Shown: positions 1 to 64,000 of the stretch, one piece after another
Layout of the letters: each line of letters begins with the position of its first letter
How positions within the stretch are numbered: position 1 is the stretch's first letter
Assembly (NCBI GenBank): GCA_016432345.1
Contig: CP066685.1
Location: 368,236 to 432,235 of the forward strand
Length of the DNA: 64,000 bases
Source of the DNA: Candidatus Levyibacteriota bacterium
Lineage (GTDB): Bacteria; Patescibacteriota; Microgenomatia; Levybacterales; UBA12049
Reading direction: 5' to 3'
Program-made: the position numbers and the translations under genes
The notes under the pieces: model-generated
Told to the model about the DNA's origin: nothing
What the model saw: only the letters and a program-made list of their open reading frames with translations
The model's database searches: none

Positions 1-153
1 AAGATTATCTTTCTATGGGTAGTTACGTATAGCATTTTACTGTCTATCGGTAATACCACAACTCGTTATTTTTTACCACTTTTACCATTTATTTATATTT
101 TAGCAGTTTCAGCAGTGGTTAAAATGATTAATTTGTATTTTGATACAGACTAG
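1..153 (+). CDS. 3' end of an upstream membrane-protein gene (partial; the start lies outside the window)
   Basis: Frame 1 is open from base 1 to TAG at 151-153. It translates to the hydrophobic tail KIIFLWVVTYSILLSIGNTTTRYFLPLLPFIYILAVSAVVKMINLYFDTD, which resembles the terminal helices of the GT-C-type proteins that follow. Confidence 0.4.
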   Translation, partial: KIIFLWVVTYSILLSIGNTTTRYFLPLLPFIYILAVSAVVKMINLYFDTD

Positions 154-166
154 ATAAAAATAAAAG

Positions 167-2407
167 ATGAAACAATTTGTTAATAAATTCTGGCCATTTT
201 TTTTTCTATTTTCTGTTTGGTTTGTTTTTGCAAATCCGTATTTTATAAAGGGAAAAGTACTGTATGCTTCAGATTACCAGGTTAATTTTTTTCCTCCTTG
301 GAGCCATTATCAAAAATTCGCTGGGCCGGTTAAAAATAACGCCATGCCAGATGTACATGGACAGATATACCCCTGGAAAAAATTTACCATAGATACCTTT
401 AAGCAACGTCAAATTCCTTTTTGGAACCCGTATAATTTTTCAGGTAATCCTCATTTAGCAAATTATCAATCCGCAGTTCTTTCCCCATTTAACATTTTAT
501 TTTTTATTTTCCCTTTTATTGATGCATGGAGTATTAGCATTTTACTGCAGCCACTTTTAGCAGGACTCTTTATGTATTTTTTTGTCCGACAGCTTATGGT
601 AAGTAAAGTTGGATCGTTAGTAAGCGCTGTTAGTTTTATGTTTTGTGGATTTATTGTTGTATGGATGGCATATGGGACACTTGCGTACGCAATTTTGTAT
701 TTGCCGCTTGCTTTATATGCTATAGAAAAATATTTGCAAACAAAAAAACTGCTTTTTCTTTTTCTTCTTGCAACAACAATACCGTTGTCGTTTTTCTCCG
801 GTCATTTTCAAATAAGCCTATATTTCTTTTTGTCAATTGTTCTTTATATCTTTTTCAAAGGAGTTATCGTGAGAAAACTATACGCTATACGCTATACGCT
901 ATACGCTGTTTTTGTTGGTTTGGTTCTTTCGCTTCCTCAACTTTTACCAGCGCTTGAACTTTACAAGCAAGCAATTCGTAGCGAGCTTTTTTTGCTTAGC
1001 GAAGTTATTCCATTTCAGTACCTAATAACAGGTATAGCTCCAGACTTTTTTGGTAATCCGGTAACTCGTAATGATTGGTTTGGGCATTATGCGGAGTGGG
1101 CATCGTTTATAGGGATATGGCCATTTTTATTTGCAATTTATACTGTGGTAAGAGTAGAAAATAAAAAGAAGTTTTTCTTTGTATTTCTTGGTTTATCAGC
1201 ATTGATCTTTGCAGTGAATAGTGCGCTTTCTCCTGTTATTATTTCCCTTAAAATTCCAGTTTTATCAACAAGTGCTTTTTCTCGAATTATTGTTCTTTTT
1301 AGCTTCTCTTTTGCAGTCCTTTCAGGATTTGGATTTGATGCTCTTTTAAAAGATATAGAAAAAAAAGAAAGGAAAAAAATTATCTCACTTTTGTCAGTAA
1401 CAGCGGTTTTTATGATTATTGTGTGGGTAATAATACTTTTTAGTAAATTATATCCATATGAATGGTTGATTGTAGCTAAAAGGAATTTTATTCTTCCTAC
1501 GATGTTATTTATCGGAGGGTCATTTTTACTTTTTGTATCGATATTCATCAGATCTAAAGTATTTTTACTACTTACTGTTTGTTATTTACTATTTGCTGCT
1601 TCGTTTGATAGTTTACGTTTTGCCCAAAAATGGATGCCATTTGGAAACCGTGAATTTGTTTTTCCCGACGTTCCAATTATTGAAGGAATTAGAAAAAATA
1701 TTGGCTATGGGAGAATCTATGGCAATATCGGCGCAGAGCTTACTACCTATTATGGTTTTCCCTCAATTGAAGGATACGACCCATTATATATTGGAAGATA
1801 CGGTGAATTTATTCGGAGTGCAGACACAGGGGAGTTTCAAAAAGGGGAGCGGTCTGTAGTAAAACTTTCCAGAGGCGGAAAATATACTAATAGAGTGCTT
1901 GATGTTTTAGGGGTTTCGCTTATTTTTAATCCAATCCCGGATACAAACCAAGATTGGGCGTATCCTGTGTGGAAAGATCAAGCGCGAAATATTATTATCT
2001 ATAAAGATGATAAATTTGAGCTTTATAAAAATACCCAAAGTATGTCTCGAGTAAGCCTTTTTTATAATGTTGAAGTGATTAAAAACGATAGAGAAATTAT
2101 AAAAAGATTTTATAGCGATAATTTTGATTTTAAACAAACCTTGCTTCTTGAAGAAAATATAGGGCAGTTTAAGCAAGGCTCAGGTAGCGCGCGCATTTTG
2201 TTTTATACGCCAAATAAAATAGATATAGAAACAACATCAAGTGCTCCTGCAATTCTTTTCTTGTCTGACAATTTCTACCCAGGATGGATAGCGAAAGTGA
2301 ATAAGAAAGAAACAAAAATTTTTAGAGCTGATTATACATTTCGAGCAGTTGTTGTCCCATCTGGAAGATCAACTGTAGAATTTATATATGAAAATTGGAA
2401 TTTTTGA
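167..2407 (+). CDS. YfhO-family polytopic membrane glycosyltransferase (GT-C type), paralog A1
   Basis: 746-aa ORF with a multi-helix hydrophobic body. Motifs FWNPYNFSGNPHLANYQSAVLSPFNILFF, IAPDFFGNP, IEGYDPLY and the C-terminal FLSDNFYPGWIAKVNKKETKIFRADYTFRAVVVP match what I recognise as the YfhO family. Paralogs at 3458 and 18246. Confidence 0.75.
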   Translation: MKQFVNKFWPFFFLFSVWFVFANPYFIKGKVLYASDYQVNFFPPWSHYQKFAGPVKNNAMPDVHGQIYPWKKFTIDTFKQRQIPFWNPYNFSGNPHLANYQSAVLSPFNILFFIFPFIDAWSISILLQPLLAGLFMYFFVRQLMVSKVGSLVSAVSFMFCGFIVVWMAYGTLAYAILYLPLALYAIEKYLQTKKLLFLFLLATTIPLSFFSGHFQISLYFFLSIVLYIFFKGVIVRKLYAIRYTLYAVFVGLVLSLPQLLPALELYKQAIRSELFLLSEVIPFQYLITGIAPDFFGNPVTRNDWFGHYAEWASFIGIWPFLFAIYTVVRVENKKKFFFVFLGLSALIFAVNSALSPVIISLKIPVLSTSAFSRIIVLFSFSFAVLSGFGFDALLKDIEKKERKKIISLLSVTAVFMIIVWVIILFSKLYPYEWLIVAKRNFILPTMLFIGGSFLLFVSIFIRSKVFLLLTVCYLLFAASFDSLRFAQKWMPFGNREFVFPDVPIIEGIRKNIGYGRIYGNIGAELTTYYGFPSIEGYDPLYIGRYGEFIRSADTGEFQKGERSVVKLSRGGKYTNRVLDVLGVSLIFNPIPDTNQDWAYPVWKDQARNIIIYKDDKFELYKNTQSMSRVSLFYNVEVIKNDREIIKRFYSDNFDFKQTLLLEENIGQFKQGSGSARILFYTPNKIDIETTSSAPAILFLSDNFYPGWIAKVNKKETKIFRADYTFRAVVVPSGRSTVEFIYENWNF
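878..907 (+). repeat. Perfect heptanucleotide tandem repeat (CTATACG)x4 + CT inside the YfhO-type CDS
   Basis: Read directly: ctatacg ctatacg ctatacg ctatacg ct. It encodes LYAIRYTLYA. The unit length is not divisible by 3. Confidence 0.95.
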
Positions 2408-3458
2408 TCCATATTTAGATACATTGGGCGGCGGAGAAAAGTATATGCTTGTTCTTGCGCAAGTATTATCGGAAAAACACGATGTGTGTATTTTTTGGGA
2501 TAAAAAAAAAGAAGACGAAATAAAAGCCGGAGCAATGCAGCGCTTTGGATTAAATCTAAATACAATTAATTTCCTAGATAATATTTTTTCAATTAAAACC
2601 CCGTTTCTTAAAAGGCTTTGGGAATTACAAAAATATGACGTTATTGTGTATCTAAGTGATGGAAGTATTCCATTCTCACTTAAAAAAAATTTAATTATCC
2701 ATTTTCAGTTTCCTGTTGAGCGGGTAAAGCCATCTTTGTTAGGTAGAGTAAAATTTTTAAGTGTAAAGCAAGTTATTTGTAATTCTAAATTTACAAAGTC
2801 ATATATTGATAAAAAATTTTATATAGATAGTAAGATTTTATATCCTCCGGTCGATATTATGAAAAATACCACATACAAAAAAGAAAATATTATTCTGCAT
2901 GTTGGGAGGTTTAGTTTAGATACTAAAGGCAACAACTTTAAAAAACAGGATTTTATGATTGATGTGTTTAAGAAAATTGCAACAAAAATAACAGATTGGC
3001 GATTTATTCTTATTATTAGCGTTAAGAAGGAAGACAAAGAAAAAATAAAAAGTTTAAGAGAGCGGGCAAAGGGTTTTCCGATCGAAATTATCGAGAATCC
3101 ATCAAACGAAAAACTTTGGCAGATGTATCAAAAAGCAAAAATTTATTGGCATGCTTCTGGTTTTGGAGAAAACTTAGAAAAAAATCCAGAGAAAGCAGAA
3201 CATTTTGGCATAGCAACTGCCGAGGCAATGGGCGCTGGCGCGGTGCCGGTTGTTATAAATGCCGGAGGCCAGCCAGAAATAGTAATGAATGGGAAGAATG
3301 GATTTCTCTGGGATACAGAAGAAGAATTTATTACCAGAACAAAACAGATTATTTCAAATAATACCCTTTGGCAAGAATTTTCTAAAGAGGGACAACAGGC
3401 GGTTATAAAATTTAATAAAGAACGGTTTTGTGAAGAAATAAAAGGAATTGTCGAATAA
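2388..3458 (+). CDS. Glycosyltransferase family 4 (GT-B fold)
   Basis: 356 aa. The N-terminus is MKIGIFDPYLDTLGGGEKY and the C-terminal signature is EHFGIATAEAMGAGAVPVV (E-x7-E). It overlaps the upstream gene end by 20 nt. Confidence 0.85.
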   Translation: MKIGIFDPYLDTLGGGEKYMLVLAQVLSEKHDVCIFWDKKKEDEIKAGAMQRFGLNLNTINFLDNIFSIKTPFLKRLWELQKYDVIVYLSDGSIPFSLKKNLIIHFQFPVERVKPSLLGRVKFLSVKQVICNSKFTKSYIDKKFYIDSKILYPPVDIMKNTTYKKENIILHVGRFSLDTKGNNFKKQDFMIDVFKKIATKITDWRFILIISVKKEDKEKIKSLRERAKGFPIEIIENPSNEKLWQMYQKAKIYWHASGFGENLEKNPEKAEHFGIATAEAMGAGAVPVVINAGGQPEIVMNGKNGFLWDTEEEFITRTKQIISNNTLWQEFSKEGQQAVIKFNKERFCEEIKGIVE

Positions 3459-5683
3459 TGAAAGTAAAGAAGTTCATGCCAATTATTTTTTTAACAGTGT
3501 TTGTTGTGATTTTTTTTAAGGCTTTTTTTCTGCAAAATAAATTACCAATTCCTGCAGATACTATTATTGGACTCTACCATCCTTTCCGCGACCTTTATGC
3601 TAAGCAGTATCCTCGCGGCATTCCTTTTAAAAATTTTTTAATTACCGATCCAGTTAGGCAGCAATATCCCTGGCGGCAGCTTGCCATATCTTTAGAAAAA
3701 AAAATTCAGCTTCCGCTCTGGAATCCTTATAATGCAGCAGGAGCGCCGCTTTTGGCAAATTTCCAAACTGCGGCGTGGTATCCATTTAATATCTTATTTT
3801 TTATTTTCCCATTTTCTTTTGCTTGGTCGGTTCTTGTTGTATTACAGCCGTTGCTTGGGGGAGTATTTTTGTATTTTTACCTTCGGCAGTTATTTATTAA
3901 TAAATGGGGTAGTATACTTGGGGCAATTGCGTTTTCTTTTTCGGGTTTTAGTATTGCATGGCTTGAGTGGAATACGATAGGACATGCAATGTTATGGTTG
4001 CCTTTATTACTTTTATCTATAGATAAAATAGTATTGCGTAATAAACCGCTTATTTGGTCTGTGGTTTTTCTTTTTTCACTTTGCTCATCTTTTTTTGCTG
4101 GACATCTGCAGACATTTTTTTACCTTTTTTTGATTACGCTTACGTATTTTATTGTTCGTTGGATACAAAACAGGAGAGATAAAAAAATAATTTCTTTATT
4201 CATTATTCTTTATTCATTATTCTTTATTGTCACAGCAATACAATGGATTCCCACTCTGCAATTTGTTGGGGAGAGCGCGCGTAGCATTGACCAAGCAGAT
4301 TGGCAAAAAGAAGGATGGTTTATCCCATGGCAACATCTTTTACAATTTGTGGCTCCAGATTTTTTTGGAAATCCTACGACGCTAAATTACTGGGGGGTGT
4401 GGAATTACGCGGAGTTTATTGGCTACGTTGGAATTTTTCCTCTAATTATGGCCTTGTATGCCCTTTTTTTTCGCCGCGACAAAAAAACACTTTTTTTTGG
4501 TACATTTCTTTTTTTATCTTTAATCTTTTCATTGCCAACCTTTTTTGCCAAAATTCCATATTTATTTAATATCCCCTTTTTGTCAACCGCCCAGCCAACC
4601 AGATTGTTATTTATTACAGATTTTTCTTTAGCAGTACTTTGCGCATTAGGATTTGATTACTTTCTTCGTCATAAAAAAGGAATATTGTCTGCAATAAGTT
4701 TTATTGGCATTGTTTTTGTCGGAGCTTGGCTTTTTGCTTCAACTCAAAGTCTTGCCGTGGCAAAGCAAAACCTATTTTTGCCGTCATTTATCTTTGTTAG
4801 CGCGTCATCTTTACTTATTTTTCTTTGGAAATTATCAAAAATAAATCAACGCATCATTATAATGATATATATCATTATAGTTGGTATAACAGTTTTTGAT
4901 TTACTAAGATTCGGTCAAAAGTTTACTCCTATTACTAATAAAGAATATCTCTTTTCACAATCATCAGCTATTTCTTTTTTACAGCAACAGAAAGGATATT
5001 TTAGGATTATGACAACAGATGATCGTATATTGCCACCAAATTTCTCCACTATTTATAGATTACAAAGCATAGATGGATATGATCCTTTGTATCTACTGCG
5101 TTATGGAGAACTTATTGCCGCATCAGAACGAGGAAAACCCGATATTTCTCCACCTTTTGGTTTCAATCGAATCATTACGCCACACGTTTACAACTCAAAA
5201 ATTATTGATCTTCTTGGAGTAAAATATATTTTGAGTCTTTCAGATATTAAATCGCCAAAACTCGTAAAAGTTTTTCAGGAGGGGCAAACCAGAATATACG
5301 AGAATACCAGCGCATTACCCCGAACGTTTTTTGTGTCTAAGATTCATCAGGGATTTGTAAAGGAAGATCTAATAAAGTTTTTATTTAATGACAGTGTTAA
5401 TTTTCGTGATGAAGCTATTTTAGAGGGAGAAGGTGGATTTCCGATGAGTAAAGAGGTAGAAAAAAATAAAGCAGAAATAATACAATATACAGAAAATAGT
5501 ATTAGTATTAAAACCGAAAATTTTGGACAGTCCTTTCTTGTTTTGACAGATATGTATTATCCTGCTTGGCACGCATATATTGATGGTAAAGAAACAAAAA
5601 TATATAGAACAAATTATACTTTTAGAGGAGTATTTGTACCAAATGGTAAGCACATTATAGAGTTTAATATTGGTTTATTATGA
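3458..5683 (+). CDS. YfhO-family polytopic membrane glycosyltransferase, paralog A2
   Basis: 741 aa. Motifs LWNPYNAAGAPLLANFQTAAWYPFNILFF, VAPDFFGNP, IDGYDPLY and the C-terminal LTDMYYPAWHAYIDGKETKIYRTNYTFRGVFVP. TAATG stop/start overlap with the upstream GT4. Confidence 0.75.
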   Translation: MKVKKFMPIIFLTVFVVIFFKAFFLQNKLPIPADTIIGLYHPFRDLYAKQYPRGIPFKNFLITDPVRQQYPWRQLAISLEKKIQLPLWNPYNAAGAPLLANFQTAAWYPFNILFFIFPFSFAWSVLVVLQPLLGGVFLYFYLRQLFINKWGSILGAIAFSFSGFSIAWLEWNTIGHAMLWLPLLLLSIDKIVLRNKPLIWSVVFLFSLCSSFFAGHLQTFFYLFLITLTYFIVRWIQNRRDKKIISLFIILYSLFFIVTAIQWIPTLQFVGESARSIDQADWQKEGWFIPWQHLLQFVAPDFFGNPTTLNYWGVWNYAEFIGYVGIFPLIMALYALFFRRDKKTLFFGTFLFLSLIFSLPTFFAKIPYLFNIPFLSTAQPTRLLFITDFSLAVLCALGFDYFLRHKKGILSAISFIGIVFVGAWLFASTQSLAVAKQNLFLPSFIFVSASSLLIFLWKLSKINQRIIIMIYIIIVGITVFDLLRFGQKFTPITNKEYLFSQSSAISFLQQQKGYFRIMTTDDRILPPNFSTIYRLQSIDGYDPLYLLRYGELIAASERGKPDISPPFGFNRIITPHVYNSKIIDLLGVKYILSLSDIKSPKLVKVFQEGQTRIYENTSALPRTFFVSKIHQGFVKEDLIKFLFNDSVNFRDEAILEGEGGFPMSKEVEKNKAEIIQYTENSISIKTENFGQSFLVLTDMYYPAWHAYIDGKETKIYRTNYTFRGVFVPNGKHIIEFNIGLL
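4192..4228 (+). repeat. 14-nt tandem repeat (TTCTTTATTCATTA) x2.6 inside YfhO-type paralog A2
   Basis: Read directly: ttctttattcatta ttctttattcatta ttctttatt. It encodes SLFIILYSLFFI. The unit is 2x7 nt and is not divisible by 3. It lies at the position homologous to the CTATACG tract of paralog A1. Confidence 0.9.
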
Positions 5684-6579
5684 AAGTAAGTATTATTATT
5701 CCAAATTATAACGGCGCAGAATTGTTGAAAAAAAATTTACCGAAGGTAATGACAGCTTCTGGCAATGCAGAGATTATCGTTGTTGATGATTGTTCCACCG
5801 ATAACTCTATAGAGATACTTGAGGATTTTCCTGTAAGTGTTATTCGTAATGAAAAGAATCTTGGATTTTCGCCAACGGTAAATAAAGGGGTTAAGGAAGC
5901 AAGCGGGGAAATTGTTGTACTACTCAATACCGATGTTTCTCCAGAAAAAGATTTTTTAATTCCATTACTCGATCATTTTAAGGATGAAAAAGTTTTTGCT
6001 GTTGGGTGTATGGATAAAAGTATAGAGGGTTCGAAAACAGTTTTACGGGGAAGGGGCTTAGGAAAATGGGAAAGAGGATTTCTGGTTCATAGGCGTGGAG
6101 ATGTAGATAAAACAAATACCCTTTGGGTAAATGGAGGAAGCGGAGCATTTAGAAAATCTATTTGGGAAAAACTAGGTGGGTTTAACGAACTTTACAGCCC
6201 ATTCTATTGGGAAGACATAGATATTTCTTATCGAGCATTAAAGTCTGGTTACGGCATTTTTTTTGAACAGAAAAGTATTGTTATCCACGAACATGAAAAA
6301 GGAGCAATAAAAAATAAATATTCACAGTTTAATATAAAAACGATTGCTTACAGAAATCAATTTATTTTTGTTTGGTTAAACATTACTGATTTTTCCCTGG
6401 TTCTATCACATATTTTTTGGCTCTCTTATCATTTTATAAACGCAATTAGAAGAAAAGACTCCGCCTTTTTTTTGGGCTTTATGAAAGCATTGTTGCTTTT
6501 TGTTAAGATATTAGAATCAAGAAGAAAGATAAAAGGCTTGTTTAAAAGAAAGGACAAAGAAATTTTTATTTTGTCGTAG
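5680..6579 (+). CDS. Glycosyltransferase family 2 (GT-A fold) with a hydrophobic C-terminal tail
   Basis: 299 aa. Motifs VSIIIPNYNG, VVDDCSTDNS, LLNTDV and WEDIDISYR. ATGA start/stop overlap with the upstream YfhO-type gene. Confidence 0.8.
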   Translation: MKVSIIIPNYNGAELLKKNLPKVMTASGNAEIIVVDDCSTDNSIEILEDFPVSVIRNEKNLGFSPTVNKGVKEASGEIVVLLNTDVSPEKDFLIPLLDHFKDEKVFAVGCMDKSIEGSKTVLRGRGLGKWERGFLVHRRGDVDKTNTLWVNGGSGAFRKSIWEKLGGFNELYSPFYWEDIDISYRALKSGYGIFFEQKSIVIHEHEKGAIKNKYSQFNIKTIAYRNQFIFVWLNITDFSLVLSHIFWLSYHFINAIRRKDSAFFLGFMKALLLFVKILESRRKIKGLFKRKDKEIFILS

Positions 6580-6581
6580 TC

Positions 6582-7292
6582 ATGAAGTTATCAATTATAA
6601 TTCCTGTTTTTAACGAAGAAAAAACAATAACGCAGGTGTTGGAGAAAGTTGTTTTATTAAAACTTCCTGGTGTAGAAAAAGAGATTATTGTTGTTGATGA
6701 CGGATCTACAGATAGTTCAAAGTTTAAAATTCAAAATTTAAAGTTTATGGAAATAAAGTTTTTTTCTCACGAAAAAAATCAGGGGAAAGGCGCGGCGGTG
6801 AAGACAGGAATAAAAAATGCCACAGGAGATTACATTATAATTCAAGATGCAGATTTAGAATACAATCCTAAAGATATACAAAAGCTAATGGAACCAATTT
6901 TAAATGGAAAAGCAAAAGTTGTTTATGGAACAAGGTTAAAACGATTGCCAAATTTTTCAAAAGATGAAAAAAAATTAAGATTTTTTGTTCATTATCTTGG
7001 CAATAAATTTTTAAGTTTATTGACAAGTATACTGTATAGGCAGTGGATTACAGACATGGAGACAGGTTATAAACTTATACCAAGGGGTGTCTTACAAAAA
7101 ATCACACTTCATGCTAGAAGTTTTGATTTTGAGCCAGAAATTACCGCCAAAATTCTAAAAAACCATATAAAAATTCTTGAAATTCCAATTTCTACAAATC
7201 CAAGAGGATATGACCAAGGTAAAAAACTTAATACGGTAAAGGATGGTATTTTTGCTTTTATGACTCTGCTTAAATATAGGTTTTTTGAATAA
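6582..7292 (+). CDS. GT2, polyprenyl-phosphate sugar synthase-like (DPM1/GtrB/CsbB/ArnC type)
   Basis: 236 aa. Motifs LSIIIPVFNEEKTI, VVDDGSTDSS, GKGAAVKTGIKNATGDYIIIQDADLEYNP. The small size and motif set are typical of Pren-P-hexose synthases. It sits directly upstream of a GT-C gene. Confidence 0.7.
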   Translation: MKLSIIIPVFNEEKTITQVLEKVVLLKLPGVEKEIIVVDDGSTDSSKFKIQNLKFMEIKFFSHEKNQGKGAAVKTGIKNATGDYIIIQDADLEYNPKDIQKLMEPILNGKAKVVYGTRLKRLPNFSKDEKKLRFFVHYLGNKFLSLLTSILYRQWITDMETGYKLIPRGVLQKITLHARSFDFEPEITAKILKNHIKILEIPISTNPRGYDQGKKLNTVKDGIFAFMTLLKYRFFE

Positions 7293-8800
7293 TGATAGAA
7301 AAGATAAAACCCCTTTTTTCTTATTGGTTTACCATAGCCGTATGTATTATTATTGCAATTTCAACATTGCTGCGTTTTTATAATTTCGAGAATAGATGGG
7401 GATTTGCAAATGATCAAGCGCGAGACGTTATTGTAGCGAGAGAAGCGCTTGCGTTGCACAAACTTCCTCTTATCGGTCCTTTTTCATCTGCTGGTCAGTT
7501 TGTGTATGGTCCACAATGGTTATGGATTCTTATGCTTTTTATTATAGTTAATCCAAAATGGATTTTATGGCCATGGATTGTGCAAGCGTTTTTATATGTT
7601 TTATCTGTTGGTGCGATAATAGCTATCGGAAAGAAAATTGAAGGGAGGATATTTGCTGTTATTGTAGGTCTGCTCGCAGCAGTTTCACCAGCACAAATAT
7701 CTCATGCCACCAATCTTACTTCTCCTTCTATGGTTGGTTTTCTTTCAATGATTATTGTATTACTTTTTATTTACACTATTAGCGATAGGAAAAAATGGCA
7801 CAGTTTTGTTTTGGGTTTTTTTATTACATCAGCTGTTATGGTTCATTTTCAGGCTATTGGTCTGTTAGTTCTGTTGCCGTTAAGTCTTTTATTTGGAGAA
7901 AAAACAAAAAGTCGTATCTTTTTACTTTTATTGGGGGCGTTTTTGCCGCTTATGCCGCTTATGTATTTTGATGTAACAAATAATTTTTTTGAAACGAGAG
8001 GTATTCTTGATTATTATTTCCACGGACAATACAATATATACGTTCCAAATAGATGGTTAACATATATTGGTGTTTTTTGGCCGGGTGCTTGGGCACGAAT
8101 TGTTGGTGGGGAAAAACTATTTTCAGTTTTAATCATGTTATTTTTTCTTTGCAGTATTATTTTCCAATTAAAAAGGCATGCCAGATTTAAGAAAGAATGG
8201 ATTGCGCTGTTTGTGGGATTTTTTCTTATGTTTGTAATGTTTCGATATTATCGAGGTATACGTTATGATGGATATATTGTTTTTTTACATCCTTTTATCT
8301 TATTGTTTACGGGGTGGACAGTTGTGCAAATTATAAAAACAAAATTTTATTTAGGTGTGGTTTTTTTGTGTCTTTTAATCTTTGGAGGATTAAAGATGTC
8401 TTTACATGATATAAATACAGCGACAAATACAATGTATGGTTTAACAAATCGTTGGATTAGATTATTCGATAACACTTACCCTCAAAATAAATATACAATG
8501 TTTGATTATAAATATACTGCAATTGGATTTACTATGCCGCTTGTTTTGGTTTTGGATTATAAAAATAAAATTGACAGCGATGGATACGGAGTAGGACTTT
8601 CATATTTTGAAGAATTGCCACCAATTAATAAAAATATAAAACTACAATATAGTGAGATAATCGGAAATAGAAAAGTACTCTCATTTTTTGACGTAAATAA
8701 TGCCTCAAAACAATTCCTTGCCAATAATTCCTGGGCGCTTGTAACACCTGAAACTGTTTATATGACCACTGTTGAATGGTACAAAGAAAAGAAATTATGA
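7292..8800 (+). CDS. ArnT/PMT-like GT-C membrane protein, family C paralog C1
   Basis: 502 aa and polytopic. The first-loop acidic motif RWGFANDQARDVIVAREALALHKLPLIGPFSSAGQFVYGPQWLW is shared with ORFs at 27657, 30526 and 34425. TAATG overlap with the upstream GT2. Confidence 0.55.
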   Translation: MIEKIKPLFSYWFTIAVCIIIAISTLLRFYNFENRWGFANDQARDVIVAREALALHKLPLIGPFSSAGQFVYGPQWLWILMLFIIVNPKWILWPWIVQAFLYVLSVGAIIAIGKKIEGRIFAVIVGLLAAVSPAQISHATNLTSPSMVGFLSMIIVLLFIYTISDRKKWHSFVLGFFITSAVMVHFQAIGLLVLLPLSLLFGEKTKSRIFLLLLGAFLPLMPLMYFDVTNNFFETRGILDYYFHGQYNIYVPNRWLTYIGVFWPGAWARIVGGEKLFSVLIMLFFLCSIIFQLKRHARFKKEWIALFVGFFLMFVMFRYYRGIRYDGYIVFLHPFILLFTGWTVVQIIKTKFYLGVVFLCLLIFGGLKMSLHDINTATNTMYGLTNRWIRLFDNTYPQNKYTMFDYKYTAIGFTMPLVLVLDYKNKIDSDGYGVGLSYFEELPPINKNIKLQYSEIIGNRKVLSFFDVNNASKQFLANNSWALVTPETVYMTTVEWYKEKKL

Positions 8801-8804
8801 TGGT

Positions 8805-10028
8805 ATGAAAAAAATAAAACTAGACTCTATTCTATTATTTTCTTTTGTAATCCCCTTTATTATGACAGTTAGATTAGGCCCTAAAGATACACCTTATTGG
8901 TTTTTTTCTCTTATCTTCTTATTGCTTCTTGTTTATCTTGTTTTAGATATTGCAAGACTTTCTGAAAAAACATATGCAATGCTTAAGAAAAGTATTTTGT
9001 GGGGAATAATCATTTTTGTTTTAGGAAGCGCATTTTCATCTGCAATAATAGTGCGTCATCAGACGCATCCAGTTTATCAAATTCATGATATGCCGCTACA
9101 GCAGGAAATAGCAATTAGGTTTTTGCTTGATGGTAAAAATCCATATAATACTTCTTATTTTGGAACATTTTTAGAGCAATGGCATTATTCAGATACCGAA
9201 ATAAACCCAGCTTTATATCATTTTGTTTTGCCGCCATTTTATATTCTTTTTGCTATCCCATTTTATTTTTTAAGTAATCATACTATTGGATATTTCGATG
9301 CCCGTATACCTCTTTTATTTCTAAACTTTTTTCTGCTTATTACAGGATCGTTATTTGTTAAAAATGAAGACAAAAAAAGATCGTTCCTAATGTTTCTTGC
9401 GTTTAATCCGGCTATGCTTTTGTACACCCTTGAAGGGAGATCGGATATATTTATGTTGGCGTTTTTTGTTTTTGGGCTTTGGCTTTTGCAGAAAAAGAGA
9501 TATGGCTTTGCCGGAGTATTTATGGCTTTGGCTTTTGCTATAAAGCAATCCGTATGGCCGTTTTTCCCTTTTTATGCTTCGTACGTATATTTTCAAACAA
9601 AAAATATAAAACAAACAATAATTTATTTTGTGCCTTTTGCCATCACGTTTTTTGCGATTGTAGCGCCATTTTTCTTCTGGAATAGCAAGGCATTTTTAGA
9701 TAGTGTTATTTTTTATCTTTCAGGCGCGACTACTCAAAGTTACCCAATTTCTGGATATGGATTTGGCATGATGCTTCGTGAATTTAATTTTATTAAAGAC
9801 GTTCATGCATATTATCCGTTTATTGTTTGGCAAATTATTTTTGGTTTGCCTCTATTATATATTCTTATAAAGTTTTTATGGTCGAAACCAACAATACAAA
9901 GACTTCTTATCTCGTATGGAATTTTTCTTTTTGTATTTTGGTATCTTTCCCGCTATTTTAACAACAGCCATCTTGCTTACCTTTCTGTTGTATTTATCAT
10001 TGCCTACTTTTGGCCAGATGAAAAATAA
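8805..10028 (+). CDS. Polytopic membrane protein, DUF2029/GT87-like (tentative), paralog E1
   Basis: The track ORF starts at 8772. I prefer the in-frame ATG at 8805 (MKKIKLD), just after the upstream stop. Motifs LLDGKNPYNTSYF, HFVLPPFY and EGRSDIFMLAFFVFGLWLL...AFAIKQS are shared in pattern with 36476 and 42025. Confidence 0.45.
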   Translation: MKKIKLDSILLFSFVIPFIMTVRLGPKDTPYWFFSLIFLLLLVYLVLDIARLSEKTYAMLKKSILWGIIIFVLGSAFSSAIIVRHQTHPVYQIHDMPLQQEIAIRFLLDGKNPYNTSYFGTFLEQWHYSDTEINPALYHFVLPPFYILFAIPFYFLSNHTIGYFDARIPLLFLNFFLLITGSLFVKNEDKKRSFLMFLAFNPAMLLYTLEGRSDIFMLAFFVFGLWLLQKKRYGFAGVFMALAFAIKQSVWPFFPFYASYVYFQTKNIKQTIIYFVPFAITFFAIVAPFFFWNSKAFLDSVIFYLSGATTQSYPISGYGFGMMLREFNFIKDVHAYYPFIVWQIIFGLPLLYILIKFLWSKPTIQRLLISYGIFLFVFWYLSRYFNNSHLAYLSVVFIIAYFWPDEK

Positions 10029-10036
10029 ACTGCCAT

Positions 10037-11650
10037 ATGAGGAATTTTATACTTATTCTTATATTTATTCATGCTTTGTTTTTGTTTCCTTTTTTAAAAC
10101 CTGGTATTCCTCTTTCCCATGACGGTGCTGGTCACGTCGCAAGAATGGGGGCCTATTATAAAGCCCTCAAAGATGGTCAAGTTCCTCCGCGTTGGGCAGG
10201 AGATCTAAACTTTAGATACGGAACGCCGGTTTTTATTTTCAATTATAATTTGCCGTATTTTGCCGGGACGTTATTTTATATGCTTGGATTGAATTTAGAG
10301 GATTCATTCAAACTTATGCTTGGTATGGCATTTATTCTTTCTGGGGTAGGATTTTTTCTTTGGGCTTTACAAATAGTTAACAGAAATGCAGCTTTTATAG
10401 GAGCGCTGCTTTTTGGATTGTCGCCATACCATTTTCTCAATGTTTTTGTTCGAGGCGCATTGGGAGAGATAATTGGACTTGCCATAGTCCCTTTTATTTT
10501 TTGGCAAATTGAAAGGATGATAAAAGAAAATAAGTTATCAAATATCTTCTTGGCAGGAATTCTCTATGGATTTTTAATTTTGTCGCATAATGGAAGTGCC
10601 GTCATATTTTCGCCAGTTTTTCTCCTTTATTTTATCTTTAGAACGAAAAGAAAATTCCAGCTCGTGTCTCTTTTTACTTTTTTTACAATCGGGTTTCTTA
10701 TCTCTGCGTATTTTTGGCTGCCAGCTATTTTGGAATCCAAGTATGTACAGGGGGTTTCAGCCATAGGTGAGATGTATAAGCAACATTTTCCACCTTTTTC
10801 CTATCTTCTGTACAGCAATTGGGATTTTGGTCCAGATGTAAATGCTACAAACGGCCTATCGCCACAGGTAGGGATCATTTTATTTGTTTTTGTTTTTGTC
10901 GCAACATTAAAGTTTTTTAAGCATAGAGATAATACATTAGGCTTTTGGCTAGTTATATTTGCCGTTTCAATTTTTTTAACCACCTCTTTATCTAATGTTA
11001 TATGGAGTAATATCATATTCTTGAAGATACTTGAGTTTCCTTGGCGATTTACAGCTTTATCCAGTTTAACAGCAGCGATAATTGCCAGTTTAATAATAAA
11101 TTCGATGAAAAACCAAAAAATAGTTTATTTGGTAATTATTACGTTGTTATTAACTAGCTTTTTGTTCACAAAGACAAATGTACAAAATAAAAAAGATGAC
11201 GCTTATTATTATTCGTACACTGGATCCACTGTGTATCGTGGGGCAACAAGCACGATATGGTCGGGAGTCCCTTTTGAGATACCTGGAAACAGAGTAGAAA
11301 TAATATCAGGGAATGGACAAATAAGTAATCTTTTTATTAAATCTAATCTTCATTCGTTTAGAGTTACCGCAGATTCCGATGTAAGAATTCTTGATAATAC
11401 TTTTTACTTTCGGGGGTGGAGGGTAAAAATTGATGGTCAAAAAGCGCCAATAGAATTTCAAGATATTAATCATAGAGGTCTTATTACATTTTACGTTCCG
11501 CAGGGAGAGCATAGAGTTGAGGTTATTTTTGAAGAATCTCCTATTCGGTTTGTATCAAATGTTATTTCATTAATTGCCATTGTTGGCATCCTGCTTCTGT
11601 TTGTATGCTTTTATTACTTCTGTAATGTAATAGATTTTTTCTTCCGATAA
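10037..11650 (+). CDS. Polytopic membrane protein of the HDGxxH..PRW type (COG5617 / 'PTPS-related' membrane family), paralog D1
   Basis: 537 aa. N-terminal motif [49 protein letters not shown], then EFPWRF, then the C-terminal [15 protein letters not shown]...[16 protein letters not shown]. Paralogs at 32037 and 40410. Confidence 0.55.
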
Positions 11651-12697
11651 ATGAGGATACATTGGTAGCGATAATATCTTATGAGCATATTTTTCAGAAA
11701 TCGGAAATCTCCCCTCTCTTTTACCAACAAATCGGTAAGCTTTTTGTAAATGAATGGGAATCGGGTAATGAATTCCTACTGCAATTCCTTTTTCTTCTAG
11801 ATATTTTAGCAATCTGTCGCGGCCGTCAATTTGAATAACATACAGATGATATACATGGATGGTAATTGGATCATGGTAAGGAATTATAATATTAGCATCT
11901 TTTAAAAGCTTGTTATATATATGTGCATTCTTAACTCTTTGTTTATTCCACCTGTCAAGATACTTTAATTTTACTCTTAGAATTGCCGCTTGGAGTGTGT
12001 CAAGCCTTCTATTCCATGCAATAAAATCATGATGATATTTTGCTGACTGTCCATAATTTCTCATTTTTTTAACAGTTTCATAGATTTGTTTATCATTCGT
12101 TACCAATGCGCCCGCGTCGCCAAATGCTCCAAGATTCTTTCCTGGATAAAAAGAAAAAGCAGCAAACACCCCAAAAGAACCTACGCGTAACCCATCATAT
12201 TCGGCTCCGTGTGCTTGACATGCGTCCTCAATAACATGTAGTTTATGTTTTTTTGCGATTTCAAGAATAGTTGTCATCTCTGCTGGTTGGCCATAAAGAT
12301 GCACCGGCATAATGGCTTTTGTTTTTTTGGTAATTTTGTTTTCAATTTTTGTGGGATCAATATTATATGTTTTTGCGTCACAATCAACCCATACAGGTAT
12401 TGCTCCCACCATTGAAATAGAGGAGGTAGAGGCAATAAAGCTATTGACGGGAGTAATTACTTCATCTCCTTTGCCTATATTCAAAGCTCTCATTCCTAGC
12501 TCTAAAGCCGATGTGCCATTATCTAACCCAACACAATACTTTACGCCGCAATACCTTGCAAATTCTTCCTCAAACTTATCTATCTCTTCTCCTAAAATAT
12601 ACGAGGATGAGTGAATTATTTGATTGATACGTTCTTTTACTTCCAATGCAATCCCAAGGTGACGGATATTTATATCAGCGAAAGGTATTTTTTCCAT
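11570..12697 (-). CDS. DegT/DnrJ/EryC1/StrS-family PLP-dependent sugar aminotransferase (WlbC/WbpE-like)
   Basis: 375 aa. Motifs [32 protein letters not shown] and [16 protein letters not shown] (PLP lysine context). Confidence 0.9.
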
Positions 12698-13181
12698 GAG
12701 TTTTTTTAGGATTTTTTTTTAGCTTTTTTGCTGGATTACCAGCGACAGTAAAGCTCGCTGGTACGTCCTTTGTGACAACAGCGCCAGCCCCCACGACTGC
12801 ATTTTTACCTATAATCACCCCTCCTAAAATGGTTGCATTACTTCCTATTACCGCACCTTTTTTAACCAATACTTTTTCAAGCTTCCATGTTTTGTTAAGA
12901 GCCTTTTTGATAGTAGGATTGTTATCATTAATAAATATAACACCATGACCGATAAAAACATCGTCTTCAATCGTTACTCCATTGCATAGAAACGAGTGTG
13001 ATTGTATGCGACAACGTCTCCCTATTTTTACCCGTTCTTGCATTTCAACAAATGCGCCAATTTGTGTATCATCCCCGATTTCACATTTATATAAATTAAC
13101 AAAGTCATAGATTTTTACATTTTCTCCCACTAAAACATTACGAATGGCTTTTTTTGGCTCATTAATCGAAATTATCTTCAT
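12675..13181 (-). CDS. Left-handed beta-helix (hexapeptide) sugar N-acetyltransferase (WlbB/WbpD-like)
   Basis: 168 aa. Hexapeptide periodicity in [46 protein letters not shown] and [25 protein letters not shown]. Confidence 0.85.
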
Positions 13182-13184
13182 ATA

Positions 13185-14210
13185 TTACGTTATTTTTATC
13201 ACACGCGAATGCTTATGTAAAGATTCTTGCGCCGCCTCGAGCAGTCGTATAACTTTCAATCCGCTTTTTCCATCTGTGATAGGATTTTTATTCTCAATAA
13301 TGCAAGAAATAAAATGATTCACCTCTTCTTTTAACGGTTCTTTGTCCACAATTCCTGGAATTCTTGTTCCTCCTGAATGGAGCGCAATTTGGAATTCTGC
13401 AAAGGTGATACCACGGGTATTTTTAATGACATTCGCGTTTTTATCAAAAATCTTTACTTTTCCTGAAATCTGCACGTCATCAAATAATACCATTTTTTTA
13501 GCACCAACAATTGTTATCTCTCGTATTTTGATAGGGTCAATCCAGCTTAGTATGAGGTTTGCAAAAATATTATTTTCAAATTTGATTGAGACATTGACAA
13601 TATCCTCAATATTTTTTTGTAAATAGCATTCTCCCGAAGCCACAACAGTGAGTGGTTTCTCATTCACAAAATATAATAGCATTGAAAAATCATGCGGGGC
13701 TAGATCCCATAAAACATTTACGTCTTTTCGAATAGGGCCGAGACTTCTTCGTTGGAAATGCAAATGCCTAATTTTCCCAAGCGCCCTTTTTAGCAGAAGA
13801 TTTTTTATATAGATAACAGAAGAGTTAAAATGAAAAACATGTCCTACCATTAGCTTCAAATTGTTTCCGTTTGCGATTTTGATTAATTCGCGACATTCAT
13901 TGGAAGAGTAAGCGAGAGGTTTTTCTATAAAAACGTGTTTTTTAGCAAGTAGACAGTTTTTGGCAATGTTAAAATGCGTTCTTGTCGGCGTTACTACGAA
14001 AATAGCATCAATAGATGAATCGTGTAAAATATCGAGATAGTTGTTTGTTATTTTGATATGCTTATATAGCCGTTTTATGTCTTGTAAAGCCTTGCTATTG
14101 AGATCTGCGCAATAGACAAGGCTGGCGTCTGAAGATTCATTAATGACTCTCGCGATATTTGGTCCCCAATATCCGTAGCCAATAATTCCAACTCTTACCA
14201 GATTGCCCAT
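13185..14210 (-). CDS. Gfo/Idh/MocA-family NAD-dependent sugar oxidoreductase (WlbA/WbpB-like)
   Basis: 341 aa. N-terminal Rossmann motif VRVGIIGYGYWGPNIARV and the EKP motif (VFIEKPLA). Confidence 0.85.
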   Translation of the reverse strand: MGNLVRVGIIGYGYWGPNIARVINESSDASLVYCADLNSKALQDIKRLYKHIKITNNYLDILHDSSIDAIFVVTPTRTHFNIAKNCLLAKKHVFIEKPLAYSSNECRELIKIANGNNLKLMVGHVFHFNSSVIYIKNLLLKRALGKIRHLHFQRRSLGPIRKDVNVLWDLAPHDFSMLLYFVNEKPLTVVASGECYLQKNIEDIVNVSIKFENNIFANLILSWIDPIKIREITIVGAKKMVLFDDVQISGKVKIFDKNANVIKNTRGITFAEFQIALHSGGTRIPGIVDKEPLKEEVNHFISCIIENKNPITDGKSGLKVIRLLEAAQESLHKHSRVIKIT

Positions 14211-14248
14211 ATTGCAATTTTTGTTAGTAAGTATATACTACCATAAAT

Positions 14249-14953
14249 ATGGATAAATTTCCTTTGGCCATTGATCTTACAATTATAATTCCATGTTTTA
14301 ACGAATCAATGGAATTAAAAGATACAGTAAAAACAAATATTGATGATGCAAATAAATACTTGCGTAAGTTCGAAGTTATTATTGTCGATGATGGTAGTAC
14401 GGATGATTCTTTACGTATTGCGCAGCTGCTTGTGAAAAAACATTCTCATGTTCGGGTCGTTAAGCACCAAAAGAATCTTGGACTGGGAGCCGCAATTCTT
14501 TCTGGGACCAAAGGCGCCAGCTACGATTTTATTACGTATCTACCAGGGGATGGGCAGGCATATGTTCGAGATATTATATCAGGACTTCGAAAGACAGAAA
14601 ATGCCGATTTAGTTTTAACATATCGTACAAAAAGGACTGACTACACATTATATAGAAAATTTCTCTCTCGATGTCTTACGATTTTGTTAAGAATGCTGTT
14701 TGGTCTTGGCTTCAGAGATTATAATTGGGTTCATATATATAGAAAAAATATTTTTTCAAAAATAGATATCAAATCAAGAGGAGTTTTCTTTTTGGCGGAG
14801 ATCGTTATAAAAGCTCATAGACTTGGTCTAAAAATTGTTGAGGCAGAATCAGTCTATAGACCACGACTATCTGGAACATCAAAAACAGTAAAGTTTAAAT
14901 CGGTATGTAAGGCTTCTTTGGATATGTTGAGAATTTGGTTTGAATCTCTTTAA
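14249..14953 (+). CDS. GT2, polyprenyl-phosphate sugar synthase-like
   Basis: 234 aa. Motifs LTIIIPCFNES, IVDDGSTDDS, NLGLGAAILSGTKGASYDFITYLPGDGQ. It sits immediately upstream of two GT39-type genes. Confidence 0.7.
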   Translation: MDKFPLAIDLTIIIPCFNESMELKDTVKTNIDDANKYLRKFEVIIVDDGSTDDSLRIAQLLVKKHSHVRVVKHQKNLGLGAAILSGTKGASYDFITYLPGDGQAYVRDIISGLRKTENADLVLTYRTKRTDYTLYRKFLSRCLTILLRMLFGLGFRDYNWVHIYRKNIFSKIDIKSRGVFFLAEIVIKAHRLGLKIVEAESVYRPRLSGTSKTVKFKSVCKASLDMLRIWFESL

Positions 14954-14955
14954 TC

Positions 14956-16608
14956 ATGCGAAAGCTAAATCTTGCGCTTCTTTTGCTATTTCTTCTTACA
15001 GCCTTGTTGCGATTTTACCGACTTGGAGATATTCCTGTAGGTTTTCACAGAGATGAAGCGTTTTTGGGTTATAATGCGTTCTCACTTCTAAAAACAGGTC
15101 GGGATATGACTGGTAATGTACTACCTTTGCATCTTGAGTCATTTTTGTATAGCCCAGCGGGATATTCATATTTTTCAATTCCTTTTATTGCTCTTTTTGA
15201 TCTTTCTGCTTTTTCTGTACGATTTGCCTCGGCCTTATTTGGAAGTCTGACAGTAATTGCATTCTTTTTTTTAGTTCGTATCACTTTAGAAAATACAAAG
15301 TCAAAAATACCTTTAATTGCCGTATCATTTCTGGCCATTTCTCCCTGGCACGTTAATCTATCCCGAACTGCAACAGAAAACACCCTGGTTTTATTTTTTA
15401 TAATAGTTGGAGTTTTATTATTTTATCTTTGGAAAAAAAGGGAAAGATCTGCATTCCTCTTTTTTTCATTTGCGTCTTTTGGATTGACAATGTTTCTTTA
15501 TCAGGCGTCTCGAGCATTTTTGCCTTTATTCGTACCATTTCTTGTTTGGGTACTAATTTCTAAAACGCAGTTAAAAAAAAATATAATTAGCATTGCCTTT
15601 TTGTATATATTTTTTATTTTATTCCCAACTATTATAATTTTACTTTCTTATAATCTTTCTTTACGGATGAGAACCGTTAGTATTTTTGCAGGAGAGCAAA
15701 CTCAATTGGTGCTTGACGAACAAATTCGCGGAGACGGTGTGTCTAGTGCGTCTTTAGTATTAACAAAGCTGTTTCACAATAAGGCCGTTGGGTATTCAGA
15801 ACAATTTCTAGAAAACTATTTTAATCATTTTACCTATAATTATTTATTTGCAGATTATGGATTACCGGGCAGATATAAAGTTCCGCTTGTTGGGTTATTA
15901 TATATTTTCCAGCTTCCATTTCTTATGATTGGATTGACTTTAACTATGATAGAGAAAAAACGTATTGGGATGTTTTTTATTGGCTGGCTGGTTTTGGTTC
16001 CTATTGGAAGCGCATTTACCTTTGACGATGTGCCAAATTTGCAGCGAACGTTACTAATGGTTCCTTGTTTTTCATTTTTTTCTTCTGCTGGATTAGTGTG
16101 GTTTTATTCTTTTTTGAAGAGGCATAAGCGGCAGACATTATTCTGTGTTATTTTTGGGATATTTGTAGTATGGAATGTTACTTATTACCTGCATCAATAT
16201 TATGTGCATTTTAATAGTTACCGCCCTTGGTATCGCCAGCAGGGTTATGCGCAGCTTGTCTCAAAAGTAGACATCCTTTTACCGAAATATAAAAAAATTG
16301 TTATAACAAATCATGAATCTGCTCCAACCATATTTTTTCTTTTTTACAAAAAATACGATCCAGTAATGTTTCAAAAGCAAATTGAAAATAAAGCATTAGA
16401 TAACTACGATAGAATTAACTTTGATAAATACACCTTTTCTCAAGAAGAGTGTCCATTGCGGCAAGCGCCAGACAAAAAGATTATAGGCGAAAAAGGAGTC
16501 TTATATGTTGATGGAAGTGGTTGTAAATTGCCAACTGGCGCTTATTTAGTGGACACTGTTTATAGGTTAGATAATTCGGTTGCTTTTCAAATTATGTCTT
16601 TAAACTAA
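14956..16608 (+). CDS. PMT_2/GT39-type GT-C glycosyltransferase, paralog B1
   Basis: 550 aa. Motifs FYRLGDIPVGFHRDEAFLGYNAFSLLKTGRDMTGNVLPLH (acidic DE in the first loop), VRFASALFGSLTV, ISPWHVNLSR and DDVPNLQRT. Confidence 0.75.
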   Translation: MRKLNLALLLLFLLTALLRFYRLGDIPVGFHRDEAFLGYNAFSLLKTGRDMTGNVLPLHLESFLYSPAGYSYFSIPFIALFDLSAFSVRFASALFGSLTVIAFFFLVRITLENTKSKIPLIAVSFLAISPWHVNLSRTATENTLVLFFIIVGVLLFYLWKKRERSAFLFFSFASFGLTMFLYQASRAFLPLFVPFLVWVLISKTQLKKNIISIAFLYIFFILFPTIIILLSYNLSLRMRTVSIFAGEQTQLVLDEQIRGDGVSSASLVLTKLFHNKAVGYSEQFLENYFNHFTYNYLFADYGLPGRYKVPLVGLLYIFQLPFLMIGLTLTMIEKKRIGMFFIGWLVLVPIGSAFTFDDVPNLQRTLLMVPCFSFFSSAGLVWFYSFLKRHKRQTLFCVIFGIFVVWNVTYYLHQYYVHFNSYRPWYRQQGYAQLVSKVDILLPKYKKIVITNHESAPTIFFLFYKKYDPVMFQKQIENKALDNYDRINFDKYTFSQEECPLRQAPDKKIIGEKGVLYVDGSGCKLPTGAYLVDTVYRLDNSVAFQIMSLN

Positions 16609-16612
16609 TTAT

Positions 16613-18241
16613 ATGAAAAAAGAACATTTAATTCTTGGTGTCATTATTTTTTTTGGTATTTTTTTGCGCTTTTGGCATGTTAGCGATATACCTCCAAGTC
16701 TCTCTCATGACGAAGTCGCTATTGGATATAATGCCTATTCCCTGTTAAAAACAGGGAAAGATGAATACGGCAGTCAATTTCCTCTACTTTTTAGATCGTT
16801 TGACGATTACAAGCTGCCGGGAATGGTATATTCGACAGTTGTTTCAATTGCGCTTTTTGGACTTAATGAATTGGGAGTTCGGTTTCCTTCTGCTTTTTTT
16901 GGATCATTAACTGTTATTGTTTTTTATTTTTTTATTAGAAATTTTTATGAAAAGAAAAATTATTTTTTTATACTTTTGCCAACATTCTTTTTTGCTTTTT
17001 CAATCTGGCACATTAATTTCTCAAGACAACTTTTCGAATCTAACGGCGCCTTGTTTTTTCTTTTATGTGGAGCTTACTTCCTTTTTTTATTTCCACAAAA
17101 ACCCCAAAAAATTGTCGCCGCTGCCTTTTTCTTAGCGCTTTCTATCTACTTTTATTACTCGGTCCGTTTAGTGTTGCCTTTTATTCTTTTGGCATTTCTA
17201 TTTATACATAAGAATATCTTAAAACAACACTTTAGATATTTGCTTATGGCTTTTTTTGTTGGTTTTTTTGTTTTGTTGCCGCTTTTTCCTTCTCTTTTTT
17301 CAAATGGAGGTTTGTCCAGGATCAGCACAGTAAGCGTGATTAACGATAAAAATTATCTTATGCTGCAAAAGACATTTGCTCAAAAGAGTCTTCAGACACA
17401 ATCTCCTTTGTCAAAATTTCTCTACAACAGAAGAGTTGCGCTTTTTATTACCGCAGCAGAAAATTACTTCAAAAATGTTTCCTTCCAGCACATATTTTTA
17501 TCTGGCACTGGCCCTTTAGGACTTTTATATATTGTTGAGGCGCCATTTTTCTTTTGGGGGATCTATTGCCTTTTTAAACGTAAAGAAAAAAAGAAATGGC
17601 TTATTTTTGCCTGGGCTTTATCAGTTCCGCTGGCAGGAGCTGTTACTACCGATCAGCCAAATGCGCTTCGCACACTGTTAAACGCTCCAATCTATTCTTT
17701 CATTTCAGGATTGGGACTTGCAACTTTTTTATCGGTATTTAAAAAAACAGAATGGAAAATAGTCTTTTTAGGGATTTTTGTTTTTTCATTTTTGTTATCT
17801 TTTTTACAATTTTTTCAGACATATTTTTATATTACTCCTCAAAAAAACTCGCTTCATTTTGGTGACGGATACAAACAAATGGCCGCTTTTGTAAAAGCAA
17901 ATGAAAAAAACTACGATCGCATATATATTTCGGGGTATTACTGGAGACCATACATATTTATTCTTTTTTGGGATGCATATAGTCCGCAGCGCTATCAAAA
18001 AAAAGGAAGTCCCAGCGGATTTGGTAAATATAGTTTTGGTTCGGCAAGCTGGGATTCAAGCGGAATATTTTTTGGTGATACAAAATTTGATATAAAAAAT
18101 TTGGTAGCTGTAAATAAAAGAAAAACGCTTTTTATTTTTGCTCCAGAAGAGTACGCGGTGCATAAAGATAATTTTATTGAATTAGCAATGATAGATGGTA
18201 AATACGCAAAAGATGTTTTTGTTGCATCTATCGCAAAGTAG
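16613..18241 (+). CDS. PMT_2/GT39-type GT-C glycosyltransferase, paralog B2
   Basis: 542 aa. Motifs FWHVSDIPPSLSHDEVAIGYNAYSLLKTGKDEYGSQFPLLFRSFDDYKLPG, VRFPSAFFGSLTV, SIWHINFSR and TDQPNALRT. Confidence 0.75.
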   Translation: MKKEHLILGVIIFFGIFLRFWHVSDIPPSLSHDEVAIGYNAYSLLKTGKDEYGSQFPLLFRSFDDYKLPGMVYSTVVSIALFGLNELGVRFPSAFFGSLTVIVFYFFIRNFYEKKNYFFILLPTFFFAFSIWHINFSRQLFESNGALFFLLCGAYFLFLFPQKPQKIVAAAFFLALSIYFYYSVRLVLPFILLAFLFIHKNILKQHFRYLLMAFFVGFFVLLPLFPSLFSNGGLSRISTVSVINDKNYLMLQKTFAQKSLQTQSPLSKFLYNRRVALFITAAENYFKNVSFQHIFLSGTGPLGLLYIVEAPFFFWGIYCLFKRKEKKKWLIFAWALSVPLAGAVTTDQPNALRTLLNAPIYSFISGLGLATFLSVFKKTEWKIVFLGIFVFSFLLSFLQFFQTYFYITPQKNSLHFGDGYKQMAAFVKANEKNYDRIYISGYYWRPYIFILFWDAYSPQRYQKKGSPSGFGKYSFGSASWDSSGIFFGDTKFDIKNLVAVNKRKTLFIFAPEEYAVHKDNFIELAMIDGKYAKDVFVASIAK

Positions 18242-18245
18242 GCTT

Positions 18246-20603
18246 ATGAAGAATAATATCTGGTTTATTGTTATTTTTTTTGTTATTGCTACAGGCATTA
18301 TCTTTCGCAGTTATTTTATCTCCGCTCAAGTGCCGTTTCCTGCGAATTTGCTAGTGCAGTTTTATCAACCGTGGGCATCTTATCCAAAGGCTGATTATAT
18401 TATTGGGCCAACTCAAAAACCACTTGGATTTGATAGCTTACGGATTTTTTATCCTACTCGAAGAATAGTTGTTGACCAATTGTCGCATGCTATAATTCCG
18501 CTTTGGAATCCTTATAGTTTTTCCGGAAATGTTTTGCATGCCACCTATCAATCTGCGGTTTTTTTCCCGCTTAGCTTTTTATTTTTTATTCTTCCCCCAA
18601 TTGATGCGTGGTCTGTTATTGTGATGCTTTCACCGATACTAACAGGAGTTTTTACCTATCTATTTTTGCAGGAATTATCTCTTGGTAAAAAGGCTAGTTT
18701 TTTTGGGGCAATCACTTACGCTTTTTGCGGAATTATGATTGTTTGGTGGGAGGAAATGTTTATGGCAGTCTATGCAATGCTTGTTTTACCTCTTGTTTGT
18801 TATTCAATTCATAGATTGTACAGAAATACAAAGCGTTTAGATTTTATAATTCTTTTTGGAGCATTGAGCAGTTCTATTTTTGCGGGTTGGTTTCAAGCAA
18901 CATTATATGTTTTTGTTTGCGGATTGTTATGGGCAATTTTTCTTTATTTTTTCTATTTTAGAAATAAAAGGAGTGCCAGACTTATTGCAATCGCATTCTT
19001 CTTATCAATTTTATTTTCTGCGGTACAACTTATTCCTGCTTTAGAAGTATATCTACATTCTTCGCGTCAATATCTAGATACTAAAGAGATATTTAACAAT
19101 TTTCTCTCACCAACATCGCAATTAATAACATTTATTGCTCCAGACTTTTTTGGTAATCCTGGAGCTTACAATTATTTTGGTAAAGGTTTTTATCACGAAA
19201 AAACGCTTTGGATTGGCATTTCGGCATTATTATTTGTGCTCTACGAATTACTTTCTCGCAAAAAAACAAAGATCGTTAGTTTTTTTCTGCTTTTGGGAGC
19301 GGCCACGTTATCGCTTGGTTTTAATCTTCCTACAACGTGGTTTTTTCTTTATACCTTGCACCCGCCATTTATTTCTGAAACAACACCGGGTAGAATCTTT
19401 TTCCTTTCCTCGTTTTGCTTTGCTGTTGCTGCTGCTTATGGCATGCAGCGGTATTTAAAAAAAGCAAGTTTTTTCCCAATGTTGTTTTCCGTAATTTGTA
19501 TAGGTATATTATTTATTTTCTCTTATGTTTTTTTATTTTCCTCATTAAAGGATAGATCTTACAGTATCGCATTGCATAATATGATTTTGCCTACAATTAT
19601 TTTTGTCTTAGCGGCAGCGGTAGTATTTGTTGGATTTTACAAAAGACTTCGCAGTGCCGCATGGATAGGTATTGTTATTATTTCACTTATCGGAATTTTT
19701 TATTTTGCCAATAAATATCTTTATTTTTCACAGAGGAGGTTTGTATTTCCTCAAAGCCCAGTTTTTTACAAATTGCAAGAAGTAGCAGGAATAGATCGTT
19801 TTTGGAGTTTTGGAAATGGTAGAATATTTAGCAATTTCTCAAACATTTATGGTTTGTATTCGGTTGAGGGATACGATTCTTTAAATATTGCTCGGTATAA
19901 TGAGTTGCTTTTTTCTTCTCACACAAAAGGTAGATTTATCAAATTTGTGCCACGAAATGATGCAACTTTGTATCCAGCAAACACCTGGAAAGATATTTAT
20001 GGCGATAATTACAGGAAGCGTTTACTTTCGCTTTTGGGCGTAAAGTATATAGCCTCTCTTCACGCGACTGATTCAGCTTCTCTATCAAACAAAACATTCC
20101 AAAGAATTTGGACAGATGGCGTGTATGATATCTCCTCTTACGAGGATGCTATTCCTCGATATTTTCTTGCAAACGAATATATTGTTGAAAAAGATAACCA
20201 AAAAATTTTAAGTTTGATATATGATAATAATTTTGATATGCTAAAAACCCTTATTTTAGAAGAAGAACCAGACTCATTTGTGGGGAATAAAAAAAACTTA
20301 GGTAAAGTAACATTGTTGTCGTATACGCCAAACAAAATTTCCTTCCAAGTAAATACAATTTTTGATGCACTGTTGTTTCTTTCTGATAATTATTATCCAG
20401 GATGGAAGTCATTTATAGATAACAAAGAAAGAAAAATATATCGGGCGGATTATAGTTTTCGATCAGTTGTTATTCCTGCTGGAACACATACTGTAACTTT
20501 TGCTTTTCAACCAAGATCTTTTTATGCAGGAGTTATTTTAACTTTAGCTGGTTTTATATTATTTTTACTTTTGCTTGTTAAAAAAGTTTGGAGAATGATA
20601 TAA
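18246..20603 (+). CDS. YfhO-family polytopic membrane glycosyltransferase, paralog A3
   Basis: The track ORF starts at 18195, inside the upstream gene. The in-frame ATG at 18246 (MKNNIWFIV) follows the upstream stop. Motifs LWNPYSFSGNVLHATYQSAVFFPLSFLFF, IAPDFFGNP, VEGYDSL and the C-terminal LSDNYYPGWKSFIDNKERKIYRADYSFRSVVIP. Confidence 0.75.
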   Translation: MKNNIWFIVIFFVIATGIIFRSYFISAQVPFPANLLVQFYQPWASYPKADYIIGPTQKPLGFDSLRIFYPTRRIVVDQLSHAIIPLWNPYSFSGNVLHATYQSAVFFPLSFLFFILPPIDAWSVIVMLSPILTGVFTYLFLQELSLGKKASFFGAITYAFCGIMIVWWEEMFMAVYAMLVLPLVCYSIHRLYRNTKRLDFIILFGALSSSIFAGWFQATLYVFVCGLLWAIFLYFFYFRNKRSARLIAIAFFLSILFSAVQLIPALEVYLHSSRQYLDTKEIFNNFLSPTSQLITFIAPDFFGNPGAYNYFGKGFYHEKTLWIGISALLFVLYELLSRKKTKIVSFFLLLGAATLSLGFNLPTTWFFLYTLHPPFISETTPGRIFFLSSFCFAVAAAYGMQRYLKKASFFPMLFSVICIGILFIFSYVFLFSSLKDRSYSIALHNMILPTIIFVLAAAVVFVGFYKRLRSAAWIGIVIISLIGIFYFANKYLYFSQRRFVFPQSPVFYKLQEVAGIDRFWSFGNGRIFSNFSNIYGLYSVEGYDSLNIARYNELLFSSHTKGRFIKFVPRNDATLYPANTWKDIYGDNYRKRLLSLLGVKYIASLHATDSASLSNKTFQRIWTDGVYDISSYEDAIPRYFLANEYIVEKDNQKILSLIYDNNFDMLKTLILEEEPDSFVGNKKNLGKVTLLSYTPNKISFQVNTIFDALLFLSDNYYPGWKSFIDNKERKIYRADYSFRSVVIPAGTHTVTFAFQPRSFYAGVILTLAGFILFLLLLVKKVWRMI

Positions 20604-20612
20604 TACAGGAAA

Positions 20613-22331
20613 ATGAGATTTATTGCTTCTGTTAAAAGAGTATCGTTTTGGAATGTTATAATTTTTGGTTTTATTGTTTTTGCATTTTTTGTAAATGCCT
20701 TGCACGAAAGCTATCCAGACGAGTTCGATAATATCTTAGGTGGTTGGTATATTTTGCAGGGAAGACTTCCTTATATTGGATTTTTTACCCATCACGGTCC
20801 TGTTCCATATTTTATTGCTTCCATAGTTGCATTATTTAGCGGAGAATCTTTTGTCCGTTTTCGTATTTTTTATGCCTTTTTTCTTCTTTTTACTTTTGGG
20901 AGTATTTATTGGATTCTCAAAAAAACTATAGGAAAAGAGCATATTTTGTTTTATCCGCTGTTTATAGCATTTGTAGGAATAGAGTCAACTTATTATTGGA
21001 TGCAAATGCTTCTGGCCGATAATATTGCTGCCATCGCTTTTTTACCAGTCTATGCAATTATTTTACTAAAGGCATTTTATAAAAAATCTATCACAATACA
21101 AGATGTTGGACTAGTTGCAATTTTTTCCTCAATTGGATTATATTCGTCACTTACATATTCGTATCTTTTTATTATCGTCTCTTTTTCTATTCTATTTCTT
21201 TATTTTAAAGAGAATGGATTTCATCGACCGTTTTTTTCGCTGCGCAATGCCCGTCCTTTTATTATTCTTGCTGTTCCTCATCTGTTATTTTTTTTGTATT
21301 TATTAATAACAGGCAGTTTGCCAGATTACTTTTATCAAAATTACGTCTTTAATACGAAATACTATATATATAACTATCCTAGATCTCCCGAGTCTTCATT
21401 TATTAACCCTGTTCGGTATGCAATTCTTATTGCTCATTGGTTTTTTGTAAATTTCTATACGCTTTTAATCGGAGTTAAAACATTTGATTTTTCATTTCCG
21501 GTAAATATGACGATGGCTATGGGAGATACGTCGCTTTTTTTATATCTCTTATTAAGGAAACGTTATAAGCTTGCTGTTTTTACCCTTTTGGTTATGGTTT
21601 TTACCAATATTCGTAGCAATCCCATTCAGTCGGGTGAAAAGGATTATCAAGCTGGCGTATATAATTTTCTTTCGTTTTTTAATATTTTCTTTGTTTTGCC
21701 AGTACTTTGTAAATCAATAAGTGATGCAAAAGAAGAAACTGGAAGAAAAGTTGGTTATGGTTTTCTTATGGTGCTGACTGCTCTGTATTTCTTTTTTGGA
21801 TTTTCACATTTGTTGTTTAAATTCAATGAAAAAACCGTCTCCAAATATATGGGAGATCAAGCTCTTATTTATGATCGCCCCCAGCTTTCGCCAATTATTA
21901 ATAGTATCTTAACAAAAGAAGAGTATGCTTGGATTGGACCTTTTGAGTTTGAAGATCTTTTTTATCTTCATACCAAAATTCCTTCCAAATACCATATTCT
22001 TATTCCAGGAGTAGCAGAATCAGATAAATTACGTAACGAGATGCTGACAGATTTTGTGAAAAACAAACCCGTTATTGTCATATTAGAAACGCGTTTTACC
22101 TACTTAGGTAATGGGATTAATAACTACGGGGTTTTCTTTTTTGATTTTCTTAATAAAAATTATATAACATTGCTTAATTATAAAAATGAGAAAATAGCTT
22201 ATCGTTCGGTTGCTCCTGTAACATCGAGGGTGGATATTGAGACAAAAATGTTTATTCGAAAAGACAAGGTTAAGGAAGTGGTTCAGAAACTGCTCCGAAA
22301 TAATTATATAAAAGAAATTAATTCAAAATGA
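20613..22331 (+). CDS. Polytopic membrane protein with a C-terminal soluble domain, possible GT-C (unclassified)
   Basis: 572 aa. AGGA lies upstream of the ATG. The first loop is HESYPDEFDNILGGWYILQGRLPYIGFFTHHGPVPYF (an acidic DE motif). Many hydrophobic helices are followed by a polar tail of about 170 aa. No family recognised. Confidence 0.4.
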   Translation: MRFIASVKRVSFWNVIIFGFIVFAFFVNALHESYPDEFDNILGGWYILQGRLPYIGFFTHHGPVPYFIASIVALFSGESFVRFRIFYAFFLLFTFGSIYWILKKTIGKEHILFYPLFIAFVGIESTYYWMQMLLADNIAAIAFLPVYAIILLKAFYKKSITIQDVGLVAIFSSIGLYSSLTYSYLFIIVSFSILFLYFKENGFHRPFFSLRNARPFIILAVPHLLFFLYLLITGSLPDYFYQNYVFNTKYYIYNYPRSPESSFINPVRYAILIAHWFFVNFYTLLIGVKTFDFSFPVNMTMAMGDTSLFLYLLLRKRYKLAVFTLLVMVFTNIRSNPIQSGEKDYQAGVYNFLSFFNIFFVLPVLCKSISDAKEETGRKVGYGFLMVLTALYFFFGFSHLLFKFNEKTVSKYMGDQALIYDRPQLSPIINSILTKEEYAWIGPFEFEDLFYLHTKIPSKYHILIPGVAESDKLRNEMLTDFVKNKPVIVILETRFTYLGNGINNYGVFFFDFLNKNYITLLNYKNEKIAYRSVAPVTSRVDIETKMFIRKDKVKEVVQKLLRNNYIKEINSK

Positions 22332-24263
22332 TCCGGTTTTGATTCTGATGGAGGTGAGTATTTGATCCACTGCCTTTTCTATTTCTTTTGCGCGGTCATT
22401 TTTTATTTGTGACGGGCTGTTTGGTAAAAGTATAGCATGGAAAATATAAGATGCGGCTAGAAATGATTCGTAAGATGTCCCGCACCAATATTTTTCTTTG
22501 GTAACGCACCTTTTTTTTTGATAATTTTTTCCCAAAGTATTCATTTTAGAAACAATAGCGTTTGTAGAGAGCGAATTATTTTGAGCGGTGTTTGTGATAT
22601 TTAAAAGAGACAATGTTACTTCATCAGAGTACACAGATATTTTTTTGGGATATTCTTCTTTTACTTGCCAATACGACGGATACTCAAAGGCAATTGGAAA
22701 CCCGCTTTTTATAAAAGCTCTTTTTAACATCTCGTCAAGATATAAGTTGTACATTTGTTGATAAATTGATCTAAAACCCGGGATATCATTTGCTTTTTGT
22801 CTAAGCAAAATCATTGTTGGCAAATTTATTTTTTGTCTAAAATAAGCTGTTAATTCAATTTGCGTTAATATATCATCAGGAGTATCTTTTAATTTTGCTT
22901 CCAGCAAAGTTAGTTTTTTTTCAGTTTCTTGTGTTGGGTATAGCATTTTGGCAAGAGATGGATTTTGTGTCATTGCCGAAGGCGGCACGAAATATGTAAT
23001 TATGATCTCTGGATAATTCTTTGAGCTTATAAAACCGGCAAGGGCTTTTTTACTATTTTTCTGGTTTTGGGAAAAAATGCCGCCATAATCACCCCTTGTT
23101 CCATTGTGAATTTTAAGAAATGAAATAAAGGCTAAATTAAAAATGCCGTAGGCGATAATAAGAGAAATAAAAAGTATGGAAAATAAAATTTTTGACAATT
23201 TAATTTTTTTTAGAAAATAAACGAATGTATAGGATAAGAAAAGGAAAAGAAGAGGAAGCGCTGTAATATAGTAGTGCATAAGCGGTTCAACCCTGAAAAA
23301 GTAATACATAATAGATACCGCAATGGTTGTATAAATAAGAAAACGAGATTTCTTGTTTTGTTTATAGAAAAGGCACATGCCAATCGGTAAAAGTAAATAT
23401 GTAAGATAAAAAAGATATCGTATGATGTAGGTAAAAGGAAATGATTGTTTAAACACTAAAAAATCTTCTGTGCCAAATACAAAATTAAAATAGCCTGTTC
23501 CTAAAATTTGCAAGTTTCGCATAAAAACTGTTGCAGATGAAACAGCGGCAACTTTTTTTGCGGCAGCAGCAATTGCAAAACAATCAGGACAGCCGTTGTG
23601 TATTTCGTAATACAAAAAAGGAAGAAGCGGCAATAACCCAAGTAAGAATCCTAAAAAAGCATATTGAAGGGAAAATGACGATCGTTTTTCCACTAACAAA
23701 AAAATAGTAAGTGGCGCAATAAAAAATAAAGTGGATTGGTGAAGCTGTATTAGCAAAAGCGATAAGAATATGTATAGCGCCCAATACTTTTTTTTATTAT
23801 CAAAAACAATTACGTGGCTGCTCCATAAAAGACCAATTAGAAATGGCATAATTAGATCAGGCGCCCAAATTTTTCGAGAAAAAAGAATAGCCCAAGGCGA
23901 GACTGCCAAAAAGACTGCCGTAATAAAACCAGTAAGCGTTCCGTAGTAGCGTTTTATAAAAAGAAAAATTAAACCGATTGTTAAAGTGTTAACAAATCCA
24001 ATAAAAAAAGTTATGCCGATTGGATTAGTCGTAAAAAAAACAATAGGGAAGAGTAAATAATTAAAAAGCGGCGGATTTGGAATGCCCACGCTTGATACGG
24101 TTCCTAAAGCCGCAAAAGGATGTCCAAATAGCGGACGGGCTGCTAAGAATACATTAAGAGCTTCGTCTACTTTAAATTCAATCAGATCAAGGTTGCTAAG
24201 GCGAAAATATCCAGCCAGGCTAACAATAGCAATAAAGATAAAAATTGTATTTCTTTTCGACAT
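22323..24263 (-). CDS. ArnT/GT39-like GT-C membrane protein with a large C-terminal soluble domain (divergent paralog)
   Basis: 646 aa on the minus strand. Motifs YFRLSNLDLIEFKVDEALNVFLAARPLFGHPF and VSPWAILFSRKIW, then about 250 polar C-terminal residues. It overlaps the 3' end of 20613..22331 by 9 nt (convergent). Confidence 0.6.
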   Translation of the reverse strand: MSKRNTIFIFIAIVSLAGYFRLSNLDLIEFKVDEALNVFLAARPLFGHPFAALGTVSSVGIPNPPLFNYLLFPIVFFTTNPIGITFFIGFVNTLTIGLIFLFIKRYYGTLTGFITAVFLAVSPWAILFSRKIWAPDLIMPFLIGLLWSSHVIVFDNKKKYWALYIFLSLLLIQLHQSTLFFIAPLTIFLLVEKRSSFSLQYAFLGFLLGLLPLLPFLYYEIHNGCPDCFAIAAAAKKVAAVSSATVFMRNLQILGTGYFNFVFGTEDFLVFKQSFPFTYIIRYLFYLTYLLLPIGMCLFYKQNKKSRFLIYTTIAVSIMYYFFRVEPLMHYYITALPLLFLFLSYTFVYFLKKIKLSKILFSILFISLIIAYGIFNLAFISFLKIHNGTRGDYGGIFSQNQKNSKKALAGFISSKNYPEIIITYFVPPSAMTQNPSLAKMLYPTQETEKKLTLLEAKLKDTPDDILTQIELTAYFRQKINLPTMILLRQKANDIPGFRSIYQQMYNLYLDEMLKRAFIKSGFPIAFEYPSYWQVKEEYPKKISVYSDEVTLSLLNITNTAQNNSLSTNAIVSKMNTLGKNYQKKRCVTKEKYWCGTSYESFLAASYIFHAILLPNSPSQIKNDRAKEIEKAVDQILTSIRIKTGSF

Positions 24264-24306
24264 ACTCTGTTTATATTATACGCTGTTTTTTTTGTATAAT
24301 AGAGGA
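24264..24306. promoter_or_regulatory. 43-bp divergent intergenic region with back-to-back -10 elements
   Basis: On the + strand, an extended -10 TGTATAAT at 24293-24300 lies exactly 6 nt before the GTG at 24307. On the - strand, TATAAT (+ coordinates 24275-24280) lies 11 nt before the ATG at 24263. A T8 tract (24286-24293) lies between them. The call is based on sequence pattern only. Confidence 0.3.
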
Positions 24307-25959
24307 GTGAGGTATTTTCTATTAGTTTGCATAATCATTTTAGCCATATTTCTTCGTTTTTTTCAGCTTGGACAAAATCCGTCATCACTCACCTGGGACG
24401 AAGTTGCATGGGGTTATAATGCCTATACTCTTGGTATAGACGGAAGAGACGAGTTTGGCCGTTTTTTACCGCTTGATTACCTTGAATCTTTTGGTGATTT
24501 TAAGCCGCCTCTTTATGCTTACCTTGTGATAATTCCTGTCAAAATATTCGGTCTTAATGAGTTTGCAGTACGTTTTCCATCTGCGTTTTTTGGCGTTTTA
24601 ACTGTATTTGCAACATATTTTTTAACTAAAGAGTTATTTAATAAATCACCTTATTCATTAAAAATTAGAAATTTGAAATTAGAAATTTCAGAAGTAGCAG
24701 CGCTGCTTTTGGCGGTTTCGCCCTGGCATGTCAATCTTTCTCGGGCGGCTTTTGAGGCAAATATTTCCACATTTTTTATTGTAGTTGGGGTTTTATTTTT
24801 CCTTTTATGGAGAAACAAAAATTATGGTTATGCATTGCCAACTTCGATAGTTTCATTTGTCCTTTCTCTTTATGTGTTTAATACTGCGCGTGTAGTTTCA
24901 CCATTGTTATTTCTTGTTTTGGCCATTGTATCATTGAAACAGTTTTGGAATCGCAAAATACAGGTAGCTATTGCAGTTATTGTTGGGGGTATAATTCTTT
25001 TTCCTCTTTTAAAATTTCTTTTTACACCTCAAGCAAGCCTTCGTTTTCAAGAAGTAAACATTTTTTCCGATATTGGGATAGTTCAGAGAGCAAATACCTA
25101 TATAGAAAATGATGGCAATACCACAATTTCAAAAATTATTCATAATCGCCGATGGGGTTATACAATTGAATTTTTACGTCATTATTTTGATCATTTTTCC
25201 GCTCGTTTCCTTTTTCTTCGAGGAGATGGAAATCCAAAATTTTCCACCCAAGATGTTGGAAGTATGTATTTATGGGACCTACCATTTTTTATTATTGGAG
25301 TACTTTTCCTTTTTCGCTATCGCCCTGGGCATTGGTGGTTAGTGCCGGTGTGGTTGCTGATAGGCATTGTTCCTGCGGCAACAGCAAGAGAAACACCACA
25401 TGCATTACGTATAGAAACGACTCTGCCAACATTTCAGATATTTGTTGCTTTTGGCATTGTTATTTTTTATCAGTGGATTTTTTCGATTAAAAATAGATTA
25501 AAAAGGAGAACAGTGATCAATGTCAGTATAGCGCTTCTCTTTTTACAAATTTTATACTATCTTCATGGATATTACATACATTATCCAAGAGAATATTCAG
25601 GCCAGTGGCAATATGGTTACAAAGAGGCAATAGCATACATACAAAATGTTGAAAAAAACTATGATGCGATTTATTTCACCGATAGTCTTGGAAGACCGCA
25701 TATATACTATGCATTTTATGCAAAAATTTATCCATCATTGTATAGAAAAGATGCAGTAGTTTGGAGAGAAATGCCTTATGGTTTTGTGCATGTAGATAAA
25801 ATAGGAAAAGTATATTTTATGAGAGATTTAATTCCAAAAGATACAAAAAAGAGAAATCTCTATATTGATGATCCAAGAAATGTTCCGTCAGACGCAAAAA
25901 TACTAAAAAATTTTAAGCTGCTTAACGGCGAAGACAGTTTAATTGCTTATACTAAATAG
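24307..25959 (+). CDS. PMT_2/GT39-type GT-C glycosyltransferase, paralog B3
   Basis: The track ORF (24082) extends 225 nt antisense into the neighbouring gene. The only plausible in-frame start after that gene is GTG 24307 (VRYFLLVCIIILAIFLRFFQLG), which gives an N-terminus the same length as the paralogs. Motifs TWDEVAWGYNAYTLGIDGRDEFGRFLPLDYLESFGDFKPPLY, VRFPSAFFGVLTV, VSPWHVNLSR and ETPHALR. Confidence 0.7.
   Translation: MRYFLLVCIIILAIFLRFFQLGQNPSSLTWDEVAWGYNAYTLGIDGRDEFGRFLPLDYLESFGDFKPPLYAYLVIIPVKIFGLNEFAVRFPSAFFGVLTVFATYFLTKELFNKSPYSLKIRNLKLEISEVAALLLAVSPWHVNLSRAAFEANISTFFIVVGVLFFLLWRNKNYGYALPTSIVSFVLSLYVFNTARVVSPLLFLVLAIVSLKQFWNRKIQVAIAVIVGGIILFPLLKFLFTPQASLRFQEVNIFSDIGIVQRANTYIENDGNTTISKIIHNRRWGYTIEFLRHYFDHFSARFLFLRGDGNPKFSTQDVGSMYLWDLPFFIIGVLFLFRYRPGHWWLVPVWLLIGIVPAATARETPHALRIETTLPTFQIFVAFGIVIFYQWIFSIKNRLKRRTVINVSIALLFLQILYYLHGYYIHYPREYSGQWQYGYKEAIAYIQNVEKNYDAIYFTDSLGRPHIYYAFYAKIYPSLYRKDAVVWREMPYGFVHVDKIGKVYFMRDLIPKDTKKRNLYIDDPRNVPSDAKILKNFKLLNGEDSLIAYTK
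24662..24689 (+). repeat. Imperfect heptamer array (AAATTAG AAATTTG AAATTAG AAATTTC), equivalent to a 14-mer x2, in GT39 paralog B3
   Basis: Read directly. It encodes KIRNLKLEI. It lies at the same loop as the perfect AAATTGG array of paralog B4. Confidence 0.85.
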
Positions 25960-25962
25960 CTC

Positions 25963-27648
25963 ATGTTTAAAAAAATTATTATATTTATTTTTATTGTTTT
26001 TATCGCAAGTGTTTTGCGTTTGTGGCAATTAGGAAATATTCCTCCCTCTCCAGATTGGGATGAAGCAGCGCTTGCTTATAGTGCGTATTCGATTATGCAG
26101 ACTGGAAAGGACGAGTATGGTATTTCTTTTCCTATTATTCTTCGATCGTTTGATGATTACAAACCGGCACTTTACTCATATATAGCAATTCCCTTTATTA
26201 AGATTTTTGGTTTGAATGTTATTGCAATTCGTCTTCCATCTGCTGTTTTTGGCATTACAACTATTATCGCAGTATATTTTTTAATGAAAGAATTGTTTAA
26301 GAATACCACCTTAAAATTGGAAATTGGAAATTGGAAATTGGAAATTCCAGAAGTAGCTATGCTGCTTCTGGCTATTTCCCCATGGCATTTGCAATTTTCC
26401 CGTATCGCTTTTGAATCAAATCTTGGCTTGTCTCTTAATATTTTTGCCATATTTTTATTTGTTAAAGGATTAAAAAAACCAATGCTGCTGCCATTTTCAG
26501 CTTTTTTTCTAGGATTAAGTCTTTATGCTTATCAGAGTGAAAAAGTATTTGTTCCGCTGCTTTGTCTAATTCTTGTTTTGGTGTATAGAAAAACATTTTT
26601 CAGATTGCCCAAAAAATACATAATATTTGCATTTTTTATTGGTATAGCGCTTACAGTTCCTATTGCTTATTACACTTTTACTCAAAAAGCGGCATTAGCC
26701 AGAGCGCAGGGGGTGAGTATTTTTACAGAAAGTACGCCGTTTGTCAAACAATATACAAAAAGAATTGTTATAGACAAAAAAAATCATGACATTTTTGGTT
26801 TTTTTGTTGATAACAGAAGAATAGCTTATGTAAAGGCTGTAATTGACGGATATTTGTCTCATTATAATTTATATTGGCTATTTCTTTCCGGGGATATTTC
26901 CCGTCATCATGCGCCAGAAATGGGTCTTTTGTATCTTTGGGAACTGCCGTTTTTGTTTATAGGAATTTATCAAATGGTATTTGGTTTTTTTCCAAAAAAC
27001 ACTAAATATTTAATTTTTTTGTGGTTTTTTGCCGCTCCAATTCCTGCCTCTGTAACAACTGGCGTGCCGCACGCTGTAAGAACACTCAATTTTTTGCCTA
27101 CTTTTCAGATTTTTATTGCGATAGGACTTATTGCCGCTTTTGCAAAAATATCAAGTATTAAATATCAAGTATTAAATATAATAGGTTTGCGATATACACT
27201 TATTTCCTGTTTTTTGTTAATGTTCACTTTTAATTTTTTGTATTATTTAAATCAATATTTTGTGCAGCAAAACAATTTTTATTCCGAAAGTTGGCAATAT
27301 GGTTATAAAGAAGCAATAGACGATGTAAAAAAGATAGAAAATAGATATCAAAAAGTTATTGTTTCAAATCAGCCTCATTTAGACCAGTCATATATGTTTT
27401 TTCTTTTTTATCTTCAGTATCCACCAAATCTTTACCAGGAGGAAGCAAAGAAAAATAATTCTGGTGGTTTTGCCGAAACGCACCAGTTTGGCAAGTATAT
27501 TTTCCGTCCGATTGTTTGGGAAAACGAAAAAAAAGACGGTAAAACTCTATATGTTGGAAGGCAGGAAGACTTTCACGATTCAGCACATGTTATAAAAAAA
27601 ATTTTCTTTCTTAATGGAAAGGCGGCAATTTCTATAGTTGATGGATAA
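25963..27648 (+). CDS. PMT_2/GT39-type GT-C glycosyltransferase, paralog B4
   Basis: 561 aa. Motifs LWQLGNIPPSPDWDEAALAYSAYSIMQTGKDEYGISFPIILRSFDDYKPALY, IRLPSAVFGITT, ISPWHLQFSR, GVPHAVRT and WQYGYKEAI. Confidence 0.75.
   Translation: MFKKIIIFIFIVFIASVLRLWQLGNIPPSPDWDEAALAYSAYSIMQTGKDEYGISFPIILRSFDDYKPALYSYIAIPFIKIFGLNVIAIRLPSAVFGITTIIAVYFLMKELFKNTTLKLEIGNWKLEIPEVAMLLLAISPWHLQFSRIAFESNLGLSLNIFAIFLFVKGLKKPMLLPFSAFFLGLSLYAYQSEKVFVPLLCLILVLVYRKTFFRLPKKYIIFAFFIGIALTVPIAYYTFTQKAALARAQGVSIFTESTPFVKQYTKRIVIDKKNHDIFGFFVDNRRIAYVKAVIDGYLSHYNLYWLFLSGDISRHHAPEMGLLYLWELPFLFIGIYQMVFGFFPKNTKYLIFLWFFAAPIPASVTTGVPHAVRTLNFLPTFQIFIAIGLIAAFAKISSIKYQVLNIIGLRYTLISCFLLMFTFNFLYYLNQYFVQQNNFYSESWQYGYKEAIDDVKKIENRYQKVIVSNQPHLDQSYMFFLFYLQYPPNLYQEEAKKNNSGGFAETHQFGKYIFRPIVWENEKKDGKTLYVGRQEDFHDSAHVIKKIFFLNGKAAISIVDG
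26314..26346 (+). repeat. Perfect heptanucleotide tandem repeat (AAATTGG)x4 + AAATT inside GT39 paralog B4
   Basis: Read directly: aaattgg aaattgg aaattgg aaattgg aaatt. It encodes KLEIGNWKLEI. The unit is not divisible by 3. Confidence 0.95.
27146..27179 (+). repeat. 14-nt tandem repeat (AAATATCAAGTATT) x2.4 inside GT39 paralog B4
   Basis: Read directly: aaatatcaagtatt aaatatcaagtatt aaatat. It encodes KISSIKYQVLNI. The unit is not divisible by 3. Confidence 0.9.
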
Positions 27649-27656
27649 CCTAAAAA

Positions 27657-28889
27657 ATGAAATTTATTATACTTTTTTTTATTTTTTTATGTTTTATTTT
27701 TTTCCGTTTTTATGATATCGGGCGCATAAATCAATTTGGTTGGGATCAGGTTGACAACGCCTGGGCGGCAAAAAATATTATAATTGACCATAAATTGCCG
27801 CTTGTGGGTATGCCTGTCAAAGGGAGTAGCGGATTTTATATTGGTCCGGCATATTATTATCTTATTTCGGTTTTTTATTTCTTTACCATGCTTGATCCGA
27901 TTGCTTCAGGACTTTTTGTCGGTTTCACTAGCATTTTTACTTTTTGGATTTTTTATTTTGTTACAAAAAAAATTTTTTCTACTGTTGTTGCGTTTTTGGC
28001 TGTTTTTATTTATACATTTTCATGGCCACTTATACAAGCAGATAGAATTCAATGGCCGGTTAACTTTATTGCCCCCATTTCTTTTATTGTTTTTTTTGCT
28101 TTGTATAAGATTATTACAGGAAAAGAAAAATACTTGTTGCTATTGGCAACAGCGTTTGGTTTTTCCTTACATATCCATTTCACTTCGATTTTTTACTTTA
28201 TTATTGTACTTTTAGCTTTGCCATTTTTTCCATGGAAGAAAACAATCTGGAAATATGCGCTTATTGCAATTCCTCTTTTTTTGATTTGGTTAATCCCAAA
28301 TGCAATCTTCGAATTTAATACAAAAGCAGCATCAGGGAAAAGTTTAACAACTTATATTTCCACTTATTATCATGGGTTTCATGCAAGAAGGTTTTTACAA
28401 CTCCTACCAGACGCATTTATAAAGTTTGAATCTGTCTTAACATTTAGGATGATAAAACCATTGTCTTATATCTTGCTGCCAATTTTTTATTTTTTATATT
28501 ACTCCGAAGTTAGATCAAATCAGCGATTAAAACTTTGTTATTTAATACTACTTTGGTTTCTGGTTCCATGGGTGATTTTTTCAACATATAGCGGCGAAAT
28601 AAGTGATTATTATTTTTTTCTAACCATGCCTATAGTTATTATAGTTTTGTCTTATATTACAAGCAGAGTTTTTCAAATTAATAATATGTTGCCTAAAATT
28701 GCTATAGTTATTTTTTGGTCGTATTATGCCTTGTTTTCAGCGCAAAATTTTGCACAATATCCATCTGCTGGTTTGGCTAAAAGCAGAGTTAATGTGACAG
28801 AAGCAATTAAACAGGGCAGGGTAATAGAATTTGTTCATGGAAGCGCAGACTCATATTTATACTATATTTATACAAGAAATAAAAAATGA
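27657..28889 (+). CDS. ArnT/PMT-like GT-C membrane protein, family C paralog C2
   Basis: 410 aa and polytopic. First loop INQFGWDQVDNAWAAKNIIIDHKLPLVGMPVKGSSGFYIGPAYYY, matching the family C pattern. Confidence 0.5.
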   Translation: MKFIILFFIFLCFIFFRFYDIGRINQFGWDQVDNAWAAKNIIIDHKLPLVGMPVKGSSGFYIGPAYYYLISVFYFFTMLDPIASGLFVGFTSIFTFWIFYFVTKKIFSTVVAFLAVFIYTFSWPLIQADRIQWPVNFIAPISFIVFFALYKIITGKEKYLLLLATAFGFSLHIHFTSIFYFIIVLLALPFFPWKKTIWKYALIAIPLFLIWLIPNAIFEFNTKAASGKSLTTYISTYYHGFHARRFLQLLPDAFIKFESVLTFRMIKPLSYILLPIFYFLYYSEVRSNQRLKLCYLILLWFLVPWVIFSTYSGEISDYYFFLTMPIVIIVLSYITSRVFQINNMLPKIAIVIFWSYYALFSAQNFAQYPSAGLAKSRVNVTEAIKQGRVIEFVHGSADSYLYYIYTRNKK

Positions 28890-30529
28890 AGAAAATTAAA
28901 AAATTCAATCTATTTTTCTTTGTTATTATAATTGCTATTTTTTTTCGTTTTTATCATCTTTCTTTTGCGCCTCCGAGTGTTTCTTTAGACGAAGCATCCA
29001 TTGGCTACAATGCTTATTCAATTCTCAAAACAGGAGCGGACGAATACGGAAATAAATTTCCTATTTTACTTCGCGCTTATGATGATTGGAGACCTGCCTT
29101 ATATGTTTATTTAGTTATGCCATTTGTTCAGTTATTTGACCTTACGGCATTTGCTGTTCGTTTACCTTCAGTAATTTTGTCGGTAATAACTGTTATAGCA
29201 GTCTATTTTTTAACTAAAGAGCTTTTTAAAAATTCATTGAAAATTTCAGAAGTAGCTATGCTGCTTCTGGCAATATCGCCCTGGCATATATACATTTCCC
29301 GGCTTGGCCATGAGGTAAATCTTTCTCTTTCATTTTGGATTTTTGGGCTATTATTTTTTTTCAAGGGTATTAATAAAAATACCGAAAAGTTTAACTGGAA
29401 AAAGGTTTGCTACTATTCAATTAGCGCTCTATTTTTTGCTATTTCTTTTGGAAGTTACCAAAGCGCAAAACTTTTTATTCCCATAATGGTTCTAATTTTA
29501 ATAGTGCTTTACCACAAAGAATTATTTGCGAGAAAGAAAGAAATCATCTTGCCTTTTGTGATTGGCGTCGTATTTTTACTACCAACTGTTTTATCCTCAT
29601 TTGAGCCAAATGCACTTATTCGTTTACAGGGCACAAATATATTTGCCGTAGAAAAAAACCGTTACTATCAGGAATCATTATTACTAAAAAAAGCAAAAGA
29701 AGATGGTGATATTATTGGCGAGATTGTTCACAATAGACGAATATTAACAACAAGAATCTTTTTCGAACAATACATAAGTCATTTTAATTACAAATGGCTT
29801 TTTGCGAATAGTGGAAAAGAAAATCATAAAACTTCTGGAGTGGGGCTATTTTATTCCTGGGAAGCAGTTTTTATACTTTTAGGTTTTTTAGTCTTTTTCA
29901 AAGAAAAAATTCCTTTAAAAATAAAACTATTTCTTATATTTTGGATTGCTGTAGCGCCGTTATCTTCAGCCATAACCACAGATGCTCCGCATGCAATGCG
30001 TACATATTCTGTTTTGCCTGCCCCTCAAATTATTGAAGCATATGGTATTTATTATATTTTTTCTTTGTTTAAGAAATATTCTAAACTAATTTATACCTTA
30101 TTTTATTTAATAATGATAGGAACAATTTTTTATTTTGCAAGACACTATTTTTTTATTTTTCCAAAAAAAGAATCTTCTTCATTTCAATATGCGCTTTATC
30201 AGGCAGTACCTTTTGTTTTATCTTGCGAGAATAGATATAATAGAATTGTTTTTTCAAATAAAGATAATTTGTATCAATCCTATATGTTTTTCTTGTTCTA
30301 TAGCCGATATGATCCAAAAAAATATCAAATGCAAGACGGGACAATTTCGGGGGGATTTGCAAAAACGCATGCCTTTGATAAATATGAGTTCCGATCAATA
30401 GCGTATGACATTGAGAAAGAAAAATCATTACTTATTGGTAATAAATCAGATTTTCCAAAAGATAAAAAGCCTCTTGCGGTATTTAAAGATCTTGATGGAA
30501 AGGAAGCTATTGCAGCAGTAGAAAGATGA
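28886..30529 (+). CDS. PMT_2/GT39-type GT-C glycosyltransferase, paralog B5
   Basis: 547 aa. Motifs FYHLSFAPPSVSLDEASIGYNAYSILKTGADEYGNKFPILLRAYDDWRPALY, VRLPSVILSVITV, ISPWHIYISR and DAPHAMRT. ATGA overlap with the upstream gene. Confidence 0.75.
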   Translation: MKKIKKFNLFFFVIIIAIFFRFYHLSFAPPSVSLDEASIGYNAYSILKTGADEYGNKFPILLRAYDDWRPALYVYLVMPFVQLFDLTAFAVRLPSVILSVITVIAVYFLTKELFKNSLKISEVAMLLLAISPWHIYISRLGHEVNLSLSFWIFGLLFFFKGINKNTEKFNWKKVCYYSISALFFAISFGSYQSAKLFIPIMVLILIVLYHKELFARKKEIILPFVIGVVFLLPTVLSSFEPNALIRLQGTNIFAVEKNRYYQESLLLKKAKEDGDIIGEIVHNRRILTTRIFFEQYISHFNYKWLFANSGKENHKTSGVGLFYSWEAVFILLGFLVFFKEKIPLKIKLFLIFWIAVAPLSSAITTDAPHAMRTYSVLPAPQIIEAYGIYYIFSLFKKYSKLIYTLFYLIMIGTIFYFARHYFFIFPKKESSSFQYALYQAVPFVLSCENRYNRIVFSNKDNLYQSYMFFLFYSRYDPKKYQMQDGTISGGFAKTHAFDKYEFRSIAYDIEKEKSLLIGNKSDFPKDKKPLAVFKDLDGKEAIAAVER

Positions 30530-32034
30530 AGAAATTATACATTTTTTTACTTACCTTGTTGGTAATATTTTTAAGTCTAGTTCCTCGAGTTACGGATTTG
30601 CTAAGTGGAAATTACCTTTTTTCATATGATCAAGGAAGAGATTATTTAGCTGTAAAAAGTATTGTTGTTGATAAAAAACTAACTCTTATTGGTTCAGAAA
30701 TTGGCGCTGGAATGGCCTACTTTAGAGGAATTTTCCATGGCCCTTTCCATTACTATTTTCTGGCTGTTCCTTTTATACTTTTAAATGGCGATCCGTATGG
30801 AGGTATTGTTTTAACTTTTTTATATGGCATGCTTGCAGTAATATTTAGTTTTTATTTAGGAAAAAAACTGTTTGGTTTATATGGAGGATTAATGGTTGCG
30901 CTTCTTGTTGCAATATCTCCTCCTCTTATTTCTTCTTCCAGATTTGTATGGAACTCGCATGGGGCTGTTGTATTTATTTTGCTTGCTTTTATATGTGTAT
31001 ATAAAATTTCTTTTAATAAAAAATATATGGGCAGATACATTTTTTTAGCCGCGTTTTTTTCTGGTTTTGTTTACAATTTTCAACTAGCTATTGCAATTCC
31101 AATGTGTTTGGCGCTGTTTATTTACAGCGCTTTAATTTTAAAAATAAAAGATTATAAACTATATCTCTTATTGTTTATCGGCTTTTTTTTAGCTTTTTCC
31201 CCTTTTTTTCTATTTGAAATTAAACATGATTTTGGAGCATTGAGAGGTATTACTGAATACTCATTTGAGAATAAAATTCCCCTTACGTCAAAGCTTATTG
31301 AGCGTATCACAAAAGAACGAATTGGACTTTTCCAATATAATTTTTTAGATACTTTTCCGCGTGTTTCCTATATTAATACAGATGTTTCGTTGGTAGTTTT
31401 TATTGGTATATATTTATATTTATTTTTTTTGGAGAGAGATATCAAGATAAAAAGATATTTGTCGTATTTAGGGATTTTACCTTTATCGCATTTTTTTATA
31501 CTATATATTTTAAGAACCACGGCGTATGTTTATTTTCTTATAGATCTTAATTTTGTATATATCTTCTTATTTGCTTATGTTATAGTTTCTGCTTATAGAA
31601 ACAAGAATAATTTTTTATATTTTGTACTTATTGTGGTTTTTTCGGCCTTAGTTGCTCAAGGGATAAAAAGCGCGATTAAGACATTTCAGTATGATTACCA
31701 AGACTATGGCGGAATTGCAAAAATTATTGGCAAAAAAGATTTAATTGATTTTATCTATAAAAATGCAAAAGGTGAAAAGTTTGGAGTGCTTTTTTTTAGT
31801 CCGCCTATCTATACATATCCTTATAATTATATAGTGTGGTGGTACGGATCTAGAAAATATCATTATGTGCCGCATCAAGAAAAAAAGGGATTATTTTATT
31901 TGGCCATAGAGCCAGATGGGTCAAAACTCTGGAGCTATAATGGTTGGTTAGAGACAGTAATAAAAACAGGAAAGATTATAGAAACAAAAACATTGCCAAG
32001 TGGGTTTATTGTTCAAAAAAGAATTGGAGAATAA
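30526..32034 (+). CDS. ArnT/PMT-like GT-C membrane protein, family C paralog C3
   Basis: 502 aa and polytopic. First loop YLFSYDQGRDYLAVKSIVVDKKLTLIGSEIGAGMAYFRGIFHGPFHYY. ATGA overlap with the upstream gene. Confidence 0.5.
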   Translation: MKKLYIFLLTLLVIFLSLVPRVTDLLSGNYLFSYDQGRDYLAVKSIVVDKKLTLIGSEIGAGMAYFRGIFHGPFHYYFLAVPFILLNGDPYGGIVLTFLYGMLAVIFSFYLGKKLFGLYGGLMVALLVAISPPLISSSRFVWNSHGAVVFILLAFICVYKISFNKKYMGRYIFLAAFFSGFVYNFQLAIAIPMCLALFIYSALILKIKDYKLYLLLFIGFFLAFSPFFLFEIKHDFGALRGITEYSFENKIPLTSKLIERITKERIGLFQYNFLDTFPRVSYINTDVSLVVFIGIYLYLFFLERDIKIKRYLSYLGILPLSHFFILYILRTTAYVYFLIDLNFVYIFLFAYVIVSAYRNKNNFLYFVLIVVFSALVAQGIKSAIKTFQYDYQDYGGIAKIIGKKDLIDFIYKNAKGEKFGVLFFSPPIYTYPYNYIVWWYGSRKYHYVPHQEKKGLFYLAIEPDGSKLWSYNGWLETVIKTGKIIETKTLPSGFIVQKRIGE

Positions 32035-32036
32035 TA

Positions 32037-33686
32037 GTGCAAACAAAGAAAAATTTTCTTTATATTTCTTTTATTATTTTTTTTGGCGTCGTAGCGATTT
32101 TGGATTTTTTTCATCCTGGTTTGCCAATAACCCATGATGGGCAGGATCACGTTGCTCGAATTGCAAATTTTTATCAAAATTTGACTGAGGGAAGTATTAT
32201 TCCAAGATGGGCCGCAAATCTTAATTGGGGATATGGGCACCCAATTTTGATGTTTTTGTATCCGTTACCCTCCTATATTGCATCGCTTTTTCATTTTTTG
32301 GGATTTTCATTGATTGATAGTTTAAAGATTGTTTTTGGCATGTCGTTTATTGCAAGCGGTTTTGCTATGTATTTGTGGATAAAAGAATTATTGGGAGAGG
32401 AGCCAGGACTAGTAGCTGGAATTTTATATATGTTTGCACCTTATCGTTTTGTAGATTTATATGTGCGCGGAGCAATAGGCGAACATGTTGCTTTTGTTTT
32501 TCCGCCGCTTATTTGCTACTTTCTTTTAAAAATGTCAAAGAAATATTCATATTGGTATGTAGTTGGTGGAGCAGTATCGCTTGCCAGTCTTGTTCTTTCG
32601 CATAACGCGATAACAATTATGTTTGTGCCAGTAATAATACTTTATGCCGTTTATTTAATTTATCAAAACGATGATAAAAAACTAATCGCTATACGCTATA
32701 TGCTTATTGCTATCTTTGGTTTTGGCCTTTCTGCTTTTTTTGGGTTTCCTGCTTTCTTTGAGGGAAAGTATACATTACGGGATATTGTTACAAAAAATGA
32801 ATATGCAAAAAGCTTTGTTAATTGGAAAGATTTTCTTTATGGTTTATGGAGTTATGGCGGTACGGGATTATTTACCGTACAGATCGGTATTGTTCAGTGG
32901 TTTGTAGTCATTTGCATGACTCCACTTGTTATATTTTATAGGCAGAAGAGAAATATACAATTGCTTATTGTAAGTACTTTTATTCTTTTCTTTTCGACAC
33001 TTTTTCTCATGATCTCGCAATCAAAAGTAGTATGGGAAACATTAACGATATTGCAAAAATTTCAGTTTCCTTGGAGATTTCTTTCAATCATAGTGTTTCT
33101 AGCCGCGGTCAGCGGAGGTTTTTTTATTTTTTGTTTGCCTAAAAAATTTAAATCTGGAGCAATAGTTCTTATTATTTGCTTTTCTCTTTTCTTCAATAAA
33201 GACTATTGGCATGCAAAAGGATTTCTGCAAAAAGATCAAGCGTTTTTTAAGAGTATTTATAATGGTACAACAGACACGGGCGAAAGCGCTCCAGTTTGGT
33301 CGGTTCGTTTTATGGAAAAAATGCCAAAAGCGCATAGCGAAGTGATAAGCGGAAAAGCGACCATAAAAGAAGTAGAGCGTACTTCGATAAAACATGTATA
33401 TGAAATAGAGGTTAATAGCGATTCTGCGCGAATAAGAGAGAATACTCTATATTTTCCTGGCTGGAAAATTATTAATAACAAAAAAAATATAACTCCTGAA
33501 TTTCAGGACCCTGCGAATAGAGGTCTTATGACATATTTTCTTGGAAAAGGGAAATACACTGTTTTTATAATGTTTGAAGAAACAAAGCTGCGTTTTGCGG
33601 CAGACATAATAAGCGTTTTTAGTTTGGTATCTATAATTATTTTAGGTATACTTAAAAAGAGGATACTATGCCTTCGCTTTCGGTAG
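32037..33686 (+). CDS. HDGxxH..PRW-type (COG5617/'PTPS-related') polytopic membrane protein, paralog D2
   Basis: The track ORF (31944) overlaps the upstream gene by 91 nt. GTG at 32037 is preceded by GGAGA (32026-32030). Motifs THDGQDHVARIANFYQNLTEGSIIPRWAANLNWGYGHPILMFLYPLPSY, QFPWRF and the C-terminal NTLYFPGWKIINNKK. Confidence 0.55.
   Translation: MQTKKNFLYISFIIFFGVVAILDFFHPGLPITHDGQDHVARIANFYQNLTEGSIIPRWAANLNWGYGHPILMFLYPLPSYIASLFHFLGFSLIDSLKIVFGMSFIASGFAMYLWIKELLGEEPGLVAGILYMFAPYRFVDLYVRGAIGEHVAFVFPPLICYFLLKMSKKYSYWYVVGGAVSLASLVLSHNAITIMFVPVIILYAVYLIYQNDDKKLIAIRYMLIAIFGFGLSAFFGFPAFFEGKYTLRDIVTKNEYAKSFVNWKDFLYGLWSYGGTGLFTVQIGIVQWFVVICMTPLVIFYRQKRNIQLLIVSTFILFFSTLFLMISQSKVVWETLTILQKFQFPWRFLSIIVFLAAVSGGFFIFCLPKKFKSGAIVLIICFSLFFNKDYWHAKGFLQKDQAFFKSIYNGTTDTGESAPVWSVRFMEKMPKAHSEVISGKATIKEVERTSIKHVYEIEVNSDSARIRENTLYFPGWKIINNKKNITPEFQDPANRGLMTYFLGKGKYTVFIMFEETKLRFAADIISVFSLVSIIILGILKKRILCLRFR
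32682..32716 (+). repeat. Decayed CTATACG-type heptamer array in paralog D2
   Basis: Read directly: ctaatcg ctatacg ctatatg cttattg ctatctt. It encodes LIAIRYMLIAIF. It lies at the position homologous to the perfect arrays at 878 and 41043. Confidence 0.7.
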
Positions 33687-34435
33687 TGCTTGCTACTTAT
33701 AATGAAGAAAAAAATCTTCCAGACTGCTTAAAATCTGTAAGAGGTATTACAGACGAGATTGTTGTTGTTGATGGCGGATCAAAAGATAAGACAGTGGATG
33801 TTGCAAAGAAGTACGGAGCGAGAGTAATAATAACCACAAATCCTTCAATATTTCATATTAATAAGCAAAAAGCCATAGATATAGCAACAAAAGATTGGAT
33901 TTTACAACTGGATGGAGACGAACGCGTCACACCAGAGCTAAAAAAAGAAATTCTAGATGTGTTAGATAAGAAACCTGAAACCAATGGATATTGGATGCCT
34001 AGAAAAAATTGGTTTCTAGGCAGGTTTCTTATGAAGGGTGGTCAATATCCAGATTATACATTGCGGTTATATAGAAAAGGTAAAGGAAGACTGCCTCAAA
34101 TGAGTGTGCATGAACAAGCAATTGTAGAAGGCAATGTTGAGTATCTAAAAAATCCTCTTCTTCATATAGCGTACCCAAGTTTTTCTGGTTATCTTACAAG
34201 ATTAGATCGTTATACCAATTTAATTGCTAGCGAGTTAAGAGTAAATAAGGTTGGTTACAGTCCAATTATTAGTGTCAAATACATGCTTTTTTTACCATTG
34301 TGGTGGTTTTTTCTAACCTATTTTAGGCATAAGGGATTTATGGATTCGTGGCAAGGATTAATTTTTTCCTTTTTCTCTGCTTTGAGATTTCCTATTGCAT
34401 ATATAAAATTTATAAAGAAGATAAATGAAAATTAA
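33668..34435 (+). CDS. Glycosyltransferase family 2 with a C-terminal membrane anchor
   Basis: 255 aa. Motifs LSVVLATYNEEKNL, VVVDGGSKDKT and LQLDGDERV, with a hydrophobic tail LFLPLWWFFLTYF. It sits directly upstream of a family C GT-C gene. Confidence 0.75.
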   Translation: MPSLSVVLATYNEEKNLPDCLKSVRGITDEIVVVDGGSKDKTVDVAKKYGARVIITTNPSIFHINKQKAIDIATKDWILQLDGDERVTPELKKEILDVLDKKPETNGYWMPRKNWFLGRFLMKGGQYPDYTLRLYRKGKGRLPQMSVHEQAIVEGNVEYLKNPLLHIAYPSFSGYLTRLDRYTNLIASELRVNKVGYSPIISVKYMLFLPLWWFFLTYFRHKGFMDSWQGLIFSFFSALRFPIAYIKFIKKINEN

Positions 34436-35939
34436 TATCTACAAAATTAAACGAGAGTATATTTTTCTTGCGATTATTATTCTTATTGCTTTATTTTTTC
34501 GTTTCTATAATTTTCCGTTTCGGTATGGTTTAGGAGATGAAACAGTAAGAGATGCGGTAATAGGTATTGAAGGCGCAAGAGAATTGCAGTTTCCTCTGAC
34601 TGGAGCATTTTCATCAGCAGGTGCTTTTACATTTGGTCCATGGTTTTATTATCAGTTAATTTTGTTTCACTTATTTTTTCCATCTCTTTATTCCTCGTGG
34701 ATTTATCTAAGTATTGGTTCTGTATCTTGTGTTTTTGTTTTGTATAAAATAGGTAAACTTCTTGAGGGGGAAATACTTGGTTTACTTCTTGCGTTTTTCG
34801 CAAGCCTTTCTCCGGCGCTAATTATTGCTGGTACTCATTTGACTACACAAAATATGACAAACATTTTTGCATTATTAGCAGTTTGGATATTTCTAAAAAT
34901 TGCTTTAAAAAATGTAACATATTGGTGGTATATTTTTCTTGGCATAATTTTAGGTATAGGAGTGAATCTTCATTATCAAATGGCTGGGTTGTTTATTCTA
35001 CCTATTGTTTTGATTATATATAAAAAACAAATATTATATTTTTTCCTTTCTATTGTCGGTGTTGTTGTCACCTTTTTACCCCTTCTTTTTTTTGACTTGA
35101 ATAATCATTGGTTTACTTTTCGTAATATGTTGTATTATCTTCAGCATGGCAAAGAAACAATGTACGTGCCTAATAGATGGCTTTTTTATCTTAGGGATTT
35201 CTGGCCTGCAGTTTGGGGAGATGTATTGGGAGTGCCGCAGATTATCGCAGCTGCGATAATTATTTCTTTTGTCTGTGTTGTTGCATGGCAGATTAGGAAG
35301 AAAACACTCCCTGTATATATGATTTTATTACTTGCCGCTTTTTTATTTAATTTTATTCTTTTGCGTTATTATTGGGGGCCTCGTTTCTTTGGGTATCTAA
35401 ATTTTTTGCGGCCATTTGTTTTTATTTTTACAGGTTATGTTTTAGTATTTATATACAATACTAAACGAATTAGACATATATTTTATTTAGTTGTTTTAGT
35501 ATTAGCTGCTATGATCTTTCCAAAAGCTTTAGAGATGCTTCCAAAAGACCCACTTACATTATTAATGTACGATAAATTATCGATATTTGAAAGAAAATTT
35601 CCTAATCAAAAATTACAAATATATACATGTTCAAACGATACAAAAAACAACAATACAATTATTCATTCGGCATTATTTTTATTGGATTACAAACATAAAT
35701 TGAGCGTTAATGGTTTGCCAATAGGTATCATGCCGACAGGTAATACATGTGGTTATGTCCTGCAGTATAAAGCAAAAGATAAAAATGCGTATATATTGTT
35801 GAAAAGTAGACTATCGGATAATTTGATTAATCTTTCGGATACTAAAAGAGATGAATTAACTAATTTTGGATGGAGACTGGTTACTTTTAACTCTATTTAT
35901 GAAACTACTGTACGTTGGTGGTTTATAGAGAGACCATAG
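34425..35939 (+). CDS. ArnT/PMT-like GT-C membrane protein, family C paralog C4
   Basis: 504 aa and polytopic. First loop RYGLGDETVRDAVIGIEGARELQFPLTGAFSSAGAFTFGPWFYY. The later YVPNRWL..FWP motif is shared with 7292 (YVPNRWLTYIGVFWP). Confidence 0.55.
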   Translation: MKINIYKIKREYIFLAIIILIALFFRFYNFPFRYGLGDETVRDAVIGIEGARELQFPLTGAFSSAGAFTFGPWFYYQLILFHLFFPSLYSSWIYLSIGSVSCVFVLYKIGKLLEGEILGLLLAFFASLSPALIIAGTHLTTQNMTNIFALLAVWIFLKIALKNVTYWWYIFLGIILGIGVNLHYQMAGLFILPIVLIIYKKQILYFFLSIVGVVVTFLPLLFFDLNNHWFTFRNMLYYLQHGKETMYVPNRWLFYLRDFWPAVWGDVLGVPQIIAAAIIISFVCVVAWQIRKKTLPVYMILLLAAFLFNFILLRYYWGPRFFGYLNFLRPFVFIFTGYVLVFIYNTKRIRHIFYLVVLVLAAMIFPKALEMLPKDPLTLLMYDKLSIFERKFPNQKLQIYTCSNDTKNNNTIIHSALFLLDYKHKLSVNGLPIGIMPTGNTCGYVLQYKAKDKNAYILLKSRLSDNLINLSDTKRDELTNFGWRLVTFNSIYETTVRWWFIERP

Positions 35940-35951
35940 GCATTTTTGATT

Positions 35952-36479
35952 ATGAAAGTAAAACTTTTATTTTTTATTTCAATATGTTTATTTTTTTTAG
36001 TTTTGCCTAAAGTAGGCTATGCTGAATCTAATTATGTTTTACCATATCCATCTTTTATGCCGGGTACAGCATTATACAAATTGCATATTCTCTATGAACA
36101 TATACAAAAGTATTGGTATTTTGGTAATTTTAGCCAATTTAGCTATAATTTAAATCTTTCGAATAAGTATTTAGTCGAAGCAAAAACACTTTTTGAATAC
36201 AAACAATATCTTTTAGCACATCAGGCGCTATACAAATCTAATGAGTATTTTACTGAAGCATACCGCTTTTTAGGAAGATCAAAGCAAGAAGGGAAAGATA
36301 CAAATCAAAGAGTGGCTACGCTTAAAAATGCTTCAGAAAAGCATAGAGAAGTTCTATGGCAAATTAAAACAGAAATTCCAGAAATATATATATGGAAACC
36401 AGAAAAAGAAAAACAAACAACTCTTTTTTTATGGAAGCAAATTGATAAGGCGATAGAAATTAGAAAAAACAGCGCATGA
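35952..36479 (+). CDS. Secreted protein, DUF5667-like (tentative)
   Basis: ATG at 35952 (the track uses TTG at 35946). Signal peptide KVKLLFFISICLFFLVLPKVGYA, then ESNYVLPYPSFMPGTALYKL and a predicted helical, K/E-rich body. Paralog at 60042. Confidence 0.5.
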   Translation: MKVKLLFFISICLFFLVLPKVGYAESNYVLPYPSFMPGTALYKLHILYEHIQKYWYFGNFSQFSYNLNLSNKYLVEAKTLFEYKQYLLAHQALYKSNEYFTEAYRFLGRSKQEGKDTNQRVATLKNASEKHREVLWQIKTEIPEIYIWKPEKEKQTTLFLWKQIDKAIEIRKNSA

Positions 36480-37591
36480 AAAAAATTATAATTGTTGTAT
36501 ATTTAATTACACTTTTCTTATTTACTGTTTTTTCTTATCTGTTTATAGATCAAAATCTCTTTTATCTTAAAGATTTTTTTACAGGCATTGCTTTTAACTA
36601 TAGAGAAGTTACAACTTTTATATACCTAACTTTAATTTTTTTATTCTCTATTTTTTATTATTTATTTCTGTGGTTGATTAATACAAAAAAGCTTTCAATG
36701 TTCGAAGCTAAATGGTTAATAGGTATAACTGTAGGTATTCTATTTTTTTCTTATCCTGCAATGCTTTCTTATGACATATTTAATTATCTTACCACTTCAA
36801 AAGTCGCCTTTTATTATCATGAAAATCCTTATGTCGTTATGCCGATAGAATTTGTAAACGAGCCGTTTCTTTCTTTTACCCGCGCGGCAAATAAAATAGC
36901 TTTATATGGTCCAGTGTGGATATTTCTTACAGGGATTCCTTATTATTTATCATTTGGAAATTTTATATTTTTATTATTTGGGTTTAAATTATTTATTACT
37001 TTATTTTTTGTTTTGACAATAATTCTTATTTGGAAAATGACGAAAAATCTTTTTCAAGTAGCACTTTTTGCTCTAAACCCTTTAGTGCTTATTGAGACAT
37101 TAATGAGCGGACATAACGATATAGTTATGATATTTTTTGCACTTTTTTCTTTTTATTTTTTGCATCGTAGGAACATCCTGTTTGCGGCATTTTTTTTATT
37201 TTTGTCTGTTTTTATTAAATACGCAACTATTTTTTTAATTCCTGTATTTTTGTATTGTCTGTGGCAAATGTATACAAAGCAAAGAGTGGAATGGGAAAAA
37301 ATATATCAATTTTCAGCACTTTTAATGATTTTTGTATTTTTTCTTTCCCCAGTTCGTGAAGAAATTTATTCATGGTATGCAATTTGGTTTTTAGGATTTA
37401 TTTCGCTAGTGTCTATTAAAAAATTTATTTATCAAGCAAGTATTATTTTTTCATTCTCCTTATTGCTTCGATATATGCCATACATGTTATTTGGAACGTA
37501 TCTTGCGCCAGTGCCAGCATTAAAAAATATCCTTACATTTATTCCTCTTTTTTTATTTACAATTTATTATGTTCTTAAAAAGAAAATTTGA
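36476..37591 (+). CDS. Polytopic membrane protein, DUF2029/GT87-like (tentative), paralog E2
   Basis: 371 aa. Motifs SYDIFNYLTTSKVAFYYHENPY and SGHNDIVMIFFALFSFYFL...SVFIKYAT. ATGA overlap with the upstream gene. Confidence 0.45.
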   Translation: MKKIIIVVYLITLFLFTVFSYLFIDQNLFYLKDFFTGIAFNYREVTTFIYLTLIFLFSIFYYLFLWLINTKKLSMFEAKWLIGITVGILFFSYPAMLSYDIFNYLTTSKVAFYYHENPYVVMPIEFVNEPFLSFTRAANKIALYGPVWIFLTGIPYYLSFGNFIFLLFGFKLFITLFFVLTIILIWKMTKNLFQVALFALNPLVLIETLMSGHNDIVMIFFALFSFYFLHRRNILFAAFFLFLSVFIKYATIFLIPVFLYCLWQMYTKQRVEWEKIYQFSALLMIFVFFLSPVREEIYSWYAIWFLGFISLVSIKKFIYQASIIFSFSLLLRYMPYMLFGTYLAPVPALKNILTFIPLFLFTIYYVLKKKI

Positions 37592-39164
37592 ACTGTTTTT
37601 GATTAGCTGTTTTTTGGTTTTTTCCTTGTGGTTAATGAATAAATCTTTTGGATATGATAACACGAATCATACATTTAGGCTTGCAAGAAATGAAATTGGA
37701 GATTTCGGACTCCATCTATCTTTAATACGATCATTCTCATGGGGAAATAATTTTCCTCCAGAATCTCCATTTTTCCCAGGACGGCCGCTTCCGTATCATT
37801 ATTATTTTGATTTTATCGTTGGATTGTTGGAAAGAAGTGGTATTCCTATTAATTATGCTTTTAATGGTTTGAGTGCTATGTTTTTTACTTTACTTCTTTT
37901 TTTGCTTTATAAACTTCCGCAGAGAATTTTTTTTAAGAGTAAAATGCTTGGAGTCATTTCAGTTTTACTTTTTGTGTTTCATAGTGGATTTACATTCGTT
38001 GATTTTTTAAAACAATATGGTTTTTCTTTTTACTCGTTTTGGCACTTGCCAGATTATATAGACAAAGGACCATTCGATGGTTCACTTATTTCAATTTTTT
38101 TTACCTTAAATGTATATCTTAATCAACGACATCTTGTTGCTGGATTAGTATTGAGTTTTGGAATCTTTTATTTTTTACTTCCGTATTTCTTAGATAAAAA
38201 TAAACCTTCATTTAAAAAAATTTTGTTGTGCGGATTTATTCTAGGAATTTTATCGGGAATTCATACACTTATTTTTTTTATCACAATACTTATGTTATTT
38301 TTAATGATGCTTCTTTTTAGAAAATTTTATTTTTTAATTCCCTTGTTTTTTCCTGCTTTTGCACTTTTTTCTATTCATGTGAAAGACATCATTAATCAAA
38401 ATTTACAACATCTTTATTTTAACCCAGGGTTTCTTTCTGAAAAACCCATTACTCTTCAGAGTTTTTTCATATTTTGGTTTGTAAATACTGGTATTGCATT
38501 TTTTATTATTCCTCTGAGCGTGTTTTTTTCCAACAAGAAACAAAAAATTTTATTTGTGGCTTTTTTACCACTTTTTATTATTGGTAATATTTTTCAATTA
38601 AGTTTTCGGATTGAACACAATCATTCAATTTTTAACTATTTTTTTATTTTTGGCAATTTTTATATTGCATTTTTTCTCGTACGTTTTTTTTCAAATGGGG
38701 TAAAGAGAAAAATAGTATTGTTAATTTTTCTATTTTTTTTGACAGCATCAGGAGTTATAGACCTTATGGCAGTAAAAAATGATTTTCAATTATCTTTGCC
38801 AGACGCTCCGGCAAATAAATTTATGTTGTGGATTAAAAACGATACAAAGAAAGATAGTATTTTTCTTTCCAAGCAGGAAATTTTGGATCCAATAACGTTT
38901 TCCGGCAGAAAGAACTATTTAGGTCACACATACTATTTATCTGTAATGGGATACAATTTCCAAGAAAGACAAAAACAAGCAGCGTCTTATTTTGAAGCAA
39001 ATTCAACTGATAAGCTAATCTCAATGAGAAAAGCAGGAATTAACTATATTGTAATACCGAAAGGTCATGTTGTTGATTTTAACTATAATATTAACCAGAG
39101 TTTTTTTGATAAAAATTTACAAAAGGTGTATCAGGATAAATCTGTAAGTGTTTATAAATTATGA
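37569..39164 (+). CDS. Polytopic membrane protein with a C-terminal soluble domain (unclassified, possible GT-C)
   Basis: 531 aa. The first loop is GDFGLHLSLIRSFSWGNNFPPESPFFPGRPLPYHYYFDF. There are more than 10 hydrophobic segments and a polar tail of about 130 aa. No family recognised. Confidence 0.4.
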   Translation: MFLKRKFELFLISCFLVFSLWLMNKSFGYDNTNHTFRLARNEIGDFGLHLSLIRSFSWGNNFPPESPFFPGRPLPYHYYFDFIVGLLERSGIPINYAFNGLSAMFFTLLLFLLYKLPQRIFFKSKMLGVISVLLFVFHSGFTFVDFLKQYGFSFYSFWHLPDYIDKGPFDGSLISIFFTLNVYLNQRHLVAGLVLSFGIFYFLLPYFLDKNKPSFKKILLCGFILGILSGIHTLIFFITILMLFLMMLLFRKFYFLIPLFFPAFALFSIHVKDIINQNLQHLYFNPGFLSEKPITLQSFFIFWFVNTGIAFFIIPLSVFFSNKKQKILFVAFLPLFIIGNIFQLSFRIEHNHSIFNYFFIFGNFYIAFFLVRFFSNGVKRKIVLLIFLFFLTASGVIDLMAVKNDFQLSLPDAPANKFMLWIKNDTKKDSIFLSKQEILDPITFSGRKNYLGHTYYLSVMGYNFQERQKQAASYFEANSTDKLISMRKAGINYIVIPKGHVVDFNYNINQSFFDKNLQKVYQDKSVSVYKL

Positions 39165-40405
39165 AACAATTTTTTATTCCATTGTGCATTTTTTTTGTGG
39201 TTTTTTTTATTTATTTTGGAGTCGGGTCTCAGTTTTCTTTTAAGCCAAAATGGGCATTAGATTATTTTAATCCGTTAGCATTTTCACTTCTTAATATGCG
39301 TTTTGATATACCAATTCAAGGAGACAACCATGATCTTATATATTTTCATGGCAAGTGGTATGTGCCTTGGGGCGTTTTGCCAGCATTACTACTTATTCCT
39401 TTTCAATTGTTATTAGGCAGGTATATTCCGGAATTTTATATTACTTTATTTCTTGGAAGTGTAAATGTTGTTTTTATATACCTATTACTTTTAAGAATAA
39501 AAAAAGAATTTTTTCCACATATAAGTAGATTTACAATACTATCTATCGTAATATTTTTTGCTTTTGGCACAACTCATTTTTATGTGGGTACACTTGGCAG
39601 TTCGTGGCATGTTAGCCAAATGGTAAGTTCCTCCCTTGGTATACTTGGTATTTTTGCAGTGTTTCGGAAACATCCAAAAACAATCCATTTTTTATTGAGC
39701 GCAGTATTTATTTGTTTGGCTATGTTGGGGAGACAAACTGTTATATTTTTGATTTCTTTACCAATTTCTTTATATCTTTTTCAGAGTTTTTACAAACAAA
39801 AAGAAATAATAAATAAAAAAAAGATTGTAGTAAATGGATTACTTATATTTGGTTTGCCTTTTATTATTTGTGTTTCCTGGTTTTTTTACTATAACTATCT
39901 TAGATTTGGAGATATATTTCAAACAGGATACCAATATATTAAGGAAGACGCAGTCTTATCGGAAATAAGAAAAACAAATGGCATGTTTTCTATTCGCAAT
40001 ATTCCAACTAATCTATGGTATATGATTTTTGAAATTCCAAAATTTCATTGGATTAACAATAAAATTACACTTGGTATTAATCTGTATGGAAATTCTGTTT
40101 TCTTTTTATCGCCGCCTCTTCTTTTTTCATTTTTGGCATTGCCCCTTCAGAAAAAAAAGAATGCATTTTTTTTTAATCCGTTTGTCACCTCTTTGTGGAT
40201 TGGGATATTGATAACGATTATTCCAATTCTTATGTATTATAGTAGTGGTTGGATACAGTTTGGCTATCGGTATGCGCTTGATATTATGGTGTCTCTTATA
40301 CTGCTTTCTGTATTTGCGCTTAAAGGAAAACTAAATACATTGTACATTGTTGGAATTTTTTTCTCTATTTTTGTTCATGTTTTAGGTATATATTCTCTGA
40401 TGTAG
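39161..40405 (+). CDS. Polytopic membrane protein (unclassified, possible GT-C)
   Basis: 414 aa. N-terminal loop NHDLIYFHGKWYVPWGVLPALLLIPF, which resembles lipid-carrier-dependent glycosyltransferases. ATGA overlap with the upstream gene. Confidence 0.4.
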   Translation: MKQFFIPLCIFFVVFFIYFGVGSQFSFKPKWALDYFNPLAFSLLNMRFDIPIQGDNHDLIYFHGKWYVPWGVLPALLLIPFQLLLGRYIPEFYITLFLGSVNVVFIYLLLLRIKKEFFPHISRFTILSIVIFFAFGTTHFYVGTLGSSWHVSQMVSSSLGILGIFAVFRKHPKTIHFLLSAVFICLAMLGRQTVIFLISLPISLYLFQSFYKQKEIINKKKIVVNGLLIFGLPFIICVSWFFYYNYLRFGDIFQTGYQYIKEDAVLSEIRKTNGMFSIRNIPTNLWYMIFEIPKFHWINNKITLGINLYGNSVFFLSPPLLFSFLALPLQKKKNAFFFNPFVTSLWIGILITIIPILMYYSSGWIQFGYRYALDIMVSLILLSVFALKGKLNTLYIVGIFFSIFVHVLGIYSLM

Positions 40406-40409
40406 TTAT

Positions 40410-42038
40410 ATGAAAGGATTTCTTTCTATTTTTTTAGTTTTGTTTTTTTCTTTTGTTGCTGCAAGATCTTTACTAGCTCCAGGATTGCCGCCAACACATG
40501 ATGGAGAATATCATATTATTAGATTTTACGAATTTGACAAGACTTTAAGAGCAGGAGATTTATACCCCCGCTGGGCGCAGGATTTAAATAATGGATATGG
40601 CGTTCCATTATTTAACTATGTCTACCCGTTACCAAATTATATTGCCTCTTTTTTTCATCTATTCGGAGTAAGTTTTATTGATGCATTTAAATTAAGCATG
40701 TTTTTTGCCGCAATAGTAGGTTCAATAGCAATGTATTTATGGGCAAAGATTTTTTGGGGAGAAGTGGGTGGTGTTGTCTCATCTGTTTTTTATACTTTTG
40801 CCCCATATCACTTTGTTGATATATATGTCAGGGGTTCTGTTGGTGAAGTATGGGCATTAGCGTTTTTCCCTGCATTTCTTTGGTCAGCAACAGTATTTAT
40901 AAAAGAAAGAAGACCAAGATTTGTCGTTTTGTCCGGGATTTTTCTCTCTCTAATTATATTTTCTCATAATATTTTAGCATTAATGTTTTTTCCCTTCGCT
41001 CTTTTTTATGTTCTCTTTTTAATTTTTTTTAGCAAAGAAAAACTATACGCTATACGCTATACGCTATACGCTATTTTTTTGGGTCTAGGTTTGTCTGCAA
41101 TTTTTTGGTTGCCCGCCATTTTTGAAGCAAATTATGTTAAAGGGTTACAAATATATGATATTGAAAATAATTTTCCAGAATTGTATCAACTATTTATTCC
41201 ATCGTGGGGGTCTGGTTTTTCAAATGATGATTTACCGAATCAAATGTCTCCTCAAATAGGAATTGCAAACATATTTTCTTTATTAGGGACAGTTATCGTA
41301 TTGATTATTCTTTTGAGGAGAAAACAAAAAAGTGTTTCATTACTAATTTTGTTTTTTCTTTTATGGTTTACTGTCGTATTTTTTTTACTGCTTCCTGCAT
41401 CTTTGCCAATTTGGTTGCATGTACCTTTGATGAATTATTTTCAATTTCCGTGGCGTCTGTTGAGTCTTGAGATTTTATTTTTGGCATTTCTAGCCGGGAG
41501 TATGATAATGATTTGGAAGAATAAGATCTTTCTGGCGCTGATGGTTATTTTTCCAATAGTGTTAGGTGTTGGCTATGCAAAGCCGCCATTCTATTTTAAT
41601 AGAGATGATATATATTATATTTCCAGATCAAATTTTATTGATGGAACAAACAGTCCAGGAGATTTATTTAATACGGTATGGTTTAATAAGGGTTTAAAAA
41701 AACAAAAAGAAAAAATTTTAGTAGGGCATGGTATGTTGACAGATGTCCAAATAAATCCTACAAAATATTTATTACGTGTTGAAGTAAATTCAGATTCTCA
41801 GGTAACAGTGAATACAGTATATTTTCCTGGATGGACGGCAATGATTAATAAAAAAGAAATAGATACAAAACCTGATAATAATGGTTTAATTACTTTTTTT
41901 GTCCCTGAAAGTACGAATTATATTGTGCTTTTTTTTAAAAATACTTTTGTTAGAATGATTGCAACAAGTATTTCTTTGGTATCTTTTTTTTCGATAATAC
42001 TGTATTTAGTATTATATTTTCGTTATGAAAAAAAATAA
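40410..42038 (+). CDS. HDGxxH..PRW-type (COG5617/'PTPS-related') polytopic membrane protein, paralog D3
   Basis: 542 aa. Motifs THDGEYHIIRFYEFDKTLRAGDLYPRWAQDLNNGYGVPLFNYVYPLPNY, QFPWRL and the C-terminal NTVYFPGWTAMINKKE...GLITFFVPE. Confidence 0.55.
   Translation: MKGFLSIFLVLFFSFVAARSLLAPGLPPTHDGEYHIIRFYEFDKTLRAGDLYPRWAQDLNNGYGVPLFNYVYPLPNYIASFFHLFGVSFIDAFKLSMFFAAIVGSIAMYLWAKIFWGEVGGVVSSVFYTFAPYHFVDIYVRGSVGEVWALAFFPAFLWSATVFIKERRPRFVVLSGIFLSLIIFSHNILALMFFPFALFYVLFLIFFSKEKLYAIRYTLYAIFLGLGLSAIFWLPAIFEANYVKGLQIYDIENNFPELYQLFIPSWGSGFSNDDLPNQMSPQIGIANIFSLLGTVIVLIILLRRKQKSVSLLILFFLLWFTVVFFLLLPASLPIWLHVPLMNYFQFPWRLLSLEILFLAFLAGSMIMIWKNKIFLALMVIFPIVLGVGYAKPPFYFNRDDIYYISRSNFIDGTNSPGDLFNTVWFNKGLKKQKEKILVGHGMLTDVQINPTKYLLRVEVNSDSQVTVNTVYFPGWTAMINKKEIDTKPDNNGLITFFVPESTNYIVLFFKNTFVRMIATSISLVSFFSIILYLVLYFRYEKK
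41043..41074 (+). repeat. Perfect heptanucleotide tandem repeat (CTATACG)x4 + CTAT inside paralog D3
   Basis: Read directly: ctatacg ctatacg ctatacg ctatacg ctat. It encodes LYAIRYTLYAI. The unit and copy number are identical to 878..907 in a different gene family. Confidence 0.95.
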
Positions 42039-43152
42039 ATCTGATTCGGAGTGGATTTTTTGGACAACTATTACCATTAGTTTTGTTATGCTTATTCATA
42101 ATGGAACAGAACCTCTTTTTTTATTTGCTTATGCAAGTATCCCTATTCTTATTGTTTTGTTCTATCTTAAAAAAAGTTTATTTCCGATCGTACTATACCT
42201 TTTGTTTGTAGGTACGGTTGGAAGAATTACACAATATTATCATTCGACATATGGATCTGATACATTACTGGCAGTTCGCGATTTTATCGGATATTTTGTA
42301 CATGGTTACAATGTATATAAAGAAATGACTATGTCAACAACAGGGTTGCAACCTTTTACTTATTTGCCTTTTAGCCTTTTTTGGTATCTGCCAGCTTATG
42401 GATTAAAAATGGACTTGCGTTTTTTTGAAATGCTCGTATCTTGTTTTGTACCTGTTATCTTAGCTTTTTATGGAAAAATTATAAATAGAGTACAAATATT
42501 ACCAATACTTGCAGTGATATCGCTTGCGCCATTTCTTATTGATTTATCTGCAGATGGAAGTAATGACAACAGCGCAATTTTTATATTGCTTTTATCTATT
42601 TTGTCTTTTGTTTACGCCAAAAAAATAAAAAGCCGCAACGTTGCTATTTTGAGCGCAGTAATTTTAGGTTTTGCCGCGTCTTTTAAGCATTATGTATTTT
42701 TTTATGTTTTATTTTTCTTTATGTATTTAATACAAAACAAAAAAATACTTCCAATTTCTGGGGGCAGATACATTTTTTATACTGTATTGACAATTATTAT
42801 TGTAAGCGGGCCTTTTATTCTTTCTGAGCCAGAAGGTTTTCTGCGCAGCCTTGCTTTTATTCAGTTACCTGCTGGACATGGAACTTGGGGTTGGAATATA
42901 TGGGTAGCATTAAGAGATTTATTGCAAATAACAATTACCAGTGGTCAAATGTCAGGTGTACGTATAATACTTACTTTATTAACTTTTTTTCTGTTGTTTC
43001 GATATTTCCGGATTAATGCATTAAACAAAGTTTTTATTGCTTCAGGACTAACTATGTTGGTATATTTTGCATTTAGTCAATGGACAACGATTGCGTATTT
43101 TACATTTCTTCTTCCCCTGTTTTTTTTAAGCGCGTTTAAGATTGAAGATTAG
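42025..43152 (+). CDS. Polytopic membrane protein, DUF2029/GT87-like (tentative), paralog E3
   Basis: 375 aa. Motifs GSDTLLAVRDFIGYFVHGYNVY and ADGSNDNSAIFILLLSILSF...AASFKHY. It overlaps the upstream gene by 14 nt. Confidence 0.45.
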   Translation: MKKNKSDSEWIFWTTITISFVMLIHNGTEPLFLFAYASIPILIVLFYLKKSLFPIVLYLLFVGTVGRITQYYHSTYGSDTLLAVRDFIGYFVHGYNVYKEMTMSTTGLQPFTYLPFSLFWYLPAYGLKMDLRFFEMLVSCFVPVILAFYGKIINRVQILPILAVISLAPFLIDLSADGSNDNSAIFILLLSILSFVYAKKIKSRNVAILSAVILGFAASFKHYVFFYVLFFFMYLIQNKKILPISGGRYIFYTVLTIIIVSGPFILSEPEGFLRSLAFIQLPAGHGTWGWNIWVALRDLLQITITSGQMSGVRIILTLLTFFLLFRYFRINALNKVFIASGLTMLVYFAFSQWTTIAYFTFLLPLFFLSAFKIED

Positions 43153-43165
43153 GGTACATAAATAC

Positions 43166-43173
43166 TGTATAAT
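43166..43173 (+). promoter_or_regulatory. Extended -10 element TGTATAAT, 6 nt upstream of the ATG at 43180
   Basis: Read directly in the 27-nt gap (ggtacataaatacTGTATAATaaaataATG). The octamer and spacing are the same as at 24293-24300. Sequence pattern only. Confidence 0.3.
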
Positions 43174-43179
43174 AAAATA

Positions 43180-44250
43180 ATGAATATTGTTCTTGATATA
43201 TCTCCGCTGACTGACGACTCAAAAATTTCACACAGAGTAAGAGGAACGGGGTTTTATATTAAAAACTTAAAAAGATCTTTATTGGAATTCTTTCCAAATA
43301 ATAGATACACTTTTTTTAGCAGGGGGCAATCAATACCTCATGATATAGATATAGTTCATTATCCTTATTTTGAACCATTTTTTTTAACGTTACCATTCAG
43401 AAAAAAATATAAGACTGTCGTCACTGTTCACGATTTAACACCTTTTGTTTTTTCTGATAAATTTCCAATAGGAATAAGAGGGCGCATTAAATGGCTTCTG
43501 CACAGAAGAAATCTTAGAAATGTGGATGCAATTATAGCTGATTCGCAAGTCTCAAAAAAAGATATTATAAAATATGCAGGAATACCAGAGTCAAAGATTA
43601 CCGTTGTTTATTTAGCGGCAGGAGAAGAATTCAAAAGAATCAGAAATGAAGAATTAGGAATAAATAGTCTCCGTAATAAATATAACCTGCCGGAGAAATT
43701 TGCATTGTATGTGGGAGATGTAACATGGAATAAGAATTTGCCAAGACTAATTAGAGCAGTTAAAAAAACAAATATACCATTAGTAATGGTAGGAAAAGCT
43801 CTTCTTCAAAAAGAATTTGATAAAGAAAATGCATGGAATCAAGATTTAATTATAATACAAAATCTTATAAAAAATGATAAGCAAATTACCTCTATCGGTT
43901 TTGTTCCCACGGAGGAATTAGTTCTACTTTATAATATTGCAACTGTTTTTGTAATGCCTTCTTTGTATGAAGGTTTTGGCTTACCGATTTTAGAAGCTAT
44001 GCAATGTGGTTGTCCTGTTATTACAACGAAAGAAGGATCGCTTAAAGAAATTACTGGAGATGCGGTTTTTTTTGTTGATGCGTATGATATCGAAAGCATA
44101 GCTTCGGGAATTGAACGAGTAATAAAGAATAAAAGACTGCAAAGAGAACTTTCTGAAAAAGGTTTAATACAGGCAAAAAAATTCTCTTGGAAAGAAACTG
44201 CTAGAAAAACGATGCAGGTATACAAAAAAATTTATGAGAAAACTCATTAA
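43180..44250 (+). CDS. Glycosyltransferase family 4 (GT-B fold)
   Basis: 356 aa. Motifs VHDLTPF and the C-terminal MPSLYEGFGLPILEAMQCGCPVITT (E-x7-E). Confidence 0.85.
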   Translation: MNIVLDISPLTDDSKISHRVRGTGFYIKNLKRSLLEFFPNNRYTFFSRGQSIPHDIDIVHYPYFEPFFLTLPFRKKYKTVVTVHDLTPFVFSDKFPIGIRGRIKWLLHRRNLRNVDAIIADSQVSKKDIIKYAGIPESKITVVYLAAGEEFKRIRNEELGINSLRNKYNLPEKFALYVGDVTWNKNLPRLIRAVKKTNIPLVMVGKALLQKEFDKENAWNQDLIIIQNLIKNDKQITSIGFVPTEELVLLYNIATVFVMPSLYEGFGLPILEAMQCGCPVITTKEGSLKEITGDAVFFVDAYDIESIASGIERVIKNKRLQRELSEKGLIQAKKFSWKETARKTMQVYKKIYEKTH

Positions 44251-45496
44251 TGTTGCAATTCAAAATCCATTAATTTCCGGCAGCGGCGTAATCTTTTTAG
44301 GTTCTCTTTTAGCCAATCCTTTAAATTTTTTGTTTAACCTTTTTATGACAAAAAATCTCACTGTTGCTGATTATGGAACGTTGGCAAGTCTTATATCGCT
44401 TTCTACGCTAGCAACAATTCCTGCTGGATCAATGTCTCCAACAATTATTAAATTTGCTGCTTCCTATTTTGCAAAGGGAGAGTTGGATATGGTTAAAGGA
44501 TTATTTTTTAAGGTTAGTAGGCTTGCCGTTTCACTTGGATTGATAGTTTTTTTAATTTTTGTTATTGTTCAACAACAAATAAATCAATTCTTTCATATCG
44601 GAAATGGTTTGCTGGTATTGTTGGCGGGGGTACTTGTTGCTTTTAATTTTATTAGCGTTCCGAATCAACCAATTTTGCAGGCAAAACTTGCGTTTCGATT
44701 TATTTCTTTTAATGCGATATTTGGGGCTCTGCTAAAATTATTATTTGGAATATTACTCGTATCGCTTGGTTTTTCTGTTTGGGGCGCATTGTTAGCATTG
44801 ACTATTTCATCTGTTATTCCATACCTTTTTAGCTTTACTCAACTTACATTTCTTCTTAAAAAAGAGGTACAGAATCCTCATATTAGTATAAAAAAATTGA
44901 TTTCATACGGTATACCTTCGACAATTACCCTTTTTGCTTTAACAGCATTTACATCTACAGATATAATTCTTGTAAAACATTTTTTTAATACTACCGATGC
45001 AGGTCTCTATGCAGGAGTTTCGCTAATTGGAAGAATAGTTTTTTTTCTTTCTGCCCCAATTGGCACAGTCATGTTTCCTTTAATTGTCCAAAAGCATACA
45101 AGGAAAGAAAATTTTCATACCGATTTTAGAATAGCTATGTTATTGGTCATTGTTCCATCATGTTTTGTTATTGTTTTGTATTATTTTATACCGGATTTTG
45201 TTCTGACTGTTTCTACGAAGAAGGAATTTACTTCGGTTTCTTCTTTGCTTTGGTTATTTGGGATTTTTTCTGCAATTTATGGTTTATTAACTGTTATGAC
45301 AAATTTCTATTTATCCATAGAAAAAACAAAAATTTTTATTCCTATAGGTATGTGTGCAATTCTTCAAGTAGTATTACTGTGGTTTTTTCATGAGACTTTC
45401 TTGCAGGTATTGACGATTTCTCTTGTTATTACAAGTTTACTTCTCTTTGGTCTTTTGCTATATTACTGGAAACTGTATGGGAAAAATACAAGATAG
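44234..45496 (+). CDS. MOP-superfamily polysaccharide flippase (Wzx/RfbX-like)
   Basis: 420 aa with about 12 hydrophobic segments. The N-terminus LISGSGVIFLGSLLANPLNFLFNLFMTKNLTVADYGTLASL is typical of polysaccharide biosynthesis/export proteins. It is embedded among GT genes. Confidence 0.6.
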   Translation: MRKLINVAIQNPLISGSGVIFLGSLLANPLNFLFNLFMTKNLTVADYGTLASLISLSTLATIPAGSMSPTIIKFAASYFAKGELDMVKGLFFKVSRLAVSLGLIVFLIFVIVQQQINQFFHIGNGLLVLLAGVLVAFNFISVPNQPILQAKLAFRFISFNAIFGALLKLLFGILLVSLGFSVWGALLALTISSVIPYLFSFTQLTFLLKKEVQNPHISIKKLISYGIPSTITLFALTAFTSTDIILVKHFFNTTDAGLYAGVSLIGRIVFFLSAPIGTVMFPLIVQKHTRKENFHTDFRIAMLLVIVPSCFVIVLYYFIPDFVLTVSTKKEFTSVSSLLWLFGIFSAIYGLLTVMTNFYLSIEKTKIFIPIGMCAILQVVLLWFFHETFLQVLTISLVITSLLLFGLLLYYWKLYGKNTR

Positions 45497-46298
45497 TAAA
45501 TCTACTATTATTTCAGTTATTGTACCAACATACAAACAAGAAGCAATAATTGAAGAAAATCTCCTTCAGATCAAAAACGTTATGGATCAGATGCGTTATG
45601 ATTACGAAATTATTGTAGTGGTTGATGGATTTGTAGATAAAACGTACGAACGAGCAAAAAAATTGAAGTTTTCTAAAATTATTGTTGTTGGGTATAAACA
45701 TAATCATGGTAAAGGAAATGCTGTTCGTTATGGTATGGCAAAAGCAAAAGGAAATATTATTGCGTTTATTGATTCTGGAATGGATATTAACTCAAATGGT
45801 TTGTCAATGCTATTGGAACATTTTGAATGGTATAACGCAGATATTGTTGTAGGTTCAAAACTTCATCCCGTCTCGAAAGTCAATTATCCTCTGCAGAGGA
45901 AGATTTTATCGTTTGGATACAGAGCGCTTGTAAAAATTTTATTTGGTCTGCATATAAGGGATACGCAAGTAGGACTTAAATTTTTTCGAAGAAAAGTTTT
46001 AGAGGATGTTTTACCTCGGTTACTTGTTAAACAATATGCATTTGATATCGAAATTTTGGCAGTAGCTTATTATCTTGGGTACAAACGAATATTTGAGGCT
46101 CCGGTGGAACTAGATTTTAAGGAAAAAAGTTCTATAGCTCCTGTTGTTTCGGTGAGTTTTTGGAAAACTATACTTCATATGCTTTGGGATACACTTGCCG
46201 TGTTCTATAGATTAAAAATTATTCATTATTATAATAATAAAGGTAAAAGAAAACGAAAGCTTGATCCGGAGCTTGATTTTAAAGTCAACATTACTTAG
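45477..46298 (+). CDS. Glycosyltransferase family 2 (possibly a Pren-P sugar synthase type)
   Basis: The track ORF starts at 45423. I prefer ATG 45477 (MGKIQDSKSTIISVIVPTYKQ). Motifs VVVDGFVDKT and GKGNAVRYGMAKAKGNIIAFIDSGMDIN. Confidence 0.75.
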   Translation: MGKIQDSKSTIISVIVPTYKQEAIIEENLLQIKNVMDQMRYDYEIIVVVDGFVDKTYERAKKLKFSKIIVVGYKHNHGKGNAVRYGMAKAKGNIIAFIDSGMDINSNGLSMLLEHFEWYNADIVVGSKLHPVSKVNYPLQRKILSFGYRALVKILFGLHIRDTQVGLKFFRRKVLEDVLPRLLVKQYAFDIEILAVAYYLGYKRIFEAPVELDFKEKSSIAPVVSVSFWKTILHMLWDTLAVFYRLKIIHYYNNKGKRKRKLDPELDFKVNIT

Positions 46299-46300
46299 TT

Positions 46301-47338
46301 ATGAAAATTTTAATTACTGGAGGAGCAGGATTCATTGGAATTAATGCTGCAGATTATTATCTAAAGAGGGGATTTAAGGTAATTATACTTGACAATTTTT
46401 CAAGAAAAGGCGGCAGAGAGAATATAGAATGGTTTAAAGAAAAACATAGCTCTAATTTAATTGTTATTAAGGCTGATGTGCGTTATGGTCAGAAAAAGTT
46501 ACAGAATATAATAGAAAAGGTAAATATAGTTTTACATCTTGCAGGGCAGGTTGCTGTAACTAGTTCAGTTGAAAATCCACGCGAAGATTTTGAAAGTAAT
46601 ACATTAGGCACATTTAATGTACTTGAAGCAACTAGACTTTCTGGGAATAATCCAATTTTTATTTATAGTTCAACAAATAAAGTATATGGAGAATTAGACG
46701 ATCTAAAAATTATTGAGACTGAAAATAGATATAAATTTAAAAGTTTACCATTTGGTATTCCCGAGACAAGAGCGCTTGATTTTCACTCACCGTATGGCTG
46801 CAGCAAGGGAGCGGCTGAACAATACGTACGAGATTACGCGCGTATTTATGGACTTAATACGATAGTTTTTAGGCAATCTTGCGTCTATGGTCGGCGGCAA
46901 TTTGGCATTGAAGATCAGGGATGGATAGCGTGGTTTATAATCGCGTTGACCATAGGCAAAAAAATTACCATTTTTGGGAACGGAAAACAGGTACGGGATT
47001 TGCTTTTCATAGATGATTTACTTGATGCATATTTTATGGCAGCAAAGAATATTAAAAAAACACGAGGGCAAATTTACAATATAGGCGGAGGAATAAAAAA
47101 TACAATTTCAATTTGGCTTGAATTAAAGCCAGTCCTTGAAAAACTTTTTAAGAAAGAAATTAATATGTCAACATTAAACACAAGACCAGGGGACCAGCCA
47201 ATATTTATTTCAGATATCAGGAAAGCAAAAAAAGATTTCGATTGGGAACCCAAAGTAGATGTTAAAAAGGGGATTGAAAAGCTATATGCATGGATACAAG
47301 AAAATAAGAGCATGTTCCAGAAACTTTTTGCCTCATGA
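46301..47338 (+). CDS. Extended SDR NAD-dependent sugar epimerase/dehydratase (CDP-paratose/tyvelose 2-epimerase-like)
   Basis: 345 aa. Motifs ILITGGAGFIGINAADYYL, SSTNKVYG and YGCSKGAAEQY (YxxxK). Confidence 0.75.
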   Translation: MKILITGGAGFIGINAADYYLKRGFKVIILDNFSRKGGRENIEWFKEKHSSNLIVIKADVRYGQKKLQNIIEKVNIVLHLAGQVAVTSSVENPREDFESNTLGTFNVLEATRLSGNNPIFIYSSTNKVYGELDDLKIIETENRYKFKSLPFGIPETRALDFHSPYGCSKGAAEQYVRDYARIYGLNTIVFRQSCVYGRRQFGIEDQGWIAWFIIALTIGKKITIFGNGKQVRDLLFIDDLLDAYFMAAKNIKKTRGQIYNIGGGIKNTISIWLELKPVLEKLFKKEINMSTLNTRPGDQPIFISDIRKAKKDFDWEPKVDVKKGIEKLYAWIQENKSMFQKLFAS

Positions 47339-48438
47339 ATATACTTATATTAAATTGGCGAGATATAAAAAATCCAAAGAGCGGGGGAGCAGAAATTATT
47401 CTCTATGAGTTAAGTAAACGATTTATAAAAGAAGGCCATTCAATTATATGGTTTTGTAGCTCCTTTGATAAAGCATTACCTCAAGAGACGTTTGAAGGAA
47501 TAACAATTATACGAAGAGGCAATAAATTTTCTGTCTATTTAGAAGCCTTATGGTATTATAAACAACTTTCTCAAAAACCAGATATAGTTCTTGACTGCGT
47601 CAATACAATCTGTTGGCAGACTCCTTTTTATGTTGAGCGGCAAAAGATAATACTTTATACTAATCAATCAGCAAGAAAGGTATTTTTTTATGAATATCCA
47701 TGGCTTTTTGCATTGGTAGGATTTCTCCTTGAGCCCCTTCAGTATCTCTTTTACAAGAGAGTTAAAACAATATGTTATAGCAATAGTATCAAGAGTGATC
47801 TTATGTCTTTTGGTCTTTCAAAAGAGAATATTAGCGTATTTCCATTGGGAATTGACCATGCAAGGTATAAACCTGGGAAAAAGTTTCCACAACCAACTTT
47901 TATCTTTGTGGGAAGATTTGTAAAAAATAAGAGACCTGATTTAATTGTTATGTCTTTGAAAGCAGTCGCAAAAAAGTACCCACTTGCCCACTTGTATCTT
48001 ATAGGATATGGTGAAGAGGAAAAGAACCTACGATCACTTATTGCCAATATGGGTCTTGACAGAAATGTTTCTATAGTTAATAAAAACAACGTTTTTTTTG
48101 CAAAAGATAAAAAAGATATGAAAGTAGCCCTTATGCAGGCTGCTTGGGCTATTATCGTGCCATCGGTGAAAGAAGGATGGGGAATGGTGGTAACAGAGGC
48201 CGCTTCTTGCGGTACACCTGCGATTGTTTCAAACGTTACTGGGTTACGAGATTCGGTTATCCATAATAAAACCGGTATAATATTGTCTGGTGATCCAACA
48301 CCCCAGGAATTAAGCAATGCCATGCTGACCATCATTAAGGATATTGGATTTAGGAATAAGCTAGGGAAAGGCGCAGTATTATGGAGTAAAAAATTTTCCT
48401 GGGAAAGTTCATACGAGGCATTCAAAAAATTGTTATAA
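47335..48438 (+). CDS. Glycosyltransferase family 4 (GT-B fold)
   Basis: 367 aa. Motifs NILILNWRDIKNPKSGGAE and the C-terminal VPSVKEGWGMVVTEAASCGTPAIVS (E-x7-E). ATGA overlap with the upstream gene. Confidence 0.85.
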   Translation: MNILILNWRDIKNPKSGGAEIILYELSKRFIKEGHSIIWFCSSFDKALPQETFEGITIIRRGNKFSVYLEALWYYKQLSQKPDIVLDCVNTICWQTPFYVERQKIILYTNQSARKVFFYEYPWLFALVGFLLEPLQYLFYKRVKTICYSNSIKSDLMSFGLSKENISVFPLGIDHARYKPGKKFPQPTFIFVGRFVKNKRPDLIVMSLKAVAKKYPLAHLYLIGYGEEEKNLRSLIANMGLDRNVSIVNKNNVFFAKDKKDMKVALMQAAWAIIVPSVKEGWGMVVTEAASCGTPAIVSNVTGLRDSVIHNKTGIILSGDPTPQELSNAMLTIIKDIGFRNKLGKGAVLWSKKFSWESSYEAFKKLL

Positions 48439-48451
48439 TAGATCACTTTTT

Positions 48452-49273
48452 ATGGAAATGCCACTTATATCTGTAGTAATTGCTACATATAGTTGTGAAC
48501 GCACTATTGAAAAGTGTTTGATATCTATAAAAGAACAGAAATATCCAAATGTAGAGACAATTGTTGTTGATAGCATTAATTATAAAATGGATGAAAAATA
48601 TAAAAAGATAATAAAGAAATATGCAAGATATTTATCTGATGGTCCGGAAAGAAGTATTCAGCGTAATAGGGGCATACATGAAGCAAAAGGGGAATATGTA
48701 TTAGTACTTGATCAGGATATGTATTTGACCTCCAAGGTGCTCGAAGACTGCTATAAAAGAATAAATGACAATATAGCCTTAATAGTGCCTGAAATTTCTA
48801 TTGGCGTTGGGTATTGGACAAAATGTGTTGCATTTGAGCGATATATTAGTATTTTTTTAGAGGAAGGGATGAATGAATGCTGTAGGTTTTTTAAAAAAAA
48901 AGATGCCTTAGCTATTGGAGGGTATGATCCTACTATTGTAGGTGCGGAAGATTCGGATTTCCATTATCGAATGAAAAAGATTGGCAGTATAGGGAAAATC
49001 AAAAATCACTTATATCATGATGAAGGAAGAATAAATTTTTTTGGGAGAGTTAAGAAAAAGTATTACTATAGTAAAGCGTTCAGTGAGTTTCTTAAGCGGC
49101 ATCCAGACATCGCCGTTGCCCAGTTTTTTCCAATTAAAAAAGCTTACATAAAACATTTTGATTTATTATTGAGACATCCATTTTTAACAGCAGGACTTGT
49201 ATTACTACGATCTGGAGAAGTTTTGGCGGGACTTCTTGGTATGTTGGTTTCCCCGGCGCTTGAGTCGTCTTAA
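48452..49273 (+). CDS. Glycosyltransferase family 2
   Basis: 273 aa. Motifs ISVVIATYSCERTI, IVVDS and VLDQDM (DxD). Confidence 0.75.
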   Translation: MEMPLISVVIATYSCERTIEKCLISIKEQKYPNVETIVVDSINYKMDEKYKKIIKKYARYLSDGPERSIQRNRGIHEAKGEYVLVLDQDMYLTSKVLEDCYKRINDNIALIVPEISIGVGYWTKCVAFERYISIFLEEGMNECCRFFKKKDALAIGGYDPTIVGAEDSDFHYRMKKIGSIGKIKNHLYHDEGRINFFGRVKKKYYYSKAFSEFLKRHPDIAVAQFFPIKKAYIKHFDLLLRHPFLTAGLVLLRSGEVLAGLLGMLVSPALESS

Positions 49274-49310
49274 GCCTTATGGTATAACTACTATGAAGGA
49301 GGGAGCAAAA

Positions 49311-50264
49311 ATGTCTTTTTGGCAACAAAGAGTAGTACTGGTAACAGGCGCTAGTGGTTTTGTTGGATCACGCCTTGTTAATCTACTAAATAAAAAAAAA
49401 TCAAAAGTAATTGCCTTATCCAACAAGGAGATAAAATCCATAAGAGGAATAATTGACGTAAGAGGATCAGTTGAAAATTTTCAGTTGTTAAATGAGATAA
49501 TAAAGAAATATAAAGTTAACACAATTTTTCATCTAGCAGCTCAGTCAATAGTAGAGATTGGTCAAGATAATCCCATTAAGACCTTTGAGGTAAATATTAG
49601 AGGTACATGGAATATATTAGAATGCGCAAGGGAAAATAATATACAAAAAGTAGTAATTGCATCTACAGTTCATGTTTATGGCGATAATCCAAAAGTTCCA
49701 TTCAAAGAAGAATATTTTCCTCAGCCATCAAGACCATATGAGACATCTAAAGCTTGCGCAGATTTGCTAGCACAATCTTTTGCCGACACTTATGATTTAT
49801 CAGTTGAGATTCCCAGATTTGTTAATATTTATGGACCGGGAGACCTTAATTTCTCACGTTTAATTCCAAAAGTTATTAAAAGTATTTTACAGGGCAAGCA
49901 ACCAGAAGTTTGGGATGTGGGTTCAATACGTGACTTTCTTTATATTGATGATGCCATTACTGCCTATCTTATGATTGCTGAAAAAAGGGTAGATAATAAA
50001 AAAAGATTAAGAATTTTTAATTTTGGTACCGGAAACCAGATTAAAATTTATGATCTAGTGCAAAAAATAATTCAAATAATGGCAAAAGGAATAAAAGTTA
50101 GAATAGAACAGCTACCCCAAGATAGATCTAATGAGATAAAAAAACAATATGTATCAATTGCAAAAGCAAAAAGAGAATTAGGATGGTATCCAAAAGTAAC
50201 CTTAGATAACGGCCTTTCAAAAACTATTACATGGTATCAAGGGAATTCCCACCTTTTTATATGA
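49311..50264 (+). CDS. Extended SDR NAD-dependent sugar epimerase/dehydratase
   Basis: The track ORF starts at 49197, inside the upstream gene. ATG 49311 is preceded by GAAGGAGGGA (49296-49305). Motifs VLVTGASGFVGSRL and YETSKACADLL (YxxxK). Confidence 0.8.
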   Translation: MSFWQQRVVLVTGASGFVGSRLVNLLNKKKSKVIALSNKEIKSIRGIIDVRGSVENFQLLNEIIKKYKVNTIFHLAAQSIVEIGQDNPIKTFEVNIRGTWNILECARENNIQKVVIASTVHVYGDNPKVPFKEEYFPQPSRPYETSKACADLLAQSFADTYDLSVEIPRFVNIYGPGDLNFSRLIPKVIKSILQGKQPEVWDVGSIRDFLYIDDAITAYLMIAEKRVDNKKRLRIFNFGTGNQIKIYDLVQKIIQIMAKGIKVRIEQLPQDRSNEIKKQYVSIAKAKRELGWYPKVTLDNGLSKTITWYQGNSHLFI

Positions 50265-51391
50265 GGAATCATGTCCTAATTATATCCATTGGCTTTTTGC
50301 CTAATATAGGAGGACTTGAGACACATCTTAAGGATTTAATAGATGAACTAACTAAAAAAGATTGGATAGTTACAGTTCTTACTTATCAGCCGCTTAATAC
50401 TCCAGAATTGGGAAAATGGATAGAAAAAAGGAAAAATTTAATTGTCTTTAGATTGCCTATTGTGAGAGGAGTGTTTTATAAGTTATACAAAAAACCTTTC
50501 CTGGAATTTTTATTCTTAGAGCCGTTACTTTTTTTGGTAACCCCGTTAGTGTTGTTAACGTATTCGAGTATTAATGTGGTTAATGCTCAAGGTCTCATTG
50601 CAGGATTTTCAGCAAGTTTCTGGACAAAAATTTTTAGAAAACGATATGTAGTTTCTGCTCAATCTATTTATCATTTTCCCAAAAAAGGCTTTTACAGACA
50701 AATTTGCAAGTGGATTTTTAGTTCAGCTGATAAAATTATTGCTATTTCCAAGCAGAGCAAGAAAGACATAGAAACTTTAGGAGTATCTTCCCAAAGTGTT
50801 CAGATTTATACTAATTGGGAAAACAGTGATTTATTCAAGCCCATAGAAAAAGAAACTGCCAAAAAAGAAGTGGGATTTACAAATAAATTCGTGGTTTCTT
50901 TTTTTGGTAGACTGATTGAGGAAAAAGGCGTAAAGGTGATTATCGATGCAGTTAAATTATCAGATAGAAGAATCACCTTTGTAATATATGGCGAGGGCCC
51001 TCTGGTTGATTATGTAAAAAAAGCCGTCCAAGAATATCCCAATGTCACTTATATGGGAACAATTTCACCTAATCTTTTACCTACCCACTATAGCGCGGCT
51101 GATATAATCTTAATGCCGACATTAAATGAGGAAGGTTTTGGAAGAGTGGCTGCGGGAGCATTGTTTTGTGGCACACCGGTGATTGCCTCAAACAGAGGGG
51201 CATTACCTACGATTGTGAACGATTCAGTAGGAAAGATTATAGAGCCTACTCCTCAAGAGATTACAAAGGTAGTTAATTTCTATTTTCATAACCGCCATGT
51301 ATTGAAAAAATCCGCTCAAAATGCCAGAAAATACGCTTTAAGTAAATTTAGTAAAAAAAACGTAGAAGCTATTATTAGTAGTTATATTTAG
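50261..51391 (+). CDS. Glycosyltransferase family 4 (GT-B fold)
   Basis: ATG 50261 forms an ATGA overlap with the upstream stop (the track start 50231 lies inside the upstream gene). Motifs ISIGFLPNIGGLETH and the C-terminal MPTLNEEGFGRVAAGALFCGTPVIAS. Confidence 0.8.
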   Translation: MRNHVLIISIGFLPNIGGLETHLKDLIDELTKKDWIVTVLTYQPLNTPELGKWIEKRKNLIVFRLPIVRGVFYKLYKKPFLEFLFLEPLLFLVTPLVLLTYSSINVVNAQGLIAGFSASFWTKIFRKRYVVSAQSIYHFPKKGFYRQICKWIFSSADKIIAISKQSKKDIETLGVSSQSVQIYTNWENSDLFKPIEKETAKKEVGFTNKFVVSFFGRLIEEKGVKVIIDAVKLSDRRITFVIYGEGPLVDYVKKAVQEYPNVTYMGTISPNLLPTHYSAADIILMPTLNEEGFGRVAAGALFCGTPVIASNRGALPTIVNDSVGKIIEPTPQEITKVVNFYFHNRHVLKKSAQNARKYALSKFSKKNVEAIISSYI

Positions 51392-51447
51392 TGGTGGAAT
51401 GTGAGGATTAACTGTGTTAATATGTATCACAAGTTACTAAAAACTTT

Positions 51448-52272
51448 ATGGTGGATGAAGCAAAACTTGAATTACTTCTTGCAAATACCGGCGATATGTG
51501 TCTCAAAAGACGCGCCAAACTTCTTGTAAGAGAACTAGATCCTCAAAAGAACGATAAGATTTTGGATGTTGGTTGTGGTGACGGATTTTTTTTATATCTT
51601 CTATCACGTTTGGGAAATTATACTCTAACTGGTATTGATAGTGACAAAGGAGCAATTACCAATGCCAAAAAACAAGTTGGTTCTAAAAACGTTCATTATA
51701 TAGTAGGTGATATATACAAAATGCCATTTAAAGATGGGCAGTTTAATAAAATAATTGGCAGTGAAGTACTTGAACATTTACCGGATGAGGGACAAGGCTT
51801 GTTGGAGATTAGGAGAGTACTTGCCAAAAATGGCACATTGTGTGTTACTGTTCCTCATTGGAATTACCCTTTCTTTTGGGATCCGATTAATTACATTTTG
51901 CAACGCATCTTTAAAACACATGTTAAATCAGGCTTTTGGGCGGGAATTTGGAATTTTCATGAAAGGCTATACAAAGTATCAGAACTTCGTAAATTGTTAA
52001 AAGATATGGGTTTTTCTATTGAGCGACTTGAGTGCGTAATGCACTTCGCATTACCATTTAACCATCACTTTGCTAATATTGGTTTTCGTCTTCGAACCTC
52101 AAAGAATGTTCCCCAAACTATGCGCGCTACACTTAGCAAATTTAAAGGTGATAAGAAAACATGGTTTTCCCTCATCTTAACTTTTATCAACTGGCTTGAC
52201 AAACGAAACAATAGAAAATTCTCAGAGCAAGTATCAACAGTTGGAATTTTTTTGAAAGCAAAAAAAGTGTAA
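51448..52272 (+). CDS. Class I SAM-dependent methyltransferase
   Basis: 274 aa. Motif I ILDVGCGDGFF, then IGSEVLEHLPD. Confidence 0.8.
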   Translation: MVDEAKLELLLANTGDMCLKRRAKLLVRELDPQKNDKILDVGCGDGFFLYLLSRLGNYTLTGIDSDKGAITNAKKQVGSKNVHYIVGDIYKMPFKDGQFNKIIGSEVLEHLPDEGQGLLEIRRVLAKNGTLCVTVPHWNYPFFWDPINYILQRIFKTHVKSGFWAGIWNFHERLYKVSELRKLLKDMGFSIERLECVMHFALPFNHHFANIGFRLRTSKNVPQTMRATLSKFKGDKKTWFSLILTFINWLDKRNNRKFSEQVSTVGIFLKAKKV

Positions 52273-52281
52273 TTCAATTAT

Positions 52282-53394
52282 ATGAACAAAATGTATTATA
52301 AAAATATTTTTATGTATTCAAATCATCAATCAACGGCAACTTCTAACATAGAAGAGTATTTTGTTTTGCATACAAATAAGCTTGTTGTTTTCGTTTTAGA
52401 TTATCGAAAATTGGATACAAGCTTAGTGCGACTTTATAAGAATGGAAGTTTGGTTGAAGAAAAAAAAGTCAAACTTTCCCAAAACAGATTCGGTTATTAC
52501 CTGTTATGGTATGTTAATTATCTTATTTTTCTTATGACGTATTTCACAAGTAAAGAAAAAGTAATTGTCATCTCGTGGAGTCCAATCTCTTTTTTTGGAA
52601 TGTTCTTACAAAAAAAGTTAAGAAATATAGATTTCCTTTTTTGGGACGGAGATTATTTTCCTCCTGTAAATATTTCGCTTAGATTATTTGAAGGACTTAA
52701 AAGATATTATAACCAAAAGGTAAAATATGCCTTCTATTCGGGAGATTTAATAAATGAAAAAATGAATGGTAAGGTACTCAATACCCCTTATAGAAAAACC
52801 GCTTTGTGGGGAGTAATGCCTAGAAATATTAAACGAAAACTTGATAAAAAAAATCTTACAATTTTATTTGTAGGTTTTATCAAAGATTCTCAAGATTTGG
52901 AGTTTTTATTTGATTTTCTAAAGGGACAAAAGAATTATAAACTTAAAATAATTGGAATGTGCGATGGGGATTTAGATAAAAAATACAATAGGATAATAAA
53001 AGAAAATGGGATAGAGAATCAAGTTTATTTTCCAAACAGATTTTTTTCCGATAAAGAATTAGAAGATGTATCAAAAACCTGTCAGGTGGGTATTGCTCTT
53101 TATGATATTACACCAACAAATGGCACCTATTATACAGATCCCGGCAAAGTTAAAACCTATGCTTCGTTTGGTTTACCAATCATTATGTCTGACATGTCCG
53201 CAATAGCGCCATATATAAAACGATTTAATTGCGGTATCCTCATTAAAAAAAATGATACGGAATTGGGTGATGCACTTTTAGATATGAGAAAAAATTATAC
53301 AAAATATCTCAAAGGGTTAGAAAAATTTAACGACTATTTTTATTACGAAACGCACTATCGGAAGGCACTTCGTATTTTAGAAAAAAATGACTAA
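52282..53394 (+). CDS. Divergent GT-B-like glycosyltransferase (tentative)
   Basis: 370 aa. The C-terminal half has a Rossmann-like layout (ILFVGFIKD..., KLKIIGMCDG, FGLPIIMSD), but there is no clean E-x7-E motif. Genomic context is GT genes. Confidence 0.35.
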   Translation: MNKMYYKNIFMYSNHQSTATSNIEEYFVLHTNKLVVFVLDYRKLDTSLVRLYKNGSLVEEKKVKLSQNRFGYYLLWYVNYLIFLMTYFTSKEKVIVISWSPISFFGMFLQKKLRNIDFLFWDGDYFPPVNISLRLFEGLKRYYNQKVKYAFYSGDLINEKMNGKVLNTPYRKTALWGVMPRNIKRKLDKKNLTILFVGFIKDSQDLEFLFDFLKGQKNYKLKIIGMCDGDLDKKYNRIIKENGIENQVYFPNRFFSDKELEDVSKTCQVGIALYDITPTNGTYYTDPGKVKTYASFGLPIIMSDMSAIAPYIKRFNCGILIKKNDTELGDALLDMRKNYTKYLKGLEKFNDYFYYETHYRKALRILEKND

Positions 53395-54367
53395 AAAAAA
53401 TAAGATAGAACCAGTAACAATAGTACTGCCAACAAGAAATGCCGCAACAACTGTTTTATTATCGTTGCAAAGCATACATAAGCAAACATACCCTATAAAA
53501 GAAGTTATTGTTGTTGATAATGCGTCTTCTGATGATTCTATAAAAATTGTTAGAAATTTTGCCAAAAAATCAAGAATACCCATTCGTATTGTTTCACGCC
53601 AAAAAAACTATGGACTTGGTGCAAGTTTTAATTTTGGAGTGGAATCTTCGAAAACATCGCTTGTGATCTTAATGCATTCAGATTGTATTTTGCCAACAGC
53701 AGGTGAACTGGATAAGTTAACAAGGCCTTTAATAGAAAATAACGATATTATTGCTACATACCCAACACTTTTTTTGCCAGAAAGTGTCTGGCAAACATAC
53801 AGTTTCTGGGAAAAATGTTTTTTTTCTCGTAAAGTAGGAAAAGGAGCTGCTGGCCTTCTAACAAAATTTGATTGTATAAGAAAAAAAGCGTATCAAGATG
53901 TTGGAGAAATTGATGTAAAAAATTTTGGTTTTGGTGGGTTTGATGCGGATATGCATGATAAACTACGTAAAATTGGTTTCGTTGCTAAAAGCGAAGCGGT
54001 AGTTATGCATTTACACTATTTGGGCGAAGGTTTTTCCTTAGGTAAATTGCTCGCTAAACTAAGAATGGATTCTAGAACCAATGGAAGGTGCATTCGTATG
54101 AGAGGGTTGTCATTGATACACGATGGCCTTTTTTTATTGATAAGGCCTAGTTTAGCAATTTTACCTTTTATACCCTATTTACATACTATTGGTATTGTAA
54201 TGTTGATCATCTACTCTTTTTTGTATACACATAAAGTGTTTATAACCAGATCTACGTTCCAAGATCCTAGAATAATTCTTTTGCCCTTGCTAAATGTTTT
54301 TCTTCTTTATTACGAAACTTTTTGGACCATAGAGGCTTTCTTATTTGGAAAAAATAAAATAGAATAA
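53387..54367 (+). CDS. Glycosyltransferase family 2 with C-terminal transmembrane segments
   Basis: 326 aa. Motifs VTIVLPTRNAA, IVVDNASSDDS and LMHSDC, with a hydrophobic tail LAILPFIPYLHTIGIVMLIIYSFLY. Confidence 0.75.
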   Translation: MTKKNKIEPVTIVLPTRNAATTVLLSLQSIHKQTYPIKEVIVVDNASSDDSIKIVRNFAKKSRIPIRIVSRQKNYGLGASFNFGVESSKTSLVILMHSDCILPTAGELDKLTRPLIENNDIIATYPTLFLPESVWQTYSFWEKCFFSRKVGKGAAGLLTKFDCIRKKAYQDVGEIDVKNFGFGGFDADMHDKLRKIGFVAKSEAVVMHLHYLGEGFSLGKLLAKLRMDSRTNGRCIRMRGLSLIHDGLFLLIRPSLAILPFIPYLHTIGIVMLIIYSFLYTHKVFITRSTFQDPRIILLPLLNVFLLYYETFWTIEAFLFGKNKIE

Positions 54368-54372
54368 TATAT

Positions 54373-55359
54373 ATGGAAGAGAAGGTTTTAATTACTGGAA
54401 TTACTGGTTTTACTGGATCGCATATGGCTGATTATATCCTAAGTAAAGGGATAAAAGTCTATGGTTTAAAGCGGTGGAATTTGTCTCGGCTTCGAAATAT
54501 TGCCCATATACTTTCTGAAGTAGAATTTTTTGATTGCGATTTAACAGATCCAATAGGAATAAGCAATATTATTGAAAAAATAAAACCGACAAAAATTTTT
54601 CACTTTGCTGCAGAAAGTGGTCTTGGTCCATCATGGACTCACCCAAGTCATTATATGGATGTGAATTATAAAGGAACGCTCAACCTTTTAGAAGCAGTGA
54701 GAAAAGCAAATATAACTCCAAAAATACTTATCTCAAGCAGTGTTGCGATGTATGGCGATATTCCCAAAGAGCATTTACCAATGAGAGAAGAAACGCCACT
54801 TAATCCTTTAAATCCTTATGCTGTGTCAAAAATAGCACAGGATTATATTGGTTATGTCTATCACAAAACGTATGGTCTTCATATTGTTCGCACTCGGGCT
54901 TTTAATATAGAAGGGCCAAGACGTGATAATATATTCGGTCTTCCATGGTATGCCTACCAGATTGCGCTTATTGAAGCAGGAAAACAAAAGTCAATACTCG
55001 AAAGCGGATATGTTTTGGCAAAACGGAATTTTATTCACGTAAAAGATATTGTTAATGCGTATTGGTTGGCTTTAAAACATTGCAAGCCGGAAGTATACTT
55101 GGTCGGTTCCGATAAGAAGGAAAATATCGGTACGTTTGATGAGGTGATAAAAAGCTTGATAAAAAAATCTACATTCAAAGGGGAAATAGAGCACAAGGTA
55201 ATTGAAAAATTTATTCGCGTCACGAATGAAACTGTTGTTATTGGAGATTGTAGAAAATTTTATGCAGCCACTGGTTGGAAACCTAAACTATCTTTTGAAG
55301 ATATTATTGACGACGTTTTGGTCTACTGGCGTAATTTTGTTAAAAAAGATCTCTACTAA
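54373..55359 (+). CDS. Extended SDR, GDP-mannose 4,6-dehydratase/reductase-like nucleotide-sugar enzyme
   Basis: 328 aa. Motifs VLITGITGFTGSHMADYIL, GLKRW...HI and YAVSKIAQDY (YxxxK). The overall layout resembles the GMD/Rmd family, but I could not see a clear dehydratase T-[DE] signature (SSSVAMYG). Confidence 0.65.
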   Translation: MEEKVLITGITGFTGSHMADYILSKGIKVYGLKRWNLSRLRNIAHILSEVEFFDCDLTDPIGISNIIEKIKPTKIFHFAAESGLGPSWTHPSHYMDVNYKGTLNLLEAVRKANITPKILISSSVAMYGDIPKEHLPMREETPLNPLNPYAVSKIAQDYIGYVYHKTYGLHIVRTRAFNIEGPRRDNIFGLPWYAYQIALIEAGKQKSILESGYVLAKRNFIHVKDIVNAYWLALKHCKPEVYLVGSDKKENIGTFDEVIKSLIKKSTFKGEIEHKVIEKFIRVTNETVVIGDCRKFYAATGWKPKLSFEDIIDDVLVYWRNFVKKDLY

Positions 55360-55374
55360 TCTATGTAATAATAT

Positions 55375-55920
55375 ATGAAGTTTACTGAAACCGAAATTAG
55401 TGGTGTATATATTATAGAACCAGAACCGAAGAATGATCACAGAGGTTACTTCGAAAGAATTTACTGTTTAGATGAATTTAATCGAAAAAGAATCAACTTT
55501 AAAATTGCCCAGATGAATCGTTCTTTATCTTTTCGTAAAGGTACTATAAGAGGAATACATATGCAAAAATCTCCAAAATCAGAAGATAAATTAATTTCTT
55601 GTATACAAGGAGCGGTATTTGATGTTGTTATTGATTTAAGAGAAGAATCTAAAACATTTGGCAAATGGATCGGCAATACATTGAGTTTTGAAAATAAAAA
55701 AATGGTATTTGTTCCTAAAGATGTTGCGCATGGGACACAATCTTTACAAGATAATACTGTAGTACAATATCCTGTTTCAGAATTTTATTCTCCAGAACTT
55801 GCAACCGGTATTCGCTGGAACGATCCGTATTTTAAAATTACCTGGCCGATACAAGAAAATGTAATAGTATCAGATATTGATGCGAGTTGGCAGCTTTTTT
55901 CTCCTCATCATGAAAAATAA
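55375..55920 (+). CDS. RmlC-like cupin nucleotide-sugar 3,5-epimerase
   Basis: 181 aa. Motifs GVYIIEPEPKNDHRGYFERIY, RGIHMQ and FVPKDVAHGTQSL, the hallmark of dTDP-4-dehydrorhamnose 3,5-epimerase-type enzymes. Confidence 0.85.
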   Translation: MKFTETEISGVYIIEPEPKNDHRGYFERIYCLDEFNRKRINFKIAQMNRSLSFRKGTIRGIHMQKSPKSEDKLISCIQGAVFDVVIDLREESKTFGKWIGNTLSFENKKMVFVPKDVAHGTQSLQDNTVVQYPVSEFYSPELATGIRWNDPYFKITWPIQENVIVSDIDASWQLFSPHHEK

Positions 55921-56854
55921 CTTTTTATTAACAGGAGCTACAGGATTTATAGGTTCAAATTTAGCTAGGGAGCTAGTGAGGCAAGAGCAAAACGTGAGTG
56001 TTATTGTAAGAAATAAAGAACTAAATTGGAGGTTAAAAGATATAGCAGATAAGCTTGATATTTATGAATGCAATATACAAGATGAAAAACTTCTAGAAAT
56101 AGTAAATAGAGTTAAGCCAGACTACATTTTCCACTTAGCTCGTTATGGTAACTTACCTCAGGAAGAAGATATTTTAAAAATGATAGATATAAACTTTAAA
56201 GGAACAGTAAATCTTATTAATGCTGCCAAACAAAATCCCTTTAAACTCTTGATTAATACGAGCAGTTGTATTGAATATGGAGTGAAAGAGCAAAGCATGA
56301 AAGAAACTGATTATCTTGTTCCTATAAACAATTTTGGAGTTGTAGCAGCTGGAATAACTCTTTATGCTCAAAAAGAAGCAATAAGAAATAACCTTCCCAT
56401 TATTACATTACGATTATTTACTCCCTACGGATACTATGAAGATGGTTTTCGTCTTATTCCATCGGTTATCAAAAGTGCGATAGAAAACGAACTCATTAAA
56501 GTTTCTACTCCGGAAAATGTCAGGGATTTCATTTTTATAGAGGATGTTGTAGATGCTTACATAGGTGCAACGGGGATAAGACATAATCCTGGAGAAATAT
56601 ATAATATTGGAAGCGGTAGGCAACATTCTATTGGAGATATTGTACGATTGATACTTGAAATTACAAAAAGTAAGTCAAATGTTCAGTGGGGTGCAGTAAA
56701 AAAACAGACGAGATACATAGAGCCAGCAAAATGGCAGGCTAATATATCAAAAACAAAAAAAATACTCCGTTGGGAACCAAAAAATTCTATAGAATTTGGT
56801 CTACAGAAAGCCATACAATGGCTTAATCTACACAAAGATCTATATAATAATTAA
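55910..56854 (+). CDS. Extended SDR-like protein lacking the canonical YxxxK at the expected position
   Basis: ATG 55910 (MKNNFLLTGATGFIGSNL). The track start 55877 lies inside the upstream gene. At the position where the paralogs have P-x3-Y-x3-K, this protein reads PINNFGVVAAG. Confidence 0.65.
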   Translation: MKNNFLLTGATGFIGSNLARELVRQEQNVSVIVRNKELNWRLKDIADKLDIYECNIQDEKLLEIVNRVKPDYIFHLARYGNLPQEEDILKMIDINFKGTVNLINAAKQNPFKLLINTSSCIEYGVKEQSMKETDYLVPINNFGVVAAGITLYAQKEAIRNNLPIITLRLFTPYGYYEDGFRLIPSVIKSAIENELIKVSTPENVRDFIFIEDVVDAYIGATGIRHNPGEIYNIGSGRQHSIGDIVRLILEITKSKSNVQWGAVKKQTRYIEPAKWQANISKTKKILRWEPKNSIEFGLQKAIQWLNLHKDLYNN

Positions 56855-58083
56855 TGAAAGCAATTCAGCAGGCAGTAATTCTAGCGGGTGGTTTGGGTAC
56901 CCGCATGAGACCTCTAACAAATATTACTCCTAAGCCTATGATACCAATTCATGGCAAGCCATTTCTGGCGTATCTTATGGAACTTTTGAAAAATAATGGA
57001 ATTGAGGAAGTTATTATTTTGGTTGGGTACCTACATGAACAGATTGAGGAATATTTCGGCAATGGCAAAAAGTTTGGCTTAAAAATTACATACTCGTATG
57101 ATCCAGTAGAAGCAGATACGGGAACTCGCGTACGAAACGCATCACGACTTTTTGCTAAGCATTTTCTTCTGTTGTATGGAGATAATTATTGGCCACTTAA
57201 TCTATCAGTGCTAACAAGATTTTATGAAGATAAAAAAAAGAAAGCGTCAACAGTAGTATTTAGCAATTTTGATAATTCAACAAAAAATAATATGCTCATA
57301 AATGAAAACGCAATTGTAGAAATATATGATAGGGAAAGAAAAAAGAAAAATCTTAATGGTGTTGATATTGGATTTTTTATTCTCGATAGAGATGTTTTAA
57401 CGTTGTTACCAAGCGGAAACTTTTCTTTTGAAGAAGTTATATTACAAAAACTTATTAAAAATCGTCAATTGGCTGGGTTTTTAACTAATCATAAATATTA
57501 CAGCTTAACCAATCAGGATAGAATAAAGGGGATAGAAACATATTTTGAGAAGAAAAAGGTAATTTTTTTGGATCGGGATGGCGTCATCAACAAAAAACCA
57601 CCAAAAGCCCAATATGTGACAAAATGGAAAGATTTTCTTTTTTTGCCAAAAGCAAAAGAAGCGCTGATACTTTTGAAAAAGAAAAAATACATGATATTTA
57701 TTCTTTCGAATCAACCTGGGGTTGCAAGAGGTATGATGACAGTTCCTCAATTGGAGGATATCCATAGTCATCTCAGAGGTGAATTAGATAGTATTGGTGT
57801 AATGCTTGATGGAATATACAGCTGTATGCATGGGTGGGATGATAGTTGTTTTTGTCGAAAACCTAGTCCTGGTCTTTTTTTTGAGGCGGCAGCAGAACAC
57901 TTTATAAATCTTTACGATAGCTATTGCGTTGGGGATGATCCCCGCGATATAATAGCGGGGTCATTGGCTGGATGCAAAACTATTTTTTTGACGAGCAGAA
58001 AAGACAAACTAGAAAATTTTGGGAAACAACAACCTACTATGATTACGAAAGATTTGTATAGCATTAGCCAGAAATTACCATGA
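56854..58083 (+). CDS. Fusion of a sugar-1-phosphate nucleotidyltransferase (HddC-like) and D,D-heptose 1,7-bisphosphate phosphatase (GmhB, HAD)
   Basis: 409 aa. N-terminal motif AVILAGGLGTRMRPLT..PKPMIPI. C-terminal motifs VIFLDRDGVIN, SNQPGVARG, CFCRKPSPGLF and VGDDPRDIIAG. Confidence 0.8.
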   Translation: MKAIQQAVILAGGLGTRMRPLTNITPKPMIPIHGKPFLAYLMELLKNNGIEEVIILVGYLHEQIEEYFGNGKKFGLKITYSYDPVEADTGTRVRNASRLFAKHFLLLYGDNYWPLNLSVLTRFYEDKKKKASTVVFSNFDNSTKNNMLINENAIVEIYDRERKKKNLNGVDIGFFILDRDVLTLLPSGNFSFEEVILQKLIKNRQLAGFLTNHKYYSLTNQDRIKGIETYFEKKKVIFLDRDGVINKKPPKAQYVTKWKDFLFLPKAKEALILLKKKKYMIFILSNQPGVARGMMTVPQLEDIHSHLRGELDSIGVMLDGIYSCMHGWDDSCFCRKPSPGLFFEAAAEHFINLYDSYCVGDDPRDIIAGSLAGCKTIFLTSRKDKLENFGKQQPTMITKDLYSISQKLP

Positions 58084-59060
58084 TAATTTCTCGAACACCT
58101 CTTAGAATTAGTTTTGTTGGCGGTGGAAGTGATATTGCTGCTTTTTATCAACATACCCCGGGCGCCGTTGTTACTACAGCTGTTAATAAATATGTGTATA
58201 TAGCGGTGAATAAGCAATTTGATGGAAGAATTCTTATCAATTACTCAAAAACAGAAATAGTAAATAAGGTTTCAGATATCGAGAATAATTTAGTTAGGGA
58301 AGCATTAAAGTTGACAGGTGTTATGGGGGGTATTCATATTACATCTGTTGCAGATATTCCATCCGAAGGTACAGGAATGGGCTCTTCTAGTTCTTACCTT
58401 GTCGGGTTGCTAAATGCACTTTATGCTTTTCAGGGAAAACATGTTAATGCAGAGAGATTAGCTAGGGATGCGAGTAAAATAGAAATAGATATTTTAAAAA
58501 AACCTATTGGAAAACAAGACCAATATATTGCGGCATATGGTGGTTTGCAGTTTATGCAGTTTAATTCTGATAGTAGTGTTTATGTTGATCCAATTATTTG
58601 TAAAGCAGAAATAAAAAGATTATTAGAAAAGCGCTTATTGCTTTTTTATACAGGTATAACAAGATCATCAGATCCAATTCTGGCAAAACAGACAAATAAT
58701 ATGGCCACTCAAAAAAAGAAGAGACAGATAATGAGAAGAATGGTATTGCTTGCAAAAAAAATGCAGATTGCAATAAACAAAAACAATTTAGCTTCATTTG
58801 GAGAAATGCTTCATGAAAACTGGACATTAAAAACACAAATGGCAGAGGGAGTTACAAATTTTCAGATAAATAAGTGGTATGAAACAGGCCGTAAAAATGG
58901 AGCTCTTGGAGGAAAACTTTTGGGAGCAGGGGGTGGAGGATTTCTTCTGTTTTATGCTATAGAAGAAAAACATAAGAAAATTATTCATGCGCTCTCGGAT
59001 TTAATTTATCAAGATCTTACTTTAGAACCACAGGGAAGTAAGATTGTATTTATTGATTGA
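58080..59060 (+). CDS. hddA: GHMP-family D-glycero-alpha-D-manno-heptose 7-phosphate kinase (HddA-like)
   Basis: 326 aa. Motifs IISRTPLRISFVGGGSDI and the GHMP motif PSEGTGMGSSSS, then GGKLLGAGGGGF. ATGA overlap with the upstream gene. Confidence 0.75.
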   Translation: MIISRTPLRISFVGGGSDIAAFYQHTPGAVVTTAVNKYVYIAVNKQFDGRILINYSKTEIVNKVSDIENNLVREALKLTGVMGGIHITSVADIPSEGTGMGSSSSYLVGLLNALYAFQGKHVNAERLARDASKIEIDILKKPIGKQDQYIAAYGGLQFMQFNSDSSVYVDPIICKAEIKRLLEKRLLLFYTGITRSSDPILAKQTNNMATQKKKRQIMRRMVLLAKKMQIAINKNNLASFGEMLHENWTLKTQMAEGVTNFQINKWYETGRKNGALGGKLLGAGGGGFLLFYAIEEKHKKIIHALSDLIYQDLTLEPQGSKIVFID

Positions 59061-59743
59061 TGAAAAATAAAAATATCATCATAAAAAAAGATATTGAACT
59101 AGATCCAAAAGATTTTATAAATGGATATCTTTTGGAAATAACACGCTGTCTTGCATCTATTGACAAAACAAAAATAGAGCTTGTTATTGATGCACTCGTT
59201 GATGCATACAAGAAAGATAGAAAAGTATTTATTCTCGGAAACGGTGGGAGCGCATCGACTGCTTCCCATATGGCATGCGATTTTGGAAAAGGAACATTGC
59301 AGCGAGTATATGACAATACAGAGCGGAGATTTCGCGTGATATCTCTTACCGATAATGTAGCGCTTATGACTGCTTTTGCCAATGATCTAACTTTTGACGA
59401 TATTTTTGTTCAGCAGTTGCGAAATTTGGTTGAGACAGACGATGTTGTCATAGCGCTTTCCGGCAGTGGAAATAGTCTAAATGTAGTCAAAGCAATAGAA
59501 TATGCAAAAACATGCGGAGCAAAAACAATTGGAATTTTAGGTTTTAAAACAGGAGGTAAAGTTGGTAGTATTGTTGATTATTCAATAATTGTTGATAGTA
59601 ATCATTATGGTCCAATCGAAGATATTCAATTAGTTATCAACCATATGATTGCCGCTTGGATTGCAAAAGTTAAACACATTTATGATAAAAATCTACAGGG
59701 TGTTAATGAGAATAAGGCTGTGCCTTTCACTTTCGGTGCGTAA
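59057..59743 (+). CDS. gmhA: SIS-domain phosphoheptose (sedoheptulose-7-phosphate) isomerase
   Basis: 228 aa. Motifs FILGNGGSASTASHMACDF and ALSGSGNSLNVVKAIEYAK. ATGA overlap with the upstream kinase. Confidence 0.8.
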   Translation: MMKNKNIIIKKDIELDPKDFINGYLLEITRCLASIDKTKIELVIDALVDAYKKDRKVFILGNGGSASTASHMACDFGKGTLQRVYDNTERRFRVISLTDNVALMTAFANDLTFDDIFVQQLRNLVETDDVVIALSGSGNSLNVVKAIEYAKTCGAKTIGILGFKTGGKVGSIVDYSIIVDSNHYGPIEDIQLVINHMIAAWIAKVKHIYDKNLQGVNENKAVPFTFGA

Positions 59744-59766
59744 TTATATCCATTTTTGAATAGAAT

Positions 59767-60045
59767 ATGGAGGAATTAATTTCTTTATACGACAACGTAT
59801 TAATTTATTATCCAAACGTTTTTTTACTAGTACTATTTTTCCTTAGTATTTTAGGAATAATTAAGGTAAGAAGAGTTGTTGAAGAAGCAAAAAGAGAATT
59901 AAATAACAAAAAAAAGAAATCCTCTTTCGTTTCGATCGCAAGAGTATTTCTTATTCGAATAAATACATTATTAGCACGGCATGAGATACAAATAAAAAAA
60001 ATAGTTAAAAAGGTAGGAAAACAAGTATTAATTGAAAATAAATGA
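59767..60045 (+). CDS. Small single-pass membrane protein, unknown function
   Basis: 92 aa. One hydrophobic helix (VFLLVLFFLSILGIIKV) followed by a K/R-rich tail. ATGA overlap with the downstream gene. Confidence 0.4.
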   Translation: MEELISLYDNVLIYYPNVFLLVLFFLSILGIIKVRRVVEEAKRELNNKKKKSSFVSIARVFLIRINTLLARHEIQIKKIVKKVGKQVLIENK

Positions 60046-60551
60046 AAAAAATAAGTATCTTATTTATTATTTGTTATTTTATATTTTTGCCAAAAGCGTT
60101 TGCATCCACAGAGTATACTTTTCCCTGGCCAGGAATATTGCCGGACAACAAATTGTATAAAATAAAAGTTTTAAGAAATAAAATTATTGAAAAGATGATT
60201 GTGAGTCCTGTAAAAAAGGTCGAGTTTGATTTACTCATGGCAGATAAAACAATTTATGCCAGCAAATTATTAGTAGATAAAGGAGAGATTGACTTGGCTA
60301 AAGATATTGCCTTAAAAGGCGAGAATTACTACAGCATTCTTGCGCAAGATTACAATAAATCCCTTCAGCAAAAGAAAAAAATTCCCGTCCAGCTAGATCG
60401 GAAAATAACATTGGCTGCTATAAAACATCAGGAAGTTTTTAAGCAACTTGAAGATGCAGTTGCAGGTGAAAATAAGAAGACTTTTCAAATTGCAAGTAGA
60501 TTTTCAAAAATTAACTACGATTTCATCGTAAGTTTAAGAAATCGTAAATAA
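60042..60551 (+). CDS. Secreted protein, DUF5667-like (tentative), paralog of 35952..36479
   Basis: 169 aa. Signal peptide MKKISILFIICYFIFLPKAFA, then STEYTFPWPGILPDNKLYKIK and a helical body. Confidence 0.5.
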   Translation: MKKISILFIICYFIFLPKAFASTEYTFPWPGILPDNKLYKIKVLRNKIIEKMIVSPVKKVEFDLLMADKTIYASKLLVDKGEIDLAKDIALKGENYYSILAQDYNKSLQQKKKIPVQLDRKITLAAIKHQEVFKQLEDAVAGENKKTFQIASRFSKINYDFIVSLRNRK

Positions 60552-60552
60552 T

Positions 60553-61407
60553 ATGTCAATGTTGTCTAATGAGACTGCAGTTATTACTGGGGGAGCAAGA
60601 GGAATTGGTTTTGAAATAGCTAAAGAATTAGTTGATCAAGGCGCAAAAGTTGTTATTTGCTCCCGCACAAAATCAGATCTGGAAAAAGCGCTTAAACTAT
60701 TAAATAGAAAAAAGGAGGTAGCATATGGTAGGATTTGCGATGTATCCTCCCCGCGTGACTGTAAAAAATTGATTACATTTGCCCAAAAAAAATTACGAAA
60801 GGTAGATATCTTAGTAAATAATGCAGGTATTTATGGTCCCATTGACTCTTTTGAGAAAATTAATATAAACGACTTCCAAAAAACAATTGAAATAAATCTT
60901 ATGGGTATGGTTTATTGCTCATATTTTGTTATTCCGATTATGAAAAGAAATGGCAATGGAAAAATTATTAATTTATGCGGAGCTGGTGTGGGAGGCGGTA
61001 CGCTCCCTAAGTTTGCCGCCTATTTTACTTCCAAATTTGCTGTTGCGGGATTTACAGAAGTTTTATCAGACGAGCTTAAAGAAAAAAATATCCAGGTAAA
61101 CGCAATATCTCCTGGTCCTGTTAATACATATTTAAATAAATATCTTATCGAGCAGGGATCTGAAAAAAGCGGTAAAGAAATATATGAAAATGCCGTCAAA
61201 CAACAAAAAGATGGTGGGGCGTCACCGCAATTGGCTGCTGAACTAGTCGCTTATTTAGTTTCACCCGAGGCAAATCATATTACCGGAAGATTGCTAAGCG
61301 CTAAATGGAATCCATCTGAAAAGTTAAAAAATATAACAGAGTTTGGCAGTAATCTATATAAGCTAAGAAAAATTAATGAAGAACAGTATTATGAAAAAAA
61401 AGAATGA
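60553..61407 (+). CDS. Classical short-chain dehydrogenase/reductase (SDR)
   Basis: 284 aa. Motifs AVITGGARGIGFEIA, NNAGI and YFTSKFAV (YxxxK). Confidence 0.8.
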   Translation: MSMLSNETAVITGGARGIGFEIAKELVDQGAKVVICSRTKSDLEKALKLLNRKKEVAYGRICDVSSPRDCKKLITFAQKKLRKVDILVNNAGIYGPIDSFEKININDFQKTIEINLMGMVYCSYFVIPIMKRNGNGKIINLCGAGVGGGTLPKFAAYFTSKFAVAGFTEVLSDELKEKNIQVNAISPGPVNTYLNKYLIEQGSEKSGKEIYENAVKQQKDGGASPQLAAELVAYLVSPEANHITGRLLSAKWNPSEKLKNITEFGSNLYKLRKINEEQYYEKKE

Positions 61408-62677
61408 TATATCTATTGGGATATTAGGTCTATGGCATTTAGGTTTAGTATATGGCGTTTCTCTTGCTAAATCAGGATACAGTGTTTTGGGGTTTGACCA
61501 AGATATTGAAAATATTGCTAAATTAAATAAAGGTGATTTGCCTATTTATGAGCCGAATCTTACAAAATACTGCAAAAAATATTTGCACAAAAACCTACGC
61601 TTTAGTAGCAACGCAGAAGAAGTTATCAAGGGCAAAGATTACATTTTTATTACATTAGATACGCCTGTTAATAATTTAGACGAAATAAACCTAGATTCAT
61701 TGCATTCATTATTTTACTTAGTCGCAAAGTATTCTTCAAAAAAGACTACTATTGTTATTTCAAGTCAGGTTCCAGTTGGTACTACTAGATCATTTATAAA
61801 AAAATTACATCCTAAATCAAAGGTAATTTACTTTCCTGAAAATTTAAAATTAGGAACTGCAATTAATGACTTTCTTAAACCATCAGCAATTGTTTTGGGT
61901 TGTGATGATAAAAAAGTAACAAAGCAGTTTCTAAAAGATTTCCCCATTTTTAGATGCAAAGTTTTGGAATTATCTTTTGAAAGTGCCGAGATGGTAAAAC
62001 ATGCTTTAAATTCTTTTTTGGCCATGAATATAAGTTTTGCCAGTGAAATTTCTGACCTTTGTGAATTATTAAAGGCTGACGCAACAGAAGTATTTTTGGG
62101 ATTAAAAAGTGATCCAAGAGTGAGTTCTACAGCTCCTATCTCTCCAGGTATGGGATTTGCTGGAGGAACTTTGGGTAGAGATATTAAAATATTGATAAAT
62201 CTTGCAAATAATGCAGTCTACAAGACTAAATTACTTAATGCAATTTATGAGGTTAATCAGGATAGACTAAGTTATCTTTTGGGAAAAATAAAAAAAGTCT
62301 ACCCAATACTTAATGGTAAGAAAATTGGCATATTGGGTTTAACGTATAAACCAAATACAAATACGTTGCGGCGATCCCGATCTCTCGAGTTAGCTAATTT
62401 GCTCTTTGGTGAAAAAGCAAAAATAAAAGGTTTTGATCCCGCAATTAACGATCGAGAGTTAGAATCTTTACAAGTTGTCAACTCGTACGAAGAATTGTTA
62501 AAAGATTTAGATTTATTAATTCTTATGACAGAGTGGCCACAATTTAGAAATATCAATCCCAAAACCGCATCCAGTTTAATGGCGGAAAAAATCATTATAG
62601 ATACAAGGAATTTTCTTGATAGACAAAAATATGTAGACAATGGGTTTATCTATTTCGGGAGAGGAAAAGGAGAATGA
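61391..62677 (+). CDS. Nucleotide-sugar 6-dehydrogenase (UDP-glucose/GDP-mannose dehydrogenase family)
   Basis: Start at ATG 61391, or possibly 61376. Motifs IGILGLWHLGLVYG, SAEMVKHALNSFLAMNISFASEISDLCE and GLTYKPNTNTLRRSRS. Confidence 0.75.
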   Translation: MKKKNDISIGILGLWHLGLVYGVSLAKSGYSVLGFDQDIENIAKLNKGDLPIYEPNLTKYCKKYLHKNLRFSSNAEEVIKGKDYIFITLDTPVNNLDEINLDSLHSLFYLVAKYSSKKTTIVISSQVPVGTTRSFIKKLHPKSKVIYFPENLKLGTAINDFLKPSAIVLGCDDKKVTKQFLKDFPIFRCKVLELSFESAEMVKHALNSFLAMNISFASEISDLCELLKADATEVFLGLKSDPRVSSTAPISPGMGFAGGTLGRDIKILINLANNAVYKTKLLNAIYEVNQDRLSYLLGKIKKVYPILNGKKIGILGLTYKPNTNTLRRSRSLELANLLFGEKAKIKGFDPAINDRELESLQVVNSYEELLKDLDLLILMTEWPQFRNINPKTASSLMAEKIIIDTRNFLDRQKYVDNGFIYFGRGKGE

Positions 62678-63660
62678 ATGTCGCGATAATAGGCGCGGGT
62701 CTTATAGGCAGGAAAAGAGCACTAGCCTTGCCAAAAAATGTACACCTGGCGATTGTGTGCGATGTTGATAAAAAAAGAGCAGAAACATTAGCTGCCGAAT
62801 TTGGATGTGGAAGCGAGTGTGATTGGAAAAAGATTATTACAAATCCGCAAATCCATGCTCTTATTATTTCTACTACCAATAAGTATCTTTCAATAATCGG
62901 AGAAGCTGCTATTTTGGCTGGTAAGCATATATTGGTCGAAAAACCAGGAGCGAAGAATTCTAAAGAATTAGAAAAAATTGTTAAAGCCTATCGCAGAAAA
63001 AAGGTGGTAGTCATGTTTGGATTTAATCATCGTTATCACCCGGCAATAGTACAGGCTAAAAATATAATTGATTCCAACAAGTATGGCAACGTTATGTTTA
63101 TTAGAGCCAGGTATGGTCATGGTGGAAGACTGGATTATGAAAAAGAATGGAGGTTTGACAAAAAAATAGCTGGCGGAGGAGAACTCTTGGATCAAGGATC
63201 TCATTTAATTGATTTAGTTAATTTTTTCTGTGGTAAAATGGATAATGTGATTGGTATCACATCTAGTTTTTATTGGAAATCACAACTAGAAGATAGCGCT
63301 TTTTTTATCTTAAGTAATAAAAAGGGACAAGTAGCTCATCTCTGTGCCACTTGTTGCGAATGGAATAATGTTTTTTCTCTGGAGATAATGTTACAGAAAG
63401 CAAAAATTCAGGTGGAGGGTTTAGGAAGAAGTTACGGTAGAGAAAAACTTATCCTTTACAAAAGGAAACCCGAAATGGGTCCAACAGATGCGGAAGAAAT
63501 GCTATTTGATGAAAAAGATGTGTCTTTCGAAATTGAGAACAATTTGTTTTTTCAACGTATTAAAGAGAGAAAATATAGCGATGAAGGCATTCAAGATGCA
63601 TTGTATGTTTTAGATACTGTAGAAAAATTGTATAAAAAAAATCATAGATTTGCATACTAG
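62674..63660 (+). CDS. Gfo/Idh/MocA-family oxidoreductase (second copy)
   Basis: 328 aa. Motifs VAIIGAGLIGRKR and the EKP motif (LVEKPGA). ATGA overlap with the upstream gene. Confidence 0.8.
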   Translation: MNVAIIGAGLIGRKRALALPKNVHLAIVCDVDKKRAETLAAEFGCGSECDWKKIITNPQIHALIISTTNKYLSIIGEAAILAGKHILVEKPGAKNSKELEKIVKAYRRKKVVVMFGFNHRYHPAIVQAKNIIDSNKYGNVMFIRARYGHGGRLDYEKEWRFDKKIAGGGELLDQGSHLIDLVNFFCGKMDNVIGITSSFYWKSQLEDSAFFILSNKKGQVAHLCATCCEWNNVFSLEIMLQKAKIQVEGLGRSYGREKLILYKRKPEMGPTDAEEMLFDEKDVSFEIENNLFFQRIKERKYSDEGIQDALYVLDTVEKLYKKNHRFAY

Positions 63661-63678
63661 GTAATGACAGTTTATAAT
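63650..63678 (+). promoter_or_regulatory. Candidate sigma70-type promoter TTGCAT-17 nt-TATAAT
   Basis: TTGCAT at 63650-63655, a 17-nt spacer and TATAAT at 63673-63678. AGGAAA (63691-63696) lies 5 nt before the ATG at 63702. This is the only junction downstream of 43180 where I saw both hexamers. Such a match can arise by chance in AT-rich DNA. Confidence 0.35.
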
Positions 63679-63701
63679 TACGTTTCTGTCAGGAAATTAA
63701 T

Positions 63702-64000
63702 ATGATTACAACAAGAACTCCTTTGAGGATACCAATTGGCGGCGGTGGAACAGACTTGCCAGGTTTCTATTCTAAATACGGCTCTTTCTTTATAAGTGCT
63801 GCAATTGATTATTATATATACATTGTCGTAAAACGCCGCCCAGTTAGAGGGATAAAAGTAGCCTATATGCAAACAGAAGAGGTGCAAAGAATAGAAGAGA
63901 TCAAACATCGTATAGCTAAGGCTGCTTTACAATATTTGCATATCAGTGTAGATCGGGGTCTTGAAATTGTGTCTATAGGTGATTTTCCGGCTGGAACTGG
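63702..64000 (+). CDS. GHMP-family sugar kinase, second HddA-like paralog (partial; the 3' end lies outside the window)
   Basis: It is not in the ORF track because it has no stop in the window. ATG 63702 gives MITTRTPLRIPIGGGGTDLPGFYSKYG, matching the N-terminal signature of 58080..59060. Confidence 0.7.
   Translation, partial: MITTRTPLRIPIGGGGTDLPGFYSKYGSFFISAAIDYYIYIVVKRRPVRGIKVAYMQTEEVQRIEEIKHRIAKAALQYLHISVDRGLEIVSIGDFPAGT

Follow-up and report, generated by a model that had tools for sequence, protein, structure and literature searches.

A conserved in-frame heptanucleotide array in a Levyibacteriota glycosyltransferase gene, known only in frame-preserving lengths

Results

Comparison with its orthologues indicates that the AAATTGG tract of B4, a glycosyltransferase gene of the family 39 type (GT39), is an old array that is conserved nucleotide for nucleotide and known only in lengths that preserve the reading frame. 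The gene lies in the window, by which we mean the whole 64-kb stretch of Levyibacteriota DNA analysed here, and the positions of the features discussed below are collected in Table 1. As read directly from the letters, and as called by TRF (period 7, 4.7 copies, 100% matches), the B4 array consists of four AAATTGG units followed by AAATT, 33 nt in all. It begins at codon 118 of the 561-aa ORF (26314 - 25963 = 351 nt, or 117 codons), 21% of the way into the gene, and is read in frame as AAA TTG GAA ATT GGA AAT TGG AAA TTG GAA ATT, giving KLEIGNWKLEI in a loop of the GT39-like paralogue, just as an earlier reading of this DNA from its sequence only had described. As 7 and 3 have no common factor, the frame survives only when the array changes by three units at a time (21 nt, 7 aa), and since each base of the unit serves as codon position 1, 2 and 3 in turn, the periodic array is left without freely silent sites. 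In silico, the loss of one unit or the gain of two brings a stop at codon 128 or 135, respectively, the gain of one or the loss of two brings a stop at codon 152 or 145, and a change of three units in either direction keeps the frame, which bears out the earlier expectation that a one-unit change would frameshift the gene. The B4 array thus has two of the properties of a contingency locus, in that it is an uninterrupted repeat inside an ORF with a unit length not divisible by three, and in that adding or removing a single unit destroys the product in silico.

The B4 protein is 100% identical to the NCBI entry 'glycosyltransferase family 39 protein [Candidatus Levyibacteriota bacterium]', and the closest other protein in the collection searched has 76% identity. 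It matches the Pfam family PF13231 PMT_2 (E = 1.9e-8, 35.1 bits, curated cut-off 26.1). As no solved structure matching B4 was detectable by sequence, a fold search was used instead, and the AF2 model (pLDDT 91.6, pTM 0.92) has a multi-pass membrane fold that matches solved GT-C enzymes, with AglB, STT3, ArnT, PglB and Pmt4 as the best Foldseek matches (probability 1.00, TM-score 0.49-0.55). B4 has in common with these enzymes (ArnT 5ezm/5f15, PglB, AglB, STT3 and Pmt4) the fold, a PMT_2 match and the acidic pair of the first extracytoplasmic loop, here D33 and E34, which is invariant in 59 homologues and to which family membership would assign a catalytic role; it differs from them in sequence, with 12-14% identity in the structural alignments, and in the insert encoded by the array. 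In the model, strands at residues 119-121 and 124-126 flank a GN turn (pLDDT 93-94), and the array peptide is confidently modelled as an optional 11-residue beta-hairpin (KLEI-GN-WKLEI) in the TM3-TM4 loop. Judging from the helix order, this loop is probably on the outer face, together with the catalytic D-E loop. Most of 120 homologues lack the hairpin insert; by our own tally about 20 of the 120 have an 11-residue hairpin-like peptide at the array position. These kept 11-mers alternate hydrophobic and polar residues (for example KLEARGFTIDI and FKLEVKGFVFDI), and the DNA repeat in those genes must have decayed. The glycosylation island has more than ten GT-C paralogues in all, B4 among them, and the cell can presumably do without it.

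Table 1. Positions in the window of the B4 gene, the heptamer repeats and the stem-loops
Feature	Position	Strand	Remarks
B4 gene, 561-aa GT-C fold membrane glycosyltransferase (PMT_2 / GT39-like)	25963..27648	+	ORF list, Pfam, AF2, Foldseek
Perfect heptanucleotide array (AAATTGG)x4.71 in B4	26314..26346	+	codons 118-128; peptide KLEIGNWKLEI
B4 stem-loop CCAGAAGTAGC / TAT / GCTGCTTCTGG	26347..26371	+	begins at the base after the array; inside PEVAMLLLA codons, TM4 start
Second heptamer site in B4 (AAATATC AAGTATT, x2.4 as 14-mer)	27146..27179	+	TRF; near codon 395, low-confidence inter-helix loop
B3 degenerate array AAATTAG AAATTTG AAATTAG AAATTTC	24662..24689	+	perfect 14-nt period; peptide KIRNLKLEI
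B3 stem-loop U/CAGAAGUAGC ... GCUGCUUUUGG	24688..24712	+	same position as in B4; RNA fold -12.3 kcal/mol, z = -2.8
B5 single unit aaaattt	29240..29246	+	loop 10 residues shorter
B5 stem-loop	29246..29270	+	RNA fold -14.9 kcal/mol, z = -4.2

The other paralogues in the window also read as they had been described. B3 carries the imperfect array, B5 has a single aaaattt and no array, its loop being KNSLKIS against KNTTLKLEIGNWKLEIP, and the ORF comparison finds no repeat in the corresponding loop of B1 and B2. A B5-like orthologue elsewhere (L132) has the full 4.7-unit array. Perfect tandem repeats (unit 2-12, at least 3 copies, at least 14 bp) number only three in the window, all of them heptamers with 4.3-4.7 copies, and a heptamer with at least four copies appeared in 0 of 100 third-order Markov simulations; a 19-nt pattern, allowed at most three mismatches, gave 5 matches against 0.4 expected. 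The units AAATTGG, CTATACG and AAATATC are found together in one genome.

The sequence-only reading had taken the locus to be recently expanding. The same 4.7-unit array, at the same position and in the same codons, is present in orthologues with 57-66% DNA identity to B4 (35-62% protein identity), and because it is shared at this distance the tract is not a private or recent expansion. A perfect 33-nt array stands at the same codon in L128, L135, L138 and L132, a 35-nt array of 5.0 units in L015, and 4.7 units with one to three substitutions in L001, L004 and L005, and the array has 1.7 units in L127 and L139. One homologue (P0020) has KLEI only, and a degenerate 24-residue loop in another (P0087) is the sole hint of longer arrays. 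Among the undecayed arrays of about 13 distinct GT39 sequences, 7 of which were found by a DNA pattern blind to reading frame, the unit counts are only 1.7 and 4.7-5.0, all in frame, and 7.7-unit alleles are absent. The clean comparison is that of L127 with L128, L135 and L138 (79-82% DNA identity), in which a 21-nt (7-aa) array indel is the sole gap. Copy number is equal in near-identical sequences from different samples (L001/L002/L003, L005/L006 and L127/L139) and in L135 and L138, also from different samples and 97% identical in DNA; L001-L003, L135 and L138 come from a groundwater series of the Hainich. Neither an out-of-frame (OFF) allele nor a copy-number difference between near-identical relatives, the variation by which a contingency locus is recognised, was found in the roughly 13 GT39 sequences. 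A comparison of the loops across related genomes had been suggested beforehand, with variants that always preserve the frame named as the outcome that would point to a length-variable loop and not to a switch; this is the outcome obtained, so that we regard the tract as a length-variable loop, and the suggested ON/OFF switch is not supported by these sequences.

Where amino acids are shared, the codon is identical in 266 of 266 comparisons within the array, in 75% within the stem-loop part and in 3300 of 6289 (52%) in the rest of the gene, a difference which indicates that the nucleotides of the array are themselves frozen, and far more so than protein selection would make them. An AT-rich genome, such as this one with its GC content of 32.6%, commonly uses the codons AAA, TTG, GAA, ATT, GGA and AAT. 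Likewise frozen are the CTATACG arrays of Y1 and Y2 and of the orthologues of Y2; their codons (CTA, TAC, ATA, CGC and ACG) are kept base for base, although they should be rare at such a base composition. The Y2-family array shows no length variation in 120 homologues, so freezing is possible without visible turnover, and this favours a function at the nucleotide level.

The RNA immediately 3′ of the B4 array is predicted to fold into a stem-loop of -17 kcal/mol (z = -4.7), and 0 of 200 shuffles fold as well. All 11 KLEI-type genes examined have a stem-loop abutting the array at the same offset (z -2.8 to -4.7), built from three stem sequences that are unrelated to one another, and nine array-less paralogues have none; the B5 and B4 stem-loops are nearly base-identical, in proteins that are only 41% identical. 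The association extends to unrelated genes. Read on the AAATTGG strand, 23 of the 123 arrays listed have a perfect stem of at least 6 bp that starts at -2 to +3 nt from the array's 3′ end, against 2.1% at random positions (odds ratio 11, p = 5e-14). Array and stem are phase-locked: in 17 of the 23 the stem comes straight after ...TTGGAAATT at the end of the array. The link is also polar, with 5.7% on the opposite side, and specific to the unit, since heptamer arrays of other units show no stem enrichment (5 of 69). About 80% of the AAATTGG arrays listed are without an adjacent stem. The MFE of the 36 nt beside arrays does not differ overall from that of controls (p = 0.39), and its tail does, with 19% against 8.6% of controls at or below -10 kcal/mol; as this coarse test is null overall, a position-specific test was needed to show the link to the stem. 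A consensus scan calls neither a terminator nor a promoter at the site, no Rfam family corresponds to it (two matches elsewhere, E 0.38 and 0.48, are far under the gathering scores), and by inspection the X XXY YYZ slippery site of programmed frameshifting is absent before the stem.

In-frame (AAATTGG)n arrays are also found in LeuRS, an IleRS-like synthetase, SecA, PolA, a Mur ligase, TopA and LigA of other bacteria, and since they stand in frame inside essential genes, such arrays persist as tolerated inserts. Of 123 arrays listed, 62 lie in ORFs whose observed frame runs on for 60 codons or more in either direction, and only one is clearly out of frame (L057, by one unit, in the essential gene GatA). 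Five candidate OFF alleles had been flagged among them; three come from contigs of high GC content, in which long ORFs often arise spuriously, one is ambiguous, and only L057 is convincing. The sense strand reads CCAATTT in 65 and AAATTGG in 17 of the arrays listed. Heptamers prevail more widely, with 9 against 2 of other periods among the perfect repeats of 129.5 kb of candidate phyla radiation (CPR) loci chosen by homology, and with 63 other-unit heptamer arrays against 21 of other periods in the flanks of other matches. AAATTGG is not a special unit in viral contigs, where its 11 matches compare with 6 and 13 for composition-matched controls and 5 for CTATACG. In the literature searched we found neither the repeat or its peptides, nor heptanucleotide or other simple-sequence repeats (SSR) or SSR phase variation tied to Patescibacteria or the candidate phyla radiation.

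Discussion

We propose that the B4 tract is an old, conserved, in-frame heptanucleotide microsatellite that encodes a length-variable hairpin and is kept perfect by turnover, an account to which, taken whole, we give an even chance. The simplest event behind the observed length change would be a one-step 21-nt slippage deletion, from 4.7 to 1.7 units, and the perfection of the array would most likely be kept by repeated slippage or micro-conversion that erases mutations in single units. Arrays that become interrupted would decay, through the usual microsatellite life cycle, to a hairpin conserved as protein only. On this account the 3′ stem-loop is part of the array module and might, more speculatively, promote slippage. 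Single-unit slips must arise under such a mechanism, and would truncate the enzyme at codons 128-152; the use of these slips by the cell as a switch is not supported by any of our observations. Several findings sit uneasily with turnover. In-frame slippage should pass through 7.7-unit alleles, and none is seen among undecayed arrays; a return from 1.7 to 4.7 units requires out-of-frame intermediates or a multi-unit event, neither of which was observed; the Y2 array is frozen without length variation; and turnover leaves aside both the compensatory conservation of the stem-loop and its link to AAATTGG arrays in unrelated genes.

It is improbable, in our estimation, that B4 is instead a contingency locus, at which slipped-strand mispairing of single units at a high rate would switch the gene OFF and ON and so vary a surface glycan, with selection for mutability keeping the array uninterrupted. 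SSR contingency loci are known from surface glycosyltransferase and adhesin genes of Haemophilus, Neisseria and Campylobacter, with heptanucleotide tracts in H. influenzae (PMC2651432; PMC8262952), where such repeats mediate phase variation that is proposed or known (PMC2651432). B4 resembles these loci in having an uninterrupted non-triplet repeat towards the 5′ end of a gene that modifies the surface and is probably not needed for survival, and in which a one-unit slip would truncate the product. In favour of a switch, moreover, B4 is one of a large paralogous set, both shifted frames soon stop, selection for mutability would be expected to preserve a perfect periodicity at the nucleotide level, most perfect repeats in the loci analysed here are heptamers, and the GatA array that is off by one unit shows that single-unit differences do turn up. 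The array differs from them in its modest size, 4.7 units in 33 nt against 13-38 units at the hmw loci of H. influenzae, with 1-7 in one candidate (PMC2651432), in the lack of any out-of-frame allele among the GT39 sequences compared and in a copy number that is kept across deep divergence, and it belongs to a free-living or epibiotic CPR bacterium whereas the known loci are those of host-adapted pathogens. Had the number of units drifted freely, 0 of about 13 GT39 sequences out of frame would be expected with a probability of about (1/3)^13, and near-identical sequences from different samples agree in copy number. AAATTGG-type arrays also occur elsewhere in essential single-copy genes, where an OFF state would be lethal and where perfect arrays thus persist without any switching role, and the literature searched offered no SSR phase variation in the candidate phyla radiation.

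The nucleotide-level conservation could also reflect a cis-acting nucleic-acid element formed by array and stem-loop together (a binding platform, a signal for RNA processing or stability, a pause, or a site for a recombination or replication factor), in which the nucleotides are selected and the peptide is a tolerated by-product, a reading that we think unlikely. It would account for synonymous sites frozen completely in the array and partly in the stem-loop codons, for a stem-loop kept as a structure in all the KLEI-type genes examined by three different stem sequences and missing from the nine array-less paralogues, for the phase-locked, polar and unit-specific link in unrelated genes, for the strand bias, and for the rare codons that the Y2 array keeps base for base at constant length. 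It is weakened by the lack of an Rfam match and of any terminator-like or promoter-like call at the site, and also because the array is dispensable: L127 and L139 have lost it to a deletion, it has decayed in many homologues, and most lack it. Most AAATTGG arrays listed have no stem beside them, AAATTGG is no commoner than control heptamers in viral contigs, and the coexistence of AAATTGG, CTATACG and AAATATC in one genome argues against one sequence-specific reader. We give almost no credence to an ordinary protein feature, whereby selection acts on the hairpin as protein and the repeat in the DNA is perfect through codon bias or chance. The hairpin is confidently modelled, hairpin-like 11-mers outlast the DNA repeat in homologues and the array codons are common ones in an AT-rich genome, but the difference between 266 of 266 and 52% identical codons cannot be codon bias, and by this codon test the idea is largely refuted. 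The CTATACG arrays are, moreover, equally frozen with codons that are expected to be rare, such an array arose in none of the 100 simulations, and the loop is missing in most homologues. Finally, (GGAAATT)n and its immediate stem-loop might constitute a distinct polar, phase-locked module that some specific process makes or exploits, such as hairpin-targeted templated repeat addition or template switching, or else recognition through a trans-acting factor. Having spread among the genes, even the essential ones, of CPR and other uncultured bacteria, it would be conserved as nucleotide sequence, and the heptamer arrays would represent a kind of coding-sequence element not described before, as opposed to ordinary products of slippage. 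We consider this quite unlikely.

With the length-variable hairpin as the preferred account, the claim of phase variation of a surface glycosyltransferase in the candidate phyla radiation has been withdrawn for want of support and replaced by a loop that changes in 7-residue steps. Hard to reconcile with ordinary microsatellites are the dominance of heptanucleotides among the perfect repeats of these glycosylation islands, the base-for-base freezing across orthologues and paralogues that are otherwise near synonymous saturation, and the presence of in-frame arrays even in essential housekeeping genes. If turnover explains the freezing, such genomes would carry many built-in frameshift hot spots, some of them in essential genes, which would matter for the mutation load as well as for how far gene calls in metagenome-assembled genomes can be trusted. 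Should a sequence-specific process be responsible, it would represent a new kind of element in coding DNA, with the specific, polar link between AAATTGG and the stem-loop as its signature.

Two further systems invite comparison. The fucosyltransferases of Helicobacter pylori vary in the length of a heptad (7-aa, 21-nt) repeat, an 'enzymatic ruler' whose stalk sets the length of the product. These too are glycosyltransferases with alleles that differ by whole 7-residue in-frame steps; their unit is 21 nt and forms a stalk, whereas that of B4 is 7 nt, with states of 4 and 11 residues in a small hairpin between membrane helices. The short tandemly repeated repetitive (STRR) heptanucleotide sequences of heterocystous cyanobacteria were reportedly described by Mazel and colleagues in 1990, and Elhai and colleagues are said to have found, in 2008, small hairpin-forming dispersed repeats inside them. 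STRR have family-specific units (for example CCCCAGT) in high copy number, are mainly intergenic and belong to heterocystous cyanobacteria. As STRR are generally understood, they share with the present arrays the heptamer as the preferred genomic period, which holds here for all three repeats in the window, for the CPR loci and for the flanks of other matches, and an association with short hairpin-forming sequences. The arrays described here differ in being about 30 nt long, in frame, conserved between orthologues and paralogues, and distributed in CPR and other uncultured lineages, and their units are AAATTGG, CTATACG and AAATATC, in arrays that lie inside genes, the present organism being a member of the Levyibacteriota.

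B4 itself has a second heptamer site (Table 1), near a block of the model, residues 401-410, with a pLDDT of 65, and orthologues have (AAATATC)x4.86 (L004) and x3.57 (L005) at this site.

The heptamer array of B4 and its alleles

The AAATTGG array that the sequence-only reading had placed at about codon 118 of B4, one of the GT39-like paralogues B1-B5 of the window, is borne out by the sequence and by Tandem Repeats Finder: it begins exactly at codon 118 of the 561-residue ORF 25963-27648 and encodes KLEIGNWKLEI. Its account of the neighbours was likewise confirmed, with an imperfect copy in B3, a single aaaattt in B5, whose loop is shorter by 10 residues, and nothing comparable in B1 or B2. 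Of perfect tandem repeats with a unit of 2-12, 3 or more copies and a length of 14 bp or more the window has only three, all of them heptamers of 4.3-4.7 copies, and none of 100 third-order Markov simulations gave such a heptamer. The listed B3 ORF (24082-25959) extends 5′ far enough to overlap the end of ORF 22323-24263 on the minus strand (region 24082-24306), and comparison with the paralogues places its true start probably at the in-frame GTG at 24307 (MRYFLLVCIII...).

The B4 protein matches Pfam PMT_2 and is 100% identical to a 'glycosyltransferase family 39 protein' at NCBI, from a Candidatus Levyibacteriota MAG (762,565-bp contig). Its AlphaFold2 model, built with 59 homologues among which D33 and E34 of the first loop are invariant, has a pLDDT of 91.6 and a pTM of 0.92, and the top structural matches (AglB, STT3, ArnT, PglB and Pmt4) identify the fold as GT-C; the window consists of a long plus-strand series of GT-C genes (PMT_2, YfhO, PTPS_related) plus GT2 genes. 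Between helices 86-111 and 128-137 the model places strands 119-121 and 124-126 about the G-N turn (pLDDT 93-94), so that KLEI-GN-WKLEI is modelled as a beta-hairpin, which the order of helices following the catalytic first loop would put on the extracytoplasmic side.

Across 120 homologues the KELF-to-LLAISPWH stretch ranges from no insert to about 35 residues, and by our own tally about 20 carry an 11-residue insert of alternating hydrophobic and polar residues, some near the B4 peptide (FKLEVGNWKLEI, PKLEIGKWKLEI, SKLEILNWKLEI) and others hairpin-like and clearly decayed in DNA (KLEARGFTIDI, FKLEVKGFVFDI, FALDIGNFKLDI); the loop of one homologue, P0020, is KLEI alone. DNA of relatives came from contigs encoding homologues and from two scans blind to reading frame, one of genomes for (AAATTGG)x3 and one of metagenomes for the junction AAATTGGAAATTCCAGARGT. 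The loop array is perfect at 4.7 units in L128, L135, L138 and L132, of which L132 is a B5-like gene; L015 has five units, L001, L004 and L005 have 4.7 with 1-3 substitutions, and L127 and L139 have 1.7. These genes are only 57-66% identical to B4 in DNA. The tract is real and statistically exceptional, but it is not private, nor is it recent as the proposal of an expanding locus would have it.

Changes of one or two units in either direction introduce stops at codons 128-152 in silico and changes of three keep the frame, in agreement with the earlier claim that one unit more or less shifts the frame; single-unit slips, which probably do arise, would thus inactivate B4. Among the loops of the GT39 relatives, homologue contigs and both scans included, no allele of 2.7, 3.7, 5.7 or 6.7 units was found. 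The sole gap between L127 and L128/L135/L138 (79-82% identical) is a 21-nt indel at the array, and copy number is equal in near-identical sequences across samples (L001/L002/L003, L005/L006, L127/L139, and L135/L138 at 97% identity). The visible alleles keep the frame and differ by three units, an outcome that the proposal of an ON/OFF switch had itself assigned to a length-variable loop, and on present evidence the locus is therefore a length-variable hairpin-encoding loop rather than a demonstrated switch.

Other inserts occupy the same loop. A GT39 paralogue in the single-cell genome GCA_000380825.1 (L005) has a different heptamer in its TM3-TM4 loop, so that distinct units fill one loop in distinct paralogues. 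Among the homologue loops P0040, P0068, P0082, P0098 and P0115, some have inserts that read LRLRSGQA, FDFAQGK, FDSAQDK or TSEVF; judged from the peptides, LRLRSGQ and FDFAQGK could be encoded by a single DNA string in two frames, which suggests a DNA-level element inserted irrespective of frame. Others have low-complexity inserts of the KSEIRNSKQIQN type. A second heptamer site of the family lies near codons 395-404, where confidence in the B4 model is low.

Repeat arrays and associated features (window coordinates unless a relative's DNA stretch, L###, is named)
Feature	Location	Strand	Remarks
aaattgg x4 + aaatt, B4	26314-26346	+	period 7, 4.7 copies, 100% matches
Stem-loop CCAGAAGTAGC-TAT-GCTGCTTCTGG	26347-26371	+	first base after array; RNA fold -17 kcal/mol, z = -4.7
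Imperfect copy, B3	24662-24689		AAATTAG AAATTTG AAATTAG AAATTTC
Single aaaattt, B5	29240-29246		
Second heptamer site, B4	27146-27179		AAATATC/AAGTATT alternating, perfect 14-nt period
Second site, orthologue	L004 2103-2136		(AAATATC)x4.86
Second site, orthologue	L005 11211-11235		(AAATATC)x3.57
(AAATACA)x4.86	L005 8647-8680		paralogous GT39 gene (KEIQNTKYKIQNT)
(AATCAAA)x4.43	L005 986-1016		another membrane protein
(CTATACG)x4.3, perfect	878-907		YfhO gene 167-2407; KLYAIRYTLYA
(CTATACG)x4.6, perfect	41043-41074		PTPS_related gene 40410-42038; KLYAIRYTLYA
Degenerate third copy CTAATCGCTATACGCTATA	32682-32700		ORF 31944-33686, another PTPS_related gene; KLIAIRYMLIA
(AAATTGG)n in frame, LeuRS	L074, L125, L086, L100		3.4-5.4 units; essential genes
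(AAATTGG)n in frame, LeuRS second site	L021, L058, L101, L108		3.4-5.4 units
(AAATTGG)n in frame, other genes	L034 (SecA), L069 (PolA), L059 (TopA), L107 (LigA), L026 (Mur ligase)		3.4-5.4 units
AAATTGG array, split GatA gene	L057 5994-6023		4.29 units
(AATTGGA)x4.57, perfect	L001 18305-18336		unrelated GT2 gene; IIGNWKLEIGN

Nucleotide-level freezing and the adjoining stem-loop

What we consider most interesting at this locus is the freezing of the array at the nucleotide level, together with a stem-loop kept by compensatory changes. Where two orthologues share an amino acid, the codon is identical in 3300 of 6289 comparisons (52%) over the rest of the gene, with diverged pairs at 28-55%, and in 266 of 266 within the array, including comparisons with L015 (35% protein identity). 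Protein-level selection alone cannot yield this result, and the loop itself is dispensable, because most homologues are without it. One feature goes some way towards accounting for it: in an in-frame heptamer array each base of the unit falls on codon positions 1, 2 and 3 across successive units, so that, as long as the array stays periodic, none of the possible unit changes is silent. Periodicity might be kept by turnover through slippage or micro-conversion, by selection for mutability, or by a function of the sequence itself. Bearing on the first of these candidates are the CTATACG arrays of the window, which encode the same segment at aligned positions of YfhO and PTPS_related proteins 32% identical over 152 residues. 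In orthologues at 63-65% identity change is confined to unit 3, with units 1, 2 and 4 retained to the base, and the length of the segment is constant among 120 homologues of the PTPS_related protein; freezing is thus independent of visible length turnover. The codons of these arrays (CTA TAC GCT ATA CGC) are expected to be rare in an AT-rich genome.

The stem-loop stands at an equal offset in all 11 genes with a KLEI-type loop peptide, those with 1.7-unit and degenerate arrays included (z -2.8 to -4.7), and is absent from the nine array-less paralogues checked. The stems of L005 (TTAGCATTGC/GCAATGCTAA) and L015 (CTCGCCGC/GCGGTGAG) differ, hence structure is kept while sequence changes; those of B4 and B5 are nearly base-identical, the proteins being only 41% identical. 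The B4 site matches no Rfam family and coincides with no predicted terminator or promoter.

AAATTGG arrays in other genes and genomes

In a scan of species-representative genomes (AAATTGG)x3 occurs in at least 120 DNA stretches, and the carriers among the matches listed include many CPR classes and MAGs labelled Acidobacteriota, Nitrospirae, Planctomycetes, Gemmatimonadota and Bacteroidota, with perfect runs of 21-45 nt, mostly 26-34. The unit has no stop codon in any of the six frames, and translated in either direction it yields an alternation of residues with a turn of two (KLEI-GN-W, FQFPI-SN), which may be why it is tolerated. In the observed frame, 62 of the 123 arrays among these matches are flanked by 60 or more open codons both upstream and downstream; the hosts include LeuRS (two sites), an IleRS-like synthetase, SecA, PolA, a Mur ligase, TopA, LigA and a GT4 enzyme. 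Within some essential-gene groups the array holds one site in several species despite diverged flanks, and such in-frame inserts therefore persist where switching OFF would be lethal. The sole clear out-of-frame case among the matches listed is a GatA amidase gene split exactly at its array (L057), where the loss of one unit or the gain of two would give back an ORF of 496 residues; regulation is less likely here than an assembly error or a real minor single-unit variant, GatA being essential and its record bearing a name that suggests a long-read MAG.

Period 7 dominates among arrays in these data sets. The 836 kb around genome matches hold 63 heptamer arrays of other units, besides the 126 AAATTGG arrays that the scan had located, and 21 of other periods (2-15); for 129.5 kb of CPR loci selected through protein homology the counts are 9 and 2. 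AAATTGG is not unusually common in viral contigs (11 matches, versus 6 and 13 for two controls; CTATACG 5).

In 23 of the 123 arrays listed, the 3′ end on the AAATTGG strand has a perfect stem of 6 bp or more beginning at -2 to +3 nt, compared with 2.1% of 2380 random positions (odds ratio 11, p = 5e-14) and 5.7% on the other side of the arrays. Among these listed cases 17 of the 23 arrays end exactly in ...TTGGAAATT, most of the 17 in ORFs with CCAATTT as sense strand. The link is specific to AAATTGG, being absent from the 69 heptamer arrays built on other units. On L001, the contig of orthologue P0005, the array of the GT2 gene precedes a short CCGAC-GTA-GTCGG inverted repeat that folds no better than shuffles (z = -0.03); the GT2 orthologue in the window (33668-34435) has no array at the matching place.

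Several seemingly non-CPR MAGs have intergenic arrays (L044, L055, L072, L090, L092, L094, L122; L035, L046, L064, L095, L111) that adjoin a small palindrome of the ccgttcacgg type or pair with an inverted self-copy over a short spacer; the repeat seems to be used in another way there, possibly mobile or terminator-like. Several array contigs, among them L071 and L082 (Nitrospira sp. Bin_21_1) and L015 and others (Gammaproteobacteria), are filed under unrelated phyla although their GC is 35-40% and their genes look CPR-like (L015, for example, has the same loop in its GT39 gene), which suggests errors of binning or labelling in public records.

Follow-up and report, generated by a model that had tools for sequence, protein, structure and literature searches.

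Three described systems are closest to the repeats reported here. In simple sequence repeat (SSR) contingency genes of the Haemophilus influenzae type, a perfect in-frame repeat with a unit that is not a multiple of three resides in a surface-glycan enzyme, and the heptanucleotide tracts of H. influenzae proposed as phase-variable contain 8-38 units (PMC2651432). The genome-wide heptamer repeats of the TAACTGA/STRR type are mostly intergenic, often just 5' of start codons, and show a strong and exclusive 7-nt period, indels in 7-nt steps, related units, inverted arrangements and one dominant unit per genome. In the concerted evolution of tandem repeats, units are closer within an array than between lineages and a variant spreads through the array. 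The excess of heptamer SSRs in bacteria, recorded in PMC4692102 (citing Mrazek 2007) and PMC4679880, SSR phase variation of glycosyltransferases and the concerted evolution of repeats are already known.

The arrays described here are likewise perfect and in frame in genes for putative surface-glycan enzymes, with a 7-nt unit. Unlike SSR contingency genes, they contain only ∼4.5 units, belong to an uncultured CPR bacterium and showed no OFF alleles, and their position and length are conserved across orthologs of 55-70% identity while the unit turns over. The strong, exclusive 7-nt period and the 7-nt indel steps are shared with the TAACTGA/STRR type, the related units and inverted arrangements of which were also seen in cross-phylum CTATACG loci. 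In contrast to that type, the arrays are intragenic at fixed protein positions and built from many different units, and they do not belong to it. The replacement of one unit variant by another throughout an array (CTATACG versus CTCTACG) is as in concerted evolution, whereas the usual cases differ from an array of 30 nt under a strict constraint on frame and total length, as a consequence of which unit turnover rewrites a helix of the enzyme. The open-access literature yielded no report on CTATACG repeats, on SSRs, phase variation or SSR-based variation in the CPR group, or on coding heptamer arrays that keep their position and length while the unit turns over.

The window, meaning the whole 64-kb stretch of DNA that was analyzed (33% G+C), is part of a 762-kb MAG contig of Candidatus Levyibacteriota (CPR/Patescibacteria), and three of its proteins were 100% identical to NCBI entries of a Levyibacteriota MAG. 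It is occupied mostly by a glycosylation cluster encoding at least 12 GT-C membrane glycosyltransferases (YfhO, PF10131 'PTPS_related' and PMT_2 types) together with other glycosyltransferases. The genes and arrays that define the first site are as follows.

40410-42038, plus strand: array-bearing GT-C glycosyltransferase gene, PF10131 PTPS_related, 542 aa; its product is one of those with 100% identity to an NCBI entry of the MAG.
41043-41074, plus strand: perfect coding array of 4.6 CTATACG units, 32 nt, starting at codon 212 of the gene at 40410-42038 and encoding LYAIRYTLYAI (residues 212-222).
167-2407, plus strand: YfhO-family GT-C gene with the second perfect array, PF09586, 746 aa, QQG41086.1.
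878-907, plus strand: perfect array of 4.3 CTATACG units, 30 nt, starting at codon 238 of the gene at 167-2407.
32682-32716, plus strand: decayed CTATACG array in the PF10131 paralog at 31944-33686, encoding LIAIRYMLIAI.
4192-4230, plus strand: array of period 7/14 (TTCTTTA TTCATTA, 5.3 and 2.6 units) in the homologous helix, at codon 245 of the YfhO paralog at 3458-5683.

The model of the 542-aa PF10131 protein obtained with AlphaFold had a pLDDT of 87 and a pTM of 0.89, and its top structural matches among solved structures were the GT-C enzymes AftD, PglB, AftA, STT3 and ArnT. As modeled, the protein has the GT-C fold, with a predicted membrane domain of multiple helices, the first external loop of which carries a conserved acidic motif; residues D31, G32 and H35 are invariant. 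The YfhO protein is missing from the list of homologs although the collection contains it; the representative of its cluster is a 36-aa fragment (P0362) that looks unrelated.

Inspection of the two perfect tracts confirmed what the initial annotation had claimed of them: they are real, start at codon 212 in the 542-aa gene, and reside in genes of two different GT-C families. These families are PF10131 and YfhO, and both tracts are read in the same frame, translating as LYAIRYTLYA. With 4.6 and 4.3 perfect head-to-tail 7-nt units they have the make-up of simple sequence repeats. The exact identity between the two genes extends over 34 nt, positions 874-907 and 41039-41072, comprising AAAA and the array. 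Allowing up to two mismatches, the 14-mer occurs eight times in the window versus 0.12 expected from shuffles. The degenerate series reported for a paralog was found as CTAATCG CTATACG CTATATG CTTATTG CTATC, with 17 of 26 period-7 matches, and the paralog at 10037-11650, described as lacking the tract, indeed shows no clear array (13/26, T-rich). The location proposed for the tract requires revision in two respects. It had been assigned to a loop, whereas the array-encoded residues are predicted to form the first 11 of transmembrane helix 211-228 (local pLDDT ∼97), preceded by a four-residue loop, SKEK. It had also been placed immediately before LPAIFE, whereas 12 residues (FLGLGLSAIFW..) separate it from this conserved WLPAxxE motif. 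The array of the YfhO gene is at the equivalent helix, upstream of a LLPALE motif. The array at 4192-4230, which is at the same site, and those at 24657-24687 and 26314-26346, at a second site in PMT_2 genes, had been overlooked.

Orthologs of the first site were collected by fetching syntenic genes according to protein identity and by scanning metagenomes (the 80 top-scoring of 163 loci). The length of the site was identical in all 76 distinct orthologous sequences, among which no copy-number difference was found. With an array defined by at least 16 of 26 period-7 matches, 29 of the 76 site sequences (38%) were arrays, compared to 0.31% of 38,389 control windows from the same genes (control mean 7.5 matches). 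Arrays in this class contain ∼4.5 units in a constant register starting directly after a Lys codon. The position is fixed at the first 10-11 codons of the transmembrane helix in YfhO- and PF10131-type genes of Levyibacteria and related Microgenomates.

The unit itself varied by lineage and included CTATACG, CTCTACG, CTTTACG, TAATACT, CTAGTTG, GTATTGC and CTCTCAG. The CTATACG unit, perfect in the window, is partly decayed in three orthologs (L119, L120 and L123). Another ortholog, L125, contains four perfect units of CTCTACG that differ from those of the window by one A-to-C change at the equal position of all four; the chance of four such parallel changes by independent substitution is, by our estimate, ∼2e-5. 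In L127 two CTTTACG units are followed by two of ATTTACG, the unit in L158 is CTAGTTG/CTATTTG, and L185 has GTATTGC units in an array isolated inside an array-free clade. Approximately 20 loci share the series AAATACT TAATACT TAATACT TTATACA TAATACT, for which the sole constant deviations from a perfect array are the two spots where TAA would be in frame. The peptides QYTIHYTLYTI of P0024 and LFTIYYLLFTI of P0025 would fit perfect arrays of CTATACA and CTATTTA, units deduced from the peptides only. Since the units differ by lineage in a constant register, the encoded peptide changes substantially (LYAIRYT, LYALRST, LYALRFT, KYLILNT and others) and the DNA remains a heptamer array. Homogeneity of units within an array, differences in unit between lineages and constancy of length and frame were observed directly at this site; units within an array change together with the register kept, as in concerted evolution.

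Same-helix arrays were also found in YfhO homologs outside the window. That of L209, a 22-kb locus, reads CTATCCG CTATACG CTATACT TTATACG, the array of L210 is TAATAC-type, and peptides of P0125, P0163 and P0172 point to CTATACG-type arrays. A PF10131 paralog in L209 contains four CTCTCAG units in the same register.

The use of synonymous codons was evaluated in 19 loci picked by peptide alone (KYLILNT-like) by comparing the site with the rest of the same genes; these sequences are related and not fully independent. At the site TAC accounted for 26 of 31 Tyr codons versus 25% elsewhere in the genes (p = 6e-11), ATA for 45 of 49 Ile codons versus 35% (p = 7e-16), and ACT for all 16 Thr codons versus 27% (p = 2e-9). 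Similarly, where the window and L119, L120 or L123 have identical residues, 8-9 of 9-10 site codons agree at the third position compared to 51-58% gene-wide, and synonymous sites outside the arrays of the same genes are near saturation.

These results bear on the proposal that LYAIRYTLYAI is a motif conserved for its structure or function, with the DNA periodicity a side effect. The site is predicted to be a well-ordered helix, and one version of the peptide, KKYLILNTLYIIL, is common among homologs, as this proposal would anticipate. However, the peptide is strongly different between close orthologs, the choice of synonymous codons is locked to the heptamer register, and a helical periodicity of seven residues would mean a DNA period of 21 nt rather than 7 nt. 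The proposal is scarcely tenable. The initial annotation had argued for a dynamic DNA element over a conserved peptide, to be abandoned if YAIRYTL proved widely conserved with varied codons; that was not the case in the orthologs, and the differing peptides, the concerted changes of units and the synonymous codons tracking the register all agree with the argument.

The explanation we favor, with a probability of approximately 70%, is that the tract is a long-lived coding heptanucleotide microsatellite in which slipped misalignment or intra-array conversion preserves the likeness of the units, with frame and helix length under selection. Homogenization would proceed by transient slipped misalignment or by conversion within the array, with or without intermediates one unit longer or shorter, and alleles that are out of frame or of the wrong length would be purged by selection. 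Homogenization together with selection for a hydrophobic helix would also freeze the synonymous sites, because translation of one array runs through the unit in all three frames: each position of the unit is read in turn as codon position 1, 2 and 3, so that no position would be silent across the array. The forward strand of CTATACG is open in all three frames, with the same cyclic heptapeptide in each, and the reverse strand contains TAG. As no copy-number difference was found at the first site, slippage there is inferred from the homogeneity of the units. The two identical arrays of the window would be members of an old family of arrays, both now homogenized to CTATACG. Simple slippage does not account for the isolation of the array in L185 or for the uniform ∼4.5 units at three unrelated sites. 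Selection may also act on the array through some role at the DNA or RNA level. Promoter-like and terminator-like sites were absent from the array, and the predicted RNA fold was no better than that of shuffles (z = +0.88).

The 34-nt match between the two window genes raises the question of recent ectopic gene conversion or short-patch recombination that copied the array between the YfhO-type and PF10131-type genes in this genome. The match stands out against aligned flanks with identities of 53% over 30 nt and 39-44% over 150 nt. The nearest ortholog of the PF10131 gene (L128) is 73% identical at the nucleotide level overall and 55% at the site, where it is of the TAATACT type, and the nearest homologs of the YfhO gene (P0121 and P0122) have unrelated peptides at the site. 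Thus, the nearest orthologs of both genes carry other classes, leaving an exchange within this genome plausible; the neighbor-joining tree was weakly resolved. Both the CTATACG and TAATACT classes are present in both families, the former rare in each (about 13 of 120 PF10131-type and 5 of 120 YfhO-type homologs). In all, the two genes have roughly 1,900 and 1,700 homologs. However, the identity covers the array and 4 nt and stops at the array edges, and the unique flanks show no conversion tract. CTATACG-type arrays are present elsewhere in orthologs of the PF10131 gene (L119, L120 and L123) and of the YfhO gene (L209, P0125, P0163 and P0172), so a recent exchange here is not required and the unit can be old. 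In two other genomes, where the two genes were matched up by the equal length of their contigs (P0083/P0139 and P0051/P0221), the site sequences of the two genes differ, indicating that coupling within a genome is not general, and it also counts against an exchange that the matching arrays were the reason this finding was picked. Conversion is a possibility to which we assign somewhat less than even odds, and it is compatible with the microsatellite explanation as an added step. The initial annotation had offered either conversion between distant paralogs or repeated expansion at a homologous loop. The 34-nt identity supports the first alternative and the absence of a tract in the unique flanks does not. 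No expansion at the site was seen in the orthologs, all of equal length.

Heptamer arrays were not confined to the first site. Six period-7 arrays were observed in the window compared to 0.00 in 100 triplet shuffles, with no arrays at periods 5, 6 or 8-11. In the 22-kb locus L209, too, only period 7 yielded arrays, and GT2 genes there are also array-bearing. The second hot spot comprises two arrays of the window.

26314-26346, plus strand: perfect array of 4.7 AAATTGG units in a loop of the PMT_2 GT-C gene at 25963-27648, encoding KLEIGNWKLEI.
24657-24687, plus strand: imperfect array, ATTAAAA ATTAGAA ATTTGAA ATTAGAA, in the homologous loop of the adjacent PMT_2 paralog at 24082-25959.

A third PMT_2 paralog, at 28886-30529, is shorter by 10 residues at this loop. 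An in-frame change in length by whole units was observed directly at the second hot spot, where L225 has 1.7 units and both L226 and the window have 4.7, a difference of three units between conserved flanks. The third hot spot, at approximately codon 150 of a GT4 gene, has arrays of roughly four units, with many different units, in ∼11 orthologs.

The presence of arrays in several genes of a cluster rich in paralogous membrane glycosyltransferases is also what would be anticipated if the tracts were phase-variation (contingency) switches, in which slippage by one unit toggles individual surface glycosyltransferases between OFF and ON states within a population. A 7-nt unit is not divisible into codons, and in simulations a change of one or two units truncated both proteins soon past the tract: the 542-aa protein was cut to 223-240 aa and the 746-aa protein to 258-290 aa. 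A change of three units kept the frame. Given this truncation, a low-rate ON/OFF switch could operate as judged from the sequence. The arrays are kept perfect, and length variants fixed between orthologs are in frame only. On the other hand, the tracts have 4.3-4.7 units, compared to the 8-38 of the H. influenzae tracts, and fall below the length for high-frequency slippage. None of 44 distinct arrays in the 479 kb of fetched Levyibacteria-type loci disrupts an open reading frame, including ∼20 in neighboring genes that were sampled irrespective of gene intactness, and no OFF allele was found among those loci or the best 80 of 163 metagenome loci. Logan contig L227, from the same strain and 100% identical to 882-4224 of the window, has both ends inside arrays, which would fit a switch. 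The break at 882 is accounted for by the 34-nt duplicate; the second break is not so explained. The same strain, at 100% identity, is also present in the sequencing runs SRR12113422, SRR12113425 and SRR12113431. On this evidence a switch appears unlikely.

The CTATACG unit was also considered as a special spreading element, like the TAACTGA repeats or in-frame palindromic elements, inserted in both genes. Three or more CTATACG units (3 to 10.9) were found at no fewer than 118 genome loci from many phyla, mostly intergenic and often directly 5' of a start codon or facing an inverted heptamer array, and some are in frame in DapF, IspG, YjeF and O-antigen ligase genes. Yet none of the 118 loci was homologous to the window genes by blastx, and no length difference at the site distinguishes array-bearing from array-free orthologs. 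In viral contigs CTATACG arrays occurred at five loci compared to two, five and two for three composition-matched control heptamers, and 830 kb around CTATACG loci contained 38 other heptamer arrays with many units versus 0-8 arrays for other periods. Insertion of such an element in both genes is very improbable. The matched control heptamers and the many other units at these loci led to the rejection of CTATACG as a unit-specific cross-phylum element, and the equal frequency of the control heptamers in viral contigs indicates that the cross-phylum loci reflect the general heptamer excess in bacteria, which is described in PMC4692102 and PMC4679880.

It may be asked whether the arrays are maintained devices rather than tolerated by-products, acting either as switches or tuning knobs that silence or rewrite single glycosyltransferases or as in-frame joints for exchange between GT-C paralogs of different families. 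The idea of joints derives from the 34-nt identity, which falls at the homologous helix in both families and is read there in one frame. Either role is distinctly doubtful; if true, each would imply a heptamer-specific homogenizing process without net change in length.

Overall, these arrays extend the heptamer-repeat excess long noted in bacteria by cases that are coding and conserved in position. They also serve as a caution to annotators that short-read assemblies break where paralogs share an identical short tract, as seen for L227. The arrays would represent a clean natural case of concerted evolution within a reading frame, in which a microsatellite rewrites a helix with length and frame constant. 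CPR bacteria are uncultured and host-attached, and their many membrane glycosyltransferases have yet to be assigned specificities. Several of their glycosyltransferase genes hold 7-nt arrays, of a kind called hypermutable, at conserved positions, which may provide a handle on surface variation in these organisms, testable as read-level length variation at known coordinates.

Heptamer arrays occur at further sites in glycosyltransferase genes of the window and of related genomes, and two pairs of paralogs in the window share short exact matches. The features are as follows.

Window 26314-26346: perfect (AAATTGG)x4.7 heptamer array in a PMT_2 GT-C gene (25963..27648).
Window 24657-24687: ATTAGAA-type heptamer array in the adjacent PMT_2 GT-C paralog (24082..25959).
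Window 4192-4230: in the second YfhO paralog (3458..5683), a period-7/14 array, TTCTTTA TTCATTA, at codon 245.
Locus L185, 2116-2149: GTATTGC array at the PF10131 helix site.
Locus L209, 6545-6577, 15771-15808 and 16697-16740: heptamer arrays in three GT2-family genes.
Window 1037-1059 and 19137-19159: 23-nt exact match of YfhO1 with YfhO3.
Window 26348-26372 and 29247-29271: 25-nt exact match of PMT_2 gene 25963 with 28886.

The two PMT_2 arrays occupy the homologous loop of neighbouring paralogs, and the PMT_2 paralog 28886..30529, lacking the array insert, is 10 aa shorter at that loop. Among orthologs, the loop array has 4.7 units in locus L226 versus 1.7 in L225, a difference of exactly three units. 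The array of the second YfhO paralog lies at the equivalent helix position. At the PF10131 helix site, the GTATTGC array of L185 is isolated in a clade whose remaining members have no periodicity, which suggests that an array is able to arise at this site with the length held constant.

An independent Logan assembly of the same strain (L227, from SRR12113422) corresponds to window 882..4224 at 100% identity, starting within the CTATACG array and finishing within that of YfhO2. At k=31 the first break is consistent with the 34-nt duplicate (874-907, identical to 41039-41072), and the second might reflect length heterogeneity. The exact YfhO protein (window 167..2404) was absent from the list of homologs because the representative of its 90% cluster (P0361, P0362) is a Logan fragment of 36 aa, a sequence with no occurrence in any frame of the window.

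A third hot spot was located at approximately codon 150 (∼450 nt into the gene) of the GT4 glycosyltransferase downstream of the PF10131 ortholog. Arrays of roughly four heptamers with widely varying units (GAATTCA, TCAAGAA, TTCAAAG, AATGGAA, ATATCAA, ATTGGAA and AATGGCA) were found there in L145, L148, L149, L153, L154, L158, L166, L185, L186, L190 and L193. The GT4 copy of the window (43180..44250) has no array at the hot spot. The L166 array encodes the peptide LEIGNWKLEI, identical to that of the window PMT_2 array. The paralog pairs sharing the 23-nt and 25-nt matches are diverged elsewhere, and the latter match adjoins the AAATTGG array on its downstream side; either short tracts of conversion or motifs under strong conservation could account for these matches.

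A scan of genome contigs revealed (CTATACG)x3 to x10.9 at no fewer than 118 loci (L001-L118) in many phyla, the groups including Planctomycetota, Omnitrophota, CPR, Bacteroidota, Proteobacteria and Clostridia, with isolates such as Croceitalea dokdonensis represented. The tracts are flanked by degenerate CGCTNNN units, often have a start codon immediately downstream (..CGCTAaaaATG), and are often preceded by an inverted heptamer array, the loop between being A-rich. Controls suggest that these loci reflect a general excess of heptamers and not a special unit.

The GT2-family arrays of L209, another Levyibacteria genome, include one perfect (AAATTCA)x4, and their location indicates that arrays are not limited to GT-C transmembrane helices. 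In other phyla, in-frame (CTATACG)n was identified, with identities read from translations, inside DapF (L070 and L096), IspG (L089), a YjeF C-terminal domain (L087), O-antigen ligase (L073 and L076) and a multi-pass membrane protein (L043); in two DapF orthologs from Omnitrophota its position is the same. Unrelated enzymes of other phyla, too, tolerate (CTATACG)n in their reading frames.

Follow-up and report, generated by a model that had tools for sequence, protein, structure and literature searches.

In Campylobacter jejuni, the 6-hydroxy heptose pathway proceeds in the order Cj1427, Cj1430, and Cj1428 (MlghC) (PMC10680097). The MlghC reductase carries a Ser-Phe-Lys catalytic set, whereas DdahC of the 6-deoxy pathway carries Ser-Tyr-Lys (PMC7949155), and the catalytic residues of Salmonella enterica RmlC are H63, K73, Y133, and D170 (PMC7949155). 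The GMD fingerprint is [ST]SE...Yx3K, in which the Glu serves as the sole acid/base (PMC8987622). The GTP determinants of the heptose nucleotidyltransferase HddC are Glu80, within the motif E-x-x-P-L-G-T-G-G-A, and Ser53 (PMC6981941). Here we compare with these systems an operon lying in a 64-kb stretch of DNA (the window) from an uncultured member of the Levybacteria (Patescibacteria/CPR), for which a first-pass annotation had proposed a complete GDP-heptose pathway with adjacent tailoring enzymes.

Gene order and the heptose-activation core

Six plus-strand genes, with intergenic spacing of +15 to -11 nt, were found at the coordinates and on the strand first assigned to them, and the earlier domain calls agree with the Pfam families given below.

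54373-55359, plus strand: SDR1, 328 aa, a GMD/Rmd-like extended nucleotide-sugar SDR (GDP_Man_Dehyd/Epimerase; GDP_Man_Dehyd at 259.9 bits)
55375-55920, plus strand: RmlC-type cupin, 181 aa (dTDP_sugar_isom, PF00908, 200 bits)
55910-56854, plus strand: SDR3, 314 aa from ATG, an extended SDR (Epimerase, 132.6 bits); the mechanical ORF begins earlier, at TTG 55877
56854-58083, plus strand: nucleotidyltransferase-HAD fusion, 409 aa (NTP_transferase, PF00483, 80.6 bits, plus HAD)
58080-59060, plus strand: putative HddA-type GHMP kinase, 326 aa (GHMP_kinases_N/C, PF00288 and PF08544)
59057 (TTG) or 59060 (ATG) to 59743, plus strand: SIS/GmhA protein, 228 or 227 aa (SIS_2, 70.4 bits)

These six genes form a single translationally coupled operon inside a cell-envelope glycosylation island. 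The ATGA/TAATG chaining of the fusion, kinase, and GmhA genes noted previously can be read in the junctions, which are TAATG between SDR3 and the fusion, ATGA between the fusion and the kinase, and TTGATG between the kinase and GmhA, the last two genes overlapping by 4 nt if the TTG start is used and by 1 nt with the ATG start. The cupin gene begins 15 nt after SDR1 and overlaps SDR3 by 11 nt. Shuffled sequence gave promoter-like and terminator-like matches at least as often as the operon did. Four independent Logan assemblies carry the same operon with identical proteins.

The best four PDB matches of the GHMP kinase are all HddA-type heptose kinases (3k85, 4n3o, and 4usk/4usm, 125-140 bits), and the next family is fucokinase at 57 bits. 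HddA is likewise the top NCBIfam model at 152.9 bits, followed by fucokinase at 96.8, but the score lies below the HddA equivalog cutoff (NF049969, 600 bits), marking a distant member. The protein is thus predicted to be an HddA-type D-glycero-D-manno-heptose 7-phosphate 1-kinase of the alpha-anomer route. For the SIS-domain protein, 12 of 15 PDB matches are phosphoheptose isomerases, including those in the best places (top 1tk9, 76 bits), and the remaining three are DiaA, a paralogue; the top NCBIfam model is TIGR00441 gmhA (107.9 bits, under the cutoff of 209.45). A GmhA-type sedoheptulose-7-phosphate isomerase is therefore the probable assignment.

The fusion protein comprises a nucleotidyltransferase (residues ~1-230) and a GmhB-type HAD-IIIA domain (~233-409). 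The HAD domain scores above the cutoffs of TIGR01662 (89.7 versus 44.6) and TIGR01656 (118.1 versus 84.15), below the GmhB-specific cutoffs of PRK08942/NF006506 (144.9 versus 178) and the alpha-type NF050049 (96.5 versus 250), and matches the GmhB structure 3l8h at 95 bits. Its HAD motifs are invariant in 22 homologues: DRDGVIN (D240-R-D-G), C324-x-H326...C332-x-C334-R-K-P, and G-D-D-x-R-D. We take the domain to be a putative GmhB-type heptose-1,7-bisphosphate 7-phosphatase.

Genes for the kinase, nucleotidyltransferase, GmhA, and HAD are syntenic in dozens of genomes from many phyla, and the kinase adjoins the nucleotidyltransferase at 53 of the 65 genome loci bearing the latter. Counting against a heptose pathway, every heptose-specific NCBIfam model scores far under its curated cutoff for the window proteins. 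Taken together, GmhA, the kinase, and the fusion would constitute a heptose-activation core of the alpha-anomer rather than the HldE/ADP type, the anomer being assigned because the kinase is of the GHMP type. As judged from the families, GmhA would convert sedoheptulose-7-phosphate to D-glycero-D-manno-heptose-7-phosphate, the kinase would phosphorylate O1 to yield the alpha-1,7-bisphosphate, and the GmhB domain would then remove the 7-phosphate.

The fusion is the sole NTP-transferase detected within the 64-kb window. Its nucleotidyltransferase domain has the RmlA fold and is not HldE cytidylyltransferase-like, and HddC (6jq8) aligns with residues 6-200 at 70-72 bits. The NCBIfam score with HddC (NF049965, 107.5) is neither above the cutoff of 300 nor clearly above those with the nucleotidyltransferase families Arch_glmU (110.1), MurU (105.7), and Man1P-GTase (105.5). 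The two HddC GTP determinants are absent from the domain, which has Asp83 and Leu56 instead and the loop D-P-V-E-A-D-T-G-T-R. None of the 120 CPR homologues has the guanine-reading signature; in its place they carry [S/D]PVExDTGTR, with Ser (85 sequences), Leu (12), and Asp (10) among the residues at the position equivalent to Glu80. Non-CPR nucleotidyltransferases of heptose modules keep the Glu and PLGT[GA]GA in 22 of 24 cases. The window enzyme belongs to a separate clade with a conserved "TGTR" loop unlike that of HddC. The nucleotide carrier of the activated heptose could be GDP. Of the complete GDP-heptose pathway first proposed, heptose activation is supported by the kinase, GmhA, and GmhB matches and by synteny, while GDP as the carrier loses the support of the HddC determinants.

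SDR1 and the proposed 4-keto intermediate

We favor, by a modest measure, a pathway in which the operon activates heptose and then tailors it via a 4-keto intermediate to an epimerized 6-hydroxy heptose. SDR1 would oxidize C4, most likely without dehydration such that the 6-hydroxyl is retained; the RmlC-type cupin would epimerize C3 and/or C5; and the 4-keto group would be reduced by SDR3, or possibly by a canonical SDR encoded at 49311. The product would then pass to the conserved GT1/GT2 pair encoded upstream. That heptose is tailored here had been surmised from the sequence, and synteny supports it. SDR1-family genes lie beside the heptose core not only in CPR but also in Chloroflexota, one deltaproteobacterium, and one archaeon of the Micrarchaeota, frequently accompanied by a cupin and another SDR, and SDR1 is the tailoring gene always found with the core, even where no other SDR is adjacent (loci L005 and L006). 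In CPR loci the variable genes next to SDR1 encode cupins, TylC3-like C-methyltransferases, and DegT aminotransferases, all of which are 4-keto-sugar enzymes.

The best PDB match of SDR1 is Rmd (2pk3, 170 bits, 35% identity), with the C. jejuni GDP-heptose 4,6-dehydratase 7us5 at 143 bits, closer than any epimerase, and GMDs at ~135. The protein keeps a Ser/Tyr/Lys triad (Y149-x3-K153), but the dehydratase Glu is gone from the segment SSSVAMYG. At the aligned fingerprint position, GMD has TSE, DdahA SSE, Rmd SEE, and SDR1 SVA. SDR1 does not carry the 4,6-dehydratase fingerprint of GMD, DdahA, and DmhA, and scores 162.9 with TIGR01472 against a cutoff of 415; nor does any other SDR in the window have this fingerprint. 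The caution of the first-pass annotation, that no clear 4,6-dehydratase signature could be discerned, was therefore well placed.

Among 120 SDR1 homologues, the Tyr and Lys are invariant and 99 have xEEYG. Loss of the Glu-Glu pair is restricted to the 21 nearest sequences, which have V[AST][MV]YG; in this clade of 21 sequence clusters both Glu residues have given way to hydrophobic Ala/Met. Ancestrally, the family was probably a heptose 4,6-dehydratase with [ST]xEEYG. At L102, a locus from Micrarchaeota, the EE-type SDR1 would act as the dehydratase, because an RmlD-like reductase and a cupin are already beside it. Because the clade of the window SDR1 lacks both Glu residues but retains Ser/Tyr/Lys, we consider a 6-deoxy product of this operon unlikely and C4 oxidation of the NDP-heptose likely. 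A C4-dehydrogenase must recycle its bound NADH, as Cj1427 does with alpha-ketoglutarate, and the lack of any such route for SDR1 evident from sequence counts against C4 oxidation.

So does the fact that the top solved relative of SDR1 is a reductase, such that SDR1 could be one too. It would then be a terminal 4-ketoreductase, like Rmd or DmhB of Yersinia pseudotuberculosis, with the 4-keto sugar made by SDR3, by the products of 49311 or 46301, or by an enzyme encoded elsewhere. The Rmd-like length of ~328 aa and the JGI name of relatives, "GDP-4-dehydro-6-deoxy-D-mannose reductase," agree with this assignment, and an enzyme that only reduces can do without the dehydration Glu. We nonetheless regard it as unlikely, in view of the window's lack of an SDR with the dehydratase fingerprint, the constancy of SDR1 with the core where no other SDR adjoins it, the reductase already present beside SDR1 in L102, and the GMD-type Glu retained in the ancestral xEEYG.

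We hold still less with a classical 6-deoxy-heptose pathway of the DmhA/DmhB or DdahA/B/C type, in which SDR1 would dehydrate across C4 and C6 by means of another acid/base residue. The probable dehydratase ancestry of the family and its nearness to 7us5 speak for such a pathway, as does the variation in acid/base sets among dehydratases (PMC8987622). However, GMD relies on the one Glu (PMC8987622), both Glu positions are hydrophobic throughout the 21 clusters, and no replacement residue was identified in SDR1.

SDR3 and the cupin

Alignment of SDR3 with 4zrm, 6pmh, 6bi4, and 2pk3 placed Phe142 and Ala146 at the catalytic Tyr and Lys positions (the Tyr/Lys of 4zrm, 6bi4, and 2pk3), and the canonical Y-x3-K dyad is thus missing. 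The product of 55910 was rightly called an atypical SDR in the initial annotation, but a role as a conventional reductase was not borne out. SDR3 retains the Rossmann GxxGxxG, Ser119, and an invariant Glu122-Tyr-Gly, and has a new Arg78 at the end of beta-4 that is specific to the Tyr-less clade. SDR3 is under purifying selection, and is maintained by it, as its dN/dS is 0.09-0.12. The AF2 model (pLDDT 90.5) has a generic NS-SDR fold and shares no more than 25% identity with any solved structure.

We propose SDR3 as a candidate, if uncertain, atypical C4-ketoreductase. Against this, SDR3 is more extreme than MlghC and PglF in that not only the Tyr but also the Lys has been lost. Glu-less SDR1 occurs with a Tyr-less SDR3, and SDR1 of the EE type with an SDR3 having Y/K; this covariation is limited to a single clade and may represent one or two evolutionary events only. 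An exception outside the CPR is locus L100, where an EE-type SDR1 lies beside an F..K SDR.

Loss of both catalytic residues could also mean that SDR3 is a binding or scaffolding pseudoenzyme, with SDR1 both oxidizing and reducing C4 with its own NAD(H) around the cupin, or with the SDR at 49311 as the reductase. The former relay would be redox-neutral and would explain how a Glu-less SDR1 could recycle its NADH, and the 49311 protein has an intact S/Y/K triad, its orthologues in L096 and L097, the two nearest relatives, scoring 568-650 bits. We consider a pseudoenzyme improbable, given the retained motifs, the gain of Arg78, the low dN/dS, and the activity of the Tyr-less SDRs MlghC and PglF; in addition, 49311 orthologues are missing from most CPR loci.

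The cupin scores above the rmlC equivalog cutoff (TIGR01221, 169.8 versus 155.75 bits), and in the PDB it matches genuine RmlCs at 135-142 bits and C. jejuni GDP-heptose epimerases at 43-55. Its H62, K72, Y132, and D169 each lie one position before the S. enterica RmlC residues, matched by position and not by residue-level alignment. By these measures the cupin is a true RmlC-type NDP-4-keto-sugar C3 and/or C5 epimerase. The annotation had held that a closest relationship to dTDP-rhamnose enzymes would argue against its reading, and for the cupin that relationship was found (142 versus 43-55 bits), although genomic context still ties the cupin to heptose genes: the heptose modules of L099, L100, and L102 have a cupin next to them, and that of L101 has one within 4 kb. 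The cupin is equally close to genuine dTDP RmlC and to cupins of other heptose cassettes, which counts against the favored pathway. The RmlC-like scores, and a cupin that travels with its own nucleotidyltransferase and SDR in L007, could mean that the cupin, with or without SDR3, serves a rhamnose-like pathway of its own, acting on a dTDP- or other NDP-6-deoxyhexose supplied by genes beyond the window, but this is improbable given the coupling of the cupin gene to both neighbors, the cupins near heptose modules elsewhere, and, within the 64 kb, the absence of a second nucleotidyltransferase, RmlB, or RmlD and of any SDR reaching the RmlB/RmlD cutoffs. The initial account of the locus thus stands in its heptose core, its tailoring context, and its doubt about dehydration, and gives way on GDP, on the affinity of the cupin, and on SDR3 as an ordinary reductase.

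Comparison with known systems

The predicted core has the same four activities and superfamilies as the HddA/HddC pathway, namely an SIS isomerase, GHMP kinase, HAD-IIIA phosphatase, and RmlA-fold nucleotidyltransferase. It differs in the fusion of the last two and in the absence of the Glu80/Ser53 pair and ExxPLGTGGA loop of HddC.

The proposed tailoring follows the three-step logic of the D-glycero-L-gluco-heptose branch of C. jejuni HS:2 (Cj1427 C4-dehydrogenase, Cj1430/MlghB C3/C5 epimerase, and Cj1428/MlghC C4-reductase), likewise without 6-deoxygenation. Both systems have a His/Lys/Tyr/Asp cupin epimerase and a reductase, here a candidate, with Phe where the catalytic Tyr would be, and in C. 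jejuni too it is the 6-hydroxy branch that pairs with a Tyr-less reductase. However, none of the three parts is orthologous: the cupin belongs to the dTDP-RmlC type, SDR3 does not resemble GDP-fucose synthase and, unlike MlghC, is also without the Lys, and no entry recognizable as Cj1427 is among the 60 best PDB matches listed for SDR1, the likeness being one of proposed function only.

With DmhA/DmhB of Y. pseudotuberculosis and DdahA/B/C of C. jejuni 81-176, the operon shares an SDR1 family related to the GMD-type heptose dehydratase 7us5. By analogy, loci in which an EE-type SDR1 relative occurs with a cupin and a reductase probably encode 6-deoxy-heptose pathways, whereas the window SDR1 is without the catalytic Glu and 6-deoxygenation is unlikely. 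The likeness to the RmlB/RmlC/RmlD set for dTDP-L-rhamnose lies in a cupin that reaches the RmlC threshold with residues at the catalytic positions; in contrast to that set, the island is without RmlA, RmlB, and RmlD, neither SDR1 nor SDR3 comes close to the RmlB/RmlD cutoffs, and the cupin gene sits inside a heptose operon. Finally, PglF/WbpM (Mx3K) and MlghC (Fx3K) are naturally active SDRs whose catalytic Tyr is replaced, as it is in SDR3, but these enzymes keep the Lys, whereas SDR3 has Fx3A and has gained Arg78. The operon would thus follow a logic like that of the Campylobacter and Yersinia pathways, yet with different enzyme lineages and unusual active sites.

Operon architecture and surroundings

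The six open reading frames proposed in the first-pass annotation were confirmed, with exact coordinates and plus-strand orientation, and its domain calls agreed with the Pfam result for each.

Genes of the heptose operon (start in the window, strand, product; Pfam result)
54373, +, SDR1, a GMD/Rmd-like SDR; GDP_Man_Dehyd/Epimerase
55375, +, cupin, an RmlC-type epimerase; dTDP_sugar_isom
55910, +, SDR3, an atypical SDR; Epimerase
56854, +, fusion of an HddC-like nucleotidyltransferase (NTase) to GmhB; NTP_transferase+HAD
58080, +, HddA-type kinase; GHMP kinase
59057, +, GmhA; SIS

The chaining of the fusion, kinase, and GmhA genes by ATGA and TAATG overlaps was likewise borne out by the junction sequences, which held TAATG, ATGA, and TTGATG overlaps, an 11-nt overlap between the cupin and SDR3 genes, and a 15-nt gap between those for SDR1 and the cupin. 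Four independent assemblies carry the operon with identical proteins and the same gene order, and a protein of an NCBI MAG, matching at 100% identity, assigns the window to Candidatus Levyibacteriota. Promoter-like and terminator-like matches in the window showed no excess over shuffled sequence, and tRNA and Rfam scans of the window were both empty.

The window has a G+C content of about 33% and holds one long co-directional glycosylation island encoding YfhO, PMT_2/GT-C, GT87, GT2, and GT4 proteins, a flippase, methyltransferases, and a UDP-glucose-dehydrogenase-like protein.

Features surrounding the operon (coordinates in the window, strand, description)
167-30529: unusually dense array of lipid-linked-sugar-dependent glycosyltransferases, with three YfhO-family and at least seven PMT_2/GT-C-like large membrane proteins, and GT87 and PTPS_related membrane proteins
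11570-14210, -: DegT aminotransferase (405 bits), unannotated 168-aa ORF, and GFO/IDH/MocA oxidoreductase; this trio interrupts the co-directional island and looks like a 3-oxidase/aminotransferase amino-sugar set
46301-47338, +: extended SDR with SSTNKVYG, typical of CDP-tyvelose 2-epimerase-like enzymes; NCBIfam is ambiguous between RmlB and GalE
49311-50264, +: SDR with canonical S/Y/K (ASTVHVYG...PYETSK), the paralogue nearest to SDR3 within the window
52282-53394, +: GT1-like protein (370 aa)
53387-54367, +: GT2 protein (326 aa), with the GT1-like gene directly upstream of SDR1
59767-60551, +: 3' of GmhA, a 92-aa ORF with no family match, then a DUF5667 protein
63678-63998, +: second GHMP-kinase-like ORF running past the window end, 50 bits to the HddA-like kinase and right after a GFO/IDH/MocA gene; it suggests a further sugar-1-phosphate activation step downstream

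The heptose activation core and its nucleotidyltransferase

All four of the best solved relatives of the kinase are HddA-type heptose kinases (125-140 bits, with fucokinase the next family at 57), and its best NCBIfam model is HddA. Phosphoheptose isomerases made up 12 of the 15 PDB matches to GmhA, including the best, the other three being the paralogue DiaA. The C-terminal half of the 409-aa fusion scored above the HAD-IIIA and histidinol-phosphatase-type cutoffs and matched GmhB models and structures best; the DxDG, Cys/His zinc-loop, and GDDxRD motifs of this domain are invariant among homologues. Every heptose-specific equivalog cutoff was widely missed by the core proteins, which are therefore distant members of their families, and synteny compensates for this weak similarity. 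Scanning with the fusion alignment gave, among the matches listed, 79 genome loci, mostly from relatives outside the CPR (Patescibacteria) at about 30% identity, and so brought to light the clade with the HddC signature. The NTase was present in 65 of the listed loci, and these 65 held an HddA-like kinase in 53 cases, GmhA in 43, and an NTase fused to HAD in 40; they ranged over Clostridia, Bacteroidota through Verrucomicrobiota, and one archaeon. An ADP-heptose (HldE-type) route was rejected, since the kinase is of the GHMP and not the PfkB type and the NTase belongs to PF00483, and the heptose core of the first-pass reading stands. From established knowledge of the HddA family, we take the predicted product of the core to be an alpha-configured NDP-heptose.

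The earlier claim that the nucleotide is GDP fared less well. The GTP preference of Yersinia pseudotuberculosis HddC has been ascribed to Glu80 in the loop E-x-E-P-L-G-T-G-G-A and to Ser53 (PMC6981941). An ungapped alignment to the HddC structure placed Asp83 and Leu56 of the window NTase at these positions, with the loop reading D-P-V-E-A-D-T-G-T-R. Of 120 CPR homologues, 85 have Ser in place of Glu80, 12 have Leu, and 10 have Asp, with Leu56, Thr89, Gly90, and Arg92 conserved in all of them. By contrast, 22 out of 24 NTases from heptose modules of other phyla retain the Glu and PLGT[GA]GA. A TG[TK]R loop recurs in the fusions that adjoin SDR1 relatives in Chloroflexota, in a deltaproteobacterium, and in an archaeon of the Micrarchaeota. 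Heptose-module NTases therefore fall into two clades, and that of the window, judged by its sequence, belongs to the one with no characterized member, here called the TGTR clade. NCBIfam scores did not discriminate (HddC 107.5, archaeal GlmU-like 110.1, ManC-like 105.5, MurU 105.7), and the hints from partner enzymes conflict, because the relatives of SDR1 use GDP-sugars and those of the cupin dTDP-sugars. Although the HddC determinants are replaced, guanine might nevertheless be recognized by the acidic residues 86 and 88 acting with Arg92. The TGTR fusions mark heptose cassettes widespread in CPR bacteria, DPANN archaea, Chloroflexota, and deltaproteobacteria, and they may load alpha-heptose onto a nucleotide other than GDP or embody a new mode of guanine reading.

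Two further observations concern fusions elsewhere. In a Chloroflexota locus (L100, 8006-9820) the fusion carries an extra C-terminal PRK domain (phosphoribulokinase/uridine kinase family), giving 604 aa in total, which may be a hint to the nucleotide of the TGTR clade. Loci from Clostridia, Bacteroidota, Gastranaerophilales, and Desulfovibrionaceae (L012, L013, L015, L016, L019, L021, L023, L025, L032, L036, L039) combine an HddC-signature fusion, kinase, and GmhA with a GalE-like SDR (ASTSA[VI]YGE, about 21% identical to SDR1), suggesting an uncharacterized GDP-heptose epimerase.

A conserved module and its tailoring enzymes

Related CPR loci share a constant string of genes, namely GT1, GT2, SDR1, a variable stretch, the fusion, the kinase, and GmhA, with accessory genes lying in the variable stretch or just after GmhA and differing in content between loci.

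Variable content of CPR loci
Cupin and SDR3: window, L099
SDR3 and a TylC3-like C-methyltransferase: L096, L097, L098
DegT aminotransferases, with or without a formyltransferase: L005, L098, L099
Nothing: L005, L006

Since NDP-4-keto sugars are the substrates of all these accessory enzymes, the constant member, SDR1, is the likely 4-keto generator. In three other phyla, SDR1 relatives with an xEEYG motif (EE-type) directly adjoin the fusion and kinase, with a cupin nearby. The archaeal locus L102 reads cupin, RmlD-like reductase, EE-type SDR1, fusion, kinase, and SIS protein, an arrangement that follows rhamnose-type logic and requires SDR1 to act as the dehydratase.

The GT1/GT2 order is conserved in nearly all CPR loci examined (L088-L092, L096-L099; 350-680 bits), making both proteins candidate transferases for the modified heptose. 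Identity between the window and L096 is mosaic (SDR1 94%, SDR3 79%, kinase 76%, fusion only 57%), which suggests cassette exchange within the locus. L096 and L097 also resemble the window in arrangement after GmhA, where a short unannotated ORF precedes a DUF5667 protein. Split genes for transketolase/E1-like thiamine-diphosphate enzymes lie in L005 (15199-16928), L006 (15368-17100), and L100 (13827-14762) and may serve two-carbon branch supply or sedoheptulose metabolism.

Among solved structures SDR1 is closest to Rmd (170 bits, 35% identity); next come the GDP-heptose 4,6-dehydratase of C. jejuni at 143 bits and GMDs at about 135. In GMD the fingerprint is [ST]SE...Yx3K, where the Glu is the only acid/base, and GalE has [ST]...Yx3K (PMC8987622). 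SDR1 reads S-V-A...Y-x3-K, the same site being TSE in GMD, SSE in DdahA, and SEE in Rmd, which agrees with the earlier failure to see a clear 4,6-dehydratase signature; the fingerprint was found in none of the four extended SDRs of the window. In a survey of 120 clusters homologous to SDR1, the Tyr and Lys are invariant. The motif x-E-E-Y-G occurs in 99, and the remaining 21, which are precisely those nearest to SDR1 (70% identity or more), have V-[AST]-[MV]-Y-G. We infer that the family was ancestrally an NDP-heptose 4,6-dehydratase and that the Glu-less clade of the window kept C4 oxidation alone, so that the 6-OH would be retained.

The first-pass annotation had named kinship of the SDR and cupin genes to dTDP-rhamnose enzymes as evidence against its reading, and for the cupin this kinship was found on similarity: it exceeds the RmlC equivalog cutoff (169.8 versus 155.75) and reaches 135-142 bits against genuine RmlCs, compared with just 43-55 for the C. 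jejuni GDP-heptose epimerases. RmlA, RmlB, and RmlD were sought in the 64-kb window, and none was found. A role for the cupin in a separate pathway is opposed by this absence, by its overlap into the operon, and by the recurrence of cupins beside heptose modules of several lineages. Its scores to the cupins of L100 and L101 (120-142 bits) bring it no nearer to them than to genuine RmlCs, and heptose modules thus appear to have acquired their cupins from among RmlCs more than once. His62, Lys72, Tyr132, and Asp169, numbered from the translation, each lie one position before the Salmonella enterica RmlC residues His63, Lys73, Tyr133, and Asp170 (PMC7949155), and this match leads us to expect an active epimerase. 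Overall, the earlier interpretation is supported in part: it held for the heptose core and the missing dehydratase signature, whereas the HddC determinants expected for a GDP product were absent and the cupin proved closest to dTDP-rhamnose RmlC.

In alignments to four solved SDRs, the catalytic Tyr corresponds to Phe142 of SDR3, the Lys to Ala146, and the second Ala of HLAA to Arg78. The window protein and its 120 closest homologues (121 sequences) have Tyr/Lys in 89, Asn/Lys in 15, Thr/Lys in 5, Asp/Lys in 1, Phe/Thr in 6, and Phe/Ala in 5, and the nearest relatives of the window SDR3 are non-Tyr forms. Besides these two sites, only position 78 is specific to the clade: 27 of the 32 non-Tyr sequences have Arg there, and otherwise the residue is Ala or Ser. 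GxxGxxG, Ser119, and Glu122-Tyr-Gly are retained. Decay into a pseudogene was rejected, given a dN/dS of 0.09-0.12 against two orthologues (0.04-0.18 in neighboring genes), the Tyr-less state of 32 of the 121 sequences, and the specific Arg78. By these measures SDR3 is a maintained protein with a remodeled active site. Its confident AlphaFold model (pLDDT 90.5) found by Foldseek only generic NS-SDR neighbors (GalE, RmlB, and Rmd folds) at up to 25% identity, and a metagenome scan with SDR3 gave only 8 loci. Candidates for the final reduction are SDR3, which lacks the Lys too, the SDR at 49311 as a possible alternative C4-reductase, and SDR1 itself. The SDR at 49311 was rejected as a universal partner, having high-scoring orthologues in L096 and L097 only.

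Predicted pathway and the Campylobacter precedent

The three tailoring enzymes of the window would carry out C4 oxidation, C3/C5 epimerization, and C4 reduction, without deoxygenation. Tyr-less SDR3 accompanies Glu-less SDR1 in the window, L089, L096, L097, and five further contigs matched through identical length, and EE-type SDR1 occurs with Tyr/Lys SDR3 in L090, L098, L099, and two further contigs. The exception is one 117095-bp contig with a Glu-less SDR1 and a Tyr/Lys SDR3, which may be explained by two SDR3 paralogues, as in L089, where a Thr/Lys form at 6637 adjoins the Glu-less SDR1 and a canonical Tyr/Lys form follows GmhA at 11535. This pairing is limited to one clade and so may reflect few evolutionary events; outside the CPR, L100 joins an EE-type SDR1 to an F..K SDR. 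We offer tentatively, as a doubtful but possible joint reading, that the TGTR clade uses a nucleotide other than GDP or reads guanine in a new way and that SDR1 changed from dehydratase to C4-dehydrogenase with SDR3 remodeled in step, the second half of which would place the change, by Glu loss, in one Levybacteria/Parcubacteria lineage.

CPR bacteria rely on cell-cell contact with hosts, and we know of no experimental work on their surface glycans. The module of GT1, GT2, SDR1, tailoring cassette, NTase-GmhB fusion, kinase, and GmhA is conserved in many CPR lineages and has related versions in DPANN archaea and in further phyla; it predicts modified heptoses as a common envelope component in these carriers. 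What is new here is a variant of a pathway type already known, and its value is for that reason incremental and not conceptual. Its main worth lies in predictions that can be tested, on the surface glycans of CPR and DPANN organisms and on how SDRs and NTases work, and the operon poses three biochemical questions: with which nucleotide the heptose is activated once the guanine loop of HddC has been replaced, whether loss of a single Glu is enough to turn a 4,6-dehydratase into a C4-dehydrogenase, and how an SDR lacking Tyr and Lys achieves catalysis.

In C. jejuni, the 6-hydroxy pathway begins with the C4-dehydrogenase Cj1427 and ends with MlghC (Ser-Phe-Lys), and the 6-deoxy pathway begins with the dehydratase DdahA and ends with DdahC (Ser-Tyr-Lys) (PMC7949155, PMC10680097). 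PglF/WbpM (Mx3K) is another Tyr-less SDR that is active (PMC8987622). The pairing of SDR1 and SDR3 forms parallels that of C. jejuni, in which a Tyr-less reductase goes with the 6-hydroxy pathway and a Tyr form with the 6-deoxy pathway, although the window trio is not orthologous to the Campylobacter enzymes. By analogy, this pairing and the activity of PglF/WbpM support the oxidation, epimerization, and reduction assigned to the trio. If true, the joint change in SDR1 and SDR3 would be a convergent re-invention of the Cj1427/MlghC solution for making 6-hydroxy heptose epimers.
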